The position numbers and the translations under genes are program-made. The notes below the pieces were generated by a model. The model ran no database searches. It was given only the letters and a program-made list of their open reading frames with translations, and was not told where the DNA came from. Positions 1 to 51,967 of a stretch of 51,967 nt of DNA are shown one piece after another (position 1 is the first letter of the stretch; each line of letters opens with the position of its first letter). The DNA is taken from positions 1-51,967 of the IMG/VR virus record IMGVR_UViG_3300013117_000053; one strand, written 5' to 3'. Origin of the DNA: a virus. Lineage: Duplodnaviria; Caudoviricetes.

Positions 1-72
1 ATATCGGGGGATAGATGCGCGGGGAAGATGCGGGGGGGATGGTTAGGACAGAGGTAGAGAGGAATACAGTCT

Positions 73-783
73 ATGAGTGAGCACACAACCGATTCTAAGC
101 CGCCTAGAAGGTCTATAAAGCCTCCTCCGAGACGTAAGTCTATACCCAGATTAACTAAGCGGGGTAAGCCTACTAAGAGAGTCCTATCGGTCACAGAAAA
201 TCGGCGGGGGGGAAGGCCGAGAGATGATGAGTACAGGCGTCCGGGGGGCAGACCAACTAAGATGACTCCTGACACTCTAGCCAAGCTTGAGATGGCGTTC
301 TCAATGGATTGCTCAATACTAGAGGCGTGTCTAGTTGCGGGGATTGCCAGAGATACGTATTATGACTATCTTAAGGTTAACCCAGCATTTGCGGACAGGG
401 CCAAATTGTTACGCGTAAAACCCCTCCTTAAAGCACGTACAACCATAGTGCAATCACTGGATGATGTGAAGGCTGCGCAATGGTATGCAGAGCGAAAAGC
501 GAAGGGGGAATTTGCTCAAAGGAAAGAGCTAACGGGCAAAGACGGCAAGCCAATTGAGTCTCGTTTATCGCGAGAAGAGATGGACGACGAAGCGTTAAAA
601 TCAGCGGTATCGGCATTACTGCTTGATAGGCCGGAACTAGCGCAACGGTTGATGTTACCGGCTGCGGGGGATTCTGAAAACATTTCAAACACTAAGACAC
701 AAGGAGAGGTAAGCAATGGCACAGGAACGACTAAGACGAAGACAATTATCGGAGAGCCGGGAGCGGCTGCGCTGGGCGTTTGA
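73..783 (+). CDS. terS: Terminase small subunit
   Basis: GGRPTKMTPDTLAKLE...ACLVAGIARDTYYDY HTH, C-terminal ELTGKDGKPI motif typical of TerS; lies upstream of terL. Confidence 0.8.
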   Translation: MSEHTTDSKPPRRSIKPPPRRKSIPRLTKRGKPTKRVLSVTENRRGGRPRDDEYRRPGGRPTKMTPDTLAKLEMAFSMDCSILEACLVAGIARDTYYDYLKVNPAFADRAKLLRVKPLLKARTTIVQSLDDVKAAQWYAERKAKGEFAQRKELTGKDGKPIESRLSREEMDDEALKSAVSALLLDRPELAQRLMLPAAGDSENISNTKTQGEVSNGTGTTKTKTIIGEPGAAALGV

Positions 784-1303
784 GGTAAGACCTATTGGCA
801 ACGTGCAGGCATGGGATAAGAATCCACGCAGGCTAACGCCGGAAGGTATGCGTAATCTTGCTACCAGCTTGGAGCGATTCGGACTGGCTGAGCCGCTAGT
901 GATTCAGCCTAATGGTGATTTGATCGGGGGACATGCCCGGCTTGAGTCTCTGAAAAATGCGGGGGAGACAGAAGTACAATGCATGGTTCCGAACCGCGCC
1001 TTAACTGATATAGAGCGTAGTGAACTTGCTGTGCGACTTAATAAGAATATTGCTGGTGAGTGGGATACGAATCTACTAGAGAGTAGTTTTGAGGCTGTTA
1101 AGTTAATGGAGTATGGTTTTCAGCGTATAGAGCTACTAGATATAGGATTCGAGGAATGTAACTTACCGCCTATCGAGCAAATGGAGACTGCCTCTCAGCT
1201 ACCAAAAGGTAATACGCCTATTGATGATGCAGTTATACGTAACAAGTTGAATTGTACATGTCCCCGTTGTGGTTATCAATTTGAGGAAACTGCTAATGAG
1301 TAA
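716..1303 (+). CDS. ParB/Srx N-terminal domain protein with C-terminal CPxCG zinc knuckle
   Basis: WDKNPRR, SLERFGLAEPLVI, LIGGHARL, GEWD motifs; CTCPRCGYQF; common partner of phage methylases. Confidence 0.8.
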   Translation: MAQERLRRRQLSESRERLRWAFEVRPIGNVQAWDKNPRRLTPEGMRNLATSLERFGLAEPLVIQPNGDLIGGHARLESLKNAGETEVQCMVPNRALTDIERSELAVRLNKNIAGEWDTNLLESSFEAVKLMEYGFQRIELLDIGFEECNLPPIEQMETASQLPKGNTPIDDAVIRNKLNCTCPRCGYQFEETANE

Positions 1304-2273
1304 GCCTACAGTAATTAGTACGTTTGCGGGGTGTGGTGGTTCCAGTCTTGGATATAGACAGGCCGGATACCGTGAATTACTAGCAGTAGAGTGTGATAAT
1401 CATGCCGTAGCCTGTCTACGAGCTAATTGGCCTAGAATGCCGATTTATCACGGAGACATAGCTAATTTGTCTATAGAGCAGACGCTTGAGTTAGCTAAGA
1501 TTCAACCGAAAGAATTAGACGTACTAGATGGTTCACCCCCATGTCAAGGCTTTTCTACTGCGGGAAATCGAGAGGTAGCGGATACTCGTAATTCTCTATT
1601 CGGTCAGTATGCTAGATTATTAGCAGGACTAAAGCCTAAAGTCTTTGTGGCAGAGAATGTTGTGGGTATGATAAAAGGACCGATGCGCGGTATATTTTGT
1701 GAGATACTAGATATGTTGCGTGGATGTGGTTATAGAGTAAGAGCGGAGATCTTAAATGCTATGTATTATGCTACTCCGCAGAGCCGTCAGCGTATTATTA
1801 TTATAGGTACACGCAAAGATACGCGGCGAGTCCCTTCTTTTCCTTGTCCGCAGACACAACCTATAAGTGTTAGTCGTGCTTTGCGAGAAGTGACTATAGA
1901 CGAAACAGAAAGACAGATGCTATTAGTTGCAGGACAGAGATATGCTAGTTTTGTTAATTGGCATGATCTGCCTAGAGGCAAAAATTATAGAAGCGCAGGT
2001 TTAGGTAGTAGTTTTTCTGCTATACGAGTTCATCCAAATAAGCCTTGCGTTACTGTATGTAAGAAGGATGGAACTATATCTGCCAATGGATTGATGCATT
2101 GGAATGAACGAAGACGCTTTACTATAGCAGAATACAGATGTATCTGTGGCTTTCCTAATGATTACCGATTTGTAGGTACATGGAAAGAAATAGTTTCGCG
2201 TATGGGTAACTGTGTTCCCCCACCGCTTATGCGAGCTATAGCTGAGCATATTCGAGATACTATCTTAGTCTAG
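1296..2273 (+). CDS. DNA (cytosine-5) methyltransferase
   Basis: FAGCGG (motif I), GSPPCQGFS (IV), ENV (VI), QSRQRI (VIII), MGNCVPP (X); ATG at 1296 after GAGG preferred over the 1269 start. Confidence 0.95.
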   Translation: MSKPTVISTFAGCGGSSLGYRQAGYRELLAVECDNHAVACLRANWPRMPIYHGDIANLSIEQTLELAKIQPKELDVLDGSPPCQGFSTAGNREVADTRNSLFGQYARLLAGLKPKVFVAENVVGMIKGPMRGIFCEILDMLRGCGYRVRAEILNAMYYATPQSRQRIIIIGTRKDTRRVPSFPCPQTQPISVSRALREVTIDETERQMLLVAGQRYASFVNWHDLPRGKNYRSAGLGSSFSAIRVHPNKPCVTVCKKDGTISANGLMHWNERRRFTIAEYRCICGFPNDYRFVGTWKEIVSRMGNCVPPPLMRAIAEHIRDTILV

Positions 2274-2440
2274 TATTTGAAAGCTTTTCAGAATAGAGAC
2301 TATACGGTTTTTTTTGATTGATCGTTATGGCAGAAAGCACAGAGCGAACTAGCTTTGTAATACGGATTGACAGAAAAACTAAGTGACCGTACGTAGATAT
2401 TACTCTGCGTACGGTTTGCTTATAGCTTAGAGAGTAGGGC

Positions 2441-3943
2441 ATGCCAAGGGTTCTTGAGCTGGATACAGATGTAAAGAGACAAGAACCTGAGAAGGTAACG
2501 CTCCCTGAACGTCAACGCAATAGTCTCCTAAAATTGCTCATTAGTGAGGCACGACAAACTTTTCGAGCTTTTCTCTACTTTTTACATCCTCCCGGCTACA
2601 GTGATTATCTGCTAGGACCGCTACATCTTCACTTAGCTGATATTGTCGATGGCATGCTATGCGGTATGAGGCATGCTTATCAGGCTGTTAGTGTTCCTCC
2701 CCAGCATGGTAAGTCTCAATTGCTGGCCGTACGAGCATCGGCCTTTATCCTAGGACACCAACCGGGAGTGCGAGTTGCCCTCACTGGATTCTCTCATGAT
2801 TTGCTGGTAGAAATGCTGGCAGACATTCGGCGAATTATGGAGACTCCCGAATATCAACTTATCTTTCCCGGTGTAGCTCCTGTCGAGGGATTCAACCGAC
2901 AAGACGAGATGCGGCTTACAAACGGTTCATCCATTATCGCTAAAAGTACAGGACGAAAGCTGACAGGGCGACGAGTTGACTGGCTTGTAATGGATGACGT
3001 ACATGCGGGCCGAGAAGAAGCAGAGAGCAAAACACAACGAGCTAAGATTCAGAGATGGTATTTTGGAGATTGCGTATCTCGTCTGCATCCTACTGCTAAA
3101 GTATTTTTGCTGGGAACGCGTTGGCATCCGGAAGATTTGATTGGGCATCTAACATCCGAAAATTATGTACAGCAATTGCGTACTCATGGACGAGATGACT
3201 TAGTTTATGAAATTACGAATCTACCGGCGATTGCTGAGCAGAACGATATCTTAGGGCGGGAGATAGGAGAGGCGTTATTTCCTGAAGAGAGGCCGATAGA
3301 TTTTCTGGAAGGTGTGCGGCTATCTATACCGCGCTATGAGTGGGATAGTCAGTATCGAGGCAAACCTAGTGCATCCGGGTCCGGACAGGTTAATTTGTTC
3401 AGAGTTAATCGCGGATTGATTATCAATGCCGTGCCTACAAATATTCCTTGGGTGCGGGGCTGGGATCTAGCTCTTACTGAGAAGCAGACTTCTGACTATA
3501 GCTGCGGGGCTTTGTGTGCGTATGATCGGGAGACAAAGGATTTCTTCGTGATAGACATGTTCCGAAGAAAACTAGCATGGGCACGATTGAAACCCCGCCT
3601 TCTTCGGATAAGCCTGCAAGACAAGATCAGATACAACTGTAATAGGATGGGGCTAGAGGCTGTATCGGGATTTAAGATTGGGCTTTCGGAAATACGGGAA
3701 TCTTTACAAGGAGAGGTTAGAGTCGAGGAACGCAATCCTCCACGGGGTGGCAAGCTGATGCGAGCACAGGACTGGCTCAATACGATTGAGGCGGGGAGAT
3801 TTCATCTTGTGCAGGGAGCATGGAACAAAGATTTCCTGGATGAGTTAGAGATGTTTCCAGACGGCGAGCATGATGATCAAATTGATGCTGTGTCGATTGC
3901 GTGGGAATCTCTAGTACGCCGAAAGAAGCTACTATACGCTTGA
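2441..3943 (+). CDS. terL: Terminase large subunit
   Basis: VPPQHGKS Walker A, LTGRRVDWLVMDD Walker B, GTRWHPEDL, RGWDLA nuclease motif, FPDGEHDDQIDA C-terminus. Confidence 0.95.
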   Translation: MPRVLELDTDVKRQEPEKVTLPERQRNSLLKLLISEARQTFRAFLYFLHPPGYSDYLLGPLHLHLADIVDGMLCGMRHAYQAVSVPPQHGKSQLLAVRASAFILGHQPGVRVALTGFSHDLLVEMLADIRRIMETPEYQLIFPGVAPVEGFNRQDEMRLTNGSSIIAKSTGRKLTGRRVDWLVMDDVHAGREEAESKTQRAKIQRWYFGDCVSRLHPTAKVFLLGTRWHPEDLIGHLTSENYVQQLRTHGRDDLVYEITNLPAIAEQNDILGREIGEALFPEERPIDFLEGVRLSIPRYEWDSQYRGKPSASGSGQVNLFRVNRGLIINAVPTNIPWVRGWDLALTEKQTSDYSCGALCAYDRETKDFFVIDMFRRKLAWARLKPRLLRISLQDKIRYNCNRMGLEAVSGFKIGLSEIRESLQGEVRVEERNPPRGGKLMRAQDWLNTIEAGRFHLVQGAWNKDFLDELEMFPDGEHDDQIDAVSIAWESLVRRKKLLYA

Positions 3944-3968
3944 CAAAAGATTGTCAAGGTGATATAGT
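3940..3968 (+). promoter_or_regulatory. Sigma70-type promoter (TTGACAAAAGA class)
   Basis: TTGACA-17 nt-TATAGT; the -35 hexamer is also one arm of the palindrome TTGACA-aaagat-TGTCAA. Confidence 0.85.
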
Positions 3969-3982
3969 AGACTCGTATCATA

Positions 3983-4131
3983 GAAATGGATTCAGAATGA
4001 CACTCATGGGGGAGGTTAAGTAGGCTGATATGATGCTACTACTTCTTGTTCCCATTCCGGTTAATTTCGGGCGTGTGTCCGAGCCGGATATGAGTATGCC
4101 AAGCCTGCAAGTGTCATTCTGAAAACATTTC
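3983..4131 (+). ncRNA. Candidate structured leader or ncRNA
   Basis: Perfect 14-bp inverted repeat 3991-4004/4110-4123 enclosing smaller hairpins; no convincing + strand ORF for ~270 nt after the promoter. Confidence 0.4.
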
Positions 4132-4240
4132 AAACAGGAAAGACGGCTAATGTTGGTTGCTATAACACAAGAGAAAGCATGCCTTGCGAAGCGGATACCA
4201 GGCAAGATGGTAAAAGCGTAATATGGGTACAGGAGGAGGT

Positions 4241-4447
4241 ATGAAGGAGTGGGTAATTATCGGGTTAGTTACCGTGATAGTGGTGTTTATTGCTTTTATG
4301 ATAGCTGGCAGTTGTCGAAATGCCGCTATGCGTGAGGCTTTTCCTCCGAGGGAGATCAGAGTATTAACCGACTCAGCAGGAAACAGGTGGGCGGTTGAGC
4401 ATCACTTAGGAGTAATGTATACGGTTAAACCACTAGAGGAAGAGTAA
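4241..4447 (+). CDS. Small membrane-anchored hypothetical protein
   Basis: Strong SD AGGAGG before ATG 4241; N-terminal hydrophobic helix. Confidence 0.65.
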   Translation: MKEWVIIGLVTVIVVFIAFMIAGSCRNAAMREAFPPREIRVLTDSAGNRWAVEHHLGVMYTVKPLEEE

Positions 4448-4806
4448 TGAAGCAATGGTTTATACTTCAAATAGCTAGGTTGTTTGAAAAGATTTCAAGA
4501 AAGCGCAGGCTCAAACACAAGGCTAAGTCTATCATTCGGCTGGCTAATATGGGCAGGCCATTCGAGCGGGCGGTGTTTTTGCGAATCGCGGGGGACAAGT
4601 TTGTCTATGGTCTGCCCCCTTCCACAAAGAAGTTGTCTGTAAAGGAGAGGGATAGGCTTTTGCTTGACGGTAAGAAAGCAGAGATAGATTACCGGGAAAC
4701 GCAGATACGGATTCAAAACGTATGGACGCGAGCACGTAAGCGGGCAAAGCGGGAAGGTAAGTTAATGCCTAGCAAGAAAGAGGTTTTGTATGGCATCAAG
4801 GATTAA
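4447..4806 (+). CDS. Hypothetical basic protein
   Basis: Start overlaps the upstream stop; operon-like packing. Confidence 0.55.
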   Translation: MKQWFILQIARLFEKISRKRRLKHKAKSIIRLANMGRPFERAVFLRIAGDKFVYGLPPSTKKLSVKERDRLLLDGKKAEIDYRETQIRIQNVWTRARKRAKREGKLMPSKKEVLYGIKD

Positions 4807-5008
4807 GGAGGATATACAGATACGTGTGTGTAAGGAGCACAGAACGGGCACATGTGTGGGAAAATGGTATAATATAACAGGAACAAAAGTTATCGGTTAT
4901 TTGTATTGGTGTCCGAGATGTGGGGCGTTTGGAAGGAAGCCACTAGCTTTGAATAAAACTAGGTGGCGGTTGGCGTCGCAGGAGTTAGCCCGTAGAGTAA
5001 AACGTTAA
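4790..5008 (+). CDS. Hypothetical protein with CxxC (possible zinc binding)
   Basis: GAGG SD; CKEH and WCPRCG motifs. Confidence 0.5.
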   Translation: MASRIKEDIQIRVCKEHRTGTCVGKWYNITGTKVIGYLYWCPRCGAFGRKPLALNKTRWRLASQELARRVKR

Positions 5009-5025
5009 TAGTTAGCGGGGGTGCT

Positions 5026-5301
5026 ATGTCCGAGCTGTTATTTAAGAAGTATGACATAGTATATGAGCACAAAAATCCTCATCGTTTGGGGATAGTACTT
5101 GATGTACACACTACCACTCGTCGAGCAATGGCACAAGTATGGTGGCGGCATGGGACAGAACGAGTGGAGTGGAGGCATATGATGTTTTTACGTTCTTTTA
5201 CTGAGTTAATTCACGAAACAGAAGTAAAACTGAGAGAGCATAAGAGGGACGCAGAGCGACTCAAACAGTGTGTGCAAATACTACGAAGAGAAGGAAAGTA
5301 A
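5026..5301 (+). CDS. Hypothetical protein
   Basis: 91-aa ORF with G-rich SD, in operon. Confidence 0.55.
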   Translation: MSELLFKKYDIVYEHKNPHRLGIVLDVHTTTRRAMAQVWWRHGTERVEWRHMMFLRSFTELIHETEVKLREHKRDAERLKQCVQILRREGK

Positions 5302-5330
5302 GTTGAGGGTTTGTTATCTCGACATAACTC

Positions 5331-5359
5331 TTGACAAAAGATTCTGCTTATGTCATAGT
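5331..5359 (+). promoter_or_regulatory. Sigma70-type promoter (TTGACAAAAGA class)
   Basis: TTGACA-17 nt-CATAGT with extended -10 TG. Confidence 0.75.
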
Positions 5360-5378
5360 ATTAAGCCAGGAGGGAATA

Positions 5379-5585
5379 ATGACTGAGACAGAGTTAGTTG
5401 ACTGTATTCGCAATATGGATTGGGATAACAACGGATGGTCAGTCGGGGCATGGTGGAAGAGTGCTGCTTGTGCTGTATATGTAGATCTGGGGCTTGAGAT
5501 GGTGCGAATTGGTATTGCTGCTAGTGACGTGTTAGATATGCTGGGACGGGCATATACAGCGGCGACTGAGGAGTACGGGGAATGA
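5379..5585 (+). CDS. Hypothetical protein
   Basis: AGGAGG SD before ATG 5379, just downstream of the promoter. Confidence 0.65.
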   Translation: MTETELVDCIRNMDWDNNGWSVGAWWKSAACAVYVDLGLEMVRIGIAASDVLDMLGRAYTAATEEYGE

Positions 5586-5809
5586 CTGAAGACCAACTAA
5601 AGCGGGAGCTGGATTTTCTGAGGCAGGTGATCGAGCGGCAATGTCCGGGTAAGGGTTTCATGCTTATGGTGTTTGACCGGGAAAACAAAGTAGAGAAGCC
5701 CTGCCTTAACTATGTTAGTAACTCTCGCCGAGAAGATGTGCTGAATGTCCTGAAGGAGTGGATACTTAAGTGCGGGGCAGCGGAAGACTGGATGAGAGAC
5801 ATTGTGTAA
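5582..5809 (+). CDS. Hypothetical protein
   Basis: ATGA overlap with upstream gene; protein-like composition. Confidence 0.6.
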   Translation: MTEDQLKRELDFLRQVIERQCPGKGFMLMVFDRENKVEKPCLNYVSNSRREDVLNVLKEWILKCGAAEDWMRDIV

Positions 5810-6108
5810 TGACTATTGATTCGGTAGAACCGTTTGTAAACGGTGATCAGAACTGGATACCGTCTGTAAGGTGGACGTGTTGCAAATGGCTTGTCGAGCA
5901 TCACGTAGTCTACAAAATCGAAGATGATACGGCATACCTTGAGGATGATGGCAAGTCGGGGTTGTTTAGACTGTATCGCCGGTCAGCAGGGAAAAAAGTA
6001 ACTGACAAGGAGTGGAGATACGTAGCTGATGCCGAAACCCTACAGGCGGCGGTAGCGTGGGCAAGGCATGATCTTGAAAAATGGCTGGCGGGAGAGGAAG
6101 AAGAGTGA
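5809..6108 (+). CDS. Hypothetical protein
   Basis: TAATG overlap gives ATG at 5809 inside ORF 5770..6108. Confidence 0.55.
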   Translation: MTIDSVEPFVNGDQNWIPSVRWTCCKWLVEHHVVYKIEDDTAYLEDDGKSGLFRLYRRSAGKKVTDKEWRYVADAETLQAAVAWARHDLEKWLAGEEEE

Positions 6109-6794
6109 CAGCATATGGTATACTTGGATGGTTTGCTGCGATTATGTTTGCTGCGGCTGCAATAAGTAATCGTTGCGATGTTCTTGTTGTTCGCAAAGAG
6201 AACATAGCTCTATTACGTTGTGTACGGGGGTTGCTAAACGGCAAAGAAGGCTGTCATACACTAGCTAGAAGGTTATGGTGGAGGCTTGTATACACGAGGC
6301 CGATGTACTATACGCTTATCACTGAAGACGAAGAATGACCATAGCTGAAGGGCAAGCGGGAGGTGCCTCTTATATTGCTTGTGCGGGAAAGGATCGGTGG
6401 GGTGAATCCAAAGAAGCATTACCGGACTCGGACGGTAAGCGGAAGTTGCCGGATGGTTCGCCTATGAATCTGGAAGAGATACACGATGCAATGTTGTCGA
6501 ACTAGAAACTATGACTTCTAATGATCATACTATTATGCCGGGATTTGAGGAAGAGGTAACTACTATGTTGTCGGCAATTTCTTCTTGTTTTATTCTTTTG
6601 GATGACATAGGCACGATCGGAGTACCGGGTGATTACTATTCTTTTATCTCTCGTGATGCTGTCTTGGAAGGTTCGCAGCCGATGCGTAATTTAGAATCTG
6701 TGCAACGCAGCCGGGACGGCTGGAAAGGGATTCGGCGTAGTCACGAGTATCGGCGAGCGAAATGGGGAACGGATAAACGAAGGGGAAGGAGATA

Positions 6795-7169
6795 ATGAAG
6801 TCGCGATCCGCTCATACTGCCGACTGCACGATCTATTCTGCATTGTGTAACGGCAAGTCTGAGGATGGCATTTGTACCTGCGGGTACGGCTGGATGCTGG
6901 CACGGCAGGGCGACTGGTCGGAGATGTATTCGGAGGAGCGAATGATGACTAGCGTTTATGCCTTTCTTCGGCACTGCAATTATTCCAGCCGTTGCCGATA
7001 CAAATACCGGCCGCGACTGCTGTGCCGCCCCGAGTGTCGGCACCATGAGGACTGCGACCACGCAGACCAGCACATGGATACGGAGTATACGCGCCGGGGG
7101 CCGGACCAGGATGGTCGCTGGTATCGTGTGCCGAACGATCAAACTCAGTTTCGGAGCGCAGCGACGTAA
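6795..7169 (+). CDS. Cys/His-rich hypothetical protein ending inside attC-like site 1
   Basis: AAGGAG SD; C-terminus PNDQTQFRSAAT is encoded by the hairpin arm. Confidence 0.55.
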   Translation: MKSRSAHTADCTIYSALCNGKSEDGICTCGYGWMLARQGDWSEMYSEERMMTSVYAFLRHCNYSSRCRYKYRPRLLCRPECRHHEDCDHADQHMDTEYTRRGPDQDGRWYRVPNDQTQFRSAAT

Positions 7170-7190
7170 ATCTAGAGCGCTTTGTTGGGC
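7130..7190 (-). repeat. attC-like site 1
   Basis: GCCGAAC...ctcagtttcg/cgtaaatctagag...GTTGGGC; extra bases on the right arm. Confidence 0.75.
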
Positions 7191-7209
7191 GCTCTGAAAG
7201 GACGGACAG

Positions 7210-7428
7210 ATGAAATGCTATGAGATCACGCCAAGCCCTGATCCTGCATACGACAGCATGATCGTGGAGGCCGATGACACTTGGGGACCAGCCCTTGAGT
7301 TGGTCGAGTCCGCACTAGATGACCAATTCGTGCGTGCTGAGGATGAAGGCAGGCCGTGGACTGACATCACCGTGACGGTGCGGTGTGTGGAGAAAACGCA
7401 AGAGGAAATGGACGCGCTCCATGAGTAG
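7210..7428 (+). CDS. Cassette gene, acidic hypothetical protein
   Basis: AAAGGA SD; bounded by attC-like sites 1 and 2. Confidence 0.7.
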   Translation: MKCYEITPSPDPAYDSMIVEADDTWGPALELVESALDDQFVRAEDEGRPWTDITVTVRCVEKTQEEMDALHE

Positions 7429-7533
7429 CGCCAACGTTGAGCACAGCGGCAAAGAAAGCCGCAGAGAGGACGGTTGATATGAAAAAGAAACGTAAGCGCG
7501 GCTTTCTTTGTACGCTGATGCGTCTGGTTCGGC
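7429..7533 (-). repeat. attC-like site 2
   Basis: CGCCAAC...cagcggcaaagaaagccgc/gcggctttctttgtacgctg...GTTCGGC; loop carries an SD and ATG of a 24-aa ORF (7479-7553). Confidence 0.8.
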
Positions 7534-7563
7534 ATTTTCCGGGCCGGGCGTAGAAAGGAAAGC

Positions 7564-7953
7564 ATGAGAAACAAGCACGAGGAAATGGAAGCCATCGACA
7601 AGGCGCTTGACGAGTTCACCAACGACTGCCGAAGCCCGGACATGGCAAGCCATGATGGCTCACGATGCAGCGAACGCAGAGTTGACTGGCTCGAAACAGC
7701 CGGAGAAAGGCACAGCATGAACCAAGATGGCAAAGCGGCTGTTTCGAGTACGGTCGGACGCCTTGTTCGCCCTTCCTGGGTGAGCATCGAGATGATGGAG
7801 TTTGCCCGTCCGCAAGACGATGACCTATGGCACTGGGCAAACAACCTGAACGCCATGTTGCGCTCTGGCTACTGCAAGAAGTGTGGCCTGACGCCGAATG
7901 GATGCCGCAACGAAGGATGTAGGGCGAACGACAAGCATGAGGGTCAAGCATGA
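7564..7953 (+). CDS. Cassette gene(s): ORF reads through attC-like site 3, with a second start at 7717 inside the hairpin loop
   Basis: SD AAAGGA before 7564; SD-like GGAGAAAGG before ATG 7717; C-terminal CKKC...C...C. Confidence 0.55.
   Translation: MRNKHEEMEAIDKALDEFTNDCRSPDMASHDGSRCSERRVDWLETAGERHSMNQDGKAAVSSTVGRLVRPSWVSIEMMEFARPQDDDLWHWANNLNAMLRSGYCKKCGLTPNGCRNEGCRANDKHEGQA
7669..7771 (-). repeat. attC-like site 3
   Basis: AGCGAAC...ctcgaaacagcc/ggctgtttcgag tacggtc...GTTCGCC. Confidence 0.8.
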
Positions 7954-7998
7954 CAAGCGAAGCGCGGAATGATTGTACCCTCGATGCTCTTGTTGGCC
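7923..7998 (-). repeat. attC-like site 4
   Basis: GGCGAAC...agcatgagggtcaa/ttgTaccctcGatgct...GTTGGCC; extrahelical T and G on the + strand. Confidence 0.85.
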
Positions 7999-8534
7999 TT
8001 CCGGGTCCGTTCTCGGTGATCTACGCTGACCCGCCGTGGTCATACAACGACAAGCGCGGCGGAAAGCCTGCGTGGGGGGCTATGACGTACCCGACCATAC
8101 CGACGCGAGAGATTGCGGCCTTGCCGGTGGCTCAAATCGCAGCGTCCGACTGCGCTCTGTTCATGTGGGCGACCATGCCGCTTCTGCCGGATGCCTTTGC
8201 CGTGCTTGACGGGTGGGGGTTCGACTTTGTGACATGCGCTTTCGTGTGGGTGAAGACAAACAAGAGGGCTGGCACTATCTATTCTGGCATGGGGCACTGG
8301 ACGAACCAAAACGCGGAGCTTTGCCTGTTGGCAAGGCGAGGCAAACCGAAGCGGGTGGCGCGAGACGTGAAGCAGATTGTGCTTGCGCCACGGGGGCGGC
8401 ACAGCGCAAAGCCTGACGAGGTGCGCGACCGGATTGTGCGTCTGATGGGGGACGTTCCAAGGGTTGAACTGTTCGCCCGTGAGCGCGTCCAATGTTGGGA
8501 AGCGTGGGGCAATGAGGTAGAGGCCAACGCCTAG
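7950..8534 (+). CDS. MT-A70 family adenine methyltransferase (cassette-borne)
   Basis: VIYADPPW, LFMWAT, FVWVK, GMGHWT, HSAKP, VELFAR, WGNE motifs. Confidence 0.92.
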   Translation: MTSEARNDCTLDALVGLPGPFSVIYADPPWSYNDKRGGKPAWGAMTYPTIPTREIAALPVAQIAASDCALFMWATMPLLPDAFAVLDGWGFDFVTCAFVWVKTNKRAGTIYSGMGHWTNQNAELCLLARRGKPKRVARDVKQIVLAPRGRHSAKPDEVRDRIVRLMGDVPRVELFARERVQCWEAWGNEVEANA

Positions 8535-8577
8535 GTTCAGCGGTGGCGAAGCTGTACGTTGCAACCTCTGGTTGGCA
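8522..8577 (-). repeat. attC-like site 5
   Basis: GGCCAAC...ggttcagcg/cgttgcaacc...GTTGGCA (56 bp). Confidence 0.8.
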
Positions 8578-8597
8578 GAACAATTAGAAAGGACGAT

Positions 8598-9401
8598 ATG
8601 AAACTAATGCAAGGTGATTGCCTAGAGAGAATGAAAGAGATACCGGATGGAAGTGTGGATATGGTGCTGACCGACCCGCCTTATGGGACGACTGCTTGCA
8701 GGTGGGATAGCATCATTCCGCTTGAGCCTATGTGGGAGCAGTTGAAGAGGGTGACAAAGCCTAACGGGGCTATTGTCATGACGGCAAGCCAGCCGTTCAC
8801 GACCACGCTGATTGCTTCTAATATGAAGATGTTTAAGTATTGTTGGGTTTGGAACAAGAAAAAGGCAGCAAATTTCTTGTTTGGCAATAAAATGCCATTA
8901 AAGATAACAGAGGACGTAGTGGTTTTTTATGGCAAACAACCCACATACAACCCAATAAAACGAGTAAACCCTCTTGGGTCACAAAAACCAGGGCGTAAAG
9001 GCATAGGCAATACCATCAAAGACCACCTTCCGAATTGTCCAGAAAGAAGCAAAGCGGGGAAAAGTTACGAACCAGACAAGTTGTTGCCGGTCTCTATTTT
9101 AGAGATTAGCAAGCCCCATAAGCCAGTCCACCCCACCCAAAAACCAGTAGCCCTAATGGAGTACCTAATCAAGACATACACCAACGAGAATGAAACCGTG
9201 CTGGACTTCACAATGGGCAGTGGCACTACTGGCGTGGCTTGCGCGAACCTCAACCGAGAATTCACCGGAATTGAGAAGGTGGAAGAATACTTCAATATCG
9301 CACAAACGCGGATCGAAGAGGCTATTACTGCCAACACTACTGCTCACGGTCGAGCGGTAGCGAGTACCGTGCAGCAGATTGTTGGAGGTTCCGATGGCTG
9401 A
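8598..9401 (+). CDS. DNA N6-adenine/N4-cytosine methyltransferase, beta class (cassette-borne)
   Basis: GDCLERM, LTDPPYG, HPTQKPVAL, VLDFTMGSGTTG; AAAGGA SD before ATG 8598. Confidence 0.95.
   Translation: MKLMQGDCLERMKEIPDGSVDMVLTDPPYGTTACRWDSIIPLEPMWEQLKRVTKPNGAIVMTASQPFTTTLIASNMKMFKYCWVWNKKKAANFLFGNKMPLKITEDVVVFYGKQPTYNPIKRVNPLGSQKPGRKGIGNTIKDHLPNCPERSKAGKSYEPDKLLPVSILEISKPHKPVHPTQKPVALMEYLIKTYTNENETVLDFTMGSGTTGVACANLNREFTGIEKVEEYFNIAQTRIEEAITANTTAHGRAVASTVQQIVGGSDG
9329..9387 (-). repeat. attC-like site 6
   Basis: TGCCAAC...ctgctcacggt/accgtgcagcag...GTTGGAG; the core site supplies the GGAGG SD of the next gene. Confidence 0.8.
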
Positions 9402-9828
9402 TTTGACAGAAGCAAGATTCGCCGCCAAGTCGGTTGAATACGAGACGCCGCAAGACCTGTTTGACGGGCTGGACGCGGAGTTTGGTTTCACTTGTGACGT
9501 GGCGAGTACGGACGCCAACGCGAAATGTGCGAAGCACTTTACGCTTGCCGACGACGGGCTTGCCCAGCCGTGGGAAGGGGTTTGCTGGTGCAACCCCCCG
9601 TATGGCCGGGAAATGCCGCGATGGATTCGCAAGGCTCGGACAGAGGCGGAAGCAGGGAAAGCAACCACAGTCTTGCTTATTCCGGCCAGGACAAATACCG
9701 GATGGTGGCACGACGAGTGCATGAAGGGTGAGGTGAGGTTCATTCGTGGGCGACCACGGTTCAACGGAGGCAAGCATGGTCTGCCGTTTCCGTTGGCGGT
9801 CGTGGTCTTCCGTACCTCCAACGACTGA
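9394..9828 (+). CDS. Phage-type DNA N6-adenine methyltransferase (Dam family; cassette-borne)
   Basis: YETPQDLF, FTCDVAS, DGLAQPW, WCNPPYG, LIPARTNT, FIRGRPRF. Confidence 0.9.
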   Translation: MADLTEARFAAKSVEYETPQDLFDGLDAEFGFTCDVASTDANAKCAKHFTLADDGLAQPWEGVCWCNPPYGREMPRWIRKARTEAEAGKATTVLLIPARTNTGWWHDECMKGEVRFIRGRPRFNGGKHGLPFPLAVVVFRTSND

Positions 9829-9875
9829 CATCAGCGTTGCGCGAATAGCGCATACGCTGAATGTCTTGGTTGGGT
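9816..9875 (-). repeat. attC-like site 7
   Basis: CTCCAAC...gacatcagcgttgcgc/gcgcatacgctgaatgtc...GTTGGGT. Confidence 0.85.
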
Positions 9876-9904
9876 TTCTCCCGGCCAAGACGGAAAGGAA
9901 CGAG

Positions 9905-10165
9905 ATGGCATACGCTACGATGGATGATTTCAAATACGCAATCGAGACCATGCAACCAAAGCGCGAGGATTGGGACAACACACAAGTATCACGCGGAACG
10001 CCGGAAGATCTTGAGGTTTTCCGAAGAACGCGATGCCTATTTGTCGGTGATCGCATACGCAAAGCAATGAAGTGCGAACACAAATACCGTAGCGCGTTCA
10101 ATCACGAATTGTGCATGACGTGTGGATGCCTTATTGCGGGTGGCCTTAGTAAACCCAACAGGTAA
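9905..10165 (+). CDS. Cassette gene, hypothetical protein with CxH...CxxC
   Basis: AAAGGA SD before ATG 9905; ends KPNR across the final AAC core. Confidence 0.65.
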   Translation: MAYATMDDFKYAIETMQPKREDWDNTQVSRGTPEDLEVFRRTRCLFVGDRIRKAMKCEHKYRSAFNHELCMTCGCLIAGGLSKPNR

Positions 10166-10190
10166 TTCTACAGAAACGATCCATATAACC
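10151..10190 (-). other. Putative attI-like terminal recombination site
   Basis: AAACCCAAC matches the GTTGGGTTT start of the last cassette, but no hairpin follows; the - strand reads GGTTATATGG...ATTACCT-GTTGGGT. Confidence 0.45.
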
Positions 10191-10220
10191 CAAGAGGGCC
10201 GATTCGCGGGTAGTAGGGTA

Positions 10221-11009
10221 ATGGTACGTAAGGTGTATGATCCTGAGATAATGAAAAACGTACTCAGAATCAGTACGCTTAGCGATGAACACATACGATG
10301 GAATACCTACAAGGTACTTAGGCAGAGTACCCCGGCTGAAGTCGAAGGCGGTAAAGTATCGTACTTCGATTATCATAAAATCATGCACGAAATCGGAAAG
10401 CGGTATGGTGTATCGCATCGTCATGTGGCCGGGGTATTCTGTGCTCTTAGTCCGAATGCCGATTGGCTCTCTAATCTTCGTAGTGCCTTAACTGTAGTAC
10501 ATGGTTTTGTAAATAGCTGGGCCGAGCACGAGGTCACAGTCAGCACGTACAAGCATAATCGAGCAAAGGCATGGGAGTTGATGGCGGGAGCCCCCTTCGA
10601 TGAGGTGTATAAGGGACTAAAAGTCCGTGCCTTCTATCGAAATATCTGTGACCCGAATGATCGAGAGCATGTTTGTGTTGACGGGCATATGGCAAACGTG
10701 GCGCGGGGCTACCCTGTGGGTACGCGGTATGCTGAGACCGGGGGTATAAAAGGCTATAGGCGAATCGTTGCGGCGGTTAAAGAGGTTGCCGAGCAAGAAG
10801 GGCTGATACCATCTCAGTTACAGGGGATTTTGTGGGTGACATGGAAACGTATTCACGGCATAATGATTAGTGACCACGCTAGTTTGTTTGATGCGTTGGT
10901 AGAGTGGAAACGTCCGTATATTGATACAAGTAACTGGAGACCGTACCCTAGACGTGTGCAGAAAAATGAGAAGGAGTCGGGATACGTGCAAGAGTGTTTG
11001 TGCTTCTGA
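10221..11009 (+). CDS. Phage protein resembling HhH-GPD-fold DNA glycosylase-like family
   Basis: ALSP..W..N, KVRAFY.NI, VCVDGH, QLQGILWVTWKR motifs; start codon uncertain. Confidence 0.6.
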   Translation: MVRKVYDPEIMKNVLRISTLSDEHIRWNTYKVLRQSTPAEVEGGKVSYFDYHKIMHEIGKRYGVSHRHVAGVFCALSPNADWLSNLRSALTVVHGFVNSWAEHEVTVSTYKHNRAKAWELMAGAPFDEVYKGLKVRAFYRNICDPNDREHVCVDGHMANVARGYPVGTRYAETGGIKGYRRIVAAVKEVAEQEGLIPSQLQGILWVTWKRIHGIMISDHASLFDALVEWKRPYIDTSNWRPYPRRVQKNEKESGYVQECLCF

Positions 11010-11033
11010 AAACTTTTCAAACTAGGAGGGAAG

Positions 11034-11345
11034 ATGAGAGACTATGATGTGAAAAGGGATGATCTACTACCTGTAAAGTTTGCGGGGCAGACACATGGGT
11101 TTACAAAGCCGATTGATTGGAACAAGCATTCTTGCGGGCAGGATTGTGGAGACTTACCCCTACAGCTTATCTTTCACAGTGATACGGATGTGCGACAACG
11201 GTCACACCAAAGTGTATGGGCACTGACATGGAGGCAGCGTATTAAGTTACTATTTACGGGTAAAGTATGGCTGTGTGTGCGTAACTTGCAGCCTCCTTTG
11301 TCACTTCATACGCATCGGGTGTACCCTGAAGGAAACAGAAAGTAG
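11034..11345 (+). CDS. Hypothetical protein
   Basis: AGGAGG SD; CGDLP...W.LTWRQRIKLLFTGKVWL...QPP pattern of a small phage family. Confidence 0.65.
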   Translation: MRDYDVKRDDLLPVKFAGQTHGFTKPIDWNKHSCGQDCGDLPLQLIFHSDTDVRQRSHQSVWALTWRQRIKLLFTGKVWLCVRNLQPPLSLHTHRVYPEGNRK

Positions 11346-11372
11346 AGTGCTGCAGTAAGAGAGGAGGAAAGT

Positions 11373-11618
11373 ATGACGAGAGTAGAGAAAATGGCAGCGG
11401 TGTTTAATGAATGGAACAGGCAGTATGCGGAGAATCCGACGAAGTTCTCTAAGCCACTGAACGATGACGGGACGCCGAAGACTGATTATGGACAATGTGC
11501 TGCGGAGTTTTTCGTTCAAATCGAACAGGAGATGGTAGATTCGGGGGCACTTCCTGAGAAGACAATGCTAGTTGACATGGAGACGGGTTTGCCGGGAATA
11601 CCTTGCGGGGAAGCATAA
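11373..11618 (+). CDS. Hypothetical protein
   Basis: GAGGAGG SD. Confidence 0.6.
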   Translation: MTRVEKMAAVFNEWNRQYAENPTKFSKPLNDDGTPKTDYGQCAAEFFVQIEQEMVDSGALPEKTMLVDMETGLPGIPCGEA

Positions 11619-11649
11619 ACATACAAAGTTGCGGAGAGGAGCAGAGAGG

Positions 11650-12000
11650 ATGTTGACGTTTGAAGAACTGGCAGAGAAGTACGGGGTGCCTATGATGGAG
11701 GGTGCGCGGGTTGTGTACACCGATGCGCAGAACAAGGAGCACGAAGCAGAGATTGTGGGGGTAGCTGAGTCTACTGAAGATGAGGGAGACTATGTACTGT
11801 GTTCTATCCCGACATACTTCCCCGGTAAGCTGTTCGTGTGTCACCCTACCCGGAAGTTGCGTTATCCCGCAGTGGTAAGGAGACGGCAGCCCCCTTCCGT
11901 GGAAAAACCATCACGTAGGAAAGCGCCCGTTATGATACCGCCGAGACGACGTATGCCTCCTGCGAAGCCTCCGAAAAGAAGAACGTCGATATCGGTATAG
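11650..12000 (+). CDS. Hypothetical protein with Pro/Arg-rich tail
   Basis: ATG near 11650 after a purine-rich SD, inside ORF 11572..12000. Confidence 0.55.
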   Translation: MLTFEELAEKYGVPMMEGARVVYTDAQNKEHEAEIVGVAESTEDEGDYVLCSIPTYFPGKLFVCHPTRKLRYPAVVRRRQPPSVEKPSRRKAPVMIPPRRRMPPAKPPKRRTSISV

Positions 12001-12012
12001 GGGGAAGAGATA

Positions 12013-12210
12013 GTGAATGTATGGTATGTATGGTTAGCGTACGTGTTGGCGTGGGCATTGATGGGGTGGGTGGGTTGGATGAGGTATATCGAATCTTGCT
12101 GGCAGCTTAGTCGGATAACTGAGCGTGTCTACTTTATACTGTGTGGTCCTCTCATATGGTTAGGTTTTGCACTGATACGACTTAGGCGCTGGTATAGAGC
12201 CAAGCATTAG
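12013..12210 (+). CDS. Small two-TM membrane protein
   Basis: Two hydrophobic segments and a basic C-terminus. Confidence 0.5.
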   Translation: MNVWYVWLAYVLAWALMGWVGWMRYIESCWQLSRITERVYFILCGPLIWLGFALIRLRRWYRAKH

Positions 12211-12270
12211 GGTTTTTGCTGGACTTATTTGGAGTGATAGGCCATAGTGAGCGAAAACTAGGGAGTAGCT

Positions 12271-14748
12271 ATGGCGCGGATCTTAGAAGGTCTTAAGTTT
12301 GCGAGGCGTGTCCCTCAGAATCGAACAGATTTGGTTATGGAGTCCCGTACTCCTGATGCTAAGGAGCGTACGTTCATTGAGCGTACGCTTCGTGTTCCGA
12401 TATACGAGTTCAGTGACATGCGGGCCTATCTTCGGGTAGGTTGTGAGAAGGTATGGGCGTCGTTCAGGGCGTGTCACTTGACAGCATCGGTTCTGCTTTC
12501 CACTAAGTTTAAGGTGCAGGGCAAAGAGCTTGGAGCTGATGTACAGAATCCTGAATTGAATCGTTTGCTTAGTACGCCTAACCCATTCGATTCATGGGCA
12601 GAGTTGCTGTATCTGTGGGTTTACCATATGAAGCTGACAGGGCGGGCGTACTGGCTTAAAGATGAAATGGATTACAAAGGTAGACCGAAATACCTTTATC
12701 CATTGATGCCTCAGTATGTAGCGCCCATACCTCACCCTACCGAAAAAATTAGTGGGTACATATATCGGGTTAATGGGCAGGAGCAACACTTTGAACGGGA
12801 TGAGATAATTCATTTTCGTCGTCCTCATCCTATGAAACTGCACGGGGCATTAGGCGATGTAGCAGCGTCTCAACCACTTTATCGAGAGTACATAGCACGA
12901 AACACACTTGAGGAGAAGTTTCTTGCTAATGGGGCAATGCCGTCTGGCATTCTTACTAAGAAAGAGGCTGAAGAGGATGAAGAGGAGTGGGCTAAGCTGA
13001 AGAAGTGGTGGAAGTCTGAGTACGAGGGGGAGCGTAACGTAGGTAAGACGGCTTTTCTGAATGGCGAATGGGCATACACGAAGCTGGGACTGACACATTC
13101 TGAGATGCAATCCATTGAGAACGAGAAATGGAGCATCGAGCAGATATTTACCAATCATGGTGTGCCGCTTTCGATGGCGGGGATCAAAGAAGCTGCAAAC
13201 TACGCTTGCCTTCCTGCTGGGGAGCTAGTCACAACGCAAAATGGGGTGCCTGTTCCTATCGAGCAATTAGAGGCTGGAGATGTTATTGTCCAGTTTGATC
13301 CTGCGATGGGTAGTGTTGAGGTTCCTGTTGAAGCGATTATCGAACAGGGTGACGCTGAGGTTTTGGAGCTTGTCACGGATTCACGTACTCTTCGAGCATC
13401 AAATAACCATCCAGTTTTATGTGTGAATCGTACAGCGGGAACAGGGCGTAACGGGAAACGAGTTGAGGTAGCTCTGGAATACAAATACGTTGAGGATCTT
13501 TGTGTAGGCGATATAGTGGTATGCTTAGACGAGCTTATGTGTAAAAGGAATAAGTGTATTCCTATTGAGAACCGTGATCCTATTGATGCTGCATACGCAC
13601 TTGGACAGTATGTAGGAGACGGCAGCGGTGCTTCCCTTACACGTATACGAATTGGGGGGTTTACTATTGCTACACATGAAAAAGAGGGTTACCAGTCAGT
13701 AGTAGCTGATGCGTTTAAGGCATTTGGGTTTGTGCCGTCAGTTAATCCTACTAGCATTAGGTTTCAGTCTGCGGATTTTGCGCGTGATATGGTTAGTGCA
13801 GGTTTTGGCGGTAGGTCAGGTGAGAAGCGTATTCCTGAATGGGTCTTTTCACTTCCAGTTGAACAACAACTACATTTTGCTGCGGGATTGATTGACGCGG
13901 ATGGTTGTGTTGCAGAGCGTGGTAGTATTACGTTTGCTGTAGCAAATAAAGAGTTGGCTAGTGACTTTAAGCATTTGCTTATGTGTCTCGGAGTTCCAAC
14001 CAGTAACTTGCGTCCATGTGAGCAGTTCACGAACTATGGGGATGTTGTAAGTTGGCGTTTTACTGCTGGAATTGTGAGAGAAAACAAGCGGCTACCTTTG
14101 CGACACCCCAAAAAAGCACAACGGCTTGCAGTAGCGGAAAGTAAAGGTGATAAGGCAGGTAAGGGGATTCCGGGTGCGTATCGTTTACCTTCTGATCTTG
14201 TGTTGCCCGAGGGTTATGGCGTACAGAAGGTTAGAAGTATACGTTCTCTTGGTAAGATGCCAGTCTATGATTTAGCAACTACTGGGTACCACAATTTTCT
14301 TGCTTCTGGCATTGTCACACATAATACGGCGCGGCAAGACGAGATTAACTTTCGTAAGTACGAAATTGTTCCCCTTCTGGATTTGTTGGTAGGCAAGCTG
14401 AATGGCGAAGAGACAGCGGTGGGTAAGCCTGTATTTGTGCGGGCTTTTTCTTCTATATGGGAATTGGCATACGAGTTATCAGGCTTGATTGATGTTGAGC
14501 AGGTAGTGAAGGATTACGGTCCTCTTGTGGATAGGGGTGCGCTAACGCCGAATCAGTTACGGGAATTATGCGGGTTGGAGCGTGACGAGGGTAATCCGTT
14601 GCTTGATCAGTATTTTGTGAATAGAAACCGTGTACCTATTGAGTTTGCGGGATTCTCAACTCCGACAGATGCGGAGCGTGAAAGAGATCGTAGAGAGAAT
14701 GAATCTATTCTTCCCGAAGGGGAGGAAGATGATGAAGTAGAGGAATGA
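12271..14748 (+). CDS. HK97-family portal protein with intein
   Basis: LLSTPNPF, GRAYW, LYPLMP, DEIIHFR, FLANGAMPSGIL, GVPLSMAG, LTPNQLRE. Confidence 0.93.
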   Translation: MARILEGLKFARRVPQNRTDLVMESRTPDAKERTFIERTLRVPIYEFSDMRAYLRVGCEKVWASFRACHLTASVLLSTKFKVQGKELGADVQNPELNRLLSTPNPFDSWAELLYLWVYHMKLTGRAYWLKDEMDYKGRPKYLYPLMPQYVAPIPHPTEKISGYIYRVNGQEQHFERDEIIHFRRPHPMKLHGALGDVAASQPLYREYIARNTLEEKFLANGAMPSGILTKKEAEEDEEEWAKLKKWWKSEYEGERNVGKTAFLNGEWAYTKLGLTHSEMQSIENEKWSIEQIFTNHGVPLSMAGIKEAANYACLPAGELVTTQNGVPVPIEQLEAGDVIVQFDPAMGSVEVPVEAIIEQGDAEVLELVTDSRTLRASNNHPVLCVNRTAGTGRNGKRVEVALEYKYVEDLCVGDIVVCLDELMCKRNKCIPIENRDPIDAAYALGQYVGDGSGASLTRIRIGGFTIATHEKEGYQSVVADAFKAFGFVPSVNPTSIRFQSADFARDMVSAGFGGRSGEKRIPEWVFSLPVEQQLHFAAGLIDADGCVAERGSITFAVANKELASDFKHLLMCLGVPTSNLRPCEQFTNYGDVVSWRFTAGIVRENKRLPLRHPKKAQRLAVAESKGDKAGKGIPGAYRLPSDLVLPEGYGVQKVRSIRSLGKMPVYDLATTGYHNFLASGIVTHNTARQDEINFRKYEIVPLLDLLVGKLNGEETAVGKPVFVRAFSSIWELAYELSGLIDVEQVVKDYGPLVDRGALTPNQLRELCGLERDEGNPLLDQYFVNRNRVPIEFAGFSTPTDAERERDRRENESILPEGEEDDEVEE
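13207..14325 (+). mobile_element. Intein (373 aa) with in-frame LAGLIDADG homing endonuclease
   Basis: NYA|CLPAGELV, ASNNHP block B, LGQYVGDG and FAAGLIDADG, VYDL...HNFLASGIVTHN|T. Confidence 0.95.
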
Positions 14749-14751
14749 GGA

Positions 14752-15111
14752 ATGACTATGGAAGCGGTATTGCTGGCTAGTGCCTCGCTTACGAGTGTGG
14801 GGTTGGTCGTCGCTCAGGCAGCAGATCCGATAACAGCGGCGGGTAAGGTAGCTCAGTTAGGGGCTACGGGTATTCTTGCATTAGCTCTGATTGTTGTGAC
14901 GTATGCTTATTGGTCTGAGCATAAGCGGCATATCAAAGAGAGTGCGGATCGTGAGAATGAGCATCGGGATTTTGTGCAGAAGTTGCAGGATCAAGCAAAC
15001 AAATATAGTGAGACACTTCAAGTTGTAATCGCTGAGTCAAGTAGGTTGCATGCGGAAAACTCTCTTAGGCTGACAGAAGTAGCTCAATTACTCCGTGAAG
15101 CCAAGGGGTGA
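14752..15111 (+). CDS. Membrane protein with coiled-coil tail (holin-like candidate)
   Basis: Hydrophobic N-terminus plus TM segment GILALALIVVTYAYW; helical C-terminus. Confidence 0.55.
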   Translation: MTMEAVLLASASLTSVGLVVAQAADPITAAGKVAQLGATGILALALIVVTYAYWSEHKRHIKESADRENEHRDFVQKLQDQANKYSETLQVVIAESSRLHAENSLRLTEVAQLLREAKG

Positions 15112-15539
15112 ATGACGTGAAGCGTACAGATCCGTTTGTGCTGTTGGTAGAGGATGATCGTGATTGGCGTATTGTGTTTAAGCATTATGCAGAGACAGCT
15201 TTCCCCGATGTAATAGTACATTGTGTGAGAACAGTGCATGATGCGATAGCTTTTCTTCGCACGGGGCGTTACTGCATGTGTGTGGTTGTAGATTATGAGT
15301 TGCAGGGTATGCGGGGAGATGCGGTATTGGCAGCACTAGCATTTATGGATGTGCCTGTAGCTATATGGACAGCACATTCTAAGGCTCATCTTAGAGAGAT
15401 GGGGCATTGCTCTTACGGCGATGATGAATGCCTTGTCTTTGAGAAGGGTAATGATGACAAGAGGTTCATGGAGTGGCTGAGTCATGTTGGTAAGGAGCAG
15501 ACTTCAAAATGCCTTATCGCCCGCCCAAAGCAACCATAG
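15108..15539 (+). CDS. Stand-alone response-regulator receiver (REC) domain protein
   Basis: VLLVEDD, VVVDYEL phospho-acceptor Asp, IWTAHS, FEK conserved Lys. Confidence 0.85.
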   Translation: MNDVKRTDPFVLLVEDDRDWRIVFKHYAETAFPDVIVHCVRTVHDAIAFLRTGRYCMCVVVDYELQGMRGDAVLAALAFMDVPVAIWTAHSKAHLREMGHCSYGDDECLVFEKGNDDKRFMEWLSHVGKEQTSKCLIARPKQP

Positions 15540-17128
15540 TTCGTCGTAGGCAGTTACCCCGGCACCACCTATCTCCCGGCAGGGCTGTGCAGCTTATTAA
15601 GAGTAGCCATGTACCGGAGCGGGGATGGAGTGCGCAGACTTTTCGGGGGGAGAACGGTAGGCGACTGATTGATGATTTTGTAATAGCTCATCGAGTTGTG
15701 GTGGCGAAGGGCATTCGCAGGCTGGCACCCCAGATCAAGATCTACTTCAAGTACGTTCTACGGCATACACTCGACAAGTTTACTGAGCGGGCATTGCGTG
15801 TGTATGGTATCCCTCTCAAATCCGGTAGGAAGGATGTACTACAGTCAGTTGTTCTTTCTCCCGGCATGCATGAGGATCTGTGGGCACAGGCGTTAGCAGA
15901 CGTTCTACAGGAAGCAGGGCTTGACTTCTCTATGAATCTAGCTGGAGCTATTCAGGGGGGTGTGGACGCTGCATATGCTACGACAGCTTCTCTTATGGGT
16001 GTGGTAGCACGTCCGGGGACGCAAGGAGTTCTTAATTATCGGGCACAAATGTTGGGGCAGCGTATTACCCGAATATCCGATACTACCAGAAGCATGTTTC
16101 AGCAAATCCTAGGTAATGGTATACAAGACAATCTTACGCCTGTGGAGATGGCAGAGGTATTGCGTTCTCGTTTTCCTCAGATGGCATCATGGCGAACGGC
16201 GATGATTGCCCGTACAGAAATGGGAATGGCAGCAGATGCGGGGCGCATACAGGGGTTGCAGGAATCAGAAGTAGTGACTCATGTATCGGTGATTGGGTGT
16301 GAGGCACGTGAGGCGCATAGCCCTTCGTATCGTGGGGAGTCTACGTGTAATATCAGTGATGTACCTATTGAGGATGCGGAGACGCTGGACTTTCATCCTA
16401 ACCATACGGGATGCATTGTGCCAAGTCGTATGCGTGATGCTTTTGGTGAGGAAGTCGAGTTGACGGATGAGCAAATGGGAGATGCTCCCGCGCTGTTTGA
16501 TGAGGGGGCACCGATAGAGCGAGCGTATACGTCACCGGAAGAGGCAGCACGCGATCTTGATTTTGTGGGGTGGGGCATGCGTTCGGTAGATGGAGTTGCC
16601 GCAACTGAGTATGCTGCGCTGGGTGTTTTGGCGCAAGTGGACAGTCCGTATAGTTATTCCCATATGAACCACTATTTACGAGCTGGGGCATTGGCGTTAG
16701 CGGAGCAAACGATGGAAGAGGTAACGCAAAGGCTTGCGTTGATTGATGCTGCGATAGCGCGGGCAAGTGCCCCCTTTCAATTGCGGTTATATCTTGGTAG
16801 TACTTTGGAGGAGTTCGGTATAGTACAAACTACTCCAGCGGCGTTACGAAATCTGGTAGGTAGGCAATTTACTGATCCGGGGTATATGCTTACGTCTGTG
16901 TCTTCGCAGGTTGTTACCGGGAATATGATTCCTAGTGGGTTTCTTTTGACAGTAAGAATACCTGTAGGGCATGGGGCTATGCCGTTGTTTGTTGGAGGTG
17001 CTGTACGTGATTCGATAGCGCCTATACGTGGAGAGGGGGAGGTACTGCTTCCTCGTGGTACGTCTATCATAGTTCGTGCCGTAAATACGTATGGGCCGGT
17101 TACTGAGATTATGGCAGAAGCGGTCTGA
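15509..17128 (+). CDS. MuF/SPP1 gp7-like minor head protein fused to a VIP2-type ADP-ribosyltransferase-like domain
   Basis: ITRISDTTR, IARTE, HPNH..CI (MuF); Y.HMNHYLR, FTDPGYMLTS, EGEVLLPRGT (ART). Confidence 0.85.
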   Translation: MPYRPPKATIVRRRQLPRHHLSPGRAVQLIKSSHVPERGWSAQTFRGENGRRLIDDFVIAHRVVVAKGIRRLAPQIKIYFKYVLRHTLDKFTERALRVYGIPLKSGRKDVLQSVVLSPGMHEDLWAQALADVLQEAGLDFSMNLAGAIQGGVDAAYATTASLMGVVARPGTQGVLNYRAQMLGQRITRISDTTRSMFQQILGNGIQDNLTPVEMAEVLRSRFPQMASWRTAMIARTEMGMAADAGRIQGLQESEVVTHVSVIGCEAREAHSPSYRGESTCNISDVPIEDAETLDFHPNHTGCIVPSRMRDAFGEEVELTDEQMGDAPALFDEGAPIERAYTSPEEAARDLDFVGWGMRSVDGVAATEYAALGVLAQVDSPYSYSHMNHYLRAGALALAEQTMEEVTQRLALIDAAIARASAPFQLRLYLGSTLEEFGIVQTTPAALRNLVGRQFTDPGYMLTSVSSQVVTGNMIPSGFLLTVRIPVGHGAMPLFVGGAVRDSIAPIRGEGEVLLPRGTSIIVRAVNTYGPVTEIMAEAV

Positions 17129-17232
17129 AAACTTTTCAAATGAAAGAAAGCCCTTGTGCCTATTATGCGCTATATGGTACAACGGAGAGGTAATGCAGAT
17201 GCGCGTGGTAGTGACGTAACAGGAGAAATCGA

Positions 17233-17952
17233 ATGAAGGCATGGATCAGGGTTCGGTATATGGGAGATACTCATAGGAATCTGGGTGTGTATGGTACGGT
17301 TGTGCCGGGAGAAGAATTCTCCATTAGTATGCGCGACTGGCAATACATGGAACAGTCGGTGGACGGTATCCCTGATTATCTTGAAAAGCTGGGGGAGTCT
17401 GACGAGCGCGAAGGGAGAGATCAGCCTGTTTCAGCACTTGATCGGGAGGCTAAGCTTGCGTGGGCGAATGGGCATGAGGGGGTTGAGATAGCGGCTGAGA
17501 TTTTGGAGGAACTGGCTGAAAAGACTGACAGCGAGTTTCTTGAAATTATCAATGTGATGGTGCAGGCTGCACTGAACCCAGATGAGCCGATCAACTATGT
17601 CGAGATGACGGTTGATGCTTTGCTGGAATTGTGCAAGGAGCGGGAGATTGAGGGAGTGGGTAGTAAGACTCGAAAGCCTCAACTGATTCAGGCGCTCATG
17701 GAGAACGACAAGCAGGAAGCATCTACAGAAGAGGGTAATGGTGTAGCTGCGGTCTTCAAGTATGTCGAGGATGACGAAGGAGAGACGGAACTGGACCGGG
17801 AAGCTACGCTGTTGGCAGTTGAGGAGACGGGTATCACGTTCGAGGACGAGTCTCTTGCGGCTTTGTCTGGCATGGAAGATGATGAGTTCGTGGCTGCTAT
17901 CTCCGAGGCAATTGCGGACAAGGCGAACGAAGACAAAGACCCGGAGGAATAG
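17233..17952 (+). CDS. Acidic protein with a SAP/Rho-N-like helix-extension-helix domain
   Basis: YVEMTVDALLELCKEREIEG...KPQLIQAL; AGGAG SD. Confidence 0.65.
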   Translation: MKAWIRVRYMGDTHRNLGVYGTVVPGEEFSISMRDWQYMEQSVDGIPDYLEKLGESDEREGRDQPVSALDREAKLAWANGHEGVEIAAEILEELAEKTDSEFLEIINVMVQAALNPDEPINYVEMTVDALLELCKEREIEGVGSKTRKPQLIQALMENDKQEASTEEGNGVAAVFKYVEDDEGETELDREATLLAVEETGITFEDESLAALSGMEDDEFVAAISEAIADKANEDKDPEE

Positions 17953-17991
17953 TCCGGGGTTAGGCGAAGAGGGGTCAAGAAACGAGTAACG

Positions 17992-18996
17992 ATGCCGTTG
18001 CCAAAACCCAATAGGGGCGAGCAGCACGACAGATGGATATCCCGCTGTATGGCAAATCCTGTTATGCAGCGGGAGTATTCTAATCGTAATCAGAGGTTAG
18101 CAGTGTGTGAGAACCTGTGGGGTAGGCGGGGAATAGCAACAGGAGATGGTATAATGAGCAAGAAACTGAGGGTAGGTAACAAGCGGACGAAGACTATTGA
18201 AAAGACTGCTTCAAAGGTAGATGCCCGTGTTGGCAAGCCGGTGTTTTTTATGGTTGACGACAGTCGAGTAGCCGGGGTGTTTGTCAAATCTGTTGGCGGG
18301 GAGTCAGTGGTTGAGTTGGCGCTCCCTGATGCAGACGGTATTCTACACAGAGTGGGTACACGAATTACCATGCCGGAAGACGCTCTGAGGACGGCAGAGG
18401 ATTTGGTGCTCGCGGATAGCCCCCTTCGTGTGAAGGCATGGGATGCTTCGCTGGAATTGAGTAGCAAAGAGCCTACTCCTGTGTGGGAAGGTGAAGAGGA
18501 TAAGAGTCGGATCATTGACTACCAGGACGTGGTGATTGAGGGGTATCTAAGCACGTTTGTCAGCACGACACCGGCAGACCGGGACGGGGATTATGTTGAG
18601 CCGGATGCATTCAAGGAGACGTTGGCACAATTCAAAGAGAATCCCGTGATGCTCGTAGATCATGACCGGCGTACACATGCTCTTGCGGGGTCGTTCACCA
18701 ATATCTCAGTGAATGATGCGGGGTTGGCTGTTCGGGGTAAGCTATCAAATGCTCCCGGTCTTGTGGATGTTCGTTTCAAGGTTGTTGAAGGACATTTGAA
18801 GGCTCTTAGTATGGGCGGGCTGTTTTACTACAAGGACGATGGGCGTGGGATTTTCAAAGTGGACTTATGGGAAGGTTCACTTGTCCCGGTTCCGGCAAAT
18901 CAGGATGCGCTGTTTCAGGTGCGCAGTTTGACAGCGGTTGATGTAGCTAAGGTGTTCAAGCGGTTTACGAAGTCACATAAGCTGATGATGGCATAG
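17992..18996 (+). CDS. HK97-family prohead protease with N-terminal extension
   Basis: IEGYLST, DRDGDYV.P.AF, PVMLVDH, LSMGG, LWEGSLVPVPANQDA. Confidence 0.92.
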   Translation: MPLPKPNRGEQHDRWISRCMANPVMQREYSNRNQRLAVCENLWGRRGIATGDGIMSKKLRVGNKRTKTIEKTASKVDARVGKPVFFMVDDSRVAGVFVKSVGGESVVELALPDADGILHRVGTRITMPEDALRTAEDLVLADSPLRVKAWDASLELSSKEPTPVWEGEEDKSRIIDYQDVVIEGYLSTFVSTTPADRDGDYVEPDAFKETLAQFKENPVMLVDHDRRTHALAGSFTNISVNDAGLAVRGKLSNAPGLVDVRFKVVEGHLKALSMGGLFYYKDDGRGIFKVDLWEGSLVPVPANQDALFQVRSLTAVDVAKVFKRFTKSHKLMMA

Positions 18997-18998
18997 TT

Positions 18999-19505
18999 AT
19001 GATTCTTTCTGATATTCGACTGTTGGCAACATTAAAGGCACGGGTTACTCCATCTAGTGAGGATGGTGTGCTTGATAGTTATGATGTGGGGCATACTACT
19101 CTTCCTGAAACACCTACAGATGCTGAACAGTTGGTAGTACGTGATATAGCGGTTGCTGCTAGTAATAACGTGATTTTGTCTTTGGACGATTTCACAATAC
19201 CGGCCGATGCGGGGGTTGAGTACCGAGATGCAGATGGGGATGTGGTCAACATAGCTGATGTGTATGCTTTATTGATCTATCTGGTAAGTGCGGATACGGA
19301 GGGGCAGACTCCTGTTGTGGATTTGTCTGTGGCTGATTTGCCTTCTGGTACTGCTGGTAATTTGTATTTGGACGGAGTAGGGTCTGTTACTCTTTTGTCT
19401 TTTGCGAATGCACAAACGCTTAGTAGTACGAAAGAGTTAGACATTGAAGAGGTTGGTGGCAATACGGGGTGTGTGGTGCGTGTTGTAGTGTTAGGTAAGT
19501 CGTAG
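18999..19505 (+). CDS. Putative virion structural protein (beta-rich)
   Basis: Position in head module; composition. Confidence 0.5.
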   Translation: MILSDIRLLATLKARVTPSSEDGVLDSYDVGHTTLPETPTDAEQLVVRDIAVAASNNVILSLDDFTIPADAGVEYRDADGDVVNIADVYALLIYLVSADTEGQTPVVDLSVADLPSGTAGNLYLDGVGSVTLLSFANAQTLSSTKELDIEEVGGNTGCVVRVVVLGKS

Positions 19506-19514
19506 GAGGAGCTG

Positions 19515-20033
19515 ATGACGAAGGAACAAGCAGTAGCACGAGTAGCAGCGGGTATCCGTCAGCACAAAGTAACCCCGGATGCTGTTAAGCTGAAGGAGTT
19601 ACTGGAGGAGTTGGCGAAACAGGTTGGTGTATCTGTGGATGTGTTATCAAGAGAGGCGCAGAAGCATGTACAGGAGGTGGATGCAAAAAAGTCTTCCAAC
19701 TTTGGAGAGCTAGAGTTTTCAGTTGGGGCAGCGTCAGTACGCAAGGTATCCAAGGTCGTTACAGAGCCTTTCGAGGATCAGGCTGTTTTCGTTGCTGATG
19801 ATAAAGGGGATATTCCCGGCGGATTCAAGTCGGGGAGTAAGTATCTCGTGGTGGGAGTGCCTGACGAGGTGCGTGTAACTGTACAACCCGCTGCGACAAT
19901 TGCGGGGGGAGCACAACGACGGGTTATGTCTGTCGAGCTGATTTACGAGGTGGTTGCAGAGTCCGAGCGTTCGGCTGGCAAGAAGCCTAGAAAGAGAGGT
20001 GGGCCGCAGGTCGATACATCGCTCAAGCGATAA
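19515..20033 (+). CDS. Hypothetical head-module protein
   Basis: GGAGGAG SD; followed by a terminator. Confidence 0.6.
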   Translation: MTKEQAVARVAAGIRQHKVTPDAVKLKELLEELAKQVGVSVDVLSREAQKHVQEVDAKKSSNFGELEFSVGAASVRKVSKVVTEPFEDQAVFVADDKGDIPGGFKSGSKYLVVGVPDEVRVTVQPAATIAGGAQRRVMSVELIYEVVAESERSAGKKPRKRGGPQVDTSLKR

Positions 20034-20065
20034 CGGGCACGGTTCCTCTCGCCGTTCCCTCCGGG

Positions 20066-20101
20066 GAAAGCCTCCTACTTTCGGGTGGGGGGCTTTCTTT
20101 T
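20066..20101 (+). terminator. Rho-independent terminator
   Basis: GAAAGCCTCC...GGGGGCTTTC-TTTT. Confidence 0.8.
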
Positions 20102-20136
20102 GTAAATAAGAATCTGAAAAGTTTTCAAAAAAGAGC

Positions 20137-20165
20137 TTGCCCCTTCTTCATAGTTGTGGCATCTT
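20137..20165 (+). promoter_or_regulatory. Putative capsid-gene promoter
   Basis: TTGCCC-17 nt-CATCTT with extended -10 TG; starts 22 nt after the start of a TGAAA-N3-TTTCA box. Confidence 0.5.
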
Positions 20166-20264
20166 GGGAGTATTGAAGGGGGAAAGGGACTGAACCCGTC
20201 AGTGGTAGTAAGACCTGGACAACCGAGATTTTTGTTGTAATGGTATGAGAAACAGGAGAGCAGG

Positions 20265-21983
20265 ATGAATTTTACCGAAGCACAGAAGAAGCGCCTCATC
20301 GAACTGATCATGAAGGGTGATCGGAACGAAGAGGAGAACGCGGAGCTTGTGACCTTGAAGCAGAAGGCTACCGAGGCAGGTTACAAGTATGACGAGAAGA
20401 CCGGCCAGCCGGTGCAGGAAGACGAAGATGGTCTGAGTGCCGAGGAAGTCAAGACTCTCGTTTCCGATTCCGTTGGCAAGGCTATGAGCCAGATTGGTCT
20501 GGACGAGGATACCGTTACCCAGATCAAGAAGTCTCTGGATGAAACGAAGGACGCTCCTACAGCCGAGAGTATTCAAAAGGCTGTGACGGATGCACTTGGT
20601 GGTAATACCGCTGATCCTGAGGCGTTGGCGAAAGCCATTAAGGACAACCTTCCGGGTGATGTCCTTACGGAAGAGAAGGTCAAAGGTCTTCTTAGTCAGT
20701 TCAAGGAGGATCTGGTTGAGCAGACGCGAAAGGCTGCGAGGATGCAGTTTCCGATGGACGTATCGGCACCTATTGAACATCGCGGCGGCAACCTGACTGT
20801 TGGACAGAAGCAGTTGCTCAATATCTGCCTGATGTCTGTTAGGCAGTCTGCGCTGGATGAGTCAAATGGCGGGCGTGGTATTGCGCGTCCTAAGTCGATG
20901 AATGATGGTATCTCTGAGGAGCAGCTTGCCAAGGCTGCGGCGAATGGCGTTATCGTCATTAAGTCGGCAAGGCACGAAGCTGCGTATGGCGTAAAGACGT
21001 TGACTACAGGTGGTTCTGGGACTGGTGCCGAGTTGATTAACACGGACCTGTCGAGCGACCTTCAGCAGAGGTTGTATCTTGAGTCCCAGCTTGCTGCGCA
21101 GATGATTTCGCAAGAGCTTCAGATGCCCAGCAACCCGTTCAAGTTCCCGTTGGCGACCACTCGTACGACCTTCTATCTTGGTACTGAAGGGACTGCTCCG
21201 AGTGCAAGCGATCCGGGGACTGCGGATATTACCCTTGATGCCGGTAAGTTGATCGGTATCGCTCAGTATAGTTATGAGGCTGATGAGGACAGCATCATCG
21301 CTATTCTGCCGTGGTTGCAGGAGATGCTGGGTAAGGGTGCGGCTGAGTCTCTTGAGGGTGCGCTAGTTAATGGTGACACTACGGCAACACACATGGATTC
21401 TGACATTCATGCGCTGGGTGCGACCGATCATCGCAAAATCTTCAAGGGTTTCCGTAAGCAGGCTATTGTTGGTACTGCGGTTACGGCATCCTCGATTGCG
21501 GTTGACTTTGCTACTGGCGGTGTTTCCGCACAAAATATTGGGGCGCTCCGTAAGGCTATGGGTATCTATGGCGTCAAGCCGGGAGACCTGATGATTGTCT
21601 GTGGCGTGAAGGGTTATAGCGATCTGATCATGTTGGATGAGACGCTGACTGTGGATAAGGTTGGTCCGCAGGCTGCACGTATCTTGACGGGTGTTGCTCC
21701 GCGTCTGTACGGGATTCCTATTATCCCGTCGAGTGCGGTTCGTGAGAACCTGAACGCTACGGGTGTGTATGATGGTGCGACTCTGACTAAGGGTTCGGTC
21801 CTGATGGTTCATAAGCCCAGCTTCATTCTGGGTGTGCGTCGGGGTTTCACGGTTGAAACTGATGTGGACAAGTCCGCACAGGTCAACAAGGTTATCGCCA
21901 GTTTCCGACGTGATCTTGAGCCGACTGAGACGCCGAGCACGAGCCTGCCGATGGTTGGTATGGGCTACAACTACGATAGCTAA
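20265..21983 (+). CDS. Major capsid protein (HK97 fold) with long N-terminal scaffold/delta region
   Basis: LTTGGSGTGAELI, ITLDAGKL...YSYEADEDS, ALVNGD, LYGIPII, FRRD; follows the protease. Confidence 0.9.
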   Translation: MNFTEAQKKRLIELIMKGDRNEEENAELVTLKQKATEAGYKYDEKTGQPVQEDEDGLSAEEVKTLVSDSVGKAMSQIGLDEDTVTQIKKSLDETKDAPTAESIQKAVTDALGGNTADPEALAKAIKDNLPGDVLTEEKVKGLLSQFKEDLVEQTRKAARMQFPMDVSAPIEHRGGNLTVGQKQLLNICLMSVRQSALDESNGGRGIARPKSMNDGISEEQLAKAAANGVIVIKSARHEAAYGVKTLTTGGSGTGAELINTDLSSDLQQRLYLESQLAAQMISQELQMPSNPFKFPLATTRTTFYLGTEGTAPSASDPGTADITLDAGKLIGIAQYSYEADEDSIIAILPWLQEMLGKGAAESLEGALVNGDTTATHMDSDIHALGATDHRKIFKGFRKQAIVGTAVTASSIAVDFATGGVSAQNIGALRKAMGIYGVKPGDLMIVCGVKGYSDLIMLDETLTVDKVGPQAARILTGVAPRLYGIPIIPSSAVRENLNATGVYDGATLTKGSVLMVHKPSFILGVRRGFTVETDVDKSAQVNKVIASFRRDLEPTETPSTSLPMVGMGYNYDS

Positions 21984-22006
21984 GAGTTGACGGTGTGACC
22001 GTCCCG

Positions 22007-22036
22007 AAGGGGAGGCTTTCGGGCCTCCCCTTTGTT
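22007..22036 (+). terminator. Rho-independent terminator after the capsid gene
   Basis: AAGGGGAGGC-tttcgg-GCCTCCCCTT-tgtt. Confidence 0.75.
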
Positions 22037-22082
22037 CTTGATAAGTATAACGAGGTAGCAACAGAGAGCAGGAGAAAACAGA

Positions 22083-23243
22083 ATGAAGCGAATGAAGGAC
22101 AGACTTGGGTTGGTGCAGATCATGGTAGCTATCGTTGTTGTGATGCTGTTGGCGTTTGCATCGGTAGGGAATGCGTTGGAGATCAGTCATACGTTCAGCA
22201 GGACAAAGGTGCCGCAGTCGGGCTTTGTATATCTGAAGGATGTGGATTTTACGACTACGCAGACTCTTTCGATCAACCTGCCGGATAACCTGAACTATCT
22301 GATTGATAGTGTGTATTTCAGGTCAAAGACTGTTACCAGTTTTACGAGCGGGGCAACAGTTGTGGCCTACGAGGTTACGAGTGCGAGTGTGACGAATCAG
22401 ACGGTTCTGCCCTCGTTCTCGTTTCCGAGCACTGATGCTGCGGGTGACGTTCACGACTTGTCCCCCCTTACTGAGAATAGCTCTCGTTCCGGGTATGTTG
22501 AGTTGCCGCTGGTAGCGGCTGCGACAACTAGTGGTATTTTCACTACGGTGACGAATCTCACGAACGGTGCTACGATTGCGGCGGGTAGCTTGACTGATCC
22601 GGGTACTCCTCGGAATGTCGTGCTAACGTTTATTGATGCGGCGGGGGATAACCTTACTGGCTCAGTGGCAGTCAATGGTACTGACTGGACCGGACGTACG
22701 GTAGCTGAGTCTACTACGGTTGTAACCGGGACAGTGAGCTATACCGGAAGTCAGGTGTTCCGTACGCTTACCAGTGTTGTGTACGACTTGTCGAGTGCGG
22801 GAGCGACGAACGACACTTTTGCTGCGGGGTATGGCAGCAAGCTTGGAGTTCCATTTAATCCTGATACTGAAGCTGGTTTTGACGTGGAGACCGTACAGGT
22901 GTGGAATGCCGCACCTACAGTGGCTCTTTCGTTCAATACGCTGTCGCTTACGAATCTTGCAGAGCATGGCGGGACTACAGCGGCTGTTGTGACGAATGGC
23001 AGTGCTACCGCTACGGCGGCAAGTATTACTGCTGAGGCGGCTGCGGCAGAAGATACTACTTATGGTTCGTTCACGGCTACGACTGCGCCGAATGCGGCTA
23101 GGACGTACGGTGTTACCTATACTACGACCGGGACCGCAAGGCCGGATGTGTGGTCGGGCGTCAATAACTTGCAGATCGTGATTACGGGCGGGTCTGCCGC
23201 TGCGGATACTAAGGATGCTGTAATCAGAATGTTTGCGTTCTAG
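22083..23243 (+). CDS. Thr/Ala-rich beta protein with predicted Sec signal peptide (decoration or surface protein)
   Basis: MKRMKDR + hydrophobic core + VGNA cleavage-like site; AGGAG SD. Confidence 0.65.
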   Translation: MKRMKDRLGLVQIMVAIVVVMLLAFASVGNALEISHTFSRTKVPQSGFVYLKDVDFTTTQTLSINLPDNLNYLIDSVYFRSKTVTSFTSGATVVAYEVTSASVTNQTVLPSFSFPSTDAAGDVHDLSPLTENSSRSGYVELPLVAAATTSGIFTTVTNLTNGATIAAGSLTDPGTPRNVVLTFIDAAGDNLTGSVAVNGTDWTGRTVAESTTVVTGTVSYTGSQVFRTLTSVVYDLSSAGATNDTFAAGYGSKLGVPFNPDTEAGFDVETVQVWNAAPTVALSFNTLSLTNLAEHGGTTAAVVTNGSATATAASITAEAAAAEDTTYGSFTATTAPNAARTYGVTYTTTGTARPDVWSGVNNLQIVITGGSAAADTKDAVIRMFAF

Positions 23244-23272
23244 TTCCCCAACACCGGACGTTCCCTCCGGTT

Positions 23273-23313
23273 GAAGCCCCCTTCCGTCGCCCCACGGTTG
23301 GGGGCTTCTTTTT
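23273..23313 (+). terminator. Rho-independent terminator
   Basis: GAAGCCCCC...GGGGGCTTC-TTTTT. Confidence 0.8.
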
Positions 23314-23324
23314 GCTTTTTCTTG

Positions 23325-23353
23325 TTGACAAAAGAATCAATGTATGATACTTT
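23325..23353 (+). promoter_or_regulatory. Sigma70-type promoter (TTGACAAAAGA class)
   Basis: TTGACA-17 nt-TACTTT with extended -10 TG. Confidence 0.7.
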
Positions 23354-23359
23354 ATTTTT

Positions 23360-23564
23360 AGACAATGTGATAAGGAGAGTACGATGGGCAAGCTGAGTGG
23401 ACGGGAGGCGAAACGCTGACCCGTCCCTCTCGTGAGGGGTTGAGGCGGGCTATTGTACGATTAAGGCGGTTTGTTTCTATAACACGATACGTGAACTGCA
23501 CTACTTAGCAGTCCGGTCTGAAAAGTTTTCAAAATCCCCCGGTGTAAAAGCCAGGGGATTTTTT
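23360..23564 (+). ncRNA. Candidate ~200-nt small RNA with an 11-codon mini-ORF (23384-23419)
   Basis: Own promoter and terminator; TAAGGAG SD; hairpins GGACGGG/CCCGTCC and CCCTC/GAGGG. Confidence 0.5.
23531..23564 (+). terminator. Rho-independent terminator
   Basis: AAAATCCCC...GGGGATTTTTT. Confidence 0.75.
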
Positions 23565-23602
23565 GTTTGCTTGGTAGAGGTAGTTGCGATACAGTACAGT
23601 AC

Positions 23603-23995
23603 ATGAAGAAGTTTCGCTATAAGGGAAATGACGCTACAATTGGAAGATTTGGTTTCGTTGAGAGGGGAGCCACACTTACGCTAACCGAAGAAGAGGCATA
23701 TTACGTTCGGGGCAACCCGAATTATGTGTCTGTGCGGGAAGCTGTTAGTGACGATTTCCCTAGCGATGTGTTGCCTGTTCGGGGTGGGCACTACGATCTT
23801 ACGAAGCTAAGTTGGAAGACTCCTAGAGTCTTCAGAGAGGTGAGCCGGTTGCGGAAAGCCCGCCTTATGGCTGTGCTCAGTCAGATGGAAGCCATTGGTA
23901 TTCCTGTACCTCACTTGCCGCGTAGTTGTATGGACGTGGCGTATTTGCGGGATACGGTGTTGACGCTTGCTCGACACGTGGGATGGATGCTCTAG
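23603..23995 (+). CDS. Hypothetical protein
   Basis: ATG near 23603 within ORF 23567..23995; N-terminus (FRYKG...IGRFG.V..G) resembles that of ORF 17233. Confidence 0.55.
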   Translation: MKKFRYKGNDATIGRFGFVERGATLTLTEEEAYYVRGNPNYVSVREAVSDDFPSDVLPVRGGHYDLTKLSWKTPRVFREVSRLRKARLMAVLSQMEAIGIPVPHLPRSCMDVAYLRDTVLTLARHVGWML

Positions 23996-24195
23996 GAGGA
24001 TCATTGTGAACAAGGCAACAGTGCATAGGTTACTCGATAACAGTGGGTTGTCTACCGAAGAGCGGGGGCGCTTTCGGATTCAGATCGACACTGCCGATAG
24101 TGAGGTTAAGCTGAAAAGCATATACGCATCTATACGGCGTCGGACTACCGGGATACCCCAGCATAAGGGTTAGGCGCTTAGAAAGGCTCTCAGTT

Positions 24196-24918
24196 ATGGC
24201 TACGGACTTGTATAAGCCTTATACGAATCTCTCTAGGCTCAAGTACGAGATGCAGCGTGAGCAATCCGAGACGGGTTATGATGAGTGGTTTAAGGACTGT
24301 ATCAATGATGCTTCTCGTATGGTTGAGGAGATGTGTAAGCGAGACTTTTGGTATCACGATCATAGCAGTACATTGTTGCTTGCTAAGACTCTATGGATTG
24401 TAGGCGATATCATTTTTCTTCCTTGGCCGGTTAAAACACTGACTGAGATTCAGATGGATGATGTAGCTATTGCTGCTGACGACTGGACGTACGAGAACAA
24501 TGATGTGATACGAGGCGGGGCTAAGATATTCCATACGGGAGGTATTTCGTGGGCTGGGTATAATGTCATTGAAGAGGGTGATACGATCAGTAATAAGTAT
24601 CGCTCTATTGAAGGGATGGCCGAGCAAAAGTTGTTTGGTGTGCATAAAGGACCGACAACGATTGATCCTACTCTTCGTACGATCAAGTTAAAAGGTACGT
24701 TCGGCTATACATTAGCTAACCCGACAGACACCGATACAATGCCTACTGATTTGCCGGGAGGGGTAATGCGTGCGTGTACTTTGATTGCTGCGGCTATGAC
24801 CGGGATGAACCGCAAAGAAGTGCAGGGTCTTGAGGGGGGGATAGAAAGCTTTACGGAGTATCGCATTCCGAAAGAGGCTAAGGATCTGCTGAAGGGGTAC
24901 ACAAGGCTGGTACTATGA
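24196..24918 (+). CDS. Head-tail connector/adaptor (gp6-like)
   Basis: YTNLSRLK, INDASRMVEEMCKRDF, GTFGY, P.GVMRAC, AKDLLKGY. Confidence 0.75.
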   Translation: MATDLYKPYTNLSRLKYEMQREQSETGYDEWFKDCINDASRMVEEMCKRDFWYHDHSSTLLLAKTLWIVGDIIFLPWPVKTLTEIQMDDVAIAADDWTYENNDVIRGGAKIFHTGGISWAGYNVIEEGDTISNKYRSIEGMAEQKLFGVHKGPTTIDPTLRTIKLKGTFGYTLANPTDTDTMPTDLPGGVMRACTLIAAAMTGMNRKEVQGLEGGIESFTEYRIPKEAKDLLKGYTRLVL

Positions 24919-25385
24919 TTCACGTACAGACGTATAGTCAGGCTACAATTGCCTACTTAAATCGAGTACGGCAGGGGTTTCGACGGGGAGCGCATATGCG
25001 CCCTCTTCGTAGGGTAGCATACGGGGCATTACGTAGATTAGTGCAGGCTACTCCGAAGAAGTGGACAGGGCAGACTAGGCGGGCGTGGAAAGTACGACAG
25101 ATAGTTAATCGTGGCTATCTCGTAATGAACGAGTATAAAGTGATGTGGTTCTTGGAGCACGGTACACGTGCACACGGGCCGAGAGTTAAGAAGGCACTGT
25201 ACATACCTTTGAATCGGAGAGCAGCGTTAGGGGGATGGACGCCAGAGTTAGTGCAGGGTTTTGATTATCTTTTGCGGGGGTGGGTTAGGGGTATTGCTCC
25301 AAGAAGGATTGCAGCACGAGAGCGTGTGCTGGTAAGACGAATCTTACGTACGGAAATGGCTAGGTTTCTGAGAGGGTTCTTGTAA
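24915..25385 (+). CDS. Neck/tail completion protein (HK97 gp10-like)
   Basis: ATPKKWTGQTRRAW, WFLEHGTRAH, VRGIAPR. Confidence 0.7.
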   Translation: MIHVQTYSQATIAYLNRVRQGFRRGAHMRPLRRVAYGALRRLVQATPKKWTGQTRRAWKVRQIVNRGYLVMNEYKVMWFLEHGTRAHGPRVKKALYIPLNRRAALGGWTPELVQGFDYLLRGWVRGIAPRRIAARERVLVRRILRTEMARFLRGFL

Positions 25386-25939
25386 TGGCAGCGACTATCA
25401 GTGACATACAGACTGAGCTAAAGCCTTTGTGGGTGATCGACCAAAGGCTTGCCTACCATTCGGTAGCAGGGTCTGGGAGACTTCTTGACGGTCTTACATA
25501 TGATCGGGAGGGGTTTATTGAATCTAAGGGGGAGCGAAACCTCCCCTTTGTAAAGCCGGTGACATTCAATAAAGAAGAGGGTGTAGCGCCGGGAGCAAGA
25601 GGCTCGTTTGGGCCGGGGATCAAGGTAGGTACGCGGCTGTCTCTTATTGTCAGTGCTCATCGAGAGTTTGGTTTGTTTCAGCGTGATCCTACTGCTGTAC
25701 AAGATGAGCCTAATTTCGGGGGTGTGGGCGTACTTCAGTGGATGACTAAAGTGCTTGACGCTATTGAGACTAAAATAGACGGCACAGGTCTTGTAGATCC
25801 ATATCTTGAAGATATACTGAACAGTCCTTTGGAGATTTCAGTAGATGAAGCTCCTGTGAATGATTTATCGTGGTCTGTGATTATTCAGATAGGTTATGAT
25901 CTTCAGAGTATTTGCCGGGGTACAAGATCGGACACCTAA
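25385..25939 (+). CDS. Putative tail terminator
   Basis: Synteny between neck and tail tube genes. Confidence 0.5.
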   Translation: MAATISDIQTELKPLWVIDQRLAYHSVAGSGRLLDGLTYDREGFIESKGERNLPFVKPVTFNKEEGVAPGARGSFGPGIKVGTRLSLIVSAHREFGLFQRDPTAVQDEPNFGGVGVLQWMTKVLDAIETKIDGTGLVDPYLEDILNSPLEISVDEAPVNDLSWSVIIQIGYDLQSICRGTRSDT

Positions 25940-25993
25940 AGTGGTTGACTGTATGGGCGAGATTCTGTACTGTGTAGCTAAGAAAGGAGGCTA

Positions 25994-26395
25994 GTGGTGA
26001 AGAGTAAGTTTCGCGTGGCGCTGATAGTCATGGCTGTTGGTGTGCTGGCATTGGGTGTTGTTCTCAAGGCACGAGGGGCGTTCAATGGTTCGGTTACGAA
26101 TTGGATTGACAACTGGAGCGAAGACGGTACGAATGTAACCGTAGCTATCGCTTCGTTTCCTGAGATGACAGCGGCTGAGGCTGATGCCGCAACTGGAGAT
26201 ATCCGAGATGTAACGTATGCTTTAGTGGATATGCTCTATGATGAGTGGGAATCCAAAGCAGCGGCGGACAGGCCAGCGTATATGACTATTGGGCGTACAA
26301 CGTCTGTGACTCCGGGTGGAGGGTCTATGGTATATTCGTATACGTTTAAGTTTACGGTGGCACTGACACCGGGAGAGATCGAAGACGAATCGTAG
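25994..26395 (+). CDS. Tail-module protein with N-terminal signal peptide or TM helix
   Basis: AAAGGAGG SD; KSKFR + hydrophobic core; upstream TTGACT-17 nt-TACTGT promoter candidate at 25945-25973. Confidence 0.6.
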   Translation: MVKSKFRVALIVMAVGVLALGVVLKARGAFNGSVTNWIDNWSEDGTNVTVAIASFPEMTAAEADAATGDIRDVTYALVDMLYDEWESKAAADRPAYMTIGRTTSVTPGGGSMVYSYTFKFTVALTPGEIEDES

Positions 26396-26443
26396 GCGGC
26401 GGGGGAGACCTTAGCCGGTAATACACGAGGAAGGAGTAAGACA

Positions 26444-26791
26444 GTGGCATGTGGAACGGTAGTCGGTCAGGCGCTGGAGTTTGGCGTTGATAGCGATGAG
26501 GCTTCGCTGGTTACTCAGTCTGCCTCTGTTGCTCGTAAGTCCGATAAGCAGGAGGCGCGGGACAAGTGCGGCATTGTCGTAGCCGTAGCCTACTACAACG
26601 ACACTTGTGATGTGTCGATTGAAGGTCTGGGGTCTTCCTCAGCGGCAATCGGCTCTCAGCTTACGCTGGCAGGTTCGTTCGGCTGGAGCAGTGGCCTTAT
26701 CTATATTGATGAGGTTAGTATCGAGAAGGCAAACGAGGACTTTGTGAAGTCGAGCATCCGGGCAACAGGGTACTCCGGCATCACTGCGTAA
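26444..26791 (+). CDS. Putative minimal tail tube protein
   Basis: AAGGAG SD; 115-aa beta-rich pattern (VSIEG...IYIDEVSIEKANEDF..SSIRA); upstream of chaperone and tape measure. Confidence 0.6.
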   Translation: MACGTVVGQALEFGVDSDEASLVTQSASVARKSDKQEARDKCGIVVAVAYYNDTCDVSIEGLGSSSAAIGSQLTLAGSFGWSSGLIYIDEVSIEKANEDFVKSSIRATGYSGITA

Positions 26792-26882
26792 CACAACTAA
26801 GTGCAGCTTCGGACCTCCATATGTCGAAGCAGGAGACGGGCCGCTGTTTGAAATCTTTTCAGATATGCGGCTCGTTTAGGAT

Positions 26883-27341
26883 ATGGAAAAAAAATCAATC
26901 TTCCCTCCAAATTACGATTCGGAGGTGACACGCGGCACGGCTATTGTAAACGTGTCTGACAAGAGACTGGCGGCATGCCTCATTGCCGTGGGCATTCGTT
27001 TGCGGAAAGACCCCCCTTATACTCGTGTGCGTAGGCTTGATGGTTCTATACATACGACGTTTCATTTTCTTCCTGCATGTGATGAGGGAGAACTCAAGAC
27101 GGCTGACATGGTTCGGGCATGGGGTCAGGATCTTGATTTTATCGACAAGAATCCCCTGCACCCATTTACCTTTGCAATGTGCGCTATCAGGAATTATCAA
27201 CAGATCCTAGAGCATATGAAAAAGGCTAAACCGTATGTGGCTTTTCGAGTGAAGCGTAATGGTAAACCTGCTACGTTACTTGTAAAGGAGGGGTCTAAAA
27301 AATACGAGGCGGCAAAGAAGCGGGGCTACCGGCAGGTATAG
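26883..27341 (+). CDS. Hypothetical tail-module protein
   Basis: 152-aa ORF in operon. Confidence 0.55.
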   Translation: MEKKSIFPPNYDSEVTRGTAIVNVSDKRLAACLIAVGIRLRKDPPYTRVRRLDGSIHTTFHFLPACDEGELKTADMVRAWGQDLDFIDKNPLHPFTFAMCAIRNYQQILEHMKKAKPYVAFRVKRNGKPATLLVKEGSKKYEAAKKRGYRQV

Positions 27342-27342
27342 T

Positions 27343-28166
27343 GTGAAGCGTAAGCGTAAAAAGAGAGTGCGTAGGAAACGAACCGAGAGGAGAACTAGAG
27401 TGATTGCAGCGAATGATGGTGTAGAGGAAGTTGTTGAAAGTAGTGATACCGGGGATGTATTTGTTGATACAGATGCGTCTGGAAAGTCGGTGGCTCCGGT
27501 AGTGACACCGGAAGAGGAGAGGCAGGCTGAGAAAGATCGTCAGAAAGAGCATGACGATAAAGTGCTTGGAGATATGTATCCCGGTGAGGGTAATCCCGGT
27601 GATGATATGCGGATTGCGGGTATCGAGATGGATACGCTATCACTCACTACTCTCAAGTGGTTGCGACGTGCAGGGTCCGGTATTATCGAAGGAAATATGC
27701 CCGAAGATATGGATGTGATTTTGCGCGAGATAGGCATGTTTTTGCTTGCTCACAATAAGGCGTTGTCGGTTGAGGCGCGTGCGAGGATATTCTTGCAGCA
27801 TAAAGATGTTGCATTCGAGATCGCTCTTGATGAGACTCTGCATGGTGTGCCGATAGCCGAATGCACGGGCCTATTCGAGAAGATTGTCGCAATGGTGGCA
27901 AGCCAGACTAGCACACTTGTGGTTCCTGTTCCTGATGAAGATCAAGAGGACAAAGCGGAGATTGAGGGAAACGTGTAGGCCCACCGTGGTTGACTTGGGT
28001 TGTGTCGATTGCGGTGGGGGAGTCAGGTAAGAACGAAGACGAGGTGATGCTGATGCCTATTCGCAAGGTGTTCGCGTATGAGCATTGTTTCTATGCGAAG
28101 AAAGGTATTCGCTGTCGCCGTCCTTCTGATGAGGAAAGTCTTGCGGATTTTCTACGTATAGGTTAG
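27343..28166 (+). CDS. Tail assembly chaperone G/GT pair: G = 27343-27978, -1 frameshift extension to 28166
   Basis: Slippery G-GGA-AAC at 27966-27972 just before the stop; -1 frame open to TAG 28166, directly before the tape measure. Confidence 0.8.
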
Positions 28167-28175
28167 TGTGTTGAT

Positions 28176-29981
28176 ATGCCTAGTACACCTCCAATCGTAA
28201 TCGCAATTTTAGGTAATACGGGTCACATACAGGCTAGTCTTGCTCAAGTGAATGCTGCGGTATCCCAGATGGGTATGCAGACTCAGGCGGGCGCAGCACA
28301 GGGCGGTAGTGCCTTGATGATGCTTACTAAGCGGGTTATTGGTCTTGCGGCAGCATACAAGATGCTTATGCTATCTCTTCGTCAGTGGCGGGAGGCTATG
28401 TCTAAGGCTGCTGAAGAAGAGAAAATTAGACTTCAATTTGAAGTGCTGCTGGGTAGTGCAAAAAAAGCACAAGAGCGGTTTGAGTACCTTGCTGAGTTTG
28501 CCGCTGTTACACCATTTCAGTTACCGGGAATTGCTAAGTCGTCTCGTATCCTTGAGGTGTTGACTAGGGGTGCTTTGTCTGCCGGTAAGGGTCTTCGTAT
28601 GGTTGGTGATGTAGCTGCGGTCACTGATGAGTCATTTGAAGATCTGGCTATGCACGTTGGTCGTGTATACACTGGTTTAATGAAGGGTTCACGGGCCGGT
28701 AGGTCGTTACGTCGGTTGCAGATGATTGGTGTACTGCCGGTTGAAGTACGGAATCAGCTTGAGAAAGCACAGAGGGCGCGTAAAAAGGGTGTAGAGGTGT
28801 GGCGTATTGCTGAGAGGGAATTGCAGAGGTATGGCGGGGGCATGAGAAAGCTAGCTCTTACGTGGTCCGGGCTATGGACTACGATTAGAGATAACATAGA
28901 CTTTGTACGTAGGGAGTTTGCTAAGCCGATTCAAACTTCGTGGAAACCAGCGCTTATTGCGATAATCAAGGGTTTAAGGGATATGCGAGATAACGCAAAG
29001 GCGATAGGTATGTGGTTTGCTCGTGGGTTTCAGGTACTTGGGGCGATTGTTAGTACTATTCGTGCTATGTCTGCGGAAGTTAGTTTAGGTGAGGTACTTG
29101 GGGCGGCTATCCTTGTAGGTATTAAGCTTGCTGGTAAGGGATTGGGTATGTTGGTTGTAGGATTCGGGAAAGCAATTGGCTTTGTGTTCAAGAAGCTTAT
29201 CAGCAAGGAGTTTTGGATAAGGATGGTTGATAGGTTTACAGGCATTCATATGGTATTGATGGGTGCTGCTTATCAATTCTCAGCAAACATGGTTGAGGCA
29301 GCTAGTTCGTTTCTTGATCCTATGTTTGCAGGTATAAAGTTCATTCGGGAGAAGCTTGTTGCCGGGGTTAAGATAGCTGCACAAACTATTTATGCTGGAT
29401 TGATGAGGGCAGTAGATGCGTTTATTGCTGGTATTCAGAAAATACCAGGAGTAGAGAAGATTTTAGGGGTGACGGGGCAGGATACTCTGAAGTTTACGCG
29501 AGAAGATCTTGGCAAAAGAATTGCTGAAGCTGAAGGTAAAATAGCTGATCAACTGCTGATTATTGCTAAGACGTGGGCAGAAACGTTGAGGCAGCAAAAG
29601 AACATAACGAAGGATGAGGTAGCTTTTACTCGTAAGTTTGGCGAGGATATCGAAGAGGCAGGACGCAATATGTTGTCTGCCGCAGGCATTGACTTGTTTT
29701 CTGACGAAGATATTATGGGGGTGTTTGAGCGGGCGTTAGCTCCGCTACGTAAACTTCGAGAAGACATGAAAAAACGTATTCCTTTGCCTGAAGAAAAGTT
29801 GTTGGCTAAGTCCGTAGGTGATAGTCTTTCTGCTATTGGTGGGGGTGGGGGCTTTTTCGGTGGTACTACGTCTGTTTTGCAGCAACAGCTTGATGAAGCT
29901 AAGAAACAGACTACTACTCTGAATGATATGAATGGTAAAATGAAGACAAATAACACGTGGGTGGTGGAGGTTATAACCTAA
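28176..29981 (+). CDS. Tape measure protein (short, 601 aa)
   Basis: FEVLLGSAKKAQE...FAAVTPFQLPGI, GDVAA, TWSGLWTTIRDN; helical and Ala/Gly-rich. Confidence 0.9.
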   Translation: MPSTPPIVIAILGNTGHIQASLAQVNAAVSQMGMQTQAGAAQGGSALMMLTKRVIGLAAAYKMLMLSLRQWREAMSKAAEEEKIRLQFEVLLGSAKKAQERFEYLAEFAAVTPFQLPGIAKSSRILEVLTRGALSAGKGLRMVGDVAAVTDESFEDLAMHVGRVYTGLMKGSRAGRSLRRLQMIGVLPVEVRNQLEKAQRARKKGVEVWRIAERELQRYGGGMRKLALTWSGLWTTIRDNIDFVRREFAKPIQTSWKPALIAIIKGLRDMRDNAKAIGMWFARGFQVLGAIVSTIRAMSAEVSLGEVLGAAILVGIKLAGKGLGMLVVGFGKAIGFVFKKLISKEFWIRMVDRFTGIHMVLMGAAYQFSANMVEAASSFLDPMFAGIKFIREKLVAGVKIAAQTIYAGLMRAVDAFIAGIQKIPGVEKILGVTGQDTLKFTREDLGKRIAEAEGKIADQLLIIAKTWAETLRQQKNITKDEVAFTRKFGEDIEEAGRNMLSAAGIDLFSDEDIMGVFERALAPLRKLREDMKKRIPLPEEKLLAKSVGDSLSAIGGGGGFFGGTTSVLQQQLDEAKKQTTTLNDMNGKMKTNNTWVVEVIT

Positions 29982-30751
29982 TGTCTTCTTATACGTTAGT
30001 AGGTAATCAACTAACTTCGTTAGTAGAGCATTACGAGAGTGAGGTTAGTGTCAGTGATACGGGAGAGGTCACTGGTACTCTTCAGTACACTGGAAAATGG
30101 CCGGGAGCATTGGAACAGGCATTAGCTCTTAGTGCTCATCCTGATTTTTCGTGGTTGCGCCGTGAGGCTGTTACGGTAAAGCGTATGGAAGCTGAGATGG
30201 CCGAAGTACGTATTACTTATAAAGGAATCGTGGATGATGGGGAAGAGAACATCACCAAAAAGTACAAGCTAAAGGCAGGTACAGTAGCCGAGCCTATTGA
30301 AACGCATCCTGACTTTGTTGTATTTGGGGGATTGCCCCCGGCTGGCAAAGCGGGTACGAACAAGAAAGGGGCTACGTTTGATGATAAAGGGGTGTTTAAG
30401 TATTTCGCGGTAGAGGACGATACGAAACCCAATATGGATTACTATCCCAATGCGAATAAGAATAAAGCGGGAGTTCGTTCGTATCTTGGTCCGAATGTCA
30501 CATACACAGAGACGGCTACTTACTCTAAAACATCTAGGGGTCAAGCAATTGCTATTATTGCTAATCTTAGACTGTGCGCAATCCAAACTCCCCCCTCTTC
30601 TGAGCTGTTGCCGAACCTAGGAGGTGACTATACGTGGCTATTGGTAGACGCTTCTTTTGATGAGGTAGGTGAGGGGATTAAAGCAGTTCGTACTTATCGT
30701 TTGTCTGGAAGCCGGGGCTGGGATCTTGATATCTATACCGATGAGAGGTAG
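29981..30751 (+). CDS. Tail tip/baseplate-proximal protein
   Basis: TAATG coupling to the tape measure; EPIETHPDF and GWDLDIY motifs. Confidence 0.65.
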   Translation: MSSYTLVGNQLTSLVEHYESEVSVSDTGEVTGTLQYTGKWPGALEQALALSAHPDFSWLRREAVTVKRMEAEMAEVRITYKGIVDDGEENITKKYKLKAGTVAEPIETHPDFVVFGGLPPAGKAGTNKKGATFDDKGVFKYFAVEDDTKPNMDYYPNANKNKAGVRSYLGPNVTYTETATYSKTSRGQAIAIIANLRLCAIQTPPSSELLPNLGGDYTWLLVDASFDEVGEGIKAVRTYRLSGSRGWDLDIYTDER

Positions 30752-30759
30752 TAGGGGTT

Positions 30760-31620
30760 ATGCCTGTACCACGAATACGGACTAATATTCCGGCAATGCA
30801 GAAAGCATTTGACGCTTTCTCTGATTATCTAAGCGAACAGGATTTTTTGCCTCGCAAGGAAGTATACTTACAGGTATCTGGCTCTAAGGGAATCACGATT
30901 AGCATGCGGTCTGATGGTGGGGCTGAGGTAGCGGTTGAACCTGATGATTTCGAGACACAGAAGACATGGCAGCTTCTTCGTATCAATGACCGGCTGTATC
31001 TTTTGCCGGGGCATGTCCATTACAAGTTGAAAGAAGAAGATACTGTCTATCAGTATGTAGAGCCGTGTATTGACGATACCTCCATCTTCGCTGACCCTCG
31101 CCCTTATTGGGATTTGCCTCTTGAGCTAAGTACTAGCTATACGGTTTACCTAGTAGTAGATGCGTGTGCCAGCCCTTGTGAGGCGTTCTTTGTGCTTTTG
31201 AAAGATACAGAGAATGTCATGGATTATGCTACGGAGGGATCACATGTTTTTGTAGTGCACACATTTGATACTACTGCGGGAGGTACGTATGGTGATGAGG
31301 GAGAGCTAACCCAAGACGGCGGATACCCGGATCTTCTCTACAACTCACAGCGGTTACAGTCTGAACCTACGATATGCTGTGAGATGCCTACTTGTGTTAG
31401 TTCATCCTCTGTGTCTTCTGTATCTGTGTTTTCTGAGTCTGTAAGTGAGCAAGTAGAGAGTGTTGAAAGTGAAGAATGTATCGAGGTGGTTACAGGGTTG
31501 TCCTGTACGGTGATTGATGATGACGGACGATGCTGTCTTGATTTAACCGTTGAATATACCGAGATATGTGGTGTTGAAGTGCGAGAATCCCGCGAGGAAG
31601 ACCTAAACTGCTGCGAGTAG
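30760..31620 (+). CDS. Tail protein with Ser-rich linker and Cys-rich C-terminus
   Basis: Synteny; ICCEMPTC-SSSS and RCC...NCCE. Confidence 0.65.
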   Translation: MPVPRIRTNIPAMQKAFDAFSDYLSEQDFLPRKEVYLQVSGSKGITISMRSDGGAEVAVEPDDFETQKTWQLLRINDRLYLLPGHVHYKLKEEDTVYQYVEPCIDDTSIFADPRPYWDLPLELSTSYTVYLVVDACASPCEAFFVLLKDTENVMDYATEGSHVFVVHTFDTTAGGTYGDEGELTQDGGYPDLLYNSQRLQSEPTICCEMPTCVSSSSVSSVSVFSESVSEQVESVESEECIEVVTGLSCTVIDDDGRCCLDLTVEYTEICGVEVRESREEDLNCCE

Positions 31621-31647
31621 TTTGAAAACTTTTCAAGCAGGTGTATT

Positions 31648-32727
31648 GTGGGCGAGTTTCACCTAAGTGTAGAGTTCACTGAAATTTGTGGTGTAGATGT
31701 GCGGGGGACACGAGAGGAGCATGTCATATGTTGCTGTTCGTCTTCTGTTTCATCGTCCTCAGTGTCTTCCTCTGTAAGTAGCCGTAGTGCTTTGTCTGAG
31801 TCGGAAGTGTCTCAATCGGTAGCCGAATCGGGGGGTAGCGAGAGTGGGAGTGTCAGCAGTCGAAGTAGTAGGAGTAGTGTTAGTAGCGAATCCTCTAGTG
31901 TATCTAGTAGTATTTCGTCTAGTAGCGAGGAGAGGATTTACCCTAACAAGTATTACTGTGTTCAAGAAGATCAATGGGACTTGACCGTCGGGGGGTGTCC
32001 TCCGGGTGTGCCAGATAATACTGTGTATAAGGTATTGCAGGGCAAAGATATCGTAGACATTTGCACGCAAGGTCCATTATTTTACTATGAGCATACAGTA
32101 CTGTCAGGGCCGTTCGATACTGCCGAAGAGGCACAACCTTGCCCCCCTTCTTTTCAGGCTGAAGAGGTTATGCTTCTTCATCCTCCTGAGTTTCCGGGGA
32201 TACCACACGATGAGTATGTGCGGCTTGCTACACTAGATGGTAAGAATGTTACCTTGCAGGGTGCTGGGAAGGCGTATGCTGGAGAGGGTTATCGAGTAGC
32301 GTGGAATGCAGATCGGTATCATTGGGAGTTATGGGATAGTGTAGGTTTTGTAGGTGAGTCTATTACGCATACTGCAAGCGATGCGGGTGGGTTGTATCGA
32401 ACAACACGGGGTGCTCGTACGCGGGGGTATAGGCAGTTTCATACGCTAAGACACGAGAAGGGATGGGAGGGGGATTTTCAGCTTGCACCGAAAGGTAGCA
32501 GACGATACCTTGGCAATCGTCAGCTAAAGAACAGGATGCGTCTTGAGTTTGCTGATCTTCGAGAGATGGACAAGTTTCTCCGTAACCTGTCGGGGTTAAT
32601 GTCTGTTGGGAAGAAGCCAGCACGGCTAAGAGTTAAACGCCGCAATCGCTCAGTACGCTATGATCGGGGGGAGAGCATCCTTGATGAGCCTAACGCCGGT
32701 ATTCATTCAGAATCCGAAAACAGCTAG
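31648..32727 (+). CDS. Cys/Ser-rich putative tail fibre or adhesin protein
   Basis: ICCC followed by a ~60-residue Ser-rich tract; same frame as the upstream gene. Confidence 0.6.
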   Translation: MGEFHLSVEFTEICGVDVRGTREEHVICCCSSSVSSSSVSSSVSSRSALSESEVSQSVAESGGSESGSVSSRSSRSSVSSESSSVSSSISSSSEERIYPNKYYCVQEDQWDLTVGGCPPGVPDNTVYKVLQGKDIVDICTQGPLFYYEHTVLSGPFDTAEEAQPCPPSFQAEEVMLLHPPEFPGIPHDEYVRLATLDGKNVTLQGAGKAYAGEGYRVAWNADRYHWELWDSVGFVGESITHTASDAGGLYRTTRGARTRGYRQFHTLRHEKGWEGDFQLAPKGSRRYLGNRQLKNRMRLEFADLREMDKFLRNLSGLMSVGKKPARLRVKRRNRSVRYDRGESILDEPNAGIHSESENS

Positions 32728-33289
32728 TACTTCTATACGCAAAGCACTACCCGGAGTAAAGACGGCATCTTTGCGGAGACACCGTACGGTACACCTACCC
32801 CTCAAACATTGGCACATTCAACGCCAAATCGAGCATGCTGAACGTCCGTGGGTATTTGGGGTAGTACGTCATCCTTTCGATAGGTTCATTTCAGCATGGG
32901 CTTATTTCAAGAAGCCACGTAAACGTACGCTAACGGATTTCTATGTACTGGAGGCTTGTTTACAGGATGGAACTATAAATGACTTTATACGCACTGTAAG
33001 TTTTGAAAAGATTTCAAAGTGGGTGCCCCACTTTAGACGACAGCAGTGGTTTTTCACGAATAGGCAGGGCAAGAGAGATGCTGTTGATCAGCTACTACGT
33101 TTTGAGAATATCGAGCATGAGTTTTCAACGTTGTGCTCGAAGCTGAGTATCCCTCCTTTTGAGTTGCCAAAGATGCGGACGACTAAGCATCCAAGGTGGC
33201 AGGATGTGTTAGGGCAGTCATCTATTAGGAAGTTATTGCGTTTCTACAAACCGGATTTTGAGAGGTACGGGTATGAGTGGGAAGCTTGA
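32684..33289 (+). CDS. Sulfotransferase (Sulfotransfer_2-like)
   Basis: FIQNPKTASTSI (5'-PSB), VVRHPFDRFISAW (3'-PB), HFRRQ, LRFENI, YKPDFERYGY; start uncertain (32660 or 32684). Confidence 0.88.
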   Translation: MSLTPVFIQNPKTASTSIRKALPGVKTASLRRHRTVHLPLKHWHIQRQIEHAERPWVFGVVRHPFDRFISAWAYFKKPRKRTLTDFYVLEACLQDGTINDFIRTVSFEKISKWVPHFRRQQWFFTNRQGKRDAVDQLLRFENIEHEFSTLCSKLSIPPFELPKMRTTKHPRWQDVLGQSSIRKLLRFYKPDFERYGYEWEA

Positions 33290-34025
33290 TCCAATACTAG
33301 TATGGCCTATCAAACCAAAAGGGGGTAGTCGCTGGGATAATAATGAATTGCGCTTCTCTTTGCGATCAGTGCAGAAGCATTGGCATACGTATAACGATAA
33401 GCCGCCGAAAGTGTTTATCCTCACTACAGTAAATGTTCCGTGGTTGAACGAAGAAGAGGTAACGCTTGTACCTGTCCGGGGATACGCAGAGGCAATTATT
33501 ACTACGTGGGAGCTAGCGCGAGAGCATACGCAATCCCACTATTATGTGTGGATGAATGATGATATTTGTTTTCTGCGAGACACTGTAGCTGAGGATCTGA
33601 TGACTGCATTGCATTTGGGCAAAATGCCTCGTCCGAAGGAGGGCGAAAAGCGAGTAAAAAATGGTTGGCGTAGGAAGCTGCATGGGGTTCGCAATAGGCT
33701 ATGGGGGATGGGGATTGAGCCACTAGACTTTTCCACGCATGATCCGTACTTGTTCAATGCAGACAGGATGGAGATAGTTGCTGGATTATTCGGTCTCCAG
33801 TACAAGACTCCGCTAGAGACTGCATACTATAATTTCTGGCGAGAGCAGATACCCCATCGGCGGGCTAAGGGTGATAGAATTGTACGTCATCGAAAAGGGC
33901 GGGGTATCCCCCTTACGTTGAATGGTGAGAGATTTTTGAATTACTCCGAGCAGGGGTGTGATGCCACAATGAAGGGTTATCTGTCTGGGATGTTTCCGTA
34001 CAAATCTCGCTACGAGAAAGGTTAG
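33273..34025 (+). CDS. Stealth-family hexose-1-phosphate transferase-like protein
   Basis: NNELRFSLRSVQKH, VPWL, WMNDDICFL, THDP motifs. Confidence 0.75.
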   Translation: MSGKLDPILVWPIKPKGGSRWDNNELRFSLRSVQKHWHTYNDKPPKVFILTTVNVPWLNEEEVTLVPVRGYAEAIITTWELAREHTQSHYYVWMNDDICFLRDTVAEDLMTALHLGKMPRPKEGEKRVKNGWRRKLHGVRNRLWGMGIEPLDFSTHDPYLFNADRMEIVAGLFGLQYKTPLETAYYNFWREQIPHRRAKGDRIVRHRKGRGIPLTLNGERFLNYSEQGCDATMKGYLSGMFPYKSRYEKG

Positions 34026-34030
34026 GGATA

Positions 34031-34480
34031 ATGACTGATACTAATTATCAGGAGCAGATGGAAAAGGACCGTCAGGAGGCCGCTGCGTGGTCTCAGGGGC
34101 ATTGGAAAGAGCTACAGCAATTGTGGGTAGATCTGCATATTTATGCTGCGCGGTTTTCGCTTTCTCCAAGTACAGAGGATGTAGATGATGCAGAGTCTTG
34201 GCTACAACAATGGTATGTCAAGTTCCCCCCGGATTGTCCGTGCATAGCGGAGTGGACCCGGATCTTAGAGGTGTGTCCGCCCCCTATAGCTAGCGGGGCA
34301 TTAGAGTTTTTTTGGTGGACTGTAGCAGCACATGATAGGGTAAACGTCTATCTGGGTAAGCGGGTATGGGCAAACAAGAGCAAAACACACCCTTTGTTAC
34401 AGCAGTTATTGGAAACCGATGAAGGGAGTCGTGCAGAGTATAAAAGGAGAATGTCTGCTCCTGCTATCAATAAGTGTTGA
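34031..34480 (+). CDS. Erv1/Alr-like FAD sulfhydryl oxidase (CxC variant)
   Basis: LWVDLH...DCPC...WWTVAAHDRVNVYLGK matches the Erv pattern W..LH/PCxxC/W...HN.VN..LGK. Confidence 0.75.
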   Translation: MTDTNYQEQMEKDRQEAAAWSQGHWKELQQLWVDLHIYAARFSLSPSTEDVDDAESWLQQWYVKFPPDCPCIAEWTRILEVCPPPIASGALEFFWWTVAAHDRVNVYLGKRVWANKSKTHPLLQQLLETDEGSRAEYKRRMSAPAINKC

Positions 34481-34487
34481 GGTGTAG

Positions 34488-35357
34488 GTGAAAGCTGTAC
34501 TGTATTTAATGCCTAGACAGGCAAAACCAGCATGGAATACTCATGTGTCTAGGGCGTGGCCTGCGTTCAAGAGAGGTATGCAACGGCACGGAGTTCAGGT
34601 GTATACTTACGTAGAGGACAGTAACCGTGCTACCCCTCCTTATGGTGATGTTGTAGTTACGATGGGGTGGAGAAAGACAAGGAATCCAGTGGTATGTGGT
34701 GCTAGAAATCTTGTACTGGACTCTGGGTATGTAGGTGCGCGGAAGGGAGCGTGTGTGTCTTTTGGGTGGGATGGGTTGAGTGGTATGGCACAGGGGATAC
34801 CGCCAATACCAGGTAGGGGTAAATTATTGCTAGGGAGAGATATGGTTCCATGGCGCGGTCGGGAGGTGCGTAATGTCCTACTAGCGGGGCAGGTGCCGGG
34901 AGATTCTGCGTTGGATGGAGTAGGGCGGTATGCTACGTGGCTTAGAGTGGTAGGGGGGGAGTTAAGAGTTGCGGGGTATCATGTATTATATCGGCCACAC
35001 CCACTTGCTCATGGTAAAATTAGACGGTCTAGAGGTAAGCGCAGAGATAGTGTGCGTAGGTTACTTGGGTTATCTGTGTCAGGTAAGCCTTTGGTGGATG
35101 ATTTGAACTGGGCAGATATGGTGGTATCGTGGAGTAGTAATACGCTTGTGGATGCAGCCATACACGGTATTCCTGTTTGTCCCTTTTCGCGTATAGCTAT
35201 GGTATGGGGGATACGTACTCCGTGGGGTATGTTTGCTACCCCTAATTTATGCGATAGGGATGGGTGGCTGGATTACGTGTGTTCTAGGCAATGGAACATA
35301 CCAGAGTTATTGTCGGGGGAGGCGTGGGATTACATACGGCAAGGAGTATACATGTGA
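34488..35357 (+). CDS. GT-B glycosyltransferase resembling capsule synthesis (KpsS/KpsC-like) family
   Basis: LAGQVPGDSA, YRPHP, WSSNTLVDAAIHGIPV, QWNIPEL.SG. Confidence 0.75.
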   Translation: MKAVLYLMPRQAKPAWNTHVSRAWPAFKRGMQRHGVQVYTYVEDSNRATPPYGDVVVTMGWRKTRNPVVCGARNLVLDSGYVGARKGACVSFGWDGLSGMAQGIPPIPGRGKLLLGRDMVPWRGREVRNVLLAGQVPGDSALDGVGRYATWLRVVGGELRVAGYHVLYRPHPLAHGKIRRSRGKRRDSVRRLLGLSVSGKPLVDDLNWADMVVSWSSNTLVDAAIHGIPVCPFSRIAMVWGIRTPWGMFATPNLCDRDGWLDYVCSRQWNIPELLSGEAWDYIRQGVYM

Positions 35358-36061
35358 GTAAGAGGGTAATATATACCTCAGCAGTGTCTAGGCACATGCC
35401 GTGGTGGGGTCGTTGGGTAAAAAAACGATTTGAGCGATACGCTACTAGGGTAGGCGCTACTTTGGTTAATTTACCATCATGTCGGCATCGTGGTAGATTA
35501 GGGAAGTACTGGGTTAAGTTCGATGCTTTTAAGAGATCGCTGGTAGTAGCAGAGCAGTATCCTGATGCACAGTTTTTATGGTTAGATGCTGATGTGATTT
35601 TGCGACCTATGAAAGTTCCAAATTTATTTGAGTTGGGGGAGGGATTATGGTCGTGTGTTTCGGATAATGGTATGAGTTATCGTCCACGGTCTTATAGGCA
35701 GAATCATTATATGTTTGGTGTTCCATTGATGGCTCCCCATCCGACTAATGCTATTATTCTGTGGGGCAAGAAAGAGGCAAGAGCTATACTACGAGAATAC
35801 GCGAACATACCCTCAGTGTTGCGAATAGAGCAGCGACTGACAGACGAGGGAGGGTTGTGCGTGTTAGCGTATAAAGCTGAGATACCTATACAGTGGGTGC
35901 CTGCGGGCTGGCATAGGATGACTAGTAAGTTTCATAGGAGTACTCAGTTTTTCCACGCGGCGGGTGGTGGCAAGATGAAGAAATGCCGTAGGGCATTGCG
36001 TATTATTCGACGGGTGAGACAGAATGAGAGGCGACGAGCGAAAATAAGAGGTAAGAGGTAA
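35354..36061 (+). CDS. GT-A glycosyltransferase (GT34/GT8-like)
   Basis: YATRVGA, WVK, LWLDADVIL DxD motif, TDEG, FFHAAG; GTG start near 35354 inferred. Confidence 0.75.
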   Translation: MSKRVIYTSAVSRHMPWWGRWVKKRFERYATRVGATLVNLPSCRHRGRLGKYWVKFDAFKRSLVVAEQYPDAQFLWLDADVILRPMKVPNLFELGEGLWSCVSDNGMSYRPRSYRQNHYMFGVPLMAPHPTNAIILWGKKEARAILREYANIPSVLRIEQRLTDEGGLCVLAYKAEIPIQWVPAGWHRMTSKFHRSTQFFHAAGGGKMKKCRRALRIIRRVRQNERRRAKIRGKR

Positions 36062-36063
36062 TT

Positions 36064-36717
36064 ATGTCTGCGCGTGTGTTGTATACTTCTGCGGGACCAG
36101 AGCTACGGTACTGGAAGATTAGTAAACCATACATTGAGCATTACGCTAATAAGGTAGGGGCAAAACTAGTAGTTATCCCAAAGACACGTAGAGTACAGCG
36201 TATGCGGGTATTGTTTGATGCTATGGAGAAATCATTGTTGTGTGAGAGCGATACTGTGTGCGCATGGGTAGATGCGGATATTATTGTACGTAGAACAGCC
36301 CCTGACATATTCGGCACACCCGACAAGTTGCTATTTTGTTCCCCAGAACCGGCTAAGCGAGTACACCCTAGATGGATTAGGGAGTATAAATCTTTTGGCG
36401 TACTCCATCCCCGTCCTTATGTTATTACAGCGATTGTACGTTGGTCTACAAGATATGCGAGACGCATCGTGTCATGGTTAGAGGTTAATGAGGGTAGCCT
36501 GCCTGACAGTATGGATGATCAATCCATATGTACGCTTGCTTGTTGGCAAATGGATATTGCGGTTGCTTATTTTCCATCTACATGGCATAAGATGCATTGG
36601 CGAGTAAAGCGAGGAACGCAATTTTTGCATGCCGCGTCAAGGAACAAAGTCAAAAACTTATGTAAGCTAGCGAAATTGGCAGACCGTAGAGATAAGATGG
36701 TATTGGGGAAGTTGTGA
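36064..36717 (+). CDS. GT-A glycosyltransferase, paralog of the upstream gene
   Basis: YANKVGA, WVDADIIV, DDQS, FLHAAS. Confidence 0.75.
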   Translation: MSARVLYTSAGPELRYWKISKPYIEHYANKVGAKLVVIPKTRRVQRMRVLFDAMEKSLLCESDTVCAWVDADIIVRRTAPDIFGTPDKLLFCSPEPAKRVHPRWIREYKSFGVLHPRPYVITAIVRWSTRYARRIVSWLEVNEGSLPDSMDDQSICTLACWQMDIAVAYFPSTWHKMHWRVKRGTQFLHAASRNKVKNLCKLAKLADRRDKMVLGKL

Positions 36718-37409
36718 GAAAAAGAAAAAAACACAAGGTAATAGCATCGCCTCCTGCTGTGGATTACCATAGGATACGGGGAATGGGTGAGCCTTGTGAC
36801 AGGGATACGTATGCTATGGGAAATCTGGCATACCTAATAGGTAAGCACAACATAGATACAGTGGTAGAGACAGGGGTGCGGAGTGGGAGTACTACGTTAT
36901 TTTTTGCTAATTTGGTAAGTAGGGTATATGGGGTAGACCTGTGTATATCAGATGTAGCAAAGGATAGGGTGTTGTCGTGTATGCGTAGACGGTGGTTAGC
37001 TTCTCATAGTGTTACGTGGTACGAGGGAGACAGTCAGAAGTTAATGCCTGTTATCGTTAGTAGTGTACGTACAGAGCCAGTGCTGTTTTACTTGGATGCA
37101 CACGACTCGCCTAGTAACCCAAAAGGCATGACCCCTGTACCGTTACTTGGAGAATTGCAGGCTATAGCAAGTATGAGTACTCCTCCTGTAGTGGTAGTAC
37201 ATGACTGTGCAGTACCAGAGGAGCCTGAGCATATCTGTATGCCTAATGCTCATAATGGGGGAACTATATGCTATGATTTTATGAAAGAAATACTAGCGGA
37301 GTTTCACTGGAATTGGCGTATTGAGTATAACTCTTTTAGTAGAGGTAAGGGTGCGGCACCGTGGTATGATACCCCAAGTATGGGAGTTGCTTACATTCTT
37401 CCGTGTTGA
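36714..37409 (+). CDS. Class I SAM-dependent methyltransferase (small-molecule or glycan type)
   Basis: VVETGVRSGST, EGDS, LFYLDAH, EL..I, VVVHD. Confidence 0.8.
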   Translation: MRKRKKHKVIASPPAVDYHRIRGMGEPCDRDTYAMGNLAYLIGKHNIDTVVETGVRSGSTTLFFANLVSRVYGVDLCISDVAKDRVLSCMRRRWLASHSVTWYEGDSQKLMPVIVSSVRTEPVLFYLDAHDSPSNPKGMTPVPLLGELQAIASMSTPPVVVVHDCAVPEEPEHICMPNAHNGGTICYDFMKEILAEFHWNWRIEYNSFSRGKGAAPWYDTPSMGVAYILPC

Positions 37410-37427
37410 AAACTTTTCAAATAGTGA

Positions 37428-37456
37428 TTGACAAAAGATCATGAGTATGCCATACT
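37428..37456 (+). promoter_or_regulatory. Sigma70-type promoter (TTGACAAAAGA class)
   Basis: TTGACA-17 nt-CATACT with extended -10 TG. Confidence 0.8.
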
Positions 37457-37515
37457 AGTCTTGACAATCAGATAAGGCCCATAGATAAAAGGGGCACAAA
37501 AAAAGGAGAGACGGC

Positions 37516-39138
37516 ATGGACACGGAGGGATTCGTACGGCAACTCAATATCCTTACGGGAGCGGGAGTCGGTGTGATTCTCGTTCATACACGTGAGCCTC
37601 ACCGGACGGAAGAAGTCTTGCGAGAAGTAGCATTCTCGAAAGCTCGTCCCTTCAAGGTGTGGGATATCGTGTATGGGTGGAAGCACTACCCGGATAACCC
37701 TACAGATAAGGTAACGTACGAGAAGATGCCGGATGCGTTTGGTGCGTTAGCGCGTATTAACGATGTTACCGGCAACGGTAGTAATGCATGGGGTGAAGGT
37801 TATTTCGCAATGCATTACCCGCATTGGGTGTTGCCGAAACATCCGGCCTTCATTCAGTGTCTGAAGCACTATGTTCGGCAGTTTGCAGAATCGAAGCAGC
37901 GGCTGATTCTGCTAGTACCGGAAGGTTTCTCCCCCCCGCAAGAATTGCAGAATGATTTGCAAATCCTTGACTTCCCCCTCCCTTCTGAGGGTGAGCTTGC
38001 GGAGTCGCTGGAGGAGGTTATTCAAAGTGGATTACCGGAAGGTGTAACTGCTGAAGTATTCAGTGACGAGGAGCGACAAACCCTTGTGCGGAATGCTACT
38101 GGTATGACTAAGTTGGAAGCAGAAGCGGCGTATGCGCAGGCGATCATTACTAATAATGATTCCTGGCCTGAAACCGAGATTGCTGATTTCAATGCTGTGC
38201 TTCTTAAGAGCAAGACCGATGTAGTCAAACGGTCAGAGGTGTTGGAGTTAATGGAAGCTGAGACATTTGATGATGTTGGTGGTTTGGAGTTGTTTAAGGA
38301 ATACGTGCATCAGCGTCGGCGTGCGTTTTCTGAGGAAGCGCGGGAGTTCGGGGTAGACGTGCCGAAAGGTATTATGCTGGTCGGCCCTCCGGGTACGGGT
38401 AAGAGTCTTTGTGCGAAGGCTTCAGCGGCGTCTTTGGGTCTTCCTCTTATTAAGTTTGATGTGAGTCGTGTGTTTGGTTCTCTGGTTGGACAGTCTGAGG
38501 GACGGGTACGGTCGGCACTAAGTCAGCTTGAAGCTATGGCACCGTGCGTTGCCCTGATTGATGAGGTAGATAAAGGTCTTGGTGGGGCGCACACCTCCGG
38601 GGGTGATAGCGGTGTTTCCCGCCGTGTGTTAGGAGCAATCCTCACACATATGCAGGAGAGCAAGGCTCCCGTTTATTGGGTCTTTACTGCAAATCGCGTT
38701 AATGTCCTTCCCCCGGAACTGATCCGAAAGGGTAGGCTTGACGAAGTGTTTTGTGTAACTATGCCGAATGTTACGGAGCGCCGGGAGATTCTGGCTATTC
38801 ATCTTAGGAAGCGGAAGCAAAATCCGAAAAAAGTCACGGGCTTAAAGAAGGCCGTACAGGGTTCGCGGGGTTTTGTGGCTTCCGAATTGGAGAGTGCCGT
38901 TGCTGAAGCAGTCAATCAAGCATTCCATAGGGGGTGCAAGGTTACGGGTGTTCTGATCCTCGAACAGCTTGCCGATATGAAACCTATTAGCGTGGCGTTC
39001 AAAGAAGACTTCGAGTACATGATGCAGTGGGCACAGAGCAATGCCCGCCTTACTTCTGTGCCGGAAGATGAGCCGGTGACTGTTAGTGTGGCAACAACGA
39101 ATGAATGCCCTCCCCGGCGTCGTCGGCTGGATACGTAG
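37516..39138 (+). CDS. Ycf46-like AAA+ ATPase
   Basis: Degenerate N-terminal AAA domain; DVGGLE, GPPGTGKS, LIDEVDK, TANR...LPPELIRKGRLDE. Confidence 0.9.
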   Translation: MDTEGFVRQLNILTGAGVGVILVHTREPHRTEEVLREVAFSKARPFKVWDIVYGWKHYPDNPTDKVTYEKMPDAFGALARINDVTGNGSNAWGEGYFAMHYPHWVLPKHPAFIQCLKHYVRQFAESKQRLILLVPEGFSPPQELQNDLQILDFPLPSEGELAESLEEVIQSGLPEGVTAEVFSDEERQTLVRNATGMTKLEAEAAYAQAIITNNDSWPETEIADFNAVLLKSKTDVVKRSEVLELMEAETFDDVGGLELFKEYVHQRRRAFSEEAREFGVDVPKGIMLVGPPGTGKSLCAKASAASLGLPLIKFDVSRVFGSLVGQSEGRVRSALSQLEAMAPCVALIDEVDKGLGGAHTSGGDSGVSRRVLGAILTHMQESKAPVYWVFTANRVNVLPPELIRKGRLDEVFCVTMPNVTERREILAIHLRKRKQNPKKVTGLKKAVQGSRGFVASELESAVAEAVNQAFHRGCKVTGVLILEQLADMKPISVAFKEDFEYMMQWAQSNARLTSVPEDEPVTVSVATTNECPPRRRRLDT

Positions 39139-39148
39139 GAGAGTTGTT

Positions 39149-39784
39149 ATGAATCATGTGACACTACAAGCACACACGGGGCAACTCTCCTCTGAGCTAG
39201 GTACGTTTAAGATGTACCTGTTTCACAGTCCGTCAAGTAAGTCGCTACGCAAGGGGCGTAAGGAGACGTTTATGGGTAACGCTATAAACGACACACCCGC
39301 AATCGGGCGAAAATTGGGAACGCAGACCATACCAGCACGGATAAATATCCGGCCTGAGATTGGTGGTAAGATGTTTGACACTACGTGGTTGCTTAACGAA
39401 GGTGAGGTGTACAAGGTGTTTGCCAAGGGGCGAATGGGGGGGCATCTCGCACGGGAGCGTACTGCTATCCTGTTTATCAAATTGCGGGATGATGGACCAC
39501 TAACACGTATCAAAGCTACTATGCCGAATGTGTGCCCTGATGCAAACTTCTCTGAGTGGACTATCACGGGACGTTTTGATATTCTGTCACTGGAGGAAGC
39601 TGAGTTTGAGGGTATCAACATTATCGAACACCTCCGAGGACAGGCAGCGGAACATAGTGTACGGAATATGTTTACAGTAGAACAGATGGAACAAGAGCGC
39701 CGGTCTCGTCCGAAGATTGTCATGAAAAGGGTTGGTGATAGGATTATGCCGGTGCAGCGACGGAGGAGGAGTCTCGACATTTAG
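39149..39784 (+). CDS. Hypothetical protein
   Basis: AGGAG SD before ATG 39149. Confidence 0.65.
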   Translation: MNHVTLQAHTGQLSSELGTFKMYLFHSPSSKSLRKGRKETFMGNAINDTPAIGRKLGTQTIPARINIRPEIGGKMFDTTWLLNEGEVYKVFAKGRMGGHLARERTAILFIKLRDDGPLTRIKATMPNVCPDANFSEWTITGRFDILSLEEAEFEGINIIEHLRGQAAEHSVRNMFTVEQMEQERRSRPKIVMKRVGDRIMPVQRRRRSLDI

Positions 39785-39787
39785 GGC

Positions 39788-39816
39788 TTGACAAAAGATC
39801 ATCCTCTTAGTATAGT
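39788..39816 (+). promoter_or_regulatory. Sigma70-type promoter (TTGACAAAAGA class)
   Basis: TTGACA-17 nt-TATAGT. Confidence 0.85.
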
Positions 39817-39856
39817 GAATATTGATGATGAAGAACCGTAGGAAAGGAGAGGCGTT

Positions 39857-40300
39857 ATGAGTCATACGACTAAGATTAAGCAAGTGCCGATGCGTTCGGA
39901 GTCCGCAATGCGGGCGGCGATTGCGGCACTGAAAGCGAAGGGGGTGGAGTGCTCCCTTTTGGAGAATGTCAAACCGCGTATGTACTACGCGGATCAGCAC
40001 AAAGAGTGTCCGCTGGTACTCCATCTCCCGCAATCCCGTTACGATGTTGGATTTGACCGGCAGGATGACGGTACGCTTATTCCGGTGTTTGACGGCTACC
40101 GGGGTGATGTGGGGAGGCAAATCGGGGTGAACATGGACGGGCTGCAAGGCACGGATAGGAGTGCTTCCAGTATCGGCCAGTTGCTGCAAGAATACAGCAA
40201 GGCTGTCGTGATTGAGACGGCGGCAATGAACGGTCAGATTGTTGATGGTATTACTGAGAACGCTGACGGCACCGTGTGTGTTCAGCTTTCGGGAATGTAG
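39857..40300 (+). CDS. DUF1257/Ycf35-like protein
   Basis: MSHTTKI, YDVGF...DGT...FD, LLQEYS, ENADGTV. Confidence 0.75.
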   Translation: MSHTTKIKQVPMRSESAMRAAIAALKAKGVECSLLENVKPRMYYADQHKECPLVLHLPQSRYDVGFDRQDDGTLIPVFDGYRGDVGRQIGVNMDGLQGTDRSASSIGQLLQEYSKAVVIETAAMNGQIVDGITENADGTVCVQLSGM

Positions 40301-40315
40301 GAGAAAGTGAACGCT

Positions 40316-40513
40316 ATGAGCGGTAAGACGATCACAGTGACAATCGACAAGGTAGGGCGACCGACAGTTGAGGCAAACGGGTTTGTCGGCACGGGCTGCA
40401 AGGCGGCAACAGCGGCTCTGGAAGCGGCATTTGCCGGGGGGCAAATGGACGTAACCGAAAAACCGGAAATGTACATGGAACCTGTTGAGCAGCAGGAGTA
40501 CCTGACTAACTAG
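40316..40513 (+). CDS. DUF2997-like protein
   Basis: ITVTIDKVG.PTVEANGFVGTGC..AT..LE...KPEMY. Confidence 0.8.
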   Translation: MSGKTITVTIDKVGRPTVEANGFVGTGCKAATAALEAAFAGGQMDVTEKPEMYMEPVEQQEYLTN

Positions 40514-40727
40514 GGGGTACACGGGAAGGGAGAGCAAGACCCTCCCTTCCCCCCTCATGAGAGCCTGTAAGAGCCATATCGGCGCTCCTACAGTCTCTCA
40601 TGAGGGAAAATGTGACAGGCGACGGCGCATGTCTCTCCGATTCTTCGCGCTAACTGTCACACGGCGCTTACTCTTTCTTGCCGTCGGGGTAAGCGTCCCC
40701 TCATTATCTAACGGGAGGAAAGAGAGC

Positions 40728-41000
40728 ATGGCAGAGTTTGAGACAATCAAGATGCTGGGAGATCGGGTATGCGTAGCACTTGATCAGAGAAAGACAGATG
40801 CAGAAGGTATCGTGATTCCGCAAATAGCGAAGTTACCCGCGTTCTGGGGTGTAGCCGGGGCAGTAGGACCGGAGTGCAAACACGTCAGGCAAGGTGACAG
40901 GGTGTATGTTTCCCGGCATGTAGGTAATCACTTCAAGAAGGGGCAGTATGAGTATGTGATTCTCCATGAAGGACAAATTTTGTGCCGGGAAGAAGTCTGA
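40728..41000 (+). CDS. groES: GroES/Cpn10-like co-chaperonin
   Basis: IKMLGDRVCV, GIVIP mobile loop, AVGP...VRQGDRV, YVILHEGQIL; ATG 40728 after GGAGG. Confidence 0.85.
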   Translation: MAEFETIKMLGDRVCVALDQRKTDAEGIVIPQIAKLPAFWGVAGAVGPECKHVRQGDRVYVSRHVGNHFKKGQYEYVILHEGQILCREEV

Positions 41001-41019
41001 AATCTTTTCAGAATACCTG

Positions 41020-41048
41020 TTGACAAAAGAACCGCTTTGTGATACTGT
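41020..41048 (+). promoter_or_regulatory. Sigma70-type promoter (TTGACAAAAGA class)
   Basis: TTGACA-17 nt-TACTGT with extended -10 TG. Confidence 0.75.
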
Positions 41049-41082
41049 ATAGACATACTAGGAATCGCAAAGGAGAGACGGC

Positions 41083-41541
41083 ATGGACGGCAAGCCAAAA
41101 CGACGGAAAGCACTACGACAGGTATTACGGCAAGTCACACTCTGCGAACAAACCTATGCGGCTTTGTTGGTTACGGGCCGTCCTGAGAAAGAGAATTGGC
41201 CGGAAGGTTATCCCGTACAACGCGGTTATGGAATCGTGCGGAAATGGACATTACCGGAAAGGCAGGCATTTTCGATGATTAATGCGGTTGAGGATCTTGC
41301 CGATATCTATTTTCGGCAGAATACGTCTGAGGGTAATCGAATGTTCCGCAAAATGCACAAAGATGTGTTGCGGAATCGGGAACCGGGGGACATGCTAGTA
41401 GACCCGTCAAGAGCCGTACCGGGCGATGGTGAGGTTTTCTGTCCTAGCTGTAACGGTTATGGGGCTGACACGAACGACAATGTATGTGAGCCGTGTATGG
41501 GATCGGGGATCATGGAAAAACCAGACGAGAGGTACACATGA
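41083..41541 (+). CDS. Hypothetical protein with C-terminal DnaJ-type CxxCxGxG zinc finger
   Basis: CPSCNGYG...CEPCMGSG; AAGGAG SD. Confidence 0.65.
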   Translation: MDGKPKRRKALRQVLRQVTLCEQTYAALLVTGRPEKENWPEGYPVQRGYGIVRKWTLPERQAFSMINAVEDLADIYFRQNTSEGNRMFRKMHKDVLRNREPGDMLVDPSRAVPGDGEVFCPSCNGYGADTNDNVCEPCMGSGIMEKPDERYT

Positions 41542-41933
41542 GCGGGCAGACTATTCAAATCGGGGCAACGGGGGAAGTGCTGGGTCTTCAAATGAAGAAG
41601 GGTCGGGGTACGGATCTTCGTAAGCTGGGACCGGCCAGTATTGAGCGGGTGTCTGAGATTGTGTGGGATGAGGACTGCCAAGCATGGTGTGTTAGGCTAC
41701 TACAGGGTGAGTTGTCGGGACAGCATATTACCTATGAGTTGGTACGAGAGTACAACTTGTGGCAATCTTCCGAAGTATCCGGTGCTCTTGTTCTCTCAAA
41801 CGGATGGTTTGACTTTGGGCAGATATCCGGTCCCTTCTACTATTCTGACTATGATGTGGCAGTTGATTTAGAGGTTGCTGTTATTCAATGGATGATAGCA
41901 AACGGACACGCGAAGAAAGTGATTGATGAGTAG
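41538..41933 (+). CDS. Hypothetical protein of a type often clustered with AAA/DUF1257/DUF2997
   Basis: IQIGATGEV...DLRKLG...IER.S.I.W...W.V...AV..EV pattern; ATGA overlap. Confidence 0.55.
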   Translation: MSGQTIQIGATGEVLGLQMKKGRGTDLRKLGPASIERVSEIVWDEDCQAWCVRLLQGELSGQHITYELVREYNLWQSSEVSGALVLSNGWFDFGQISGPFYYSDYDVAVDLEVAVIQWMIANGHAKKVIDE

Positions 41934-42054
41934 GTGTGCACAACGGACAAGGCTTAGGCCCGTGAGGGTAGATCATGTGTGGTGTTTTCGCGGAACACAG
42001 CAGTAGACGCCCAAGCCGGGGTGGGTAGCGAGTGGTTAGTGCATACCTACTCTA

Positions 42055-42090
42055 TAAAAAGACCCCGGTGCCATGTTACTGACACCGGGG
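42055..42090 (-). terminator. Reverse-strand Rho-independent terminator upstream of the initiator gene
   Basis: CCCCGGTG/CACCGGGG stem preceded on + by TAAAAAGA, which is a U-tract on the - strand. Confidence 0.6.
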
Positions 42091-42157
42091 CGACGATGAG
42101 AAAGAGTGACGCGCTGAGAGTATAGTCTCATATCAGATATGAAACTACAAGTACAAA

Positions 42158-43384
42158 ATGGGAGGGGAGATGCTGGATTCTCCTGTATATTTTCGGGAGT
42201 GCTTCCGTATCATCGAAAGGGATTGGGGAGCAGTCTTGCATCCATCGAGCAAGGCAATCGTGTGGATGGTTCTAGACAGAACAATAGGGTGGGGCAAGAA
42301 GTTAGAACGAATCCCGCTGAGGCACTTTACCGATGGTATTCTGTCAGCAAAAAGCGGCATGGTAATCCATCCGGGGACAGGGCTATCAAGAGCAACGGTC
42401 AGCAGTCGGCTGGCCGAATTGCTTTCATGGGGTACGCTGATTCGGCACGGACAGTGTGTGTACGAGATTGACTTTGAATGGAGACCGGAAATCGTGGGTT
42501 TGAGGAAATCAGACTACAAAACTCCCGCCAAAGGGGGTCTAAAAATTAGCACGAAAATGCCTAAAAATCAGCATGGGGGGGTGCTAGAAATTAGACCTTA
42601 TAAGAGAGAGAAGGAGGAAGAGAGGACAAAGATAAGAGGCAAAGCCGCGTTGCGGCAGTCCCCAAACGAGTTGCAGGAGAATCTGACTCAAATTGAACGA
42701 CGGGCAACTGCCCGAAGCATGCAACGGATGCAGAAGGTTGCTGCATGTGCTGGCGTCCCGAAAGCCTCCCTTCTTGGGCATATGTGGATGGATGCTGTGC
42801 AAGCTTGCTACCCGGAGTCTATCCTGCCTACGATGACGCACAAGGCAATGGGGATGCTGCGTCAATATGCTTTTCGGTTTTGTCGAATGCGGGGACCGAA
42901 AGAGCAACGGCTACCTTTTGAAAACTTTTCAAGCTATGTGGATTGGGTTATATTGGAGTGGCGGCTAATCATGGATAACCGCTTTTCGTGGTGTGATAAC
43001 ATACCGCTGATTCCTGATATACGTTTTTATGTGGGCATGGCGAATCACTTTGAGCGGGCATGGGAAGAACGGCGGCAACTGGAAGCATTACGGAAGATGA
43101 CTCCCCGTGAGGCATTTCATACGCGTTTGGTAGATGGGGGGCTTACGGAGGAAGCCGCCGACAGGGCAGTATCAGAACGGTTTCGAGTTGATGAGGAGCG
43201 AGAAGCACTAGAGAGGGAACGGAAGGCGCTGAAGCAGGAGAGGCTTGCCTTGCAGCGGGAGGGAGTACAGCAAGTTGAAGCAAAAGTCAGAAAAGAAAAA
43301 CAGCAAGACATGGATAACCGCAGAGCCGGGTACAGAACCGGCGAAACGGCGGGCTTTGTCTGGAACGAGGACGTTGACGGATAA
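42158..43384 (+). CDS. Replication initiator (lambda O-like N-terminal winged helix)
   Basis: WMVLDRTIGWGK..ERI.LRHF, TGLSRATV; upstream of loader and helicase; start may be 42170. Confidence 0.7.
   Translation: MGGEMLDSPVYFRECFRIIERDWGAVLHPSSKAIVWMVLDRTIGWGKKLERIPLRHFTDGILSAKSGMVIHPGTGLSRATVSSRLAELLSWGTLIRHGQCVYEIDFEWRPEIVGLRKSDYKTPAKGGLKISTKMPKNQHGGVLEIRPYKREKEEERTKIRGKAALRQSPNELQENLTQIERRATARSMQRMQKVAACAGVPKASLLGHMWMDAVQACYPESILPTMTHKAMGMLRQYAFRFCRMRGPKEQRLPFENFSSYVDWVILEWRLIMDNRFSWCDNIPLIPDIRFYVGMANHFERAWEERRQLEALRKMTPREAFHTRLVDGGLTEEAADRAVSERFRVDEEREALERERKALKQERLALQREGVQQVEAKVRKEKQQDMDNRRAGYRTGETAGFVWNEDVDG
42535..42597. repeat. Putative iterons/origin inside the initiator gene
   Basis: Three related units: gtctaaaaattagcac, gcctaaaaatcagcat, gtgctagaaattagacc. 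Confidence 0.4.
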
Positions 43385-43910
43385 GGATATCCGGTCTGCA
43401 CTACTACAGGCGGGTATTCCTCGCAGATATCACGGTAAGTACCGTGCTGTAAACGAGACGGGGTATGGGGATACTATCCGGCAATGGATCAGGGATCTTG
43501 CCCCCTTCGTGGTGCCGCAGTATACTACGGAGGAAGATGACATAAAGGGTCTTTTCTTTTATGGGGATGCTGCGATTGATGCATTGTACCTAACGGCGCG
43601 GGGGTTGTTGGTGTCGGGTATATCGGCTAAGGTGTTTACTTTGCCGGATTTATTCGACATAGACTTGCGTGAGACCGCACGAGATATGGATAATCTTGTG
43701 GTTGGTATTGTAGGCTATAACGAGGAGGGGATAAAGTATCCCGGCGATCAGGAGCGTATTTATGCAGTACAATGGTGGATAACGAAACTGATCAATGCGG
43801 GGAAAGTGATGCTCTTGCAGGGAGAGCATGAACCGGAGATTGATAAAGATTGGTGGGGGCGGGGGCTGAGCCGATTAGTCAAACGCACCTCTACTATTTT
43901 AGAGTGTTGA
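43374..43910 (+). CDS. Degenerate DnaC/IstB-like helicase loader
   Basis: AGIPRRY, GLFFYG without a canonical Walker A; between initiator and DnaB; TTG start inferred. Confidence 0.5.
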   Translation: MTDKDIRSALLQAGIPRRYHGKYRAVNETGYGDTIRQWIRDLAPFVVPQYTTEEDDIKGLFFYGDAAIDALYLTARGLLVSGISAKVFTLPDLFDIDLRETARDMDNLVVGIVGYNEEGIKYPGDQERIYAVQWWITKLINAGKVMLLQGEHEPEIDKDWWGRGLSRLVKRTSTILEC

Positions 43911-43917
43911 GGGGTTA

Positions 43918-45234
43918 ATGAGCCACGGTAGATTGTTTATACAGTCTGCGATAGCTGAACAGCAACCGGCTGTGCTACGCAGAGCGCTTCCTGAGTATTT
44001 CCTCGAAGAAGAAATGCCGCTGTTTGAATATGTACTTGCGCACCATAATAGATTCGGGGTGATGCCGGGGGAGGGGCAACTACGAGAGAACGGGTTTCGG
44101 TTGTCCCCTTTTGAGTCGGATCAACCTATTGCATATCATCTGCAGCGATTGCAGCATCGTTTTATTTTTAATGTAGTTAATGACGGATTGCCTGAGATCA
44201 CAAACGGGATGCAGGCACAGGATATGGATGCTGTCATTGATACATTCCGACATGTACTTGCCCGTGCCGGTAATGCGTTGCAGCAGAATGCGGCTACTGA
44301 GCTGTCTGATGAGGTACAGCACGTAATTGATGACTATGAGTATGCGCGTAGAAATCCGGGGTTGCGCGGTATCACACTAGGGTTGCCGACGCTTGATATG
44401 CTGACCCTTGGAGCGCAACCGGGAGACTTGATTGTAACGGCGGGTAGGCCGTCGTTAGGGAAGACTAACCTACTTATCAATAGTGCGTATGGGGCATGGT
44501 TATTGCATCATAGGTTGCTTGTGATATCCATGGAAATGCAGAAGCTTCAGATTACCCGGAGATGGGTGGGGCGGCATACGGGATTGAATCCGAATCTGAT
44601 ACGAGCGGGGCATTTATCTCAGTGGGGAGATCAGCTATTACGTGAGGGGGCGCAACAGATTACGGATGCGGCTGGTAGAGTGTTTCTTGAGACAGGGGAC
44701 TATACGCGGCAAGTCGGGGGTGTGGAGGAGATGATAGAGCAGTTTCAGCCGGAAGCTGTGTACATCGACGCTGCGTATTTGCTATCCCCGGAAGGAGTTA
44801 AGAAGGGGTATATCTCCCGATGGGAGTCTATCTCTGAGGTAGTAGGGCAACTCAAACAGCTTGCCATGAAGTATGGCATACCGATATTCATTACGGTACA
44901 GTTCAATCGTAACCAGAAGACGAACAGTACAAAGAACCCGGACCTTGGAGATATAGCTGGGACGGACGCCATACCGCAAGACGCCAGTATTGTATTAGGT
45001 ATCCAAAAAGCCCCTGCGCCGTATGGGGATGTACGTAGACTCATACATATGATGAAGTCGCGGGAAGGTGAGGTAGCGACAGTTGTGATCAACTACTTGT
45101 TCGAGCCGGTTGACTTTACTGAGATCCAAGAAGAGGAAGAGGAACAGGAGCAGCAGGTGCATGTGGTTAATTTGGAGTGGATGGTCAGCATTTTGATATT
45201 ATTGGGAATCACGCTAGTGACTACTTTAGGTTAA
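43918..45234 (+). CDS. dnaB: DnaB-like replicative helicase
   Basis: GITLGLPTLD, AGRPSLGKT, ISMEM, VYIDAAYL, VQFNR, I.QDASIV, KSREG. Confidence 0.93.
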   Translation: MSHGRLFIQSAIAEQQPAVLRRALPEYFLEEEMPLFEYVLAHHNRFGVMPGEGQLRENGFRLSPFESDQPIAYHLQRLQHRFIFNVVNDGLPEITNGMQAQDMDAVIDTFRHVLARAGNALQQNAATELSDEVQHVIDDYEYARRNPGLRGITLGLPTLDMLTLGAQPGDLIVTAGRPSLGKTNLLINSAYGAWLLHHRLLVISMEMQKLQITRRWVGRHTGLNPNLIRAGHLSQWGDQLLREGAQQITDAAGRVFLETGDYTRQVGGVEEMIEQFQPEAVYIDAAYLLSPEGVKKGYISRWESISEVVGQLKQLAMKYGIPIFITVQFNRNQKTNSTKNPDLGDIAGTDAIPQDASIVLGIQKAPAPYGDVRRLIHMMKSREGEVATVVINYLFEPVDFTEIQEEEEEQEQQVHVVNLEWMVSILILLGITLVTTLG

Positions 45235-45235
45235 C

Positions 45236-45524
45236 AAGGAACGCAGAAAGTGAGGTTTTCGGAATGACAAGCAAAACGCGAAAGGGAGATAACCCCCACT
45301 GCCTTGTTGGGCAGTGCGAGGATTGCGAAGGGACGGGCTGGTACGGATGCAACGGCCCCGGCATCCCCGGCAACACGGAGTTCGTGAAGTGTAACTGCGG
45401 GACTGCGACGAAATGTACGGCGGGCTATCACAAGTACCGAGTGATTGACGGTGTGCCGTGGTGCGACGAATGTGGACGGGAGGCTGACTTGAGTGTATGC
45501 AAGCTCACTCACCCCCTGCCCAAT
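45236..45524. mobile_element. Orphan attC-type cassette
   Basis: AAC(45240)...GTTGGGCAG(45306-45314) site resembling site 4; gene ends at CTGCCCAAT (45516-45524), an 8/9 reverse complement. Confidence 0.6.
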
Positions 45525-45536
45525 ATTCCTATATGA
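45264..45536 (+). CDS. Cys-rich zinc-finger-like cassette protein
   Basis: MTSK start inside the att-like site; CEDCEGTG, CNC, CDECG. Confidence 0.6.
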   Translation: MTSKTRKGDNPHCLVGQCEDCEGTGWYGCNGPGIPGNTEFVKCNCGTATKCTAGYHKYRVIDGVPWCDECGREADLSVCKLTHPLPNIPI

Positions 45537-45654
45537 TTCTACGGTGACTTCGAGGAAGTACTCGAACAGATTGGCCGACATGGAGAGGCTGAGTATGAGA
45601 TGTAAGCGGCCCAGCACAGAGTATGTTTGAATACTTTTCAAAGTAGGGGGAGCT

Positions 45655-45837
45655 ATGACATTTGTTGAGGAGTTACCTAGTTTACTAATTCGGCTCACAG
45701 AAGAGGAAGCGCGCTCTTTGTTAATTCGGCGGGGTGTGTTTGTTGCTGAGGGGAAAGCTAAGGCTGAGGTACTGAGCGGTAAGCATACGTTCAACTACGG
45801 TGAGTATTTGTGGGTAAAGGATACGGTGGAGAAGTGA
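45655..45837 (+). CDS. Small hypothetical protein
   Basis: GGGGAG SD; GTGA overlap with polA. Confidence 0.5.
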   Translation: MTFVEELPSLLIRLTEEEARSLLIRRGVFVAEGKAKAEVLSGKHTFNYGEYLWVKDTVEK

Positions 45838-48800
45838 GTGATATACGCGTAGCGGGCAACAACGTAAATCCTAGAGTAGTGGTAGTGACTGAGCCGCCGT
45901 CTGAGAGGACGTATATCGCTAACAAGGTGATGAGCAATGCTGTGATGCGAGTATTCCGCGAGAATGCTACAGCTTGTGGTTTTCATAGGGATGATTTTGT
46001 ATTCGTTACTCCTTGCCCGCCGATACCGGCGGACATGGCGGTAAGTGATAGCAGGACTAACGCTTACCTAGATCAGTACAGAGAGAGATTCATAGTGACA
46101 CTCAGACCTCTAGCCCAGCGGGCGGGGGTTGTTTTGTATTTGGGGCGATGGGCTGGACGGCAGGTAACAGGCAAGACTGTCAAGATCACCAAAGCGCGGG
46201 GGCGTATCCAGACTGTGAGCGGGGTGCCTGCCCCGGTACTCCCCCTTCTATCACCGGGACAAGTGCTGAGGCGACCGGAGAACCGGGATATATTTTCGTC
46301 TGATTTTAAGCTTGCCGGAAATCTACGGGAAGCGGATTGGAGTTTTCAGGAATACACTGACACGTTTGGTGAGCGTGATTATCGGTGGTGCCTTGATCTG
46401 TCACAGGAGATGGACATAGACAACCCTCCCCCGGCAATGGCGCTTGATGCAGAGTGGACAAGTCGAGAGCAGATCCGGAATGAAAAACCGTGGGGGGAAA
46501 AGCTGTGGTATAACGGGTTGCGGGTTCTTACGATACAGCTATCGTGGAGGGAAGGACAGGCGATTGCTATCCCTGTTGATTTAGCATACTGGAACGATGA
46601 AGAGTTGCGGGGCCGTACGAGTGCACACCTTCCTTACCTTAGTGAGCGAATGCGCCGAATGTTGATTATGCAATTACGGCGTGTTCTTGGTAATCCGAGT
46701 ACGGCAATAACAGGGCATTTCTTGAAAGCAGATCAGCATGCTCTGAAGACGCTGAATATCTTAGTACGGCGATGGCAACACGATACGGTACAGCTTGCTT
46801 TTGTGGTAGACGATAATATGCTGAGCAAGACGCTGGATGACTGCATTCGACGGTGGGAGCCAGCCATCGCAGGATACGCAGATGATTTCAATGATCTTGT
46901 GGACAAGGCGCGAATGGATGAAGTGCCGCATGACAGGCTGTTGCCGTATGCGTGCGGAGACTCGGATGCCAGTTTGCGGCTGTGCAAGACACTTGTGCGG
47001 GAAGCCAAGAAGGATGTAGCTAATTACCGATGCTATACTAAGATCCATATGCCTGCCCTTCGTACGTTTTTTAGAGTTGAGCGGTATGGGTTGAGGATGG
47101 ATCAGGAATCATTGATTGATCTTGTGCGGGTCGCAGGGGATGCTGAGCGAGAGTTGTATAACGATTTGATGCGGCAAATACCGCGCAGGCTCAAACAGAG
47201 GCATTTGGATAATCCGGAACACAAAGGTAAGATCCCGGAGGATATTCTGTCGTTTTCTCGACATGATTTTACGCGGGATGTGCTGTTTAGCGCGAGGCGG
47301 GAAGGGGGGCGGGGGTTAATGCCTAGGGTGTTTACAAAGACAACCGAGAACCTACCCCCGGCTGAGCGTGTGCCGTCAACGTCAAGTAAGGAGCATTTGC
47401 CGTACTTTGAGGAGGATACGTTTGTTGCGGATTTGATGGATTATCAGAAGTTGCAGAAGCTTCGTAGTACGTACATAGGTGCCCCGGCGTCTCAGAAGTA
47501 TCACGGGGTAAAACTGTTGAAGAGTGGTACGAAGTACGAGAAGCGGGCGCAGGATGTAATTGATAGGATTCTTGAGGATGAGAATTTTGATGTTCAGTAT
47601 GTGACACCTCCTCCTCCGGATGAGGAGATATGGCCGGAGGGGGATGAGGGTAATTTCCGTACTGGACGTGTCAAGGCGGGGCGGGAATTGGTTATTGATG
47701 TGGCGGGGCATCCGTGGTGGCGTGATATCGAAGATCCTACAGGTTTTTGGAAGTACTTGTCTGGTGAGGGGAATATACACCCAGCGTACATCTTGCACCG
47801 TACTAATACTGGACGTACAGCGTCATCGTCGCCAAACGGTCAGAACATACCAAAGCGGGGGAAGACCCCGCGTATGCAGGAGTTCATAGAGGCATATCGG
47901 CGGTGTTTTAGGGCTAGACCGGGGTATGTGCTGATTGAGGCTGATTTGTCGCAAGCTGAGCTGCGTTTGGCGGCATGGATGGCTAGAGAGCCTACTATGC
48001 TCCGAATCTATGCTATGGGTGGGGATATTCATGCGGCGACGGCGACAAAGGTGATGGGTATCACGATAGAAGAGTTTATGGCGTTACCCGATAAGCAGCG
48101 GAAGCTTGCGCGGTTTCGGGCAAAGGCTGTCAATTTTGGGTTTTGTATCGCAGAAGATTCGTTAGTGTTAACGAATGAGGGTCTTGTAAGGATTCAGGAT
48201 ATAACGATTAGACATCTTGTATGGGATGGTGTAGAGTGGGTTCGGCATTGTGGATTGGTGTACCGGGGTATACGAAAGGTGATAGAGTATGATGGGCTCA
48301 CAGCAACATCAGAGCATAAAGTGTGGTTGCAGGACGGACGGACGGTTTCGTTCGGGGAAGCAGCATCCAAGATGGAGAACGAACGAATCGCTGTTACGGC
48401 AATTGGGACAAAAGCAGTACGGGTGTCTTTTTCTGACGGGCCGGATAGAGAAGAGGGAGCGCAGTCGGAGGTACTGCGAAGCGGTATGCTCTATGTGCAG
48501 ACAGAGGTATTGGATTCTTGTGGACAACTTATTGTCAGGCAAGACTACAAACTGCAAATGTCAGCGAGCGAGAAAGTATCATGCGCCTCAGAATGTTGTT
48601 CGGACTCTTGGAGCACGGTACGATGCTATGGTACAGCGGTGCGAACGATGGACACACAGGAGTTCAGCGAACTACAAAGGAAGAGGGATACGCGTAGAGT
48701 TTCTTTCACGAGAGTCGTTTATCAGGTGGGCCTTAGAGATGTGGCCGGGTGTGACGTTCAAGGGGCTAGATTTCGACAGAATAAACAACGACGGGAATTA

Positions 48801-49547
48801 CTCGAAGAGCAATTTGCGGTTGGTATCGAGGCGAACGAATCTGCTGAACAGAACCAGAAAAAGGTCTATGACTTACTAGATGCGGGTCCTAGACGTAGGT
48901 TTACGGTTAATGGTAAGTTGGTATCAAATTGTTACGGCATGGGTTGGCGTAAGTTTATGAGCTATGCTAAGACTGAATACGGTATTGACGTGACAGAGCA
49001 GGAGGCGCAGAGAACGCGGGAGGCGTTCTTTGAGTTATACTCTGGGTTGTCTCCGTGGCACGATGGTATGCGGGCGTTTTGTCGCGAGCACGGATACGTG
49101 AGGGCACTGCACGGCGCTCTCAGGCGTTTGCCGTCTGTGTATTCCGATGATGAGCTAACGCAGTACGCTTCTGAACGGCAGGGCATAAATGCCCCGGTTC
49201 AACGCATGGCTTCTGATCTTGGGTTGATCGGTATGAATCGTTTTGCCGCTGATTGTCCGATGGATTGGGAGAATCCGTGGAGTGAAACCGATCTGATGCA
49301 CCCTATCGCGTTCATCCATGACGCTACGCAGATCGAAGCGCGAGAGGAAGTTGCGGAGGAGGCGGCGGGGGCACTTAAATGGTACATGCAGACGCCCCCC
49401 CTTCTGGAGTGGTTCAGTATAGAGCCTCCGATGGATATCGTGTCAGATGTGTCTATTGGTTACAACCTGCAAGAGTTAGAAGAAAGACCCGATGTAGAAG
49501 CCATACGACCAGAATGGGCGCGGGTACACGTTGTGGGGGATATGTAA
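45834..49547 (+). CDS. polA: Family A DNA polymerase with N-terminal UDG-like domain, 3'-5' exonuclease and intein (SPO1-like architecture)
   Basis: VVTEPP...ITKARG...SPGQVLR (UDG-like); LDAE and YACGD (exonuclease); TGRTASSSPNGQNIP, EADLSQAELR, KAVNFGF..YG, IHDA. Confidence 0.95.
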   Translation: MSDIRVAGNNVNPRVVVVTEPPSERTYIANKVMSNAVMRVFRENATACGFHRDDFVFVTPCPPIPADMAVSDSRTNAYLDQYRERFIVTLRPLAQRAGVVLYLGRWAGRQVTGKTVKITKARGRIQTVSGVPAPVLPLLSPGQVLRRPENRDIFSSDFKLAGNLREADWSFQEYTDTFGERDYRWCLDLSQEMDIDNPPPAMALDAEWTSREQIRNEKPWGEKLWYNGLRVLTIQLSWREGQAIAIPVDLAYWNDEELRGRTSAHLPYLSERMRRMLIMQLRRVLGNPSTAITGHFLKADQHALKTLNILVRRWQHDTVQLAFVVDDNMLSKTLDDCIRRWEPAIAGYADDFNDLVDKARMDEVPHDRLLPYACGDSDASLRLCKTLVREAKKDVANYRCYTKIHMPALRTFFRVERYGLRMDQESLIDLVRVAGDAERELYNDLMRQIPRRLKQRHLDNPEHKGKIPEDILSFSRHDFTRDVLFSARREGGRGLMPRVFTKTTENLPPAERVPSTSSKEHLPYFEEDTFVADLMDYQKLQKLRSTYIGAPASQKYHGVKLLKSGTKYEKRAQDVIDRILEDENFDVQYVTPPPPDEEIWPEGDEGNFRTGRVKAGRELVIDVAGHPWWRDIEDPTGFWKYLSGEGNIHPAYILHRTNTGRTASSSPNGQNIPKRGKTPRMQEFIEAYRRCFRARPGYVLIEADLSQAELRLAAWMAREPTMLRIYAMGGDIHAATATKVMGITIEEFMALPDKQRKLARFRAKAVNFGFCIAEDSLVLTNEGLVRIQDITIRHLVWDGVEWVRHCGLVYRGIRKVIEYDGLTATSEHKVWLQDGRTVSFGEAASKMENERIAVTAIGTKAVRVSFSDGPDREEGAQSEVLRSGMLYVQTEVLDSCGQLIVRQDYKLQMSASEKVSCASECCSDSWSTVRCYGTAVRTMDTQEFSELQRKRDTRRVSFTRVVYQVGLRDVAGCDVQGARFRQNKQRRELLEEQFAVGIEANESAEQNQKKVYDLLDAGPRRRFTVNGKLVSNCYGMGWRKFMSYAKTEYGIDVTEQEAQRTREAFFELYSGLSPWHDGMRAFCREHGYVRALHGALRRLPSVYSDDELTQYASERQGINAPVQRMASDLGLIGMNRFAADCPMDWENPWSETDLMHPIAFIHDATQIEAREEVAEEAAGALKWYMQTPPLLEWFSIEPPMDIVSDVSIGYNLQELEERPDVEAIRPEWARVHVVGDM
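48144..48929 (+). mobile_element. Intein (262 aa) inserted in PolA motif B
   Basis: NFGF|CIAEDSLV, ATSEHKV block B, VYDLLDAGPRRRFTVNGKLVSN|CYG. Confidence 0.93.
48289..48879 (+). CDS. HNH homing endonuclease nested in the +1 frame of the PolA intein
   Basis: C..C zinc motifs, NLLSGKTTNCKC, AMVQRC, NYKGRGIRV, DRINNDGNYSKSNLRLVS...N..N; SD AAGGTGA 6 nt before ATG. Confidence 0.88.
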   Translation: MMGSQQHQSIKCGCRTDGRFRSGKQHPRWRTNESLLRQLGQKQYGCLFLTGRIEKRERSRRYCEAVCSMCRQRYWILVDNLLSGKTTNCKCQRARKYHAPQNVVRTLGARYDAMVQRCERWTHRSSANYKGRGIRVEFLSRESFIRWALEMWPGVTFKGLDFDRINNDGNYSKSNLRLVSRRTNLLNRTRKRSMTY

Positions 49548-49549
49548 AA

Positions 49550-50518
49550 GTGACACCCTATTATCAGGATCAGTTGATTACGCTGTACCATGCGGGGTGT
49601 GAGGAAGTAATGGGGGGTATTCGTGGCGTAACAGCGGTTGTATCTGATCCCCCCTATGGTATTAGACTATTTCAACATAAGTGGGATTACAGTATACCTA
49701 GTGTTGCTATTCTGAGAATGATTAGAGTAGCGTGCTGCACTGGAAGTACATGGTTAGTGTTTGGGGGTACGAGAACAGTGCATCGACTTATGGTAAATAT
49801 CGAAGATGTAGGAATGCATCTAAAAGATATGATTATATGGGTGCATTCGCAGGGTTTTCCAAAGGGGCATGATATAGGGCAGGCGATTAATAAGAAGCGG
49901 GGAAAAGGTAAGGGGGATAAGTGGTTAGGTTATCGGAGTTGTCTAAAACCGGCGTGGGAGCCTATTGTAGTAGCTGAGTTTTCGTTTGAGGGTGCGTATT
50001 ACCAGCAGGCATTACGAGATGGGGTATCTGGACTCAATATAGATGCTTGTCGTATTGCTAGTGGAGGAGAGAGCAGAGTACAGGCGTACAGTGGGGGAGG
50101 GTTTCATAATACATATGGGGGTGAGTATGTATATACGGATAAGGGGCGGTATCCTGCTAATGTTATATTAGAGGACAGCCAAGAGGTACTTGCGGGTATG
50201 CCGAGAAATGTGCGTCGGTTATTCTTCTGCCCAAAAGCTAGTAAGCAAGAGAAAAGGTTAGAGGGTGGGGAAAGAAATAGACATCCTACGGTAAAGCCTT
50301 TGAAGCTGATGGAGTACTTAATTCGTATGGTGACTATGCCGGATAAGAATAAAATACTTGATCCTTATGCGGGGAGTGGTACGACGGGGGTAGCGTGTAA
50401 GCGACTAGGTATCAGGGCGGTTTTAGTTGAGCAAGAGGAGGAATGGTGTGAGGTTGCGGCACGTAGATTGCAGGGGTGTCAGCAGTTACCAAAAAGGCGC
50501 AGTTCTATTAGCCGGTGA
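49550..50518 (+). CDS. DNA N6/N4 methyltransferase, beta class
   Basis: VSDPPYG, GFPKG, LKPAWEPI, GRYPANV, HPTVKP, ILDPYAGSGTTG; GTG start inferred. Confidence 0.92.
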   Translation: MTPYYQDQLITLYHAGCEEVMGGIRGVTAVVSDPPYGIRLFQHKWDYSIPSVAILRMIRVACCTGSTWLVFGGTRTVHRLMVNIEDVGMHLKDMIIWVHSQGFPKGHDIGQAINKKRGKGKGDKWLGYRSCLKPAWEPIVVAEFSFEGAYYQQALRDGVSGLNIDACRIASGGESRVQAYSGGGFHNTYGGEYVYTDKGRYPANVILEDSQEVLAGMPRNVRRLFFCPKASKQEKRLEGGERNRHPTVKPLKLMEYLIRMVTMPDKNKILDPYAGSGTTGVACKRLGIRAVLVEQEEEWCEVAARRLQGCQQLPKRRSSISR

Positions 50519-50544
50519 CGGTCTGAAAACTTTTCAAATAGGGG

Positions 50545-50573
50545 TTGACAAAAGATCATTATCGTGCTATAGT
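50545..50573 (+). promoter_or_regulatory. Sigma70-type promoter (TTGACAAAAGA class)
   Basis: TTGACA-17 nt-TATAGT with extended -10 TG. Confidence 0.85.
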
Positions 50574-50626
50574 ATATCTTGACAATAAAGAACGGTCCTA
50601 CAGCGGACACTAACACGGAGGGAACA

Positions 50627-51052
50627 ATGCCAAGACTCAAACGCAGAACGCTTGAGACTACGGAGAACAGCAAGGGAGTCACCCCGGAGATGCGCAAGCT
50701 GGTAAAGGAGTATTTCTTTGCGAATGATGAGGCTAACGCTGCAAAGCGTAAGGCTGACAAGGCACGGAAGAGTCTGTTGGCGCATATGAAGGACGGCGGG
50801 GTTAGGTCGTTTGATACGCGGGCACAGACGGAGGAAACCACGCTGACGCTGACCGCTGTTGTCAAGACGGGTATGGTTACGGCTATCGACGTGGAGAAGC
50901 TTCGTAAGGTTGTCGGGGACGATCAGAAGTTCATGGGTATCGTTAGTGCTACGAAAACGGCAGTGACGGAGGCATGCGGTACGGCGGTTGCCGATCAGTG
51001 CGCAATCACGGCTCCGGGTAAGGAGAACGTCAAGGTTTCTGTAAAGAAGTAG
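50627..51052 (+). CDS. Hypothetical early protein (coiled-coil N-half)
   Basis: GGAGG SD before ATG 50627. Confidence 0.7.
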   Translation: MPRLKRRTLETTENSKGVTPEMRKLVKEYFFANDEANAAKRKADKARKSLLAHMKDGGVRSFDTRAQTEETTLTLTAVVKTGMVTAIDVEKLRKVVGDDQKFMGIVSATKTAVTEACGTAVADQCAITAPGKENVKVSVKK

Positions 51053-51122
51053 ATCCTCAATTCTCGCAATGGCTTCGAGCAGTGGCTTACCCTTGCCACC
51101 AAAAACGGATGGATCAAGACGG

Positions 51123-51967
51123 ATGAGTAATATCGACATCGTTACAGGTGATGCACTTGATGAACTGAAGAAGATAGACGCATCTTCTGTCGATCTCGTG
51201 ATTGCTGACCCTCCCTATAACCTTGGCAAAGACTATGGAAACAACCATGACGTCAAAGGGTTTGATGAATACCTTCAGTTCTCCAGAAACTGGCTCGGAG
51301 AAGCTCACCGCGTTCTGAAGCCAACAGGGACCCTCTATGTTTTCATGGGCTTCAGGTTCATCTCATACCTATATGATATTCTTGATCGTGATCTTCAGAT
51401 GTTCTTCAACACCTGGATCGTTTGGCATTACACGCAAGGAATGGGAAAAACGAAGGGCTTCTCTCCAAGGCATGATGACATCCTCATGTTCACAAAGGGG
51501 AAGAAAGCCAAATTCAACCTCGACGCGGTTCGTGTCCCGCAGAAGTTCTACAGGGAGAGGAACAACATGCGCGGGGCAAATCCTGGGGATGTCTGGGAGT
51601 TTTCCCATGTCCACTACTGCAACGGGAATAGACAGAACCATCCAACCCAGAAACCAGAAGGACTCATTGAGCGCATGGTTCTCGCATCATCGGATGAAGG
51701 GGACCTAGTTCTTGACCCGTTTTCGGGAAGCGGCACAACGCTGCGTGTGTGCCAGCAGCTGGATAGAGATGCCGTCGGAATTGAGATCAATCCTGACTAC
51801 GTCACAATGACAAGAGACAGACTCGGAACTTCATTCTCTGGTTTTGACAGCGTTGATCCTCGCATGGAGCGAGTTCCTCGTGACCTCCGACGACCTGAAC
51901 TCCGTCAGGAGTACTTGGAGAACCACAGGAAGTGGTTCCTTGCGCGCCACGAGAATGCAGCTCAGAA
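51123..51967 (+). CDS. DNA N6/N4 methyltransferase, beta class, truncated by the window end (absent from the ORF track)
   Basis: MSNIDIVTGDAL, IADPPYNLGK, HPTQKPEGL, VLDPFSGSGTT; frame open to the end. Confidence 0.9.
   Translation, partial: MSNIDIVTGDALDELKKIDASSVDLVIADPPYNLGKDYGNNHDVKGFDEYLQFSRNWLGEAHRVLKPTGTLYVFMGFRFISYLYDILDRDLQMFFNTWIVWHYTQGMGKTKGFSPRHDDILMFTKGKKAKFNLDAVRVPQKFYRERNNMRGANPGDVWEFSHVHYCNGNRQNHPTQKPEGLIERMVLASSDEGDLVLDPFSGSGTTLRVCQQLDRDAVGIEINPDYVTMTRDRLGTSFSGFDSVDPRMERVPRDLRRPELRQEYLENHRKWFLARHENAAQ

Follow-up and report, generated by a model that had tools for sequence, protein, structure and literature searches.

Introduction

The attC sites of integron cassettes share the core consensus RYYYAAC / GTTRRRY, and to our knowledge the origin of the cassettes themselves is an open question. 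The GTTRRRY half is also given in Qi 2023 (PMC9892861). In bacterial integrons (PMC2727003, PMC8946536; Cury et al., 10.1101/030866) the attC fold combines an AAC/GTT box with two extrahelical bases and a spacer of 5–6 nt that stays unpaired, circularisation completes the R-box complementarity, and cassettes are duplicated and reordered, all of which the phage family described here shares. Selectivity for the bottom strand is described as ensuring that genes lacking a promoter are correctly oriented for expression from Pc (PMC8946536, PMC2727003), and integron cassettes reportedly often encode anti-phage defence (10.1101/2024.07.02.601686). IntI also inserts cassettes outside integrons, at double-stranded GWT (attG insertion; Loot et al., 10.1101/2022.09.11.507474).

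For phages, Qi 2023 (PMC9892861) reports 17 CALINs in 10,705 genomes, with methyltransferase cargo and 2–4 listed sites each; IntI1 recombined the bottom strand of 5/6 phage sites assayed there. The arrays of TJE1, PH101 and P12002L are, like the one analysed here, attC clusters without intI that carry methyltransferases. Its text calls the TJE1 and PH101 arrays typical and contains no remark on inversion, on start and stop codons within sites, on reordering between related phages or on a terminal entry site.

The locus examined here lies in a Caudoviricetes contig of 51,967 nt (IMG/VR IMGVR_UViG_3300013117_000053, positions 1–51,967; 60% complete), referred to as a whole as the window. Very probably it holds a phage array of seven cassettes with attC-type hairpins inverted relative to their genes, likely shuffled by a host-supplied integron integrase. 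An earlier remark that cassette arrays are rarely described in phages needs qualifying, since Qi 2023 reports 17; the family of this window exceeds the published site counts, with seven sites here and up to 12 detected elsewhere.

Architecture of the array

Seven hairpins of 56–105 bp bounded by AAC and GTT had been annotated between 7130 and 9875, and all seven were recovered with their cores located. As read from the sequence, a unit begins with the C of an AAC, continues over the hairpin, its GTT and a gene, and ends at the next AA. Below, core positions are given as AAC/GTT and scores as inverted versus other polarity.

6967..7135, +: possible decayed cassette 0 (tentative); 8-nt complement of the S1 upstream flank, no hairpin before it
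7134..7186, − (attC top strand): S1, decayed attC-type site, cores 7134/7184; score 7.0 versus 6.5; no fold
7210..7428, +: cassette 1 gene, 72 aa, no assigned function; near-identical copies in runs X1–X3
7433..7529, −: S2, inverted attC, cores 7433/7527; score 12 versus 6
7479..7674, +: cassette 2 cargo; 24-aa leader (7479–7553) and a second ORF from 7564
7673..7767, −: S3, inverted attC, cores 7673/7765; score 11 versus 2.5
7717..7953, +: cassette 3 gene (gene C), 78 aa, no family match; start in S3, stop in S4
7927..7994, −: S4, inverted attC, cores 7927/7992; score 12 versus 7.5
7950..8534, +: cassette 4 gene, MT-A70-family DNA methyltransferase (PF05063, E 2e-28; phrog_359)
8526..8573, −: S5, inverted attC with weak stem, cores 8526/8571; score 10.5 versus 5
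8598..9401, +: cassette 5 gene, N6/N4 DNA methyltransferase (PF01555, E 1.5e-32); reads through the whole of S6
9333..9383, −: S6, inverted attC, cores 9333/9381; score 11 versus 7
9394..9828, +: cassette 6 gene, Dam-family (phage N6-adenine) methyltransferase (PF05869, E 2.5e-25); stop inside S7
9820..9871, −: S7, best-formed inverted attC, cores 9820/9869; score 13 versus 10; z about −6
9905..10165, +: cassette 7 gene, 86 aa, no family match; reads in frame through the terminal AAC
10151..10171, −: terminal junction, candidate attI-like entry site; complementary core, AAC, 5 nt, ATT; no hairpin
10157: lone AAC

With three DNA methyltransferases among the cassette genes, the cargo is phage-type, as had been proposed. 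The hairpins had also been described as separating single genes; an array of units is indeed present, but the sites overlap ORFs, and two ORFs, the first a leader, share unit 2. Cassette 0 is tentative because its 8-mer and the complement occur five times in the window; the 8-mer is preceded by C, not G, and lies in frame at the would-be Val codon of GTT. S1 contains the stop of the ORF at 6795–7169, and a contig from run X3 spans it with 0 differences.

Core to core the sites measure 48–97 nt, an AAC and a GTT closing an imperfect palindrome in each, as in attC sites of about 55–140 nt. The likeness among them is one of shape, not sequence: a repeat search of the window yielded no family uniting the sites. 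Rfam returned nothing on them and one chance hit only. The strict RYYYAAC/GTTRRRY is matched by 2/7 cores; sites adjoining IntI at two other loci (L192 and L234) deviate from it likewise. The geometry detector at its threshold recovers 4/7 sites and nothing elsewhere in the window, and finds 0.1 hits in block-shuffled windows. Folded as single-stranded DNA against 200 shuffles, S2, S3, S4, S6 and S7 give z values of −2.4 to −6.7 (S6 and S7 with 5–7 additional 3′ bases), whereas the weak stem of S5 gives only −1.4/−0.9 and S1 +0.7/+0.3, so that S1 in its array form is no hairpin. The expectation that every site folds is thus borne out for S2–S4, S6 and S7, weakly for S5, and fails for S1.

The sequence starting at each GTT is the reverse complement of that ending at the next AAC, as the first-pass annotation had noticed. 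Exact runs past the core are 2, 2, 6, 5, 5, 6 and 6 nt; their sum of 32 compares with a permutation mean of 11.1 and is reached by 7 of 40,320 pairings, and when permutation is restricted to the six units bounded by two hairpins, 6/5,040 reach the observed value. Runs between the flanks of one site sum to only 10. R-box pairing across units is perfect in 5/7, units 1 and 2 pairing only across a 1-nt and a 2-nt indel. From this offset match we infer, in agreement with the annotation, that the units were once circular; computed circle forms fold 2.9–8.2 kcal/mol lower in 5/6 cases, S3 being no lower.

Orientation of the hairpins

On the coding strand of S2–S7, unpaired bases lie at positions 9 and 16 inward from GTT, with T at position 16 in 6/6; position 9 is G, G, C, C, A and A, and bacterial sites vary equally. 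Because the unpaired bases fall on its 3′ arm in 6/7 sites, the coding strand corresponds to the attC bottom strand. Geometry scores of S2–S7 are 10.5–13 in this inverted polarity versus 2.5–10 in the other; S1 is ambiguous. The layout is that of the bottom strand in PMC2727003, which also has a G after the R′-box AAC (present in 6/7 window sites), and by eye that of the aadA7 bottom strand in Table S3 of Qi 2023. Applied as a control to one assayed TJE1 site, where the genes are on the other strand, the detector selects the strand published as the bottom one. The annotation was right about attC-type sites but overlooked the inversion relative to the genes.

TJE1, then, is canonical in polarity, unlike the window. 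The bottom strand of PH101 attC2, recombined by IntI1 in Qi 2023, is the strand of the flanking genes, inverted as in the window, and by eye P12002L attC1 is inverted too. Phage CALINs and one IntI1-tested inverted site are already published, with inverted polarity unremarked in the text. Other attC types are under-counted by the detector: the sites reported for MW202573 and P12002L escaped it, as did, in each of TJE1 and PH101, one of the two assayed sites.

The site family recurs in IMG/VR, where two seed patterns retrieved about 50 viral records; because the patterns were built from this window, the counts apply to no site family but this one, and they include related, hence non-independent, contigs. 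The purine-rich strand is the bottom strand in 25/25 viral arrays (at least 3 sites) versus 2/20 arrays in bacterial assemblies, and both of the latter carry phage-type genes. Bacterial assemblies with the family are mostly Kiritimatiellae, Lentisphaerae and Verrucomicrobiota, with canonical placement, and the same family stands in canonical polarity beside IntI in PVC genomes. PHROG matches fall on 16/63 ORFs of the site strand versus 1/36 (a weak one) of the opposite strand; a strict per-unit ORF test on viral units of at least 300 nt is weak (6 site-strand, 2 opposite, 6 ambiguous). In a canonical cassette the attC top strand carries the ORF and the attC lies after it, whereas here ORFs lie on the bottom strand, preceded at the 5′ end by their own hairpin and overlapping the sites.

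Since the sites are inverted relative to the genes, a hairpin should travel with the downstream gene and breakpoints in relatives should fall at AAC. Where two sites agree in the upstream flank alone, their hairpins differ (11/11 pairs); where they agree in the downstream flank alone (9 pairs), the hairpins are 65–100% alike. The ordinary polarity, in which a hairpin closes the preceding gene and crossover falls between G and TT on the coding strand, is hardly credible. Offset complementarity by itself is compatible with both polarities and some breaks do fall on the GTT side, but that reading places the unpaired bases of 6/7 sites on the wrong arm, 0 site pairs share the upstream flank and hairpin without the downstream flank, and the array terminates in a complete unit plus a lone AAC.

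This terminal AAC belongs to a recurrent pattern: AAC-N5-A.T is found at 17/29 lone terminal AACs of viral arrays versus a background of 4.3%. The window junction has GTT on the minus strand, like the GWT of attG, and because the termini share AAC-N5-A.T, more than GWT, a dedicated site rather than a random target is suggested. The junction is a candidate attI-like half-site for entry, without a match to described attI, and it could also be a decayed hairpin arm.

Reading frames through the sites

Six of the 8 AACs in the window are in-frame Asn codons of the upstream ORF, and in S2–S4 a start codon lies inside the hairpin. Across the family, AAC serves as an Asn codon in 50/52 genes that read through it (p about 1e-21); the stop of a gene usually falls in the hairpin of the next unit, and the start often in its own. 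In S2, a Shine-Dalgarno motif and the ATG at 7479 in the loop start the 24-aa leader in frame with GTT, and the second ORF of cassette 2 reads through S3 into the cassette 3 gene. In S3 the AAC-frame stop overlaps the ATG at 7717 (ATGA), itself preceded by a Shine-Dalgarno motif; in S4 the stop of the cassette 3 gene overlaps the start codon (7950) of the MT-A70 gene, which takes its first 15 codons from S4 and its stop from S5. The Dam gene has its Shine-Dalgarno motif in the flank that follows the GTT of S6. With AAC translated as Asn and a stop in the AAC frame of most hairpins, a gene would remain translatable beside most neighbours. The genes point opposite to the direction that Pc would serve, and expression would be driven by the phage's own transcription, which would run towards the entry site and not away from it as in bacterial integrons.

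Exchange of units among phages

At the level of assembled contigs, other phages contain units next to different neighbours, with the breaks at AAC. In G012 and G020, long backbone stretches are 97–99.9% identical and carry identical units in changed order, bounded at AAC (the G020 contig ends within its array), which upholds the proposed cassette exchange among phages. Relatives of the window MT-A70 unit have an S4-like hairpin and the same end, followed by a different next hairpin. At loci L160/L169 a hairpin 96% identical to S4 stands ahead of an MT-A70 gene, and at L151 one related to S6 precedes a gene of the Dam family. In contigs from two studies, ends (7436, 8529) and points of divergence (7927, 9331, 9818) all fall at or beside AAC.

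Breaks at GTT also occur, since an S6-like (94%) and an S7-like (87%) hairpin stand on other genes in L166 and L179, S4 and S6 are followed by different letters downstream in run X3, and position 7188, on the GTT side of S1, is where pieces from runs X1 and X2 stop. The prediction that gene content changes at the cores therefore holds at AAC, while GTT-side breaks are also present and are unexplained by bottom-strand exchange. The habitat label of X1–X4 and the missing cover on phage flanks were left out of the evidence. Joints listed for X1–X4 lie within the coding sequence of methyltransferases and probably stem from other organisms.

Among 152 gene-anchored loci (1.36 Mb), just three (L074, L151, L152) contain sites according to the detector, so the majority of MT-A70 and Dam relatives are not cassettes; L131 (80% aa) and L132 (64%), which are closest to the Dam gene, are free of sites. 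The array is absent from terminase relatives (best 55% identity), among them G029, which is complete. No circle junction was found in assembled contigs, the sole material examined.

A block acquired once from another phage and inert since, its reordering due to general or illegitimate recombination between similar hairpins, would agree with the GC content (0.547 versus 0.469 and 0.487 in the flanks), with the lack of such a site in G029, with the decayed left end (S1 and the indels in units 1 and 2) and with RecT-like genes near one array. We nevertheless regard it as very improbable: the breakpoints share little beyond AAC and are flanked by unrelated hairpins, a pattern not expected from exchange driven by homology; perfect cores are kept in 5/7 units; and single window units recur near-identical with other neighbours. 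Block import and subsequent site-specific shuffling are mutually compatible.

Two further ideas are not advanced here. A right-to-left age gradient, plausible from the window itself, finds no clear trend in site scores along 12 other arrays. Folding is favoured when the bottom strand is the lagging template (PMC8946536), and the positive GC skew that would fit such a replication-strand bias is equally explained by coding bias. Covariation of x and x′ among homologous units is too sparse to separate selection from templated repair.

Source of the recombinase

As in a CALIN, seven sites lie within 2.7 kb without an integrase in the 7 kb to the left or the 42 kb to the right. Six-frame searches of the 60%-complete contig gave no match to PF00589 or PF00239, confirming that the window holds no integrase; there is no intI beside the array, as a complete integron would have. 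The ORF at 45231–45794, which gave no clean translation, was excluded from the Pfam scan but falls within these six-frame searches. IntI was found neither in the contig nor in 51 other viral records, 10/51 of them at least 90% complete. Because the contig is 60% complete and only these 10 records reach that level, a phage-encoded enzyme may exist.

In bacterial genomes picked for the site pattern, IntI is present in 15/22, and the pattern adjoins IntI in L192 (367.7 bits) and L234 (286.5 bits; cut-off 265). Host IntI is the inferred shuffling enzyme. That another enzyme, either a divergent host tyrosine recombinase or one encoded by the phage beyond the sequenced contig, recombines the attC-like sites is improbable, even though the contig is incomplete, 2/51 viral records encode non-IntI tyrosine recombinases and the terminal site is not a described attI. 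The geometry fits IntI substrates, the same pattern flanks true IntI genes, the complete or nearly complete array-bearing genomes G001, G012, G013, G017 and G021 lack a PF00589 match, and one inverted phage site (PH101 attC2) is an IntI1 substrate in Qi 2023.

Discussion

The favoured reading, shuffling by host IntI, may be pictured as a cycle. The coding strand would fold when single-stranded, and host IntI would cut between AA and C (G and TT on the other strand). The unit would leave as a circle, its hairpin stem then fully paired, and re-enter either at a different hairpin or at the attI-like junction that closes the array downstream. The likely benefit is quick turnover of methyltransferases and small accessory genes, and the hosts are likely PVC bacteria such as Kiritimatiellae and Lentisphaerae.

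A broader proposition, to which we give slightly less than even chances, is that many uncultured phages run a reversed, integrase-less integron. Entry would be through a dedicated attI-like site at the promoter-distal end of an operon, hairpins would serve as translation adaptors providing a stop for the preceding gene and a ribosome site and start for their own, and borrowed host IntI would shuffle counter-defence genes; hairpins would be re-joined to ordinary phage genes, so that new cassettes would be made there. The Dam gene with its 80%-identical, site-free relatives and the near-identical hairpins on unrelated genes offer a handle on the origin of cassettes.

With about 50 viral records from two seed patterns, compared with 17 CALINs in the published survey, this class of arrays uses the same sites backwards and wired into reading frames, and attC chemistry would thus support a second kind of genome architecture. 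Should host IntI be responsible, phages would be using machinery that often carries anti-phage defence in its cassettes to reshuffle methyltransferases.

Structure and polarity of the sites

The first-pass annotation described seven AAC...GTT hairpin sites between single genes, and all seven were recovered (S1–S7; cores 7134/7184, 7433/7527, 7673/7765, 7927/7992, 8526/8571, 9333/9381 and 9820/9869), together with a lone terminal AAC at 10157. The complementarity it reported between each GTT flank and the next AAC flank also holds, with exact runs of 2, 2, 6, 5, 5, 6 and 6 nt that sum to 32, versus 10 for same-site runs, and 7 of 40,320 permutations of the offset pairings were equal or better. 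The match spans small indels in the first two pairs. In window unit 1 and in the unit at 1098 of the compared locus L157, the GTT flank is offset by one base from the matching AAC flank, perhaps through a recurring junction slip. The proposed hairpins were reproduced only in part by single-stranded DNA folding, which was good for five sites, weak for S5 and absent for S1.

Because offset complementarity is compatible with a hairpin owned by either the preceding gene, as in canonical cassettes, or the following one, the arms had to be aligned to decide. On the coding strand, S2–S7 have 5–6 nt after AAC and, inward from GTT, 5 nt, three pairs, an unpaired base, six pairs and an unpaired T. This is the layout described by Bouvier et al. 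and, when compared by eye, is identical to that of the aadA7 bottom strand (Qi et al., Table S3). With the coding strand taken as bottom strand, geometry scores of S2–S7 were 10.5–13 versus 2.5–10 in the opposite polarity; the S1 score favours neither strand, and AACG occurs in six of the seven sites. Arm layout, two-way scores and AACG together place the array genes on the bottom strand of the attC sites, opposite to the usual cassette arrangement, with crossover predicted between AA and C.

A site family in viral and bacterial sequences

A search pattern derived from the window sites matched 33 stretches in viral contigs, to which two variants added 24 and 4, the last of them designed to pick up sites carrying a ribosome-binding motif. 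Among bacterial and archaeal assemblies the first pattern matched at least 127 stretches, with Kiritimatiellae, Lentisphaerae and Verrucomicrobiota frequent among the matches listed. A geometry detector with a background of 0.1 matches per shuffled window found 149 distinct sites in viral sequences and 173 in genome sequences. Neighbouring pairs showed offset runs of at least 4 nt in 70 of 104 viral and 58 of 97 genome cases, and same-site runs of that length were present at 15 of 148 and 14 of 172 sites.

In arrays of at least three sites, the purine-rich strand coincided with the bottom strand in all 25 viral arrays versus 2 of 20 genome arrays (loci L186–L264, with long flanks). RecT, exonucleases or a phage methyltransferase are encoded in the two exceptions, which are of viral-like polarity. 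The contigs L262 (Desulfobacteraceae bin) and L189 (Planctomycetaceae bin) have inverted arrays that include phage-type genes; they are prophages or mis-binned phages, and possible host leads. Of 49 genome units of at least 300 nt, 39 are filled by an ORF running against the bottom strand and one by an ORF on it, with nine unclear; for viral units of this length the test is weak (six same, two opposite, six unclear). The gene strand of viral arrays is settled by PHROG matches, found for 16 of 63 site-strand ORFs versus one weak match among 36 opposite-strand ORFs (out of 66 and 37 candidates, duplicates dropped); the cargo includes methyltransferases and Lar-like and NinG-like proteins. The 41.8-kb phage record G005 carries an array of 12 sites and, on the other strand, one of 6 (L356, L357); the hairpin-less sequences that terminate the two arrays are almost identical.

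Translation across the sites

Of the eight AACs in the window array, six are in-frame Asn codons, and an AAC-frame stop lies within six of the seven hairpins. In S2–S4 this stop is coupled to an ATG inside the hairpin, in the GTT frame, and S4 supplies the start codon of the MT-A70 methyltransferase gene. Among 70 viral units with offset runs of at least 4 nt, 69 contain an ORF; 52 ORFs read through the next AAC (50 in frame), and 25 have their start codon within the hairpin of the same unit; GTT is in frame for 19 of these, and a Shine-Dalgarno motif precedes 21. AAC-frame stops occur in 100 of 149 viral versus 45 of 173 genome hairpins, the other two frames of the viral hairpins having 71 and 90. 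In 48 long viral hairpins a motif plus ATG lies in the GTT frame in 25 and in another frame in 20, so the in-frame combination is common, not universal. A 2009 study by Jacquier reportedly dealt with attC and translation; our literature search, with little subscription coverage, found no paper describing phage cassette arrays that are both inverted and coupled to translation.

Movement of units between phages

Hairpins differ in all 11 site pairs with only the 30-nt upstream flank in common; in nine pairs sharing only the downstream flank they are 65–100% alike (six at least 85%), and no pair among the compared sites shares upstream flank and hairpin alone. Viral records G012 and G020, 97–99.9% identical over long backbone stretches, have equal DNA as far as the first AAC, followed by shared units in changed order: three identical ones of 309, 262 and 207 nt, and a fourth matching over its first 127 nt. 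G017 holds one unit twice. An S4-like hairpin with an MT-A70 gene (42–44% identity) recurs at L160, L169 and L176 with the same end and a different next hairpin, and an S6-like hairpin precedes a Dam gene at L151 (46% identity). Contigs from three sequencing runs of two studies terminate at 7436 and 8529, one base past AAC, or have different letters upstream of 7927, 9331 and 9818.

Not all observations fit this pattern: S4-, S6- and S7-like hairpins also stand before other genes, one gene body is paired with two unrelated hairpins, and some contig pieces break off at 7188, at the GTT end of S1. They indicate a rarer, second type of event by which a hairpin would become attached to another gene. 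Among relatives of the Dam gene, the closest two (80% and 64%) lack attC-type sites. On the L160 reverse strand, just before the site at 4005–4070, the roughly 18 bases preceding the first AAC are identical to the last bases of the N6/N4 methyltransferase unit of the window, a cassette-end remnant that forms the left junction, with the gene itself missing. L172:5091–7046 holds three copies of one cassette body, one of them joined to the end of a preceding unit after losing its hairpin.

The array end

Viral arrays often close, past the last hairpin, with a complementary AAC lacking a hairpin. AAC-N5-A.T is found at 17 of 29 such ends, a count inflated by related phages and including 10157 in the window; the motif follows 4.3% of AACs overall and occurs at 10 of the 149 hairpin sites. 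At L192 and L234 the IntI-proximal junctions consist of a lone AAC with AT-rich sequence beyond. We infer that the terminal AAC is a candidate attI-like entry site; alternatively, it may be a decayed hairpin arm.

Genome setting

The window is a linear, ~60% complete, entire IMG/VR-type virus record with tailed phage genes (terminase, portal, prohead protease, capsid, DnaB, DNA polymerase A) on the + strand throughout. The array occupies a small-gene region flanked by terminase and portal, with a GC content of 0.547 (6967–10159) versus 0.469 and 0.487 in the two flanks. Other features are:

1269–2273, 49379–50518 and 51069–51965, three non-array DNA methyltransferases: one C5 and two N6/N4
12271–14748, +, portal protein with an intein, LAGLIDADG-like domain inside
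14752–15539, response-regulator receiver-like gene and small gene whose N-terminal stretch is hydrophobic, in the portal/head interval
15509–17128, head-module gene of 539 aa carrying an ADP-ribosyltransferase domain (PF03496) at its C terminus; its position suggests a MuF-type fusion
32660–41000, gene cluster matching sulfotransferase, Stealth CR2, Erv1/Alr, CmcI-like, AAA ATPase and Cpn10
45810–49547, +, DNA polymerase A, 1245 aa, Pfam domain split into two stretches, which suggests an insertion within the gene

The whole contig encodes six DNA methyltransferases, array included; the geometry detector found no attC-type sites near the three non-array genes.

Integrase and relation to known arrays

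As the first-pass annotation stated, the window lacks an integrase: this ~60%-complete contig gave no tyrosine or serine recombinase match. No IntI was found in 51 other viral records searched (46 with pattern or detector sites, three pattern matches without a good site, two terminase relatives; 10 at least 90% complete), two of which encode tyrosine recombinases (three proteins), none IntI. The window-type site pattern adjoins IntI in two bacterial loci, and IntI scored above cut-off in 15 of 22 genomes picked from pattern matches versus 0 of 14 controls. The simplest reading is a putative host IntI acting in trans on the phage arrays.

Qi et al. 2023 (PMC9892861) report 17 CALINs (attC clusters without intI) in a survey of 10,705 phage genomes; the cargo includes methyltransferases, and IntI1 recombined five of six tested sites. 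Unlike the window array, their TJE1 has canonical polarity; in PH101 attC2, from an array termed typical in their text, the bottom strand coincides with the gene strand as in the window, and the site was recombined by IntI1, which makes an inverted phage site a proven IntI1 substrate. The window array qualifies as a CALIN, with cassettes that depart from canonical polarity and a composition short of a complete integron. Judged from sequence comparison, it is a real, mobile cassette array that would function like an integron cassette array; its inversion and the overlap of ORFs with the sites are among its differences from bacterial integron arrays.

Follow-up and report, generated by a model that had tools for sequence, protein, structure and literature searches.

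Available accounts describe integrons as stores of anti-phage genes. In their canonical cassettes a top-strand ORF is followed by an attC site, and sites such as aadA7 and VCR (Bouvier 2009, PMC2727003; Nivina 2016, PMC5027507) have AAC and GTT cores, an unpaired spacer, a variable loop, two extrahelical bases 6 nt apart and complementary cassette ends. According to the accessible parts of these studies, IntI cuts at AAC (PMC2727003), and selectivity for the bottom strand is a device that keeps genes aligned with Pc (PMC5027507, PMC2727003). Departures from this plan are also on record: Treponema inverted-integrase ('reverse') integrons have intI flipped relative to attC (PMC4889954, accessible part), and integrases are reported to insert ordinary cassettes, in either orientation, outside integrons at a short core in very many GWT sites (attG insertion; 10.1101/2022.09.11.507474, accessible part). 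Closest to the locus described here are phage CALINs (TJE1, PH101, P12002L and ctTUS972; Qi et al. 2023, PMC9892861), which carry several attC sites on one strand, no integrase and methyltransferase cargo. The accessible text of that paper goes no further than 'divergent' attC sites and the presence of several ORFs between them, and we found no published description of whole-array reversal in the literature, though one published phage CALIN appears reversed.

We analysed a 51,967-nt window (the whole stretch of DNA under study) of the Caudoviricetes record IMGVR_UViG_3300013117_000053, a contig that is 60% complete and leaves about 40% of the genome unseen. The window holds seven attC-type hairpins (7134-9871), and three of the seven units that they define carry DNA methyltransferases. 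Our main reading, to which we give a probability of roughly 0.78, is an integrase-less array of seven reversed cassettes, whose units are likely excised, shuffled and added by a host IntI that cuts the coding strand, in its folded form, at the left AA|C. The features are as follows.

3940-3968, + strand: sigma-70-type promoter-like site (11/12 consensus matches); possible operon driver, by consensus match only
5331-5359, + strand: second promoter-like site (10/12), by consensus match only
6949-6974, + strand: possible vestige of an eighth site, with a mutated core and only the right arm left
7134-7186, + strand: site 1, decayed attC-type hairpin with bottom-strand geometry on +; E 0.003 on -
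7136-7434, + strand: unit 1, hairpin 1 and a 72-aa gene (7210-7428)
7433-7529, + strand: site 2, long hairpin whose loop holds an RBS and ATG (7479, 24-aa ORF)
7435-7674, + strand: unit 2, gene from 7564 running in frame into the unit 3 gene
7673-7767, + strand: site 3, hairpin containing the RBS and ATG (7717) of the unit 3 gene
7675-7928, + strand: unit 3, 78-aa gene (7717-7953); 9-nt core match
7927-7994, + strand: site 4, hairpin with extra T and G, containing the ATG (7950) of the MT-A70 gene
7929-8527, + strand: unit 4, MT-A70 methyltransferase gene (7950-8534; Pfam PF05063), with its stop codon within site 5
8526-8573, + strand: site 5, short hairpin, weak fold
8528-9334, + strand: unit 5, N6/N4 DNA methyltransferase gene (8598-9401; Pfam PF01555) reading through site 6; GC 0.47
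9333-9383, + strand: site 6, right core overlapping the Shine-Dalgarno of the next gene
9335-9821, + strand: unit 6, phage Dam-type methyltransferase gene (9394-9828; Pfam PF05869)
9820-9871, + strand: site 7, hairpin with extra T and A; E 7e-11 on -
9822-10158, + strand: unit 7, 86-aa gene (9905-10165), with its stop codon beyond the terminal core
10151-10171, + strand: terminal core that stands alone with no hairpin, followed by 5 nt of spacer and a box rich in A/T; candidate entry site of attI-like or attG type, with the crossover predicted at 10158|10159

When about 104,000 positions are scored with a right-arm profile, the putative remnant at 6949-6974 comes 57th, and the 8 nt after it complement the left core of site 1; the covariance model described below gave no match there. 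An intact form of site 1 occurs in metagenome run X1 and in locus L358.

The array resembles the published phage CALINs in number of sites, strand, cargo and lack of an integrase, and it has two or more attC sites on one strand, less than 4 kb apart, with no integrase nearby (as found with the model built here rather than that of IntegronFinder). TJE1, however, has normal polarity, whereas all seven window genes lie on the bottom strand, with starts in the hairpins. The canonical features listed above recur at the window sites, but the gene is antisense and the hairpin forms its 5′ leader. The window cores are CCAAC or CGAAC instead of TAAC, which leaves most window genes without a stop before the junction. 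Unlike in canonical sites, A or C is frequent at the first extrahelical position, a change tolerated within 1.2-2.7-fold in VCR (PMC2727003, accessible part). With the Treponema integrons the window shares the flipping of one platform part, there intI and here the ORFs. With attG insertion it shares cassettes outside an integron at a short core, but a single reversed plan runs through the whole array, which has a recurring motif at its end.

All seven sites have AAC and GTT cores around a hairpin with a 5-6-nt unpaired spacer, which in sites 2-7 lies 3′ of the left AAC. On the 3′ arm of the + strand, sites 2-7 read T, 6 nt, one extra base (A, G, G, C, C and A, in order), 3 nt, a 5-nt spacer and GTT. 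Extrahelical bases, a G or tolerated substitute and a T 6 nt apart, thus lie on one arm in 6/7 sites, in the layout of the aadA7 bottom strand as printed in Table S3 of PMC9892861. The earlier note had described such unpaired bases on the right arm of the + strand at sites 4 (T, G) and 7 (T, A), exactly as we find them. A geometry scan of the whole window (score of at least 11) returned six sites on + and none on -, and the identical scan gave normal polarity in the published phages TJE1 (3/3 sites) and M16-3 (4/4). A covariance model, the strand check that the note had proposed, was built from 32 coding-strand sites of normal-polarity arrays; it matched all seven window sites on - (E 7e-11 to 0.005), and the + strand gave no match at their positions. 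Scan and model together bear out the note's claim that the attC-like sites are inverted, with every gene antisense to normal cassette polarity.

Folding energy was less informative. Sites 7 and 4 fold much better than shuffled sequences (z -6.2 and -4.2; 0/200 shuffles as good). The + strand folds better in five of seven sites, with a mean difference of -1.9 kcal/mol; this strand is G-rich, however, and windows drawn from it at random give -0.96 (P ~0.05). The L stems contain only three G·T pairs (sites 3 and 5). At site 5 the best + fold is not the recombinogenic hairpin, and the cores pair better on -. With G skew taken into account, energy therefore barely distinguishes the two strands, and the note's argument from wobbles and energy is weak. 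The structure is kept under sequence variation, as in attC sites: 12/12 inner stem pairs show changes on both sides among 81 viral sites, in an alignment fitted to the model.

Each right core complements the next left core over 8-9 nt in units 3-7 (only 5 nt match in unit 2); these complementary cores are unit-specific and lie 240-800 nt apart. This complementarity proves the unit structure but not its polarity. A 99% copy of unit 1 in X1 is preceded by a homologous arm and continues downstream into two other arms; 560/561 nt of unit 4 recur in X1, with another hairpin behind 8529 in X2. In runs X1-X3 both units come with the hairpin that lies upstream of them in the window, and different hairpins follow directly after AAC. 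Matches to unit 6 (X1, from 9331) and unit 7 (X3, from 9818) run from the left core onward, with different letters before it; the left neighbour of hairpin 4 changes exactly at 7927 in the metagenome runs; and a 91% match to unit 3 in L387 starts from the left AAC. In a set of 129 distinct viral sites, hairpins were identical in 5/8 pairs sharing only the downstream flank and in 0/6 pairs sharing only the upstream flank. Two viral loci, L371 and L388, have a 3-kb common backbone at 96%, with shuffled blocks bounded by the left AAC, and L015 contains one hairpin-plus-gene unit twice with different neighbours. Units thus move as blocks with junctions at the core triplet. The proposals that each hairpin belongs to the gene downstream, and that crossovers fall at the left AAC and not at the right-hand GTT, agree with these natural junctions in other viruses and metagenome runs.

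Hairpins are not strictly tied to one gene. In three of the eight pairs that share the downstream flank the hairpins differ, X3 has 63 identical nt of hairpin 4 in front of another gene, and site 1 precedes another gene in L358. L352 shares hairpin 4 and, beyond a diverged gene body, the final 27 nt of unit 4, which suggests homologous exchange.

The reversed design extends to translation. An RBS and ATG occur on the bottom-geometry strand only at 89/118 viral sites and on the other strand only at none; the same test was weak in bacteria (15 top only, 10 bottom only, 3 both and 46 neither, among 74 sites de-duplicated because L462 lies inside L463). Pfam-named genes, 11 among 139 ORFs, were reversed in 6/6 viral and normal in 5/5 bacterial cases. 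Longest-ORF coverage was uninformative as a coding-strand test (14 same, 18 opposite), and the RBS and Pfam tests were used instead. Genes cross the junction with AAC as an in-frame Asn codon: this frame is open upstream at 92/113 viral sites, the two remaining frames at 32 and 27, and in bacteria the three frames are open at 11, 11 and 10 of 38 sites. We rejected the next hairpin as a general source of an in-frame stop (9/101 viral sites in that frame).

The note's view of the locus as a canonical integron read on the - strand is not supported in that form. No PF00589 match, intI or other tyrosine recombinase was found on the 60%-complete contig, and no - strand promoter-like site that could serve as Pc lies near 10160-10300; the locus is thus an integrase-less array, neither a complete integron nor one with an inverted integrase. 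A Pc at 10160-10300, if present, would be antisense to the array genes. Ten viral array records, three of them at least 90% complete, likewise contained no IntI. By contrast, all five tested bacterial genomes with the window's hairpin family encode IntI above the TIGR02249 cut-off. These Kiritimatiellae, Lentisphaerae and Verrucomicrobia chromosomal integrons (L449, L460, L463, L527 and L529) use the same hairpin family and cores, and a model built from them finds the window sites; in L527 and L529 the family adjoins intI. Unlike the window, they have normal gene polarity and IntI in the genome, and their Pfam-named cargo comprises peptidases and HNH, versus methyltransferases in the phage.

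In the mechanism that we propose, an attC hairpin with bottom-strand geometry on the coding strand stands in front of each gene, and IntI would act in trans, probably from a host of the Kiritimatiellae, Lentisphaerae or Verrucomicrobia type. Because the units are reversed and usually kept whole elsewhere, the phage likely borrows the host integron enzyme and adds methyltransferase and other genes at the end of one of its own operons. We lean slightly towards entry of new units mostly through the core that lacks a hairpin (10158|10159), where the operon has its 3′ end; older units would then lie nearer the promoter. Transcription of the cargo from upstream phage promoters, as the note had suggested, is a reasonable expectation: the promoter-like sites at 3940 and 5331 make it plausible, and no + strand terminator-like site was found between 5331-5359 and 11100. 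The methyltransferases would likely protect against host restriction.

As the note had stated, the last core (10151-10159) starts no hairpin (z -0.39, no covariance-model match), and it complements the right core of site 7 over 9 nt. An attI-like role of 10158, judged from sequence, is moderately supported. The terminal motif falls in the top 1.3% of the AAC background and takes rank 11 among the 581 AAC sites of the + strand, which is a modest score, and site decay increases with distance from 10158. Lone 3′ cores of unrelated viral arrays share the motif, if weakly: 9/16 fall in the top 0.7% of background (leave-one-out), from a set in which a hairpin-arm signature removed 21/38 lone cores, some terminal-looking (L368, L223), and kept 16 non-window sites. 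In a single post-hoc comparison, 6 nt are common, in register, to the window site and the attI-position core beside intI in L527. The reversed cassettes could be equally real if 10158 were an attG-type secondary site of first landing, with growth and shuffling by attC × attC anywhere and no dedicated entry site. The very many known GWT insertion sites (10.1101/2022.09.11.507474, accessible part) and the modest motif score suit this account, as does a solitary decayed unit behind dnaB (~45240-45524), which suggests entry without any array end. Order is also shuffled at both ends between L371 and L388, and the differences at the 5′ end count against our main reading; terminase relatives at 55% identity have no hairpins and no array. 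The motif common to unrelated arrays, the in-register L527 core and the decay graded from 10158 speak for a dedicated site instead, and we regard the attG-type account as somewhat doubtful.

Other accounts dispense with reversal, with IntI or with recombination. Under normal polarity on +, the hairpin would belong to the upstream gene and crossovers would fall at the right-hand G|TT. The complementary cores are compatible with both polarities, X1 and X3 carry different genes behind hairpin 4 from 7996-7998 onward, and top-strand recombination occurs, at a 1,000-10,000-fold lower frequency (PMC5027507, accessible part). Yet the extra bases would be on the wrong arm, the model matches - only, the last element of the array is a lone left core and the hairpin stayed with the upstream flank in 0/6 pairs, so that this very improbable polarity is already largely refuted. 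It is unlikely, though less so, that another phage-encoded recombinase or homologous recombination at conserved unit ends does the work, the likeness to attC being inherited and IntI no longer acting. IntI is missing from 11 viral records, ~40% of the genome is unseen, and the L352 exchange fits; but junctions fall at AAC, where IntI cuts (PMC2727003, accessible part), extrahelical pattern and stem covariation are kept, the contig has no tyrosine recombinase and the hairpin family sits beside intI in L527 and L529. Least probable of all, the hairpins would be RNA structures at gene starts (terminators, or translation or stability elements) and not DNA recombination sites. Starts and ribosome-binding sites do lie in the hairpins or just behind them, so translation must be affected; against a purely RNA role stand the absence of a U tail, of a + strand terminator call and of an Rfam match for the hairpins, the unit-specific complementary cores and the precise shuffling at AAC.

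The comparison loci were chosen by patterns drawn from the window hairpins and are therefore no census of phages; the first pattern scan found one real array among 16 loci. A DUF7178 search of viral contigs gave no close relative of the window phage, although the same DUF7178 protein is on record in 5 contigs. At score 12.5 no hairpin turned up in 80 metagenome loci of DUF7178 relatives, the best of which had 49% identity. The 80 MT-A70 loci yielded only two hairpins, which lie in L144 at a distance from the match, and 20/22 Dam loci had none, indicating that these gene families are mostly not cassette-borne; L039 has a related hairpin before a Dam homologue. The single match for the ORF at 6942 (L589) was spurious. 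In the published CALINs, ctTUS972 has three weak model matches on - with genes on +, and P12002L has one weaker match (E 0.08) likewise, so reversed sites may already sit in those records.

An array of the opposite design would use the same chemistry with another logic, appending at the operon end and expressing from upstream promoters. More tentatively, phages of PVC-group bacteria may maintain their own mirror-image cassette pool with an attI-like dock at the operon 3′ end, served by host IntI in trans; units would plug into running transcription and translation, fall silent on landing in a host integron, and give rise to new cassettes by gene-body swaps between retained cassette ends. A phage-side methyltransferase pool would then be a counter-move to host integrons made with the same enzyme. 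For annotation, software in which every attC goes with the gene before it would set wrong boundaries for reversed cassettes. The first making of cassettes is described as largely unknown (PMC5371416), and concrete material on it would come from cassette ends that recur around different gene bodies, together with a hairpin-free phage relative of a cassette gene that we found at 81% identity (L019).

Scanning the window for attC-type geometry (AAC and GTT cores around a spacer and a stem with two extra bases; cut-off score of at least 11) revealed six sites, all on the + strand, with AAC cores at 7433, 7673, 7927, 8526, 9333 and 9820, and none on the − strand at that score; a decayed seventh site starts at 7134. 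In sites 2–7, the 3′ arm of the + strand has a T followed by 6 nt, then an extra base and 3 nt, and finally a 5-nt spacer and GTT, which confirms the earlier note's observation that the unpaired bases lie on the right arm of the + strand. The aadA7 bottom strand has this layout in the supplement of PMC9892861, and according to PMC2727003 the bottom strand of attC carries the extrahelical G and T and is cut between C and A. In control arrays of the published phages TJE1 (3/3 sites) and M16-3 (4/4), the same scan placed the geometry on the strand opposite to the genes. A covariance model of attC, for which 32 coding-strand sites were taken from bacterial arrays and from TJE1 and M16-3, matched 7/7 window sites, each on the − strand, in line with the proposed inversion; its training sites were chosen by the same geometry scan, so it is not fully independent. 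Folding energy is a weak argument for strand choice: the proposed preference for the + strand held at 5/7 sites (mean 1.9 kcal/mol, against 0.96 in random windows; P ~0.05), but at site 5 the recombinogenic fold of that strand is not favoured.

The right core of each site in units 3–7 (a unit being a hairpin plus the gene downstream) is complementary to the next left core over 8–9 nt, the last such partner being the lone core at 10151–10159; in units 1 and 2 the complementarity spans only 5 nt. This shows a cassette structure, compatible with either polarity. A ribosome-binding site and ATG lie in the hairpin or at most 50 nt behind it at all seven hairpins, and 6/8 left cores are translated through as an in-frame Asn codon. 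Three units carry DNA methyltransferases (MT-A70, N6/N4 and Dam); a Dam gene 81% identical occurs without a hairpin in a comparison locus (L019:4001–4420), possibly the unit 6 gene as it exists outside a cassette. Three further methyltransferase genes lie outside the array (1269–2273, 49379–50518 and 51069–51965), giving six on the contig.

Three marine metagenome runs (X1–X3), whose contigs cover single units and nearly no backbone, indicate which gene keeps the hairpin. In X1, the site 1 arm stands in intact form ahead of the unit 1 gene (2 differences in 249 nt), with two other hairpin arms behind that gene, and unit 4 is identical at 560/561 nt, from within hairpin 4 up to 8529, directly after which X2 has a different arm. 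Hairpin 4 also has an alternative left neighbour, joined exactly at 7927; matches to units 6 and 7 begin at the left core (9331 and 9818), and a 91% match to unit 3 in locus L387 begins at the left AAC. Among the matches listed for 129 distinct viral sites, hairpins were identical in 5/8 pairs that had just the downstream flank in common and in 0/6 that had just the upstream flank in common, even where this flank was 100% identical. Two viral loci with a common backbone, L371 and L388, contain matching blocks in changed order, bordered by left AACs. A gene common to both (94%) has hairpins with identical outer parts and an inner stem replaced with compensatory changes.

The claim that the hairpin stays with the downstream gene is thus upheld, but linkage is not strict. 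Hairpin 4 precedes another gene, unchanged, in X3, as does site 1 in locus L358, and in L352:4400–5107 a diverged MT-A70 body stands between a retained hairpin 4 and the retained final 27 nt of unit 4 (window 7927–8529). These cases show that cassette ends are reused; in none of them does a hairpin remain with the gene upstream when the gene downstream is a different one. The window junction 7093–7243 recurs in X3 without difference; X3 may be the same phage and does not count as independent evidence. The last 21 nt of unit 5 (9315–9335) also terminate unrelated sequence in L352 and X1, and such reused ends offer a lead on cassette genesis. A 151-nt X1 record joins the left arm of hairpin 4 (7924–7953, the only 30 nt matched) to a ribosome-binding site and ATG of opposite direction, which may represent a junction of mixed polarity or else a rare top-strand event.

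Further arrays of the same hairpin type came from pattern scans across viral and genome collections. Among the matches listed, a ribosome-binding site with ATG lies on the bottom-geometry strand only at 89 of 118 viral sites, on both strands at 8 and on the other strand only at none; for 74 genome-contig sites listed, the counts are 10 (bottom geometry only), 15 (other strand only), 3 (both) and 46 (neither), and some small genome contigs with a reversed look may be phage. The in-frame Asn rule, first noticed in the window and then counted elsewhere, holds at 92/113 viral sites among the matches listed, whereas the bacterial sites do not follow it. Pfam names 11 of 139 ORFs from eight arrays, reversed in 6/6 viral and normal in 5/5 bacterial cases. 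The bacterial arrays listed come mainly from Kiritimatiellae, Lentisphaerae and Verrucomicrobia records; IntI is encoded in 5/5 tested bacterial genomes with these hairpins and in 0/10 viral array records. One locus, L527, is a complete integron of normal polarity with the window's hairpin type.

The window array is by definition a CALIN (an attC cluster without integrase); it behaves as an array of integron cassettes would, but its polarity departs from that of canonical cassettes. The earlier note's observation is confirmed and its interpretation partly supported: the ORFs are antisense to attC polarity, but a canonical integron read on the − strand is not supported as worded, the intI and Pc of a complete integron being absent from this 60% complete contig. 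In the literature searched, which included few subscription papers, no account was found of entire arrays whose ORFs run antisense to attC. Vibrio arrays are known to contain single reversed cassettes that carry a promoter of their own, toxin–antitoxin pairs among them. The published CALIN of phage ctTUS972 (Qi et al., PMC9892861; L587, MW202573, 2068–3739) appears, from three weak model matches, to be reversed as well.

As had been noted, the last core has no hairpin, and the model gave no match at 10151–10200. In other viral arrays, the lone 3′ cores have a motif in common: AAC, five bases and an A/T-rich box. Against a profile of 16 such cores, the window's terminal site scores within the best 1.3% of background AAC sites (11th of 581 on the + strand). 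Six nucleotides of it agree, in register, with the L527 core at the attI position, a single post hoc comparison. In L529, at about 1010–1060, repeated 10-nt motifs, possibly accessory integrase-binding sites, follow the core that occupies the attI position next to a bacterial intI. Decay rises with distance from the terminal core: units 3–7 are intact, unit 2 is mismatched and fused, site 1 carries insertions, and beyond it there may be no more than a half-site, a gradient consistent with entry at 10158. Two decayed elements lie outside the array:

6949–6974, possible decayed half-site beyond site 1
45240–45524, solitary decayed reversed unit directly behind dnaB (left AAC at 45240, right core at 45306, ATG in the loop)

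The far end of the solitary unit is complementary, with AAC changed to AAT, and the model matches it on the − strand (E 0.67). From the half-site and a small Cys/His-rich gene at 6795 that has homologues, the array may once have extended further 5′; the N-terminal stretch of one homologue (P0014) resembles a translated hairpin arm. Against a dedicated entry site, L371 and L388 also differ at the far end, and integron integrases use short attG sites too, as reported in 10.1101/2022.09.11.507474. No close relative of the phage was found. On balance, we put the probability that 10151–10159 is an attI-like entry site at roughly 55%.

Most likely, a host IntI would fold the coding strand and cut it between AA and C; a unit would be excised through attC × attC recombination and inserted mainly at the terminal core, and so be appended to an operon transcribed from upstream. 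Putative drivers are two promoter-like sites, at 3940 and 5331, that point toward the array; the number of promoter matches does not exceed that in shuffles, and no + strand terminator-like site was found between these sites and the array. Directly behind the site at 3940 is an inverted repeat (3983–4131; 22-nt arms, 105 nt apart). The lagging-strand template favours attC folding, according to PMC5371416. The + strand is G-rich along the entire window; if it is the leading strand, the bottom strand would be the lagging-strand template and folding would be favoured.

The linear record (51,967 bases, all in the window) holds on its + strand the Pfam- and PHROGs-named genes for terminase, portal, major head protein, tape measure, DnaB and DNA polymerase A; no tyrosine recombinase was found on the contig, whose estimated completeness is 60%. 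The array occupies a variable stretch from terminase to portal: in terminase relatives at 55% identity, the two genes either lie side by side or have other, hairpin-free DNA between them. An intein that includes a LAGLIDADG domain lies within the portal gene (12271–14748). The DNA polymerase A match (45810–49547) is split in two with a second ORF inside (48289–48879), which suggests an insertion. Between the tail genes and an AAA ATPase lies a six-gene block of mostly unknown family (32660–37409), headed by a sulfotransferase-like gene (phrog_3347).

Follow-up and report, generated by a model that had tools for sequence, protein, structure and literature searches.

Positions 7130-10165 of the window (the whole 51,967-nt stretch, a 52-kb tailed-phage contig estimated to be 60% complete) hold seven attC-type hairpins followed by a final bare core, with cassette genes that include three DNA methyltransferases. 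The hairpins have attC geometry and a folding strand that coincides with the coding strand, units in related phages are bordered at AAC and change their order and C-terminal tails, and the AAC core is biased toward a single frame, in which it reads as asparagine (Asn) and a stop follows nearby. The array is probably an integron-type cassette array laid out back to front and reshuffled at AA|C by an integrase of the host, with a shared Asn frame that serves termination and handover.

In the proposed mechanism, each attC hairpin precedes its gene on a folding strand that is also the coding strand, and the host integron integrase would likely cut at AA|C and move AAC-to-AAC units. The shared Asn frame would likely bring each gene that lacks a stop to termination a few codons on, and at roughly half of the junctions it would pass the ribosome to the next start. 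Such a common frame would likely permit reshuffling without breaking translation.

Composition of the Array

All features described here lie on the + strand. The left flank is an ORF of 124 aa with no family (6795-7169) that reads the AAC of site 1 as Asn and stops inside the hairpin; because GC content reaches 0.575 there, this ORF may itself be an old cassette. Site 1 (7130-7190; AAC 7134, GTT 7184) is a degenerate attC with bottom-strand geometry on the + strand, a fold z of 0.54, and 84% similarity to one site in contig L153. The cassette gene behind it (7210-7428, 72 aa, no assigned function) has its own TAG before the 7-bp core of site 2 (7429-7533; AAC 7433, GTT 7527; z -4.28), a site recognised by eye that the automated attC scan had not called. 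The loop of site 2 carries a Shine-Dalgarno sequence (SD) and ATG 7479, which start a 24-aa ORF (7479-7553). A decayed cassette body follows (7564-7672; z -1.33), in which the in-frame AAC at 7621 is possibly what remains of a core; its ORF from ATG 7564 passes site 3 outside the AAC frame and fuses with the 7717 gene. Site 3 (7669-7771; AAC 7673, GTT 7765; z -3.37) holds the SD and ATG of that gene (7717-7953, 78 aa, no assigned function), for which a metagenome search returned two weak matches.

Site 4 (7923-7998; AAC 7927, GTT 7992; z -3.91) has extrahelical T and G that match the aadA7 bottom strand and encodes the N-terminus of an MT-A70 family adenine methyltransferase (7950-8534; PF05063, E 2e-28), whose stop is supplied by site 5. 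The latter (8522-8577; AAC 8526, GTT 8571) folds weakly (z -1.56) and has its AAC-frame TAG at 8532, with the following ATG at 8598. This ATG begins an N6/N4 DNA methyltransferase (8598-9401; PF01555, E 1.5e-32) that traverses all of site 6 (9329-9387; AAC 9333 and GTT 9381, 48 nt apart; z -3.96) and whose stop overlaps the start of a phage Dam-family adenine methyltransferase (9394-9828; PF05869, E 2.5e-25). Site 7 (9816-9875; AAC 9820, GTT 9869; z -7.46) precedes the last cassette gene (9905-10165, 86 aa, no family), for which a metagenome search found no relatives. The array closes with a bare core (10153-10159; AAC 10157; z -0.67) that lacks a hairpin. A full hairpin first and a bare AAC last are compatible with a cassette array, and the bare core would be its right border, an attG/attI-like insertion point. 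At the end opposite to the bare core lie two predicted sigma-70 promoters, one at 3940-3968 and a putative one at 5331-5359 that matches 10 of 12 consensus positions; no + strand terminator was called between the latter and the array.

Geometry and Polarity of the attC Sites

An attC site is an imperfect hairpin of about 57-141 bp between inverted AAC and GTT cores. In the window, such cores close seven imperfect hairpins of 56-105 nt (cores included), five of which (sites 2, 3, 4, 6, and 7) fold at z -3.4 to -7.5. The sites are built as AAC, 6 (or 5) nt, and an L box, then T, 2 nt, 4 nt, a bulge, 3 nt, 5 nt, and GTT. This is the spacing of the aadA7 bottom strand (PMC9892861 supplement) placed on the + strand, with G, C, or A as the bulge. 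The bottom strand is defined by the L boxes, the unpaired spacers, and the extrahelical bases on one arm. With seven attC sites in 2.7 kb and no integrase, the array has the makeup of a CALIN, an integrase-free attC cluster. Its genes, which sit on the bottom strand behind their own hairpins, depart from classical cassettes, in which the gene is on the top strand with a 3′ attC.

The same scanner placed the folding strand opposite the main gene strand in all three control arrays (Vibrio, 9/9 sites; Shewanella, 5/5; TJE1, 3/3), the reverse of the window. Because the folding strand here is the coding strand, the AA|C crossover is predicted to fall at the 3′ end of each gene. Beyond the window, a set of 72 viral sites gave 246 candidate upstream frames with 13 PHROG matches, of which 12 lie on the folding strand; among the 11 matched frames that enter a site, 10 do so in the AAC frame (mapped by hand). 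An SD-led ORF on the folding strand was missing at 5/72 viral sites versus 47/56 bacterial ones, and both SD and ATG lie within the hairpin at 26/72 viral versus 1/56 bacterial sites. Gene strand was judged from PHROG matches and SD-led ORFs instead of the longest ORF over six frames, a test that was discarded. The longest ORF favoured the folding strand in 31/72 upstream and 28/72 downstream viral flanks, and the opposite strand won upstream in 41/72 viral and 35/48 bacterial flanks; not being discriminating in GC-rich short-gene regions, it supports neither polarity. A Markov test assigned 20/88 upstream flanks to the other strand, against the folding-strand polarity.

Register of the AAC Core

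The earlier note had proposed that cassette genes lacking a stop read the core AAC as Asn and take their stop from the next element. The six cases hold as described: AAC is in frame at 7134 (VP-N-DQTQFRSAAT*), 7927 (RA-N-DKHEGQA*), 8526 (EA-N-A*), 9333 (TA-N-TTAHGRAVASTVQQIVGGSDG*), 9820 (TS-N-D*), and 10157 (KP-N-R*). Pfam independently backs three of these frames, and that of the 7717 gene is backed by 10 synonymous changes among 12 changed codons relative to L191. Two of the eight junctions in the window break the Asn rule, at ORF 7210-7428 (own TAG 7 nt before site 2) and at ORF 7564.

The fixed register is confirmed and general beyond the window. In a sample of one attC family, picked by C[CG]AAC patterns derived from this window, 46 of the 50 read-through genes at other viral sites (72 sites in all) read AAC as Asn. 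The codon-phase comparison proposed in the earlier note thus comes out in favour of the register (p 5e-18 against an expectation of 1/3). Control C[CG]AAC words that are not sites are in frame in 251/445 cases (56%; Fisher 2e-7 versus 46/50). The AAC frame was also used at 21/25 sites outside the search pattern and, with one site per contig, in 28/29 (p 1.4e-6 versus the control rate of 0.564). A stop within 32 codons in the AAC frame is present in 70/72 viral hairpins (42 and 47 in the other frames) and at 27/56 bacterial sites of the same motif; counted by hairpin family, the near stop is found in 51/53. The register can work because attC is inverted, so that crossover is predicted to fall at AAC and the hairpin moves with the gene behind it, a reason that the earlier note did not give. 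Its proposal that the incoming neighbour provides termination stands insofar as the next mobile unit, bordered at AAC, supplies the stop; against it, 17/72 viral-site genes carry their own.

The methyltransferase homologues, suggested as a further check, bear out the expected Asn-plus-variable-tail ending for a cassette-borne MT-A70 in L097 only. Of 22 Dam loci and 80 MT-A70 loci, C-termini were examined for 9 and 24 (2 mis-started), respectively, and none of these ends in Asn plus hairpin sequence. These Dam and MT-A70 loci are not cassettes.

Contact with the Next Start

At 27/59 sites, no more than 8 nt separate the AAC-frame stop from the SD-led ATG that follows (7 and 6 in the other frames), and ATGA stop-start overlaps number 22 in the AAC frame versus 5 and 4. 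Such contact also occurs where the upstream gene avoids the AAC frame (7/21 versus 20/38, p 0.18). At 22/59 sites, a gap of 39-102 nt separates stop and start. Translational coupling between cassettes would be a likely role at part of the junctions, and the earlier claim that any cassette couples to whichever neighbour follows was too broad given these gaps and the genes with their own stop.

Three hairpin designs can be distinguished. The first is long, with SD and ATG in the loop, and the start usually shares an ATGA with the AAC-frame stop (window sites 2-4). As previously described, TGA and ATG are merged into ATGA at sites 3 and 4, where the AAC-frame stops are 7718 and 7951, while at site 2 the AAC-frame TGA (7475) ends 1 nt upstream of ATG 7479. 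The second is short, with an AAC-GTT distance that is a multiple of 3; translation runs along all of it and ends where the next gene starts (site 6). Here the core also serves as the predicted SD of Dam, as had been noticed, with GGAGG 5 nt upstream of ATG 9394. The third is short, with a stop in the stem and the next start 40-100 nt further on, not directly coupled; at window sites 1, 5, and 7, the stop is 43, 66, and 79 nt upstream of the next ATG. A minority of genes bypass the register with an own stop shortly before the core.

The second core was likewise said to be in register, with GTT read as Val. In the window this is so: ATG 7479, 7717, and 7950 precede GTT 7527, 7765, and 7992 by 48, 48, and 42 nt. 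Across sites the GTT register is looser; the Val frame is kept by 19/25 loop starts, but starts behind GTT spread 9/8/17 over the three frames. A GTT register is unnecessary for AA|C crossover and relevant only to rarer hairpin swaps.

Reordered Units in Related Phages

Two near-identical phages, L122 and L111, share 1065 nt at 99.9% identity as far as an AAC and then diverge. They contain three 100%-identical units with AAC at both borders in changed order, a fourth shared unit that begins at AAC, and two others that end at AAC. One identical gene ends in Asn plus two different tails, and window genes carry different tails in L191 and L097, so the predicted swapping of short C-termini is seen. 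The window unit at 7673-7927 recurs in L191 with about 90% identity, other neighbours, and another tail. In both comparisons (window/L191 and L122/L111), unit borders fall mostly at the AAC triplet, with unlike sequence beyond. The units are hence mobile and bounded at the crossover triplet, as in a gene cassette array, and these borders lend indirect support to a strand-selective recombination by IntI. Some shared segments start at GTT or mid-hairpin (L126/L163, one L117 duplicate, and two L122/L111 units). In L097, the site-4 hairpin of the window and the 22 nt that lead up to AAC are retained on either side of an MT-A70 body that has diverged strongly; what looked like a complete N6/N4 methyltransferase copy in the same contig was rejected, the match being only 18 nt. 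In L155, a helicase that is a resident phage gene ends at the first AAC of the array. A search for an empty-site relative of the window found none.

Source of the Integrase and Alternative Explanations

The 52-kb window contig, 60% complete, has no PF00589 match, no tyrosine recombinase, and no adjacent intI. Among 14 other array-bearing contigs there is one tyrosine recombinase, which is not an IntI; this protein, a neighbour of the L104 array, reaches 29 bits where the cut-off is 265, and an L259 protein also falls below the cut-off at 214. Two scans of viral contigs (word-based, of low sensitivity) found no phage-borne IntI. In bacterial contig L260, sites with the array's motif stand in canonical layout next to an IntI that passes the family cut-off. 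An IntI of the host, presumably of Verrucomicrobiota type, would act on the array in trans.

The lack of an IntI in the window and in the 14 array phages would equally suit movement of units by phage recombinases, through homologous or microhomology recombination between similar hairpins, as would the borders at GTT or mid-hairpin and the hairpin and 22 nt retained around the diverged MT-A70 body of L097. This route is very unlikely, given that most borders fall exactly at AAC with unlike sequence on the far side, that the extrahelical bases and spacers of an IntI substrate are retained across 53 hairpin families, and that IntI1 recombined phage attC sites in PMC9892861. Scarcely credible is the notion that the hairpins are RNA signals for processing or attenuation with an incidental likeness to attC. 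They do lie within mRNA and overlap starts and stops, but Rfam gave no match (one chance hit, E 0.63), attC spacing and bulges are present, cassettes next to a bacterial IntI carry the same motif at their borders, and DNA units are reordered at their AAC.

A closer competitor, though still unlikely, accepts inverted, IntI-mobile cassettes and regards the register as a by-product of AAC capture, ATGA as compact phage-operon style, and coupling as unselected. The 56% of control words in frame, the long gaps, the genes with their own stop, and TJE1, where an AAC core that is not the crossover in its canonical polarity is read as Asn by 2/3 genes, speak for it. It fits less well with an AAC-frame use of 92% versus 56% in the control, with near stops that are confined to the AAC frame in 51/53 hairpin families and that bacterial sites with this motif lack, and with ATGA contact that remains where the present neighbour does not use the AAC frame. 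Selection is the likelier cause of the AAC register.

Relation to Known Systems

Phage attC arrays and translation through attC are already published; no account of this polarity and register was found in the literature. Qi et al. (2023, PMC9892861) describe phage-borne CALINs (TJE1, PH101, P12002L), which resemble the window in being phage attC arrays without an integrase and with many orphan DNA methyltransferases. IntI1 recombined five of six sites tested there, with a preference for the bottom strand. TJE1 has canonical polarity, whereas in the window the folding strand is coding, the hairpin leads the gene and holds its SD or start, and crossover falls at the last codons of the preceding gene. 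In the text and the part of the supplement of PMC9892861 that were covered, neither polarity relative to genes nor codon phase is analysed.

Classical arrays (class 1; Vibrio, Shewanella, L260) share with the window R and L boxes, unpaired spacers, two extrahelical bases, a variable loop, and a single crossover at G|TT (AA|C on the folding strand). In classical cassettes, the gene comes before its own attC and stops at or before its own TAAC (8/8 listed Vibrio cassette ends), so no frame rule is needed between cassettes; the stop-less genes of the window instead rely on the next cassette. A nearer parallel is ORF-11 of attI1 and short attC ORFs (Hanau-Bercot 2002; Jacquier 2009; via the review PMC8876359), in which the frame crosses the crossover point and the incoming cassette gives the stop, and termination-reinitiation takes translation through the attC hairpin. 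Those frames encode leader peptides at attI1 or turn up as sporadic mini-ORFs, whereas in the window the cargo proteins themselves cross the crossover, at all array positions and in one frame. Loot et al. (bioRxiv 10.1101/2022.09.11.507474) reported that IntI inserts cassettes at simple non-att genome sites (attG) and that excision outside the insertion point is possible. This model fits the window, whose array is bounded by a hairpin on one side and on the other by a bare core, a putative attG; attG sites were demonstrated in E. coli and V. cholerae chromosomes, not in phage DNA.

Such an array inverts the textbook layout of integron cassettes and requires a common codon register of unrelated mobile units, comparable to a cloning standard that arose in nature. 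By borrowing a host enzyme, phages that lack an integrase would change the order of counter-defence genes, orphan methyltransferases among them. Inside a host integron, phage cassettes would lie antisense to the promoter, which may keep the two pools apart. Near-identical phage pairs with reordered units are ready test material, and the position of the crossover at the natural ends of genes gives a way to approach how cassettes first form.

To our knowledge, the origin of cassettes is not settled in the integron field. A wider proposal, tentative and on balance doubtful, is that phages of Verrucomicrobiota-type hosts maintain their own cassette pool on the host integrase, with the frame as its standard and a layout that mints new cassettes; if true, cassettes would have a natural mode of origin that can be put to the test. 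A phage gene would acquire a 5′ attC header, made up of hairpin, SD, and often ATG, and attG-type excision would extend to an in-frame AAC at the gene's natural end, where any other header would give a stop. Three observations point this way. The AAC marks the natural C-terminus in Dam and MT-A70 relatives, including a non-cassette relative of the window Dam with 80% identity, resident phage genes such as the L155 helicase finish at the first AAC of arrays, and the same headers stand before unrelated genes, as with the site 7 hairpin, which together with its leader up to the SD also fronts an unrelated gene in L153.

Reading frame of the core AAC

The earlier note held that six cassette ORFs of the array (7130-10165, + strand) run into the following recombination site and read its core AAC as an in-frame Asn. 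Its statements on the sequence of the window sites all hold on re-reading, and the Asn rule applies at six of the eight junctions; of the two exceptions, the gene preceding site 2 ends on a stop of its own, and the ORF preceding site 3 crosses it in a different frame. The register sample comprises 200 viral loci, including 80 with MT-A70, in which a strict scanner yields 75 distinct sites (72 analysable) on 35 contigs. At a similar setting, this scanner gives 3 hits in 1.67 Mb of block-shuffled DNA versus 126 raw hits. Of these 72 sites, 46 are entered in the AAC frame by an upstream gene led by a Shine-Dalgarno sequence (SD) and 4 in another frame. At 17 sites the preceding gene carries a stop of its own, placed immediately ahead of the 7-bp core in 11, and at 5 there is no SD-led gene. 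The codon phase of AAC is non-random across this larger set, in line with the note.

Among control words (C[CG]AAC outside sites), 251 of 445 are in the AAC frame. The bias is 21/25 for sites not picked by pattern and 28/29 with a single site per contig. Matches to PHROG families, which are independent of ORF length, cover 13 of 246 candidate frames, 12 of them on the folding strand; one of these terminates ahead of the site, and the AAC frame is used by 10 of the 11 that enter it. A Markov model of 88 flanks from a looser site set favors the AAC frame in 50, the other two frames in 18, and the opposite strand in 20. Stops within 32 codons occur in the AAC frame at 70/72 viral sites (other frames, 42 and 47) or, counted by hairpin family, at 51/53 (34 and 35). 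Bacterial sites with the same motif have a near AAC-frame stop in only 27/56 cases, and 47/56 lack a gene on the folding strand. The viral hairpins are fitted to the AAC frame, and on sequence grounds the register is well supported.

The published phage TJE1 (L201, 77-1071), a CALIN, or attC cluster without integrase, of canonical polarity, reads the core AAC as Asn in two of three genes. These are orf1 and orf2, a methyltransferase gene; the AAC concerned is that of R'', and each gene stops within its own attC. Therefore, not every such case reflects crossover. In locus L155 (+ strand), a resident DNA helicase gene (PHROG match) reaches its end, 2707, at the leading AAC of an array and in its frame, so core phage genes also obtain their stop from a hairpin. 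Stop codons directly before the 7-bp core are found at 20/72 viral, 3/56 bacterial, and 42/655 control positions. Of the 20 viral stops, 11 end the gene and nine are out of frame and may be left over from an earlier cassette design. In the window, stops lie 7 nt before AAC at 7426 and, in another frame, also at 7920 and 10150.

Site structure and polarity

Five window hairpins fold far better than shuffled sequences, site 5 weakly so, and site 1 no better; the eighth AAC (10157) has no hairpin. Read along the + strand, a site opens with AAC and, after a spacer of 5-6 nt, has a 7-nt box and the loop. Beyond the loop come an extrahelical T, 2 nt, 4 nt, another extrahelical base, and 3 nt, and a spacer of 5 nt then leads to GTT. 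This spacing is that of the aadA7 bottom strand in the PMC9892861 supplement. In the window, coding and folding strands coincide. The same scanner, applied to three published arrays, places the folding strand opposite the main strand of the cassette genes at all sites called (Vibrio integron, 9/9; Shewanella integron, 5/5; TJE1, 3/3); a fourth control record, MW202573, gave no usable site. At the viral sites, choosing the longest ORF over six frames failed to discriminate between strands. The window array works like a CALIN but lacks the classical cassette polarity. Because IntI cuts G|TT, i.e., AA|C on the folding strand, the predicted mobile unit comprises hairpin, gene, and AA, which fits the array ends (first element a hairpin, last a bare core). 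The literature searched, which excludes most subscription journals, shows no description of phage arrays with inverted polarity or of a crossover codon register, and the figures and Dryad file of PMC9892861 may show site orientation.

Exchange of units and protein ends

Among 120 loci from three pattern scans of viral contigs, L122 and L111 have a 1065-nt stretch in common (99.9% identity) that ends at an AAC, beyond which the sequences differ. Six further segments are common to both, in the order A,B,C,D,E,F in one and D,B,F,C,E,A in the other: three are 100% identical with AAC at both borders, one begins at AAC and extends past the end of the locus, and two end at AAC, having started at GTT or within the hairpin. 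Locus L191 holds the window unit 7673-7927, again with AAC at both borders. An automatic tally gives 15 segments, six being repeats unrelated to arrays; of the remaining nine, five start at AAC and three at GTT (one of these within a gene), and the end lies at AAC in six (again one within a gene), with backgrounds of 19% and 24%.

That shuffling swaps short protein termini, as the note proposed, is borne out by differing tails. One gene, identical in the two L122/L111 phages, has LRA-N-AALKSADEGGVS as its end in one of them and LRA-N-VPGESALPGERKA in the other, CRA-N-DKHEGQA in the window corresponds to CRA-N-GKDDTPK in L191, and the MT-A70 end VEA-N-A becomes VEA-N-AQISGG... in L097. Shuffling of units is well supported by these sequence comparisons.

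One contig (L117/L190) carries a single cassette body three times in its array, one copy with a 100% identical hairpin and one without a hairpin. The MT-A70 cassettes of L097 (reverse strand, 3026-3673) and the window (7950-8534) have the hairpin (86% nt) and the final 22 nt in common, although their bodies have diverged strongly, which suggests body replacement inside the cassette frame. The 18 nt at the 3′ end of the window N6/N4 methyltransferase (9315-9332) recur in L097, an unrelated phage (reverse strand, 2985-3002), upstream of its first hairpin. The L097 array lies between two copies, now diverged, of a presumed RuvC-like gene end.

Proposed coupling across sites

The next start is callable at 59/72 viral sites. 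The claim that any cassette couples to its follower is overstated: at 27/59, the AAC-frame stop is no more than 8 nt from that start (other frames, 7 and 6), 22 times as an ATGA overlap (5 and 4). Contact varies with hairpin design, occurring in 19/25 loop-start (as in sites 2-4) and 8/12 read-through hairpins (site 6) but in 0/22 of the stem-stop type with a 40-100 nt gap (sites 1, 5, and 7). Contact is about equally frequent at sites where the present neighbor does not use the frame (7/21) and where it does (20/38; p 0.18), and similar rates irrespective of the neighbor's frame are expected if contact is a property of the module. Any coupling would be partial. The proposed GTT register holds at loop starts, where GTT is read as Val in 19/25, but starts behind GTT follow no such rule. 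This register is dispensable for AA|C crossover and would matter in rarer hairpin-on-gene-body swaps (L126/L163).

Recombinase and cassette origin

No tyrosine recombinase was found in the window, a record estimated to be 60% complete. Among 14 other array-bearing contigs, three of them rated 94-100% complete, one has a tyrosine recombinase, which is no IntI. The motif also occurs in bacterial genomes, where 33 of the 78 loci listed bear titles of Verrucomicrobiota, Kiritimatiellae, or Lentisphaerae (hand count). In the bacterial locus L260, an IntI scoring above the cut-off accompanies cassettes that have the canonical layout. The simplest reading would be that a host supplies the IntI in trans.

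A non-cassette Dam relative (80% identity) ends VVFRSKV versus VVFRTS-N in the window, and 7 of the 24 MT-A70 relatives listed end at WG(N/D/K)E(V/I), aligned with WGNEV-EA-N of the window. Site 7, together with the leader as far as the SD, precedes an unrelated gene in L153. IntI can excise outside the insertion point, according to bioRxiv 10.1101/2022.09.11.507474. Natural gene ends at AAC, portable headers, and off-site excision together suggest a way in which cassettes might be minted.

Genomic context

The window is an entire linear viral record of 51,967 bases and encodes terminase, portal, capsid, DNA polymerase A, and DnaB helicase, identifying a tailed phage. The array sits within a + strand run of small genes downstream of two predicted sigma-70 promoters, and from ~6800 to 10000 GC rises and G skew falls. 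Its cargo includes three methyltransferase families (MT-A70, N6/N4, and Dam); DNA methyltransferases located outside it, at 1269-2273 (C5) and 49379-50518 (N6/N4), bring the total to five. A Pfam LAGLIDADG domain lies in an intein of the portal protein (12271-14748), and DNA polymerase A (45810-49547) appears to contain a second intein-like insert, read by eye. Also by eye, a cluster behind the tail genes (32660-37409) resembles glycosyl-, sulfo-, and methyltransferase genes. A partly palindromic 21-nt repeat in the left third (671-691, 4116-4136, 11003-11023, and 17122-17142; two copies identical), with inverted copies near 2271-2294 and 4481-4497, is possibly an operator. Within the array, a 23-nt direct repeat (83%; 7393-7415 and 7570-7592) encodes KTQEEMDA and KHEEMEA in adjacent cassette genes.

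Follow-up and report, generated by a model that had tools for sequence, protein, structure and literature searches.

An out-of-frame HNH-family nuclease gene, probably translated separately, within a phage DNA polymerase intein

Nucleases encoded out of frame with the inteins that carry them have already been published, for an endonuclease VII-like enzyme in 2025 and a LAGLIDADG enzyme in DnaX in 2026, so the novelty that the original prediction for this DNA implied does not lie in the layout itself. A study of actinobacteriophage inteins (bioRxiv 10.1101/2025.01.02.630785) describes cases with either a frame-3 HEN that is endonuclease VII-like or LAGLIDADG/VSR-like HENs in antisense orientation; as at the present locus, the intein is continuous, the HEN lies in another frame and invasion by a free-standing HEN is proposed, whereas the element studied here, in a phage family A DNA polymerase (PolA), has a PacI-like HNH overlapping blocks B and F and belongs to a family in which out-of-frame placement is the rule (118/122). 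The cyanobacterial DnaX intein (bioRxiv 10.64898/2026.09.14.751524), with its nuclease in +2, shares with it a disordered in-frame middle, frame-specific dN/dS, a putative Shine-Dalgarno (SD) sequence, coexisting mini-inteins and the lack of an in-frame form, but involves LAGLIDADG at one cellular site rather than an HNH-family nuclease at many sites in phage PolA. A member of the same intein family lies in the P45 polymerase of APSE-1 (RefSeq NC_000935.1), where an HNH endonuclease CDS, P46, is annotated within the polymerase CDS in the +1 frame; that intein occupies another site (after YGGK), its nested HNH is known from annotation only, and neither of the two APSE papers that we searched mentions an HNH.

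Two further systems are partly comparable, as far as the accessible text of each source describes them. The ShiLan domain (PMC11855218) is an out-of-frame HNH inside a phage gene whose own frame stays open, as in the PolA intein, but it has no splicing domain, a non-essential methylase as host and no detectable RBS. In fractured genes (PMC2677866) a separately encoded endonuclease lies between intein halves and overlaps the C-terminal half, and the PolA family likewise has split versions; the fractured host gene is broken in two, whereas the PolA host gene is continuous. In our search, which covered the subscription literature thinly, no publication reported a PolA intein with an HNH in another frame, and nothing turned up on this element's motif, although preprint supplements may list family members. 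What the locus adds to the known layout is an HNH that lacks the His but has a PacI-like site, a post-intein Cys that is absent from intein-free alleles, and relatives at different helix positions.

The window analysed is a 51,967-nt stretch of viral DNA (IMG/VR record IMGVR_UViG_3300013117_000053). Its PolA gene (Table 1) reads without interruption from end to end and matches Pfam DNA_pol_A (2.5e-45) and exo1, the 3'-5' exonuclease (2.7e-6), with a weak UDG-like match at the N terminus (0.011, below cut-off). An in-frame insert, missing from 45 unique intein-free alleles of the same motif type, enters motif B seven residues past the conserved Lys and immediately before Tyr; it runs from Cys1 to Ser261-Asn262 and is followed by Cys. 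The class 1 intein residue set is present (Cys1, TxxH in what we take to be block B, Asp in what we take to be block F, the terminal Asn and the +1 Cys), and C1, T55, H58, D243 and N262 are invariant in 58 aligned relatives, confirming the predicted 262-aa intein with splicing blocks at both ends; the penultimate residue is Ser rather than His, as in 53/134 relatives. The family profile matches Mtu RecA mini-inteins (E about 1e-3) and the AlphaFold model is beta-rich at both ends (pLDDT 86-98). Judged by these sequence features, the insert is likely a self-splicing intein. The frame-0 middle gave no profile match, in agreement with the earlier observation that the intein's own frame contains no endonuclease motif, and the portal intein of the same genome does, as had been noted, carry its endonuclease, a LAGLIDADG domain, in frame.

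Table 1 Features of the polymerase gene and its intein (positions in the window).
Feature	Positions	Strand	Basis
Family A DNA polymerase (PolA) host gene, 1245 aa including intein	45810..49547	+	ORF; Pfam
Intein, 262 aa, frame 0, inside PolA motif B	48144..48929	+	Alignment, family profile, AlphaFold
N-terminal splicing region (Cys1; block B Thr55/His58 at 48306-48317)	48144..48440	+	Invariant columns; frame-0 dN/dS 0.10-0.32
Shine-Dalgarno-like sequence (AAGGTGA at 48276-48282) ahead of the +1 ATG, within codons of the intein	48276..48283	+	Sequence; family test
HNH-family (beta-beta-alpha-metal-like) nuclease gene, +1 frame, 196 aa	48289..48879	+	PHROG matches, structure model, +1 dN/dS
Frame-0 passenger peptide, predicted disordered, approximate bounds	48441..48830	+	pLDDT 40-53, coil; dN/dS; stop avoidance
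C-terminal splicing region (block F Asp243 at 48870-72; Ser261-Asn262)	48831..48929	+	Invariant columns; frame-0 dN/dS 0.21, last 75 nt
First C-extein codon, Cys	48930..48932	+	Comparison with intein-free alleles

Within the intein the +2 frame is closed, and the +1 ORF is open throughout its 591 nt (stop included), spans block B and terminates inside block F (stop at 48877-79), so that the coordinates bear out both the proposed stretch of two open frames and the overlap with both blocks. The +1 protein matches PHROG HNH families 374 (6e-24), 3377 (8e-18) and also 2081; it had no match in Pfam or NCBIfam and no useful one in a single-sequence PDB search. Its structure model is folded (mean pLDDT 87.5), and its residues include a Cys67/70/89/91 cluster and the series Asp163-Arg164...Tyr171...Asn175...Asn184/187. 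The canonical HNH catalytic His after the metal-binding Asp is missing: Arg164 stands there, and Arg is found in 52/52 aligned proteins, as is Tyr at position 171, with Asp or Glu at position 163 in 51/52. The clear phage HNH protein of the original prediction is thus upheld by the best PHROG match, but it is not of the canonical His type.

Aligned by profile, D163-R164...Y171 falls on PacI chain positions 92, 93 and 100, with Tyr eight residues past Asp in a register common to the two enzymes, and in PacI (structures 3ldy/3m7k) Tyr takes the place of His. The PacI profile match is weak alone (E 0.14); the nuclease profile aligns with weak scores to the active-site regions of both PacI (3ldy/3m7k) and I-HmuI (1u3e), the latter having the His that the intein nuclease lacks. 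Fold comparison of the model ranked 3m7k second of 48,161 (Z 5.6, rmsd 7.0, 86 aligned), below the level of a trusted match, and Foldseek gave no match to the nuclease at E<=0.001. By its sequence, the active site is of the PacI-like Asp-Arg...Tyr kind and not His-type HNH, although PacI is a dimeric restriction enzyme and the intein's protein a putative nuclease.

A census of 122 HNH-bearing relatives, unfiltered for frame and not phylogenetically independent in its counts, found a continuous intein frame with an out-of-frame nuclease in 118 (106 in +1, 12 in +2), and the layout recurs in cultured phages, including Caulobacter phage RW. None of the 122 carries its HNH in frame, the arrangement that frameshift errors would have disguised; because homologues share the out-of-frame layout, with 117 other continuous elements showing it, an error of sequencing or assembly is ruled out. 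Decay stages occur among the relatives (a stop in L011, a deletion in L210, mini-inteins with HNH remnants), and the intein family includes split versions (L049, L051, L052, L060 and L066).

Selection differs between the two frames in the way that was predicted. In the core, 14 independent pairs gave a dN/dS of 0.21 in +1 and 1.72 in frame 0, the opposite of homologues conserving frame 0 at the expense of +1; where the HNH overlaps block B, constraint acts on both frames (0.32 and 0.67), and the +1 frame upstream of the ATG gave 1.5-2.3. Core amino acid identity between this intein and that of L180 is 71% in +1 and 47% in frame 0. When the HNH was redrawn with synonymous codons, frame 0 acquired a mean of 12.4 stops and was open in 0/500 redraws, while the 9 stops of the third frame compare with an expectation of 7.7; the 56 inteins of this test were pre-filtered for an open frame 0, so their zero stops hold by construction and the expected numbers are the informative part. 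These data support the +1 ORF as a separate gene under purifying selection, with the frame-0 passenger only kept open. The claim that the HNH was overprinted on the intein has to be reversed for the core, where the older frame is that of the HNH and the passenger is the overprint; only the ends of the HNH overlap real intein residues.

The nuclease probably has its own translation start, judging from start signals across the family. The earlier proposal of an SD of its own and separate translation draws its strength from the relatives, 98/106 of which have a start that is SD-led and whose frame stays open as far as the HNH, against 17.8 expected (other frame, 13/106), but the SD of this copy is modest alone (-6.9 kcal/mol, equalled by 23% of redraws under a generous null). 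Two nulls were used, one ignoring stops (per sequence, no significance) and one requiring an open frame (the family test). In the two closest relatives AGGAGGT stands 8 nt ahead of the homologous ATG, and an ATG at that site is kept in 50/57 against a background of 35%; the homologous start site is missing in 49/106, the start position varying across the family, and +2 members have their own starts in 12/12. Mini-inteins failed as a negative control, keeping SD-led starts (12/16) with the same ATG use as full elements (p 0.61). One sigma-70-like promoter site was found within the intein (48209-48237) against 1.7 expected by chance, and an RBS-hiding hairpin was not significant (z +1.16).

Cys follows the insertion point in 0/45 intein-free alleles of this type, which have Leu, Ile, Val or Met there, and close relatives of the intein sit at different positions in the same helix; for these reasons the Cys is likely carried to new sites by the element itself. 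The only precedent found for co-conversion of the +1 nucleophile is the haloarchaeal MCM-d intein, for which the available text (PMC10643990) likewise reports a nucleophile missing from most empty alleles that must be co-converted; that case is a Pro-to-Ser change at one site, where it acts as a barrier and the rate of invasion is low, whereas in the PolA element the pattern recurs at several sites of one helix. Pairwise identities point to horizontal or patchy spread of the intein family: L003 and L183 carry similar inteins (77% identity in the N-part) in unlike polymerases (exteins 31%/14%), and the exteins of this genome are equally close to intein-free L094 and intein-bearing L180. The nuclease of this genome clusters in the tree with nucleases from the same insertion site. 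Decoupling of homing from splicing, as once proposed, finds some support in near-identical inteins with diverged nucleases (L025/L030: intein N-part 92%, exteins 92%/86%, HNH 55%), but trees of nuclease and splicing domain split into the same three groups.

We consider it likely that a self-splicing intein and a presumptive homing nuclease are encoded here as separate genes on the same DNA, the nuclease in +1 and probably expressed from its own ribosome-binding site in the polymerase mRNA. Ribosomes in the polymerase frame would make a precursor with about 130 residues of unstructured filler between the splicing halves, and splicing, to judge from the intact class 1 residues, would remove intein and filler together. 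Other ribosomes would initiate at the ATG at 48289 and produce the 196-aa nuclease, which during co-infection may introduce a nick or break close to motif B in polA alleles that lack the intein; repair would then transfer both the intein and its Cys codon, the latter replacing Leu/Ile. Most plausibly a mini-intein was invaded by a phage nuclease gene that had until then been free-standing, and selection, the pattern of which is seen directly, then purged frame-0 stops while conserving the +1 protein.

Phage polA genes are known to harbour HNH-encoding introns (I-HmuI), which would favour reading the insert as an intron, removed from the RNA, that contains an ORF; we regard this as highly improbable because the intein residues are under frame-0 purifying selection, frame 0 is kept open and an Rfam search of 47500-49600 yielded nothing at E<=1. 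Next to no weight attaches to an in-frame HNH displaced by errors, or to a chance ORF: reads from one run (6% of words shared) do cover only 49250-49400, outside the intein, but the 117 continuous relatives, cultured phages among them, the frame-specific selection and the stop avoidance all oppose it. Production of the nuclease as a fusion, by +1 ribosomal frameshifting out of the N-terminal part of the intein, would suit a +1 frame that opens at variable positions, a start codon without a fixed place and the 8/106 members that lack a good SD-led start. It is nevertheless improbable, since SD and start are strongly enriched, the ATG survives changes of frame-0 residues (His for Tyr in L042, Ala after Tyr in L181), all 12 +2 members have starts of their own and visual inspection of the alignment showed no conserved slippery site.

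A rather unlikely alternative is that the conserved +1 protein is made but does not serve as a homing nuclease for this site, sheltering in the intein while it binds without cutting or cuts elsewhere in competitor exclusion. Its missing His base, the diverged nucleases of L025 and L030 and the lack of activity of the one PacI-like phage HNH tested in an exclusion assay (PMC12724721) fit such a role; near-invariant Asp, Arg, Tyr and Asn in the PacI register, where Tyr stands for His, together with the clustering by insertion site and the horizontal spread, argue for a homing nuclease instead.

Out-of-frame nucleases have been called rare in print, yet they are the usual arrangement in this widespread family of phage PolA inteins, whose nuclease both Pfam and NCBIfam missed here. 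Cultured members such as Caulobacter phage RW offer a place to test internal translation and homing. More tentatively, and with doubt prevailing, intein, own Cys codon and separately translated Tyr-based (PacI-type) nuclease may form one mobile unit that hops repeatedly to new PolA positions (five or more within the motif-B helix and three in a helix further on) as well as to other genes; such a unit would import its splicing nucleophile and would therefore be freed from needing Cys, Ser or Thr at its target, and the birth of new intein insertion sites could then be watched and tested. Full, decayed, mini and split forms coexist in the family, and its insertion site has shifted, probably along with an imported Cys; both observations are relevant to the ways in which inteins acquire nucleases and spread to further sites.

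The window is a tailed-phage genome with terminase, portal, protease, capsid, DnaB and PolA genes, and everything described in the original prediction is present: an intein in PolA, an HNH ORF in the +1 frame (relative to the PolA/intein reading frame, frame 0) and overlap of that ORF with splicing blocks B, which it covers, and F, within which it ends. The intein lies in motif B, seven residues past the conserved Lys (K+7), and is missing from related polymerases. In the profile search that assigned the +1 ORF to PHROG HNH families, as predicted, the frame-0 intein middle gave no match; the +2 frame is closed. Both other frames are open: with the HNH protein fixed and synonymous codons random, 12.4 frame-0 stops were expected, and frame 0 was open in 0 of 500 redraws. 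The nested out-of-frame HNH in the PolA intein is real and well supported. The portal intein of the same genome does, as had been stated, carry its endonuclease domain in frame.

Features of the window and, where a locus number is given, of relatives' contigs
Feature	Position	Remarks
PolA	45810-49547	stop-free reading frame
PolA N-terminus	45810-46300	weak uracil-DNA-glycosylase-like match, E 0.011, below cut-off
Intein in PolA, 262 aa	48144-48929	starts with Cys, ends Ser-Asn, next residue Cys
HNH ORF, 196 aa, +1 frame	48289-48879	PHROG HNH families, best 6e-24
Portal gene	12271-14748	second intein, LAGLIDADG domain
Gene after portal, head module	15509-17128	C-terminal ADP-ribosyltransferase domain, Pfam 6e-11; presumably a head-morphogenesis/ART fusion
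DNA methyltransferase-like genes	1269-2273, 7950-8534, 8559-9401, 49379-50518, 51069-51965	five in a 52-kb phage: one C5, one MT-A70, three N6/N4
Gene cluster	32660-37409	sulfotransferase, Stealth-like and CmcI-like matches; may be a module for modifying glycans or DNA
Antisense ORFs over capsid gene, minus strand	21363-22190 (275 aa), 20199-20780 (193 aa)	probably codon-pattern shadows
Split intein-family versions	L049:3001-4218, L051:3001-4236, L052:3001-4201, L060:951-2148	upstream of PolA motif A; inner gene GIY-YIG-like (motif by eye; homing-endonuclease PHROGs)

At least 259 loci were collected from annotated phages and from viral, metagenome and genome contigs, and a profile census of the loci listed plus the window yielded 142 unique complete elements once 35 duplicates and 11 truncated copies were set aside (building the profiles on the same loci aided detection but did not choose the frame). 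The HNH was in +1 in 106 continuous elements (one with a stop within it), in +2 in 12 and in frame in none of the 142; 16 were continuous without a detectable HNH (minis) and eight were broken or split. Four of these eight retain an HNH: L066 is split, and L072, L202 and L222 contain stops or a frameshift. In the remaining four, the split halves flank a different homing-endonuclease gene. Named or cultured phages have the +1 layout (APSE-1, in which RefSeq already annotates the nested HNH, Caulobacter RW, Javan113, Gva_AB1 and SFCi1) or the +2 layout (EBPR2 and MR14).

Other arrangements also occur. L008, L060, L061 and L066 have two elements of this family per polymerase, at different sites; L047, L053, L056, L076 and L041 carry the same intein in a different host context, which we take to resemble an SNF2-type helicase (in L041 the intein lies in an exonuclease-like motif); and L057, L059, L225, L240, L243, L210 and L011 form a decay series of internal deletions with +1 HNH remnants and one HNH with a stop.

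Selection is frame-specific. Across 14 independent +1 pairs (two saturated singly; the window belongs to none), dN/dS in the core, where the HNH overlaps the frame-0 passenger, was 0.21 for +1 as opposed to 1.72 for frame 0, the asymmetry originally predicted; upstream of the ATG the ranges were 0.10-0.16 (frame 0) and 1.5-2.3 (+1), and the block-B overlap was constrained in both frames (0.32 and 0.67). In the core, the window shares 71% (+1) and 47% (frame 0) amino-acid identity with L180, its closest relative among the matches listed, and AlphaFold predicts a folded +1 protein (mean pLDDT 87.5) and, for frame 0, confident ends flanking a coil of pLDDT 40-53. Of the two overlapping texts in the core, the nuclease is therefore the old one, frame 0 serving as filler. 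Phage records that do not match the intein also contain related HNH genes.

We consider it probable that protein splicing would take out the intein and its filler together, while a nuclease translated from an internal SD would cut empty (intein-free) polA and repair would copy the intein, with its Cys codon, into that allele. Since the out-of-frame layout is common to relatives, including cultured or named phages, sequencing error is ruled out as its source, and an artefact of any kind is scarcely conceivable; homologues keep the HNH out of frame rather than showing the frameshift errors that the original prediction had considered. That the insert is an intron is highly improbable; its splicing residues are conserved. 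The SD attributed to the nuclease is present in the window but modest (-6.9 kcal/mol; 23% of redraws equally good under a null ignoring stops), and the enrichment is family-wide: 98 of 106 +1 elements have a start that is preceded by an SD and leads into the HNH without a stop, where synonymous redraws predict 17.8; the other frame has one in 13 of 106. The two closest relatives among the matches listed have a perfect SD 8 nt upstream of the homologous ATG. Counts among these mutually related sequences also favour ATG-spelling codons at the homologous site (50/57, versus 476/1369 in exteins, the flanking polymerase parts) and the SD-improving Glu codon (38/45, versus 138/260 in the comparison). 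Less favourable to a dedicated start are the absence of the homologous site from 49 of 106 +1 elements, which start elsewhere, the relatedness of the sequences, and the retention of a start by 12 of 16 minis. The minis look like deletions of full elements, as several retain HNH remnants in +1. Internal initiation appears to be the best reading of these sequences, and expression through frameshifting is quite unlikely.

Among solved structures, the nuclease family profile matched I-HmuI best (E 0.012) and PacI next (E 0.14). Unlike I-HmuI, with His at this position, the family has Arg in 52/52 sequences; Tyr171 is invariant in 52 sequences, and Asp163-Arg164...Tyr171 aligns with PacI, in which Tyr replaces His according to the available portions of PMC5714182 and PMC3384342. 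The fold match is weak (PacI second in a structure search, Z 5.6, rmsd 7.0 over 86 residues), and a Foldseek search with the +1 nuclease found nothing at E<=0.001. Activity of the predicted nuclease is likely; that the +1 protein is non-homing or inactive carries a small but appreciable probability, and one phage HNH of the PacI-like kind showed no activity when assayed for exclusion (available portion of PMC12724721).

The general arrangement has precedents. Out-of-frame endonucleases, as in the window's PolA intein, are described for actinobacteriophage inteins (available portion of 10.1101/2025.01.02.630785) and for a cyanobacterial DnaX intein on the same kind of dN/dS and SD arguments (10.64898/2026.09.14.751524, crediting Gorbalenya 1998); the ShiLan element shares the out-of-frame HNH but has no intein (available portion of PMC11855218). 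A literature search, with subscription papers and supplements outside its reach, found no paper on out-of-frame HNHs in PolA inteins.

The element's distribution is patchy. L003 and L183 have similar elements (intein N-part 77%, HNH 58%) in unlike polymerases (exteins 31% and 14%), and the window's exteins are about equally close to intein-free L094 (59%, 68%) and intein-bearing L180 (64%, 53%). In quick trees with few columns, the three broad groups formed by the splicing domain recur for the nuclease, and the window's nuclease sits among those from its insertion site; the two parts can also come apart, because the near-identical inteins of L025 and L030 carry diverged nucleases. Among the loci listed, five motif-B positions are occupied (K+2: 43, K+3: 2, K+5: 2, K+6: 34, K+7: 12), a later helix has three (20 elements) and 21 elements are unclassified; in a quick tree, L017 and L040 (K+7) are nested among K+2 elements (support 99). 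Cys directly follows the intein in 125 of 134 elements. Yet a set of 63 unique empty motif-B alleles has no Cys at K+2 or K+7 and four at K+6, and none of the 45 alleles of the window's type has it; that type makes up most of the empty alleles, so comparators for the other sites are thin. The simplest reading would be that the element carries the Cys codon along with it, for which the MCM-d intein is a one-site precedent (available portion of PMC10643990). The imported Cys and the repeated site shifts are the aspect most worth experiment.
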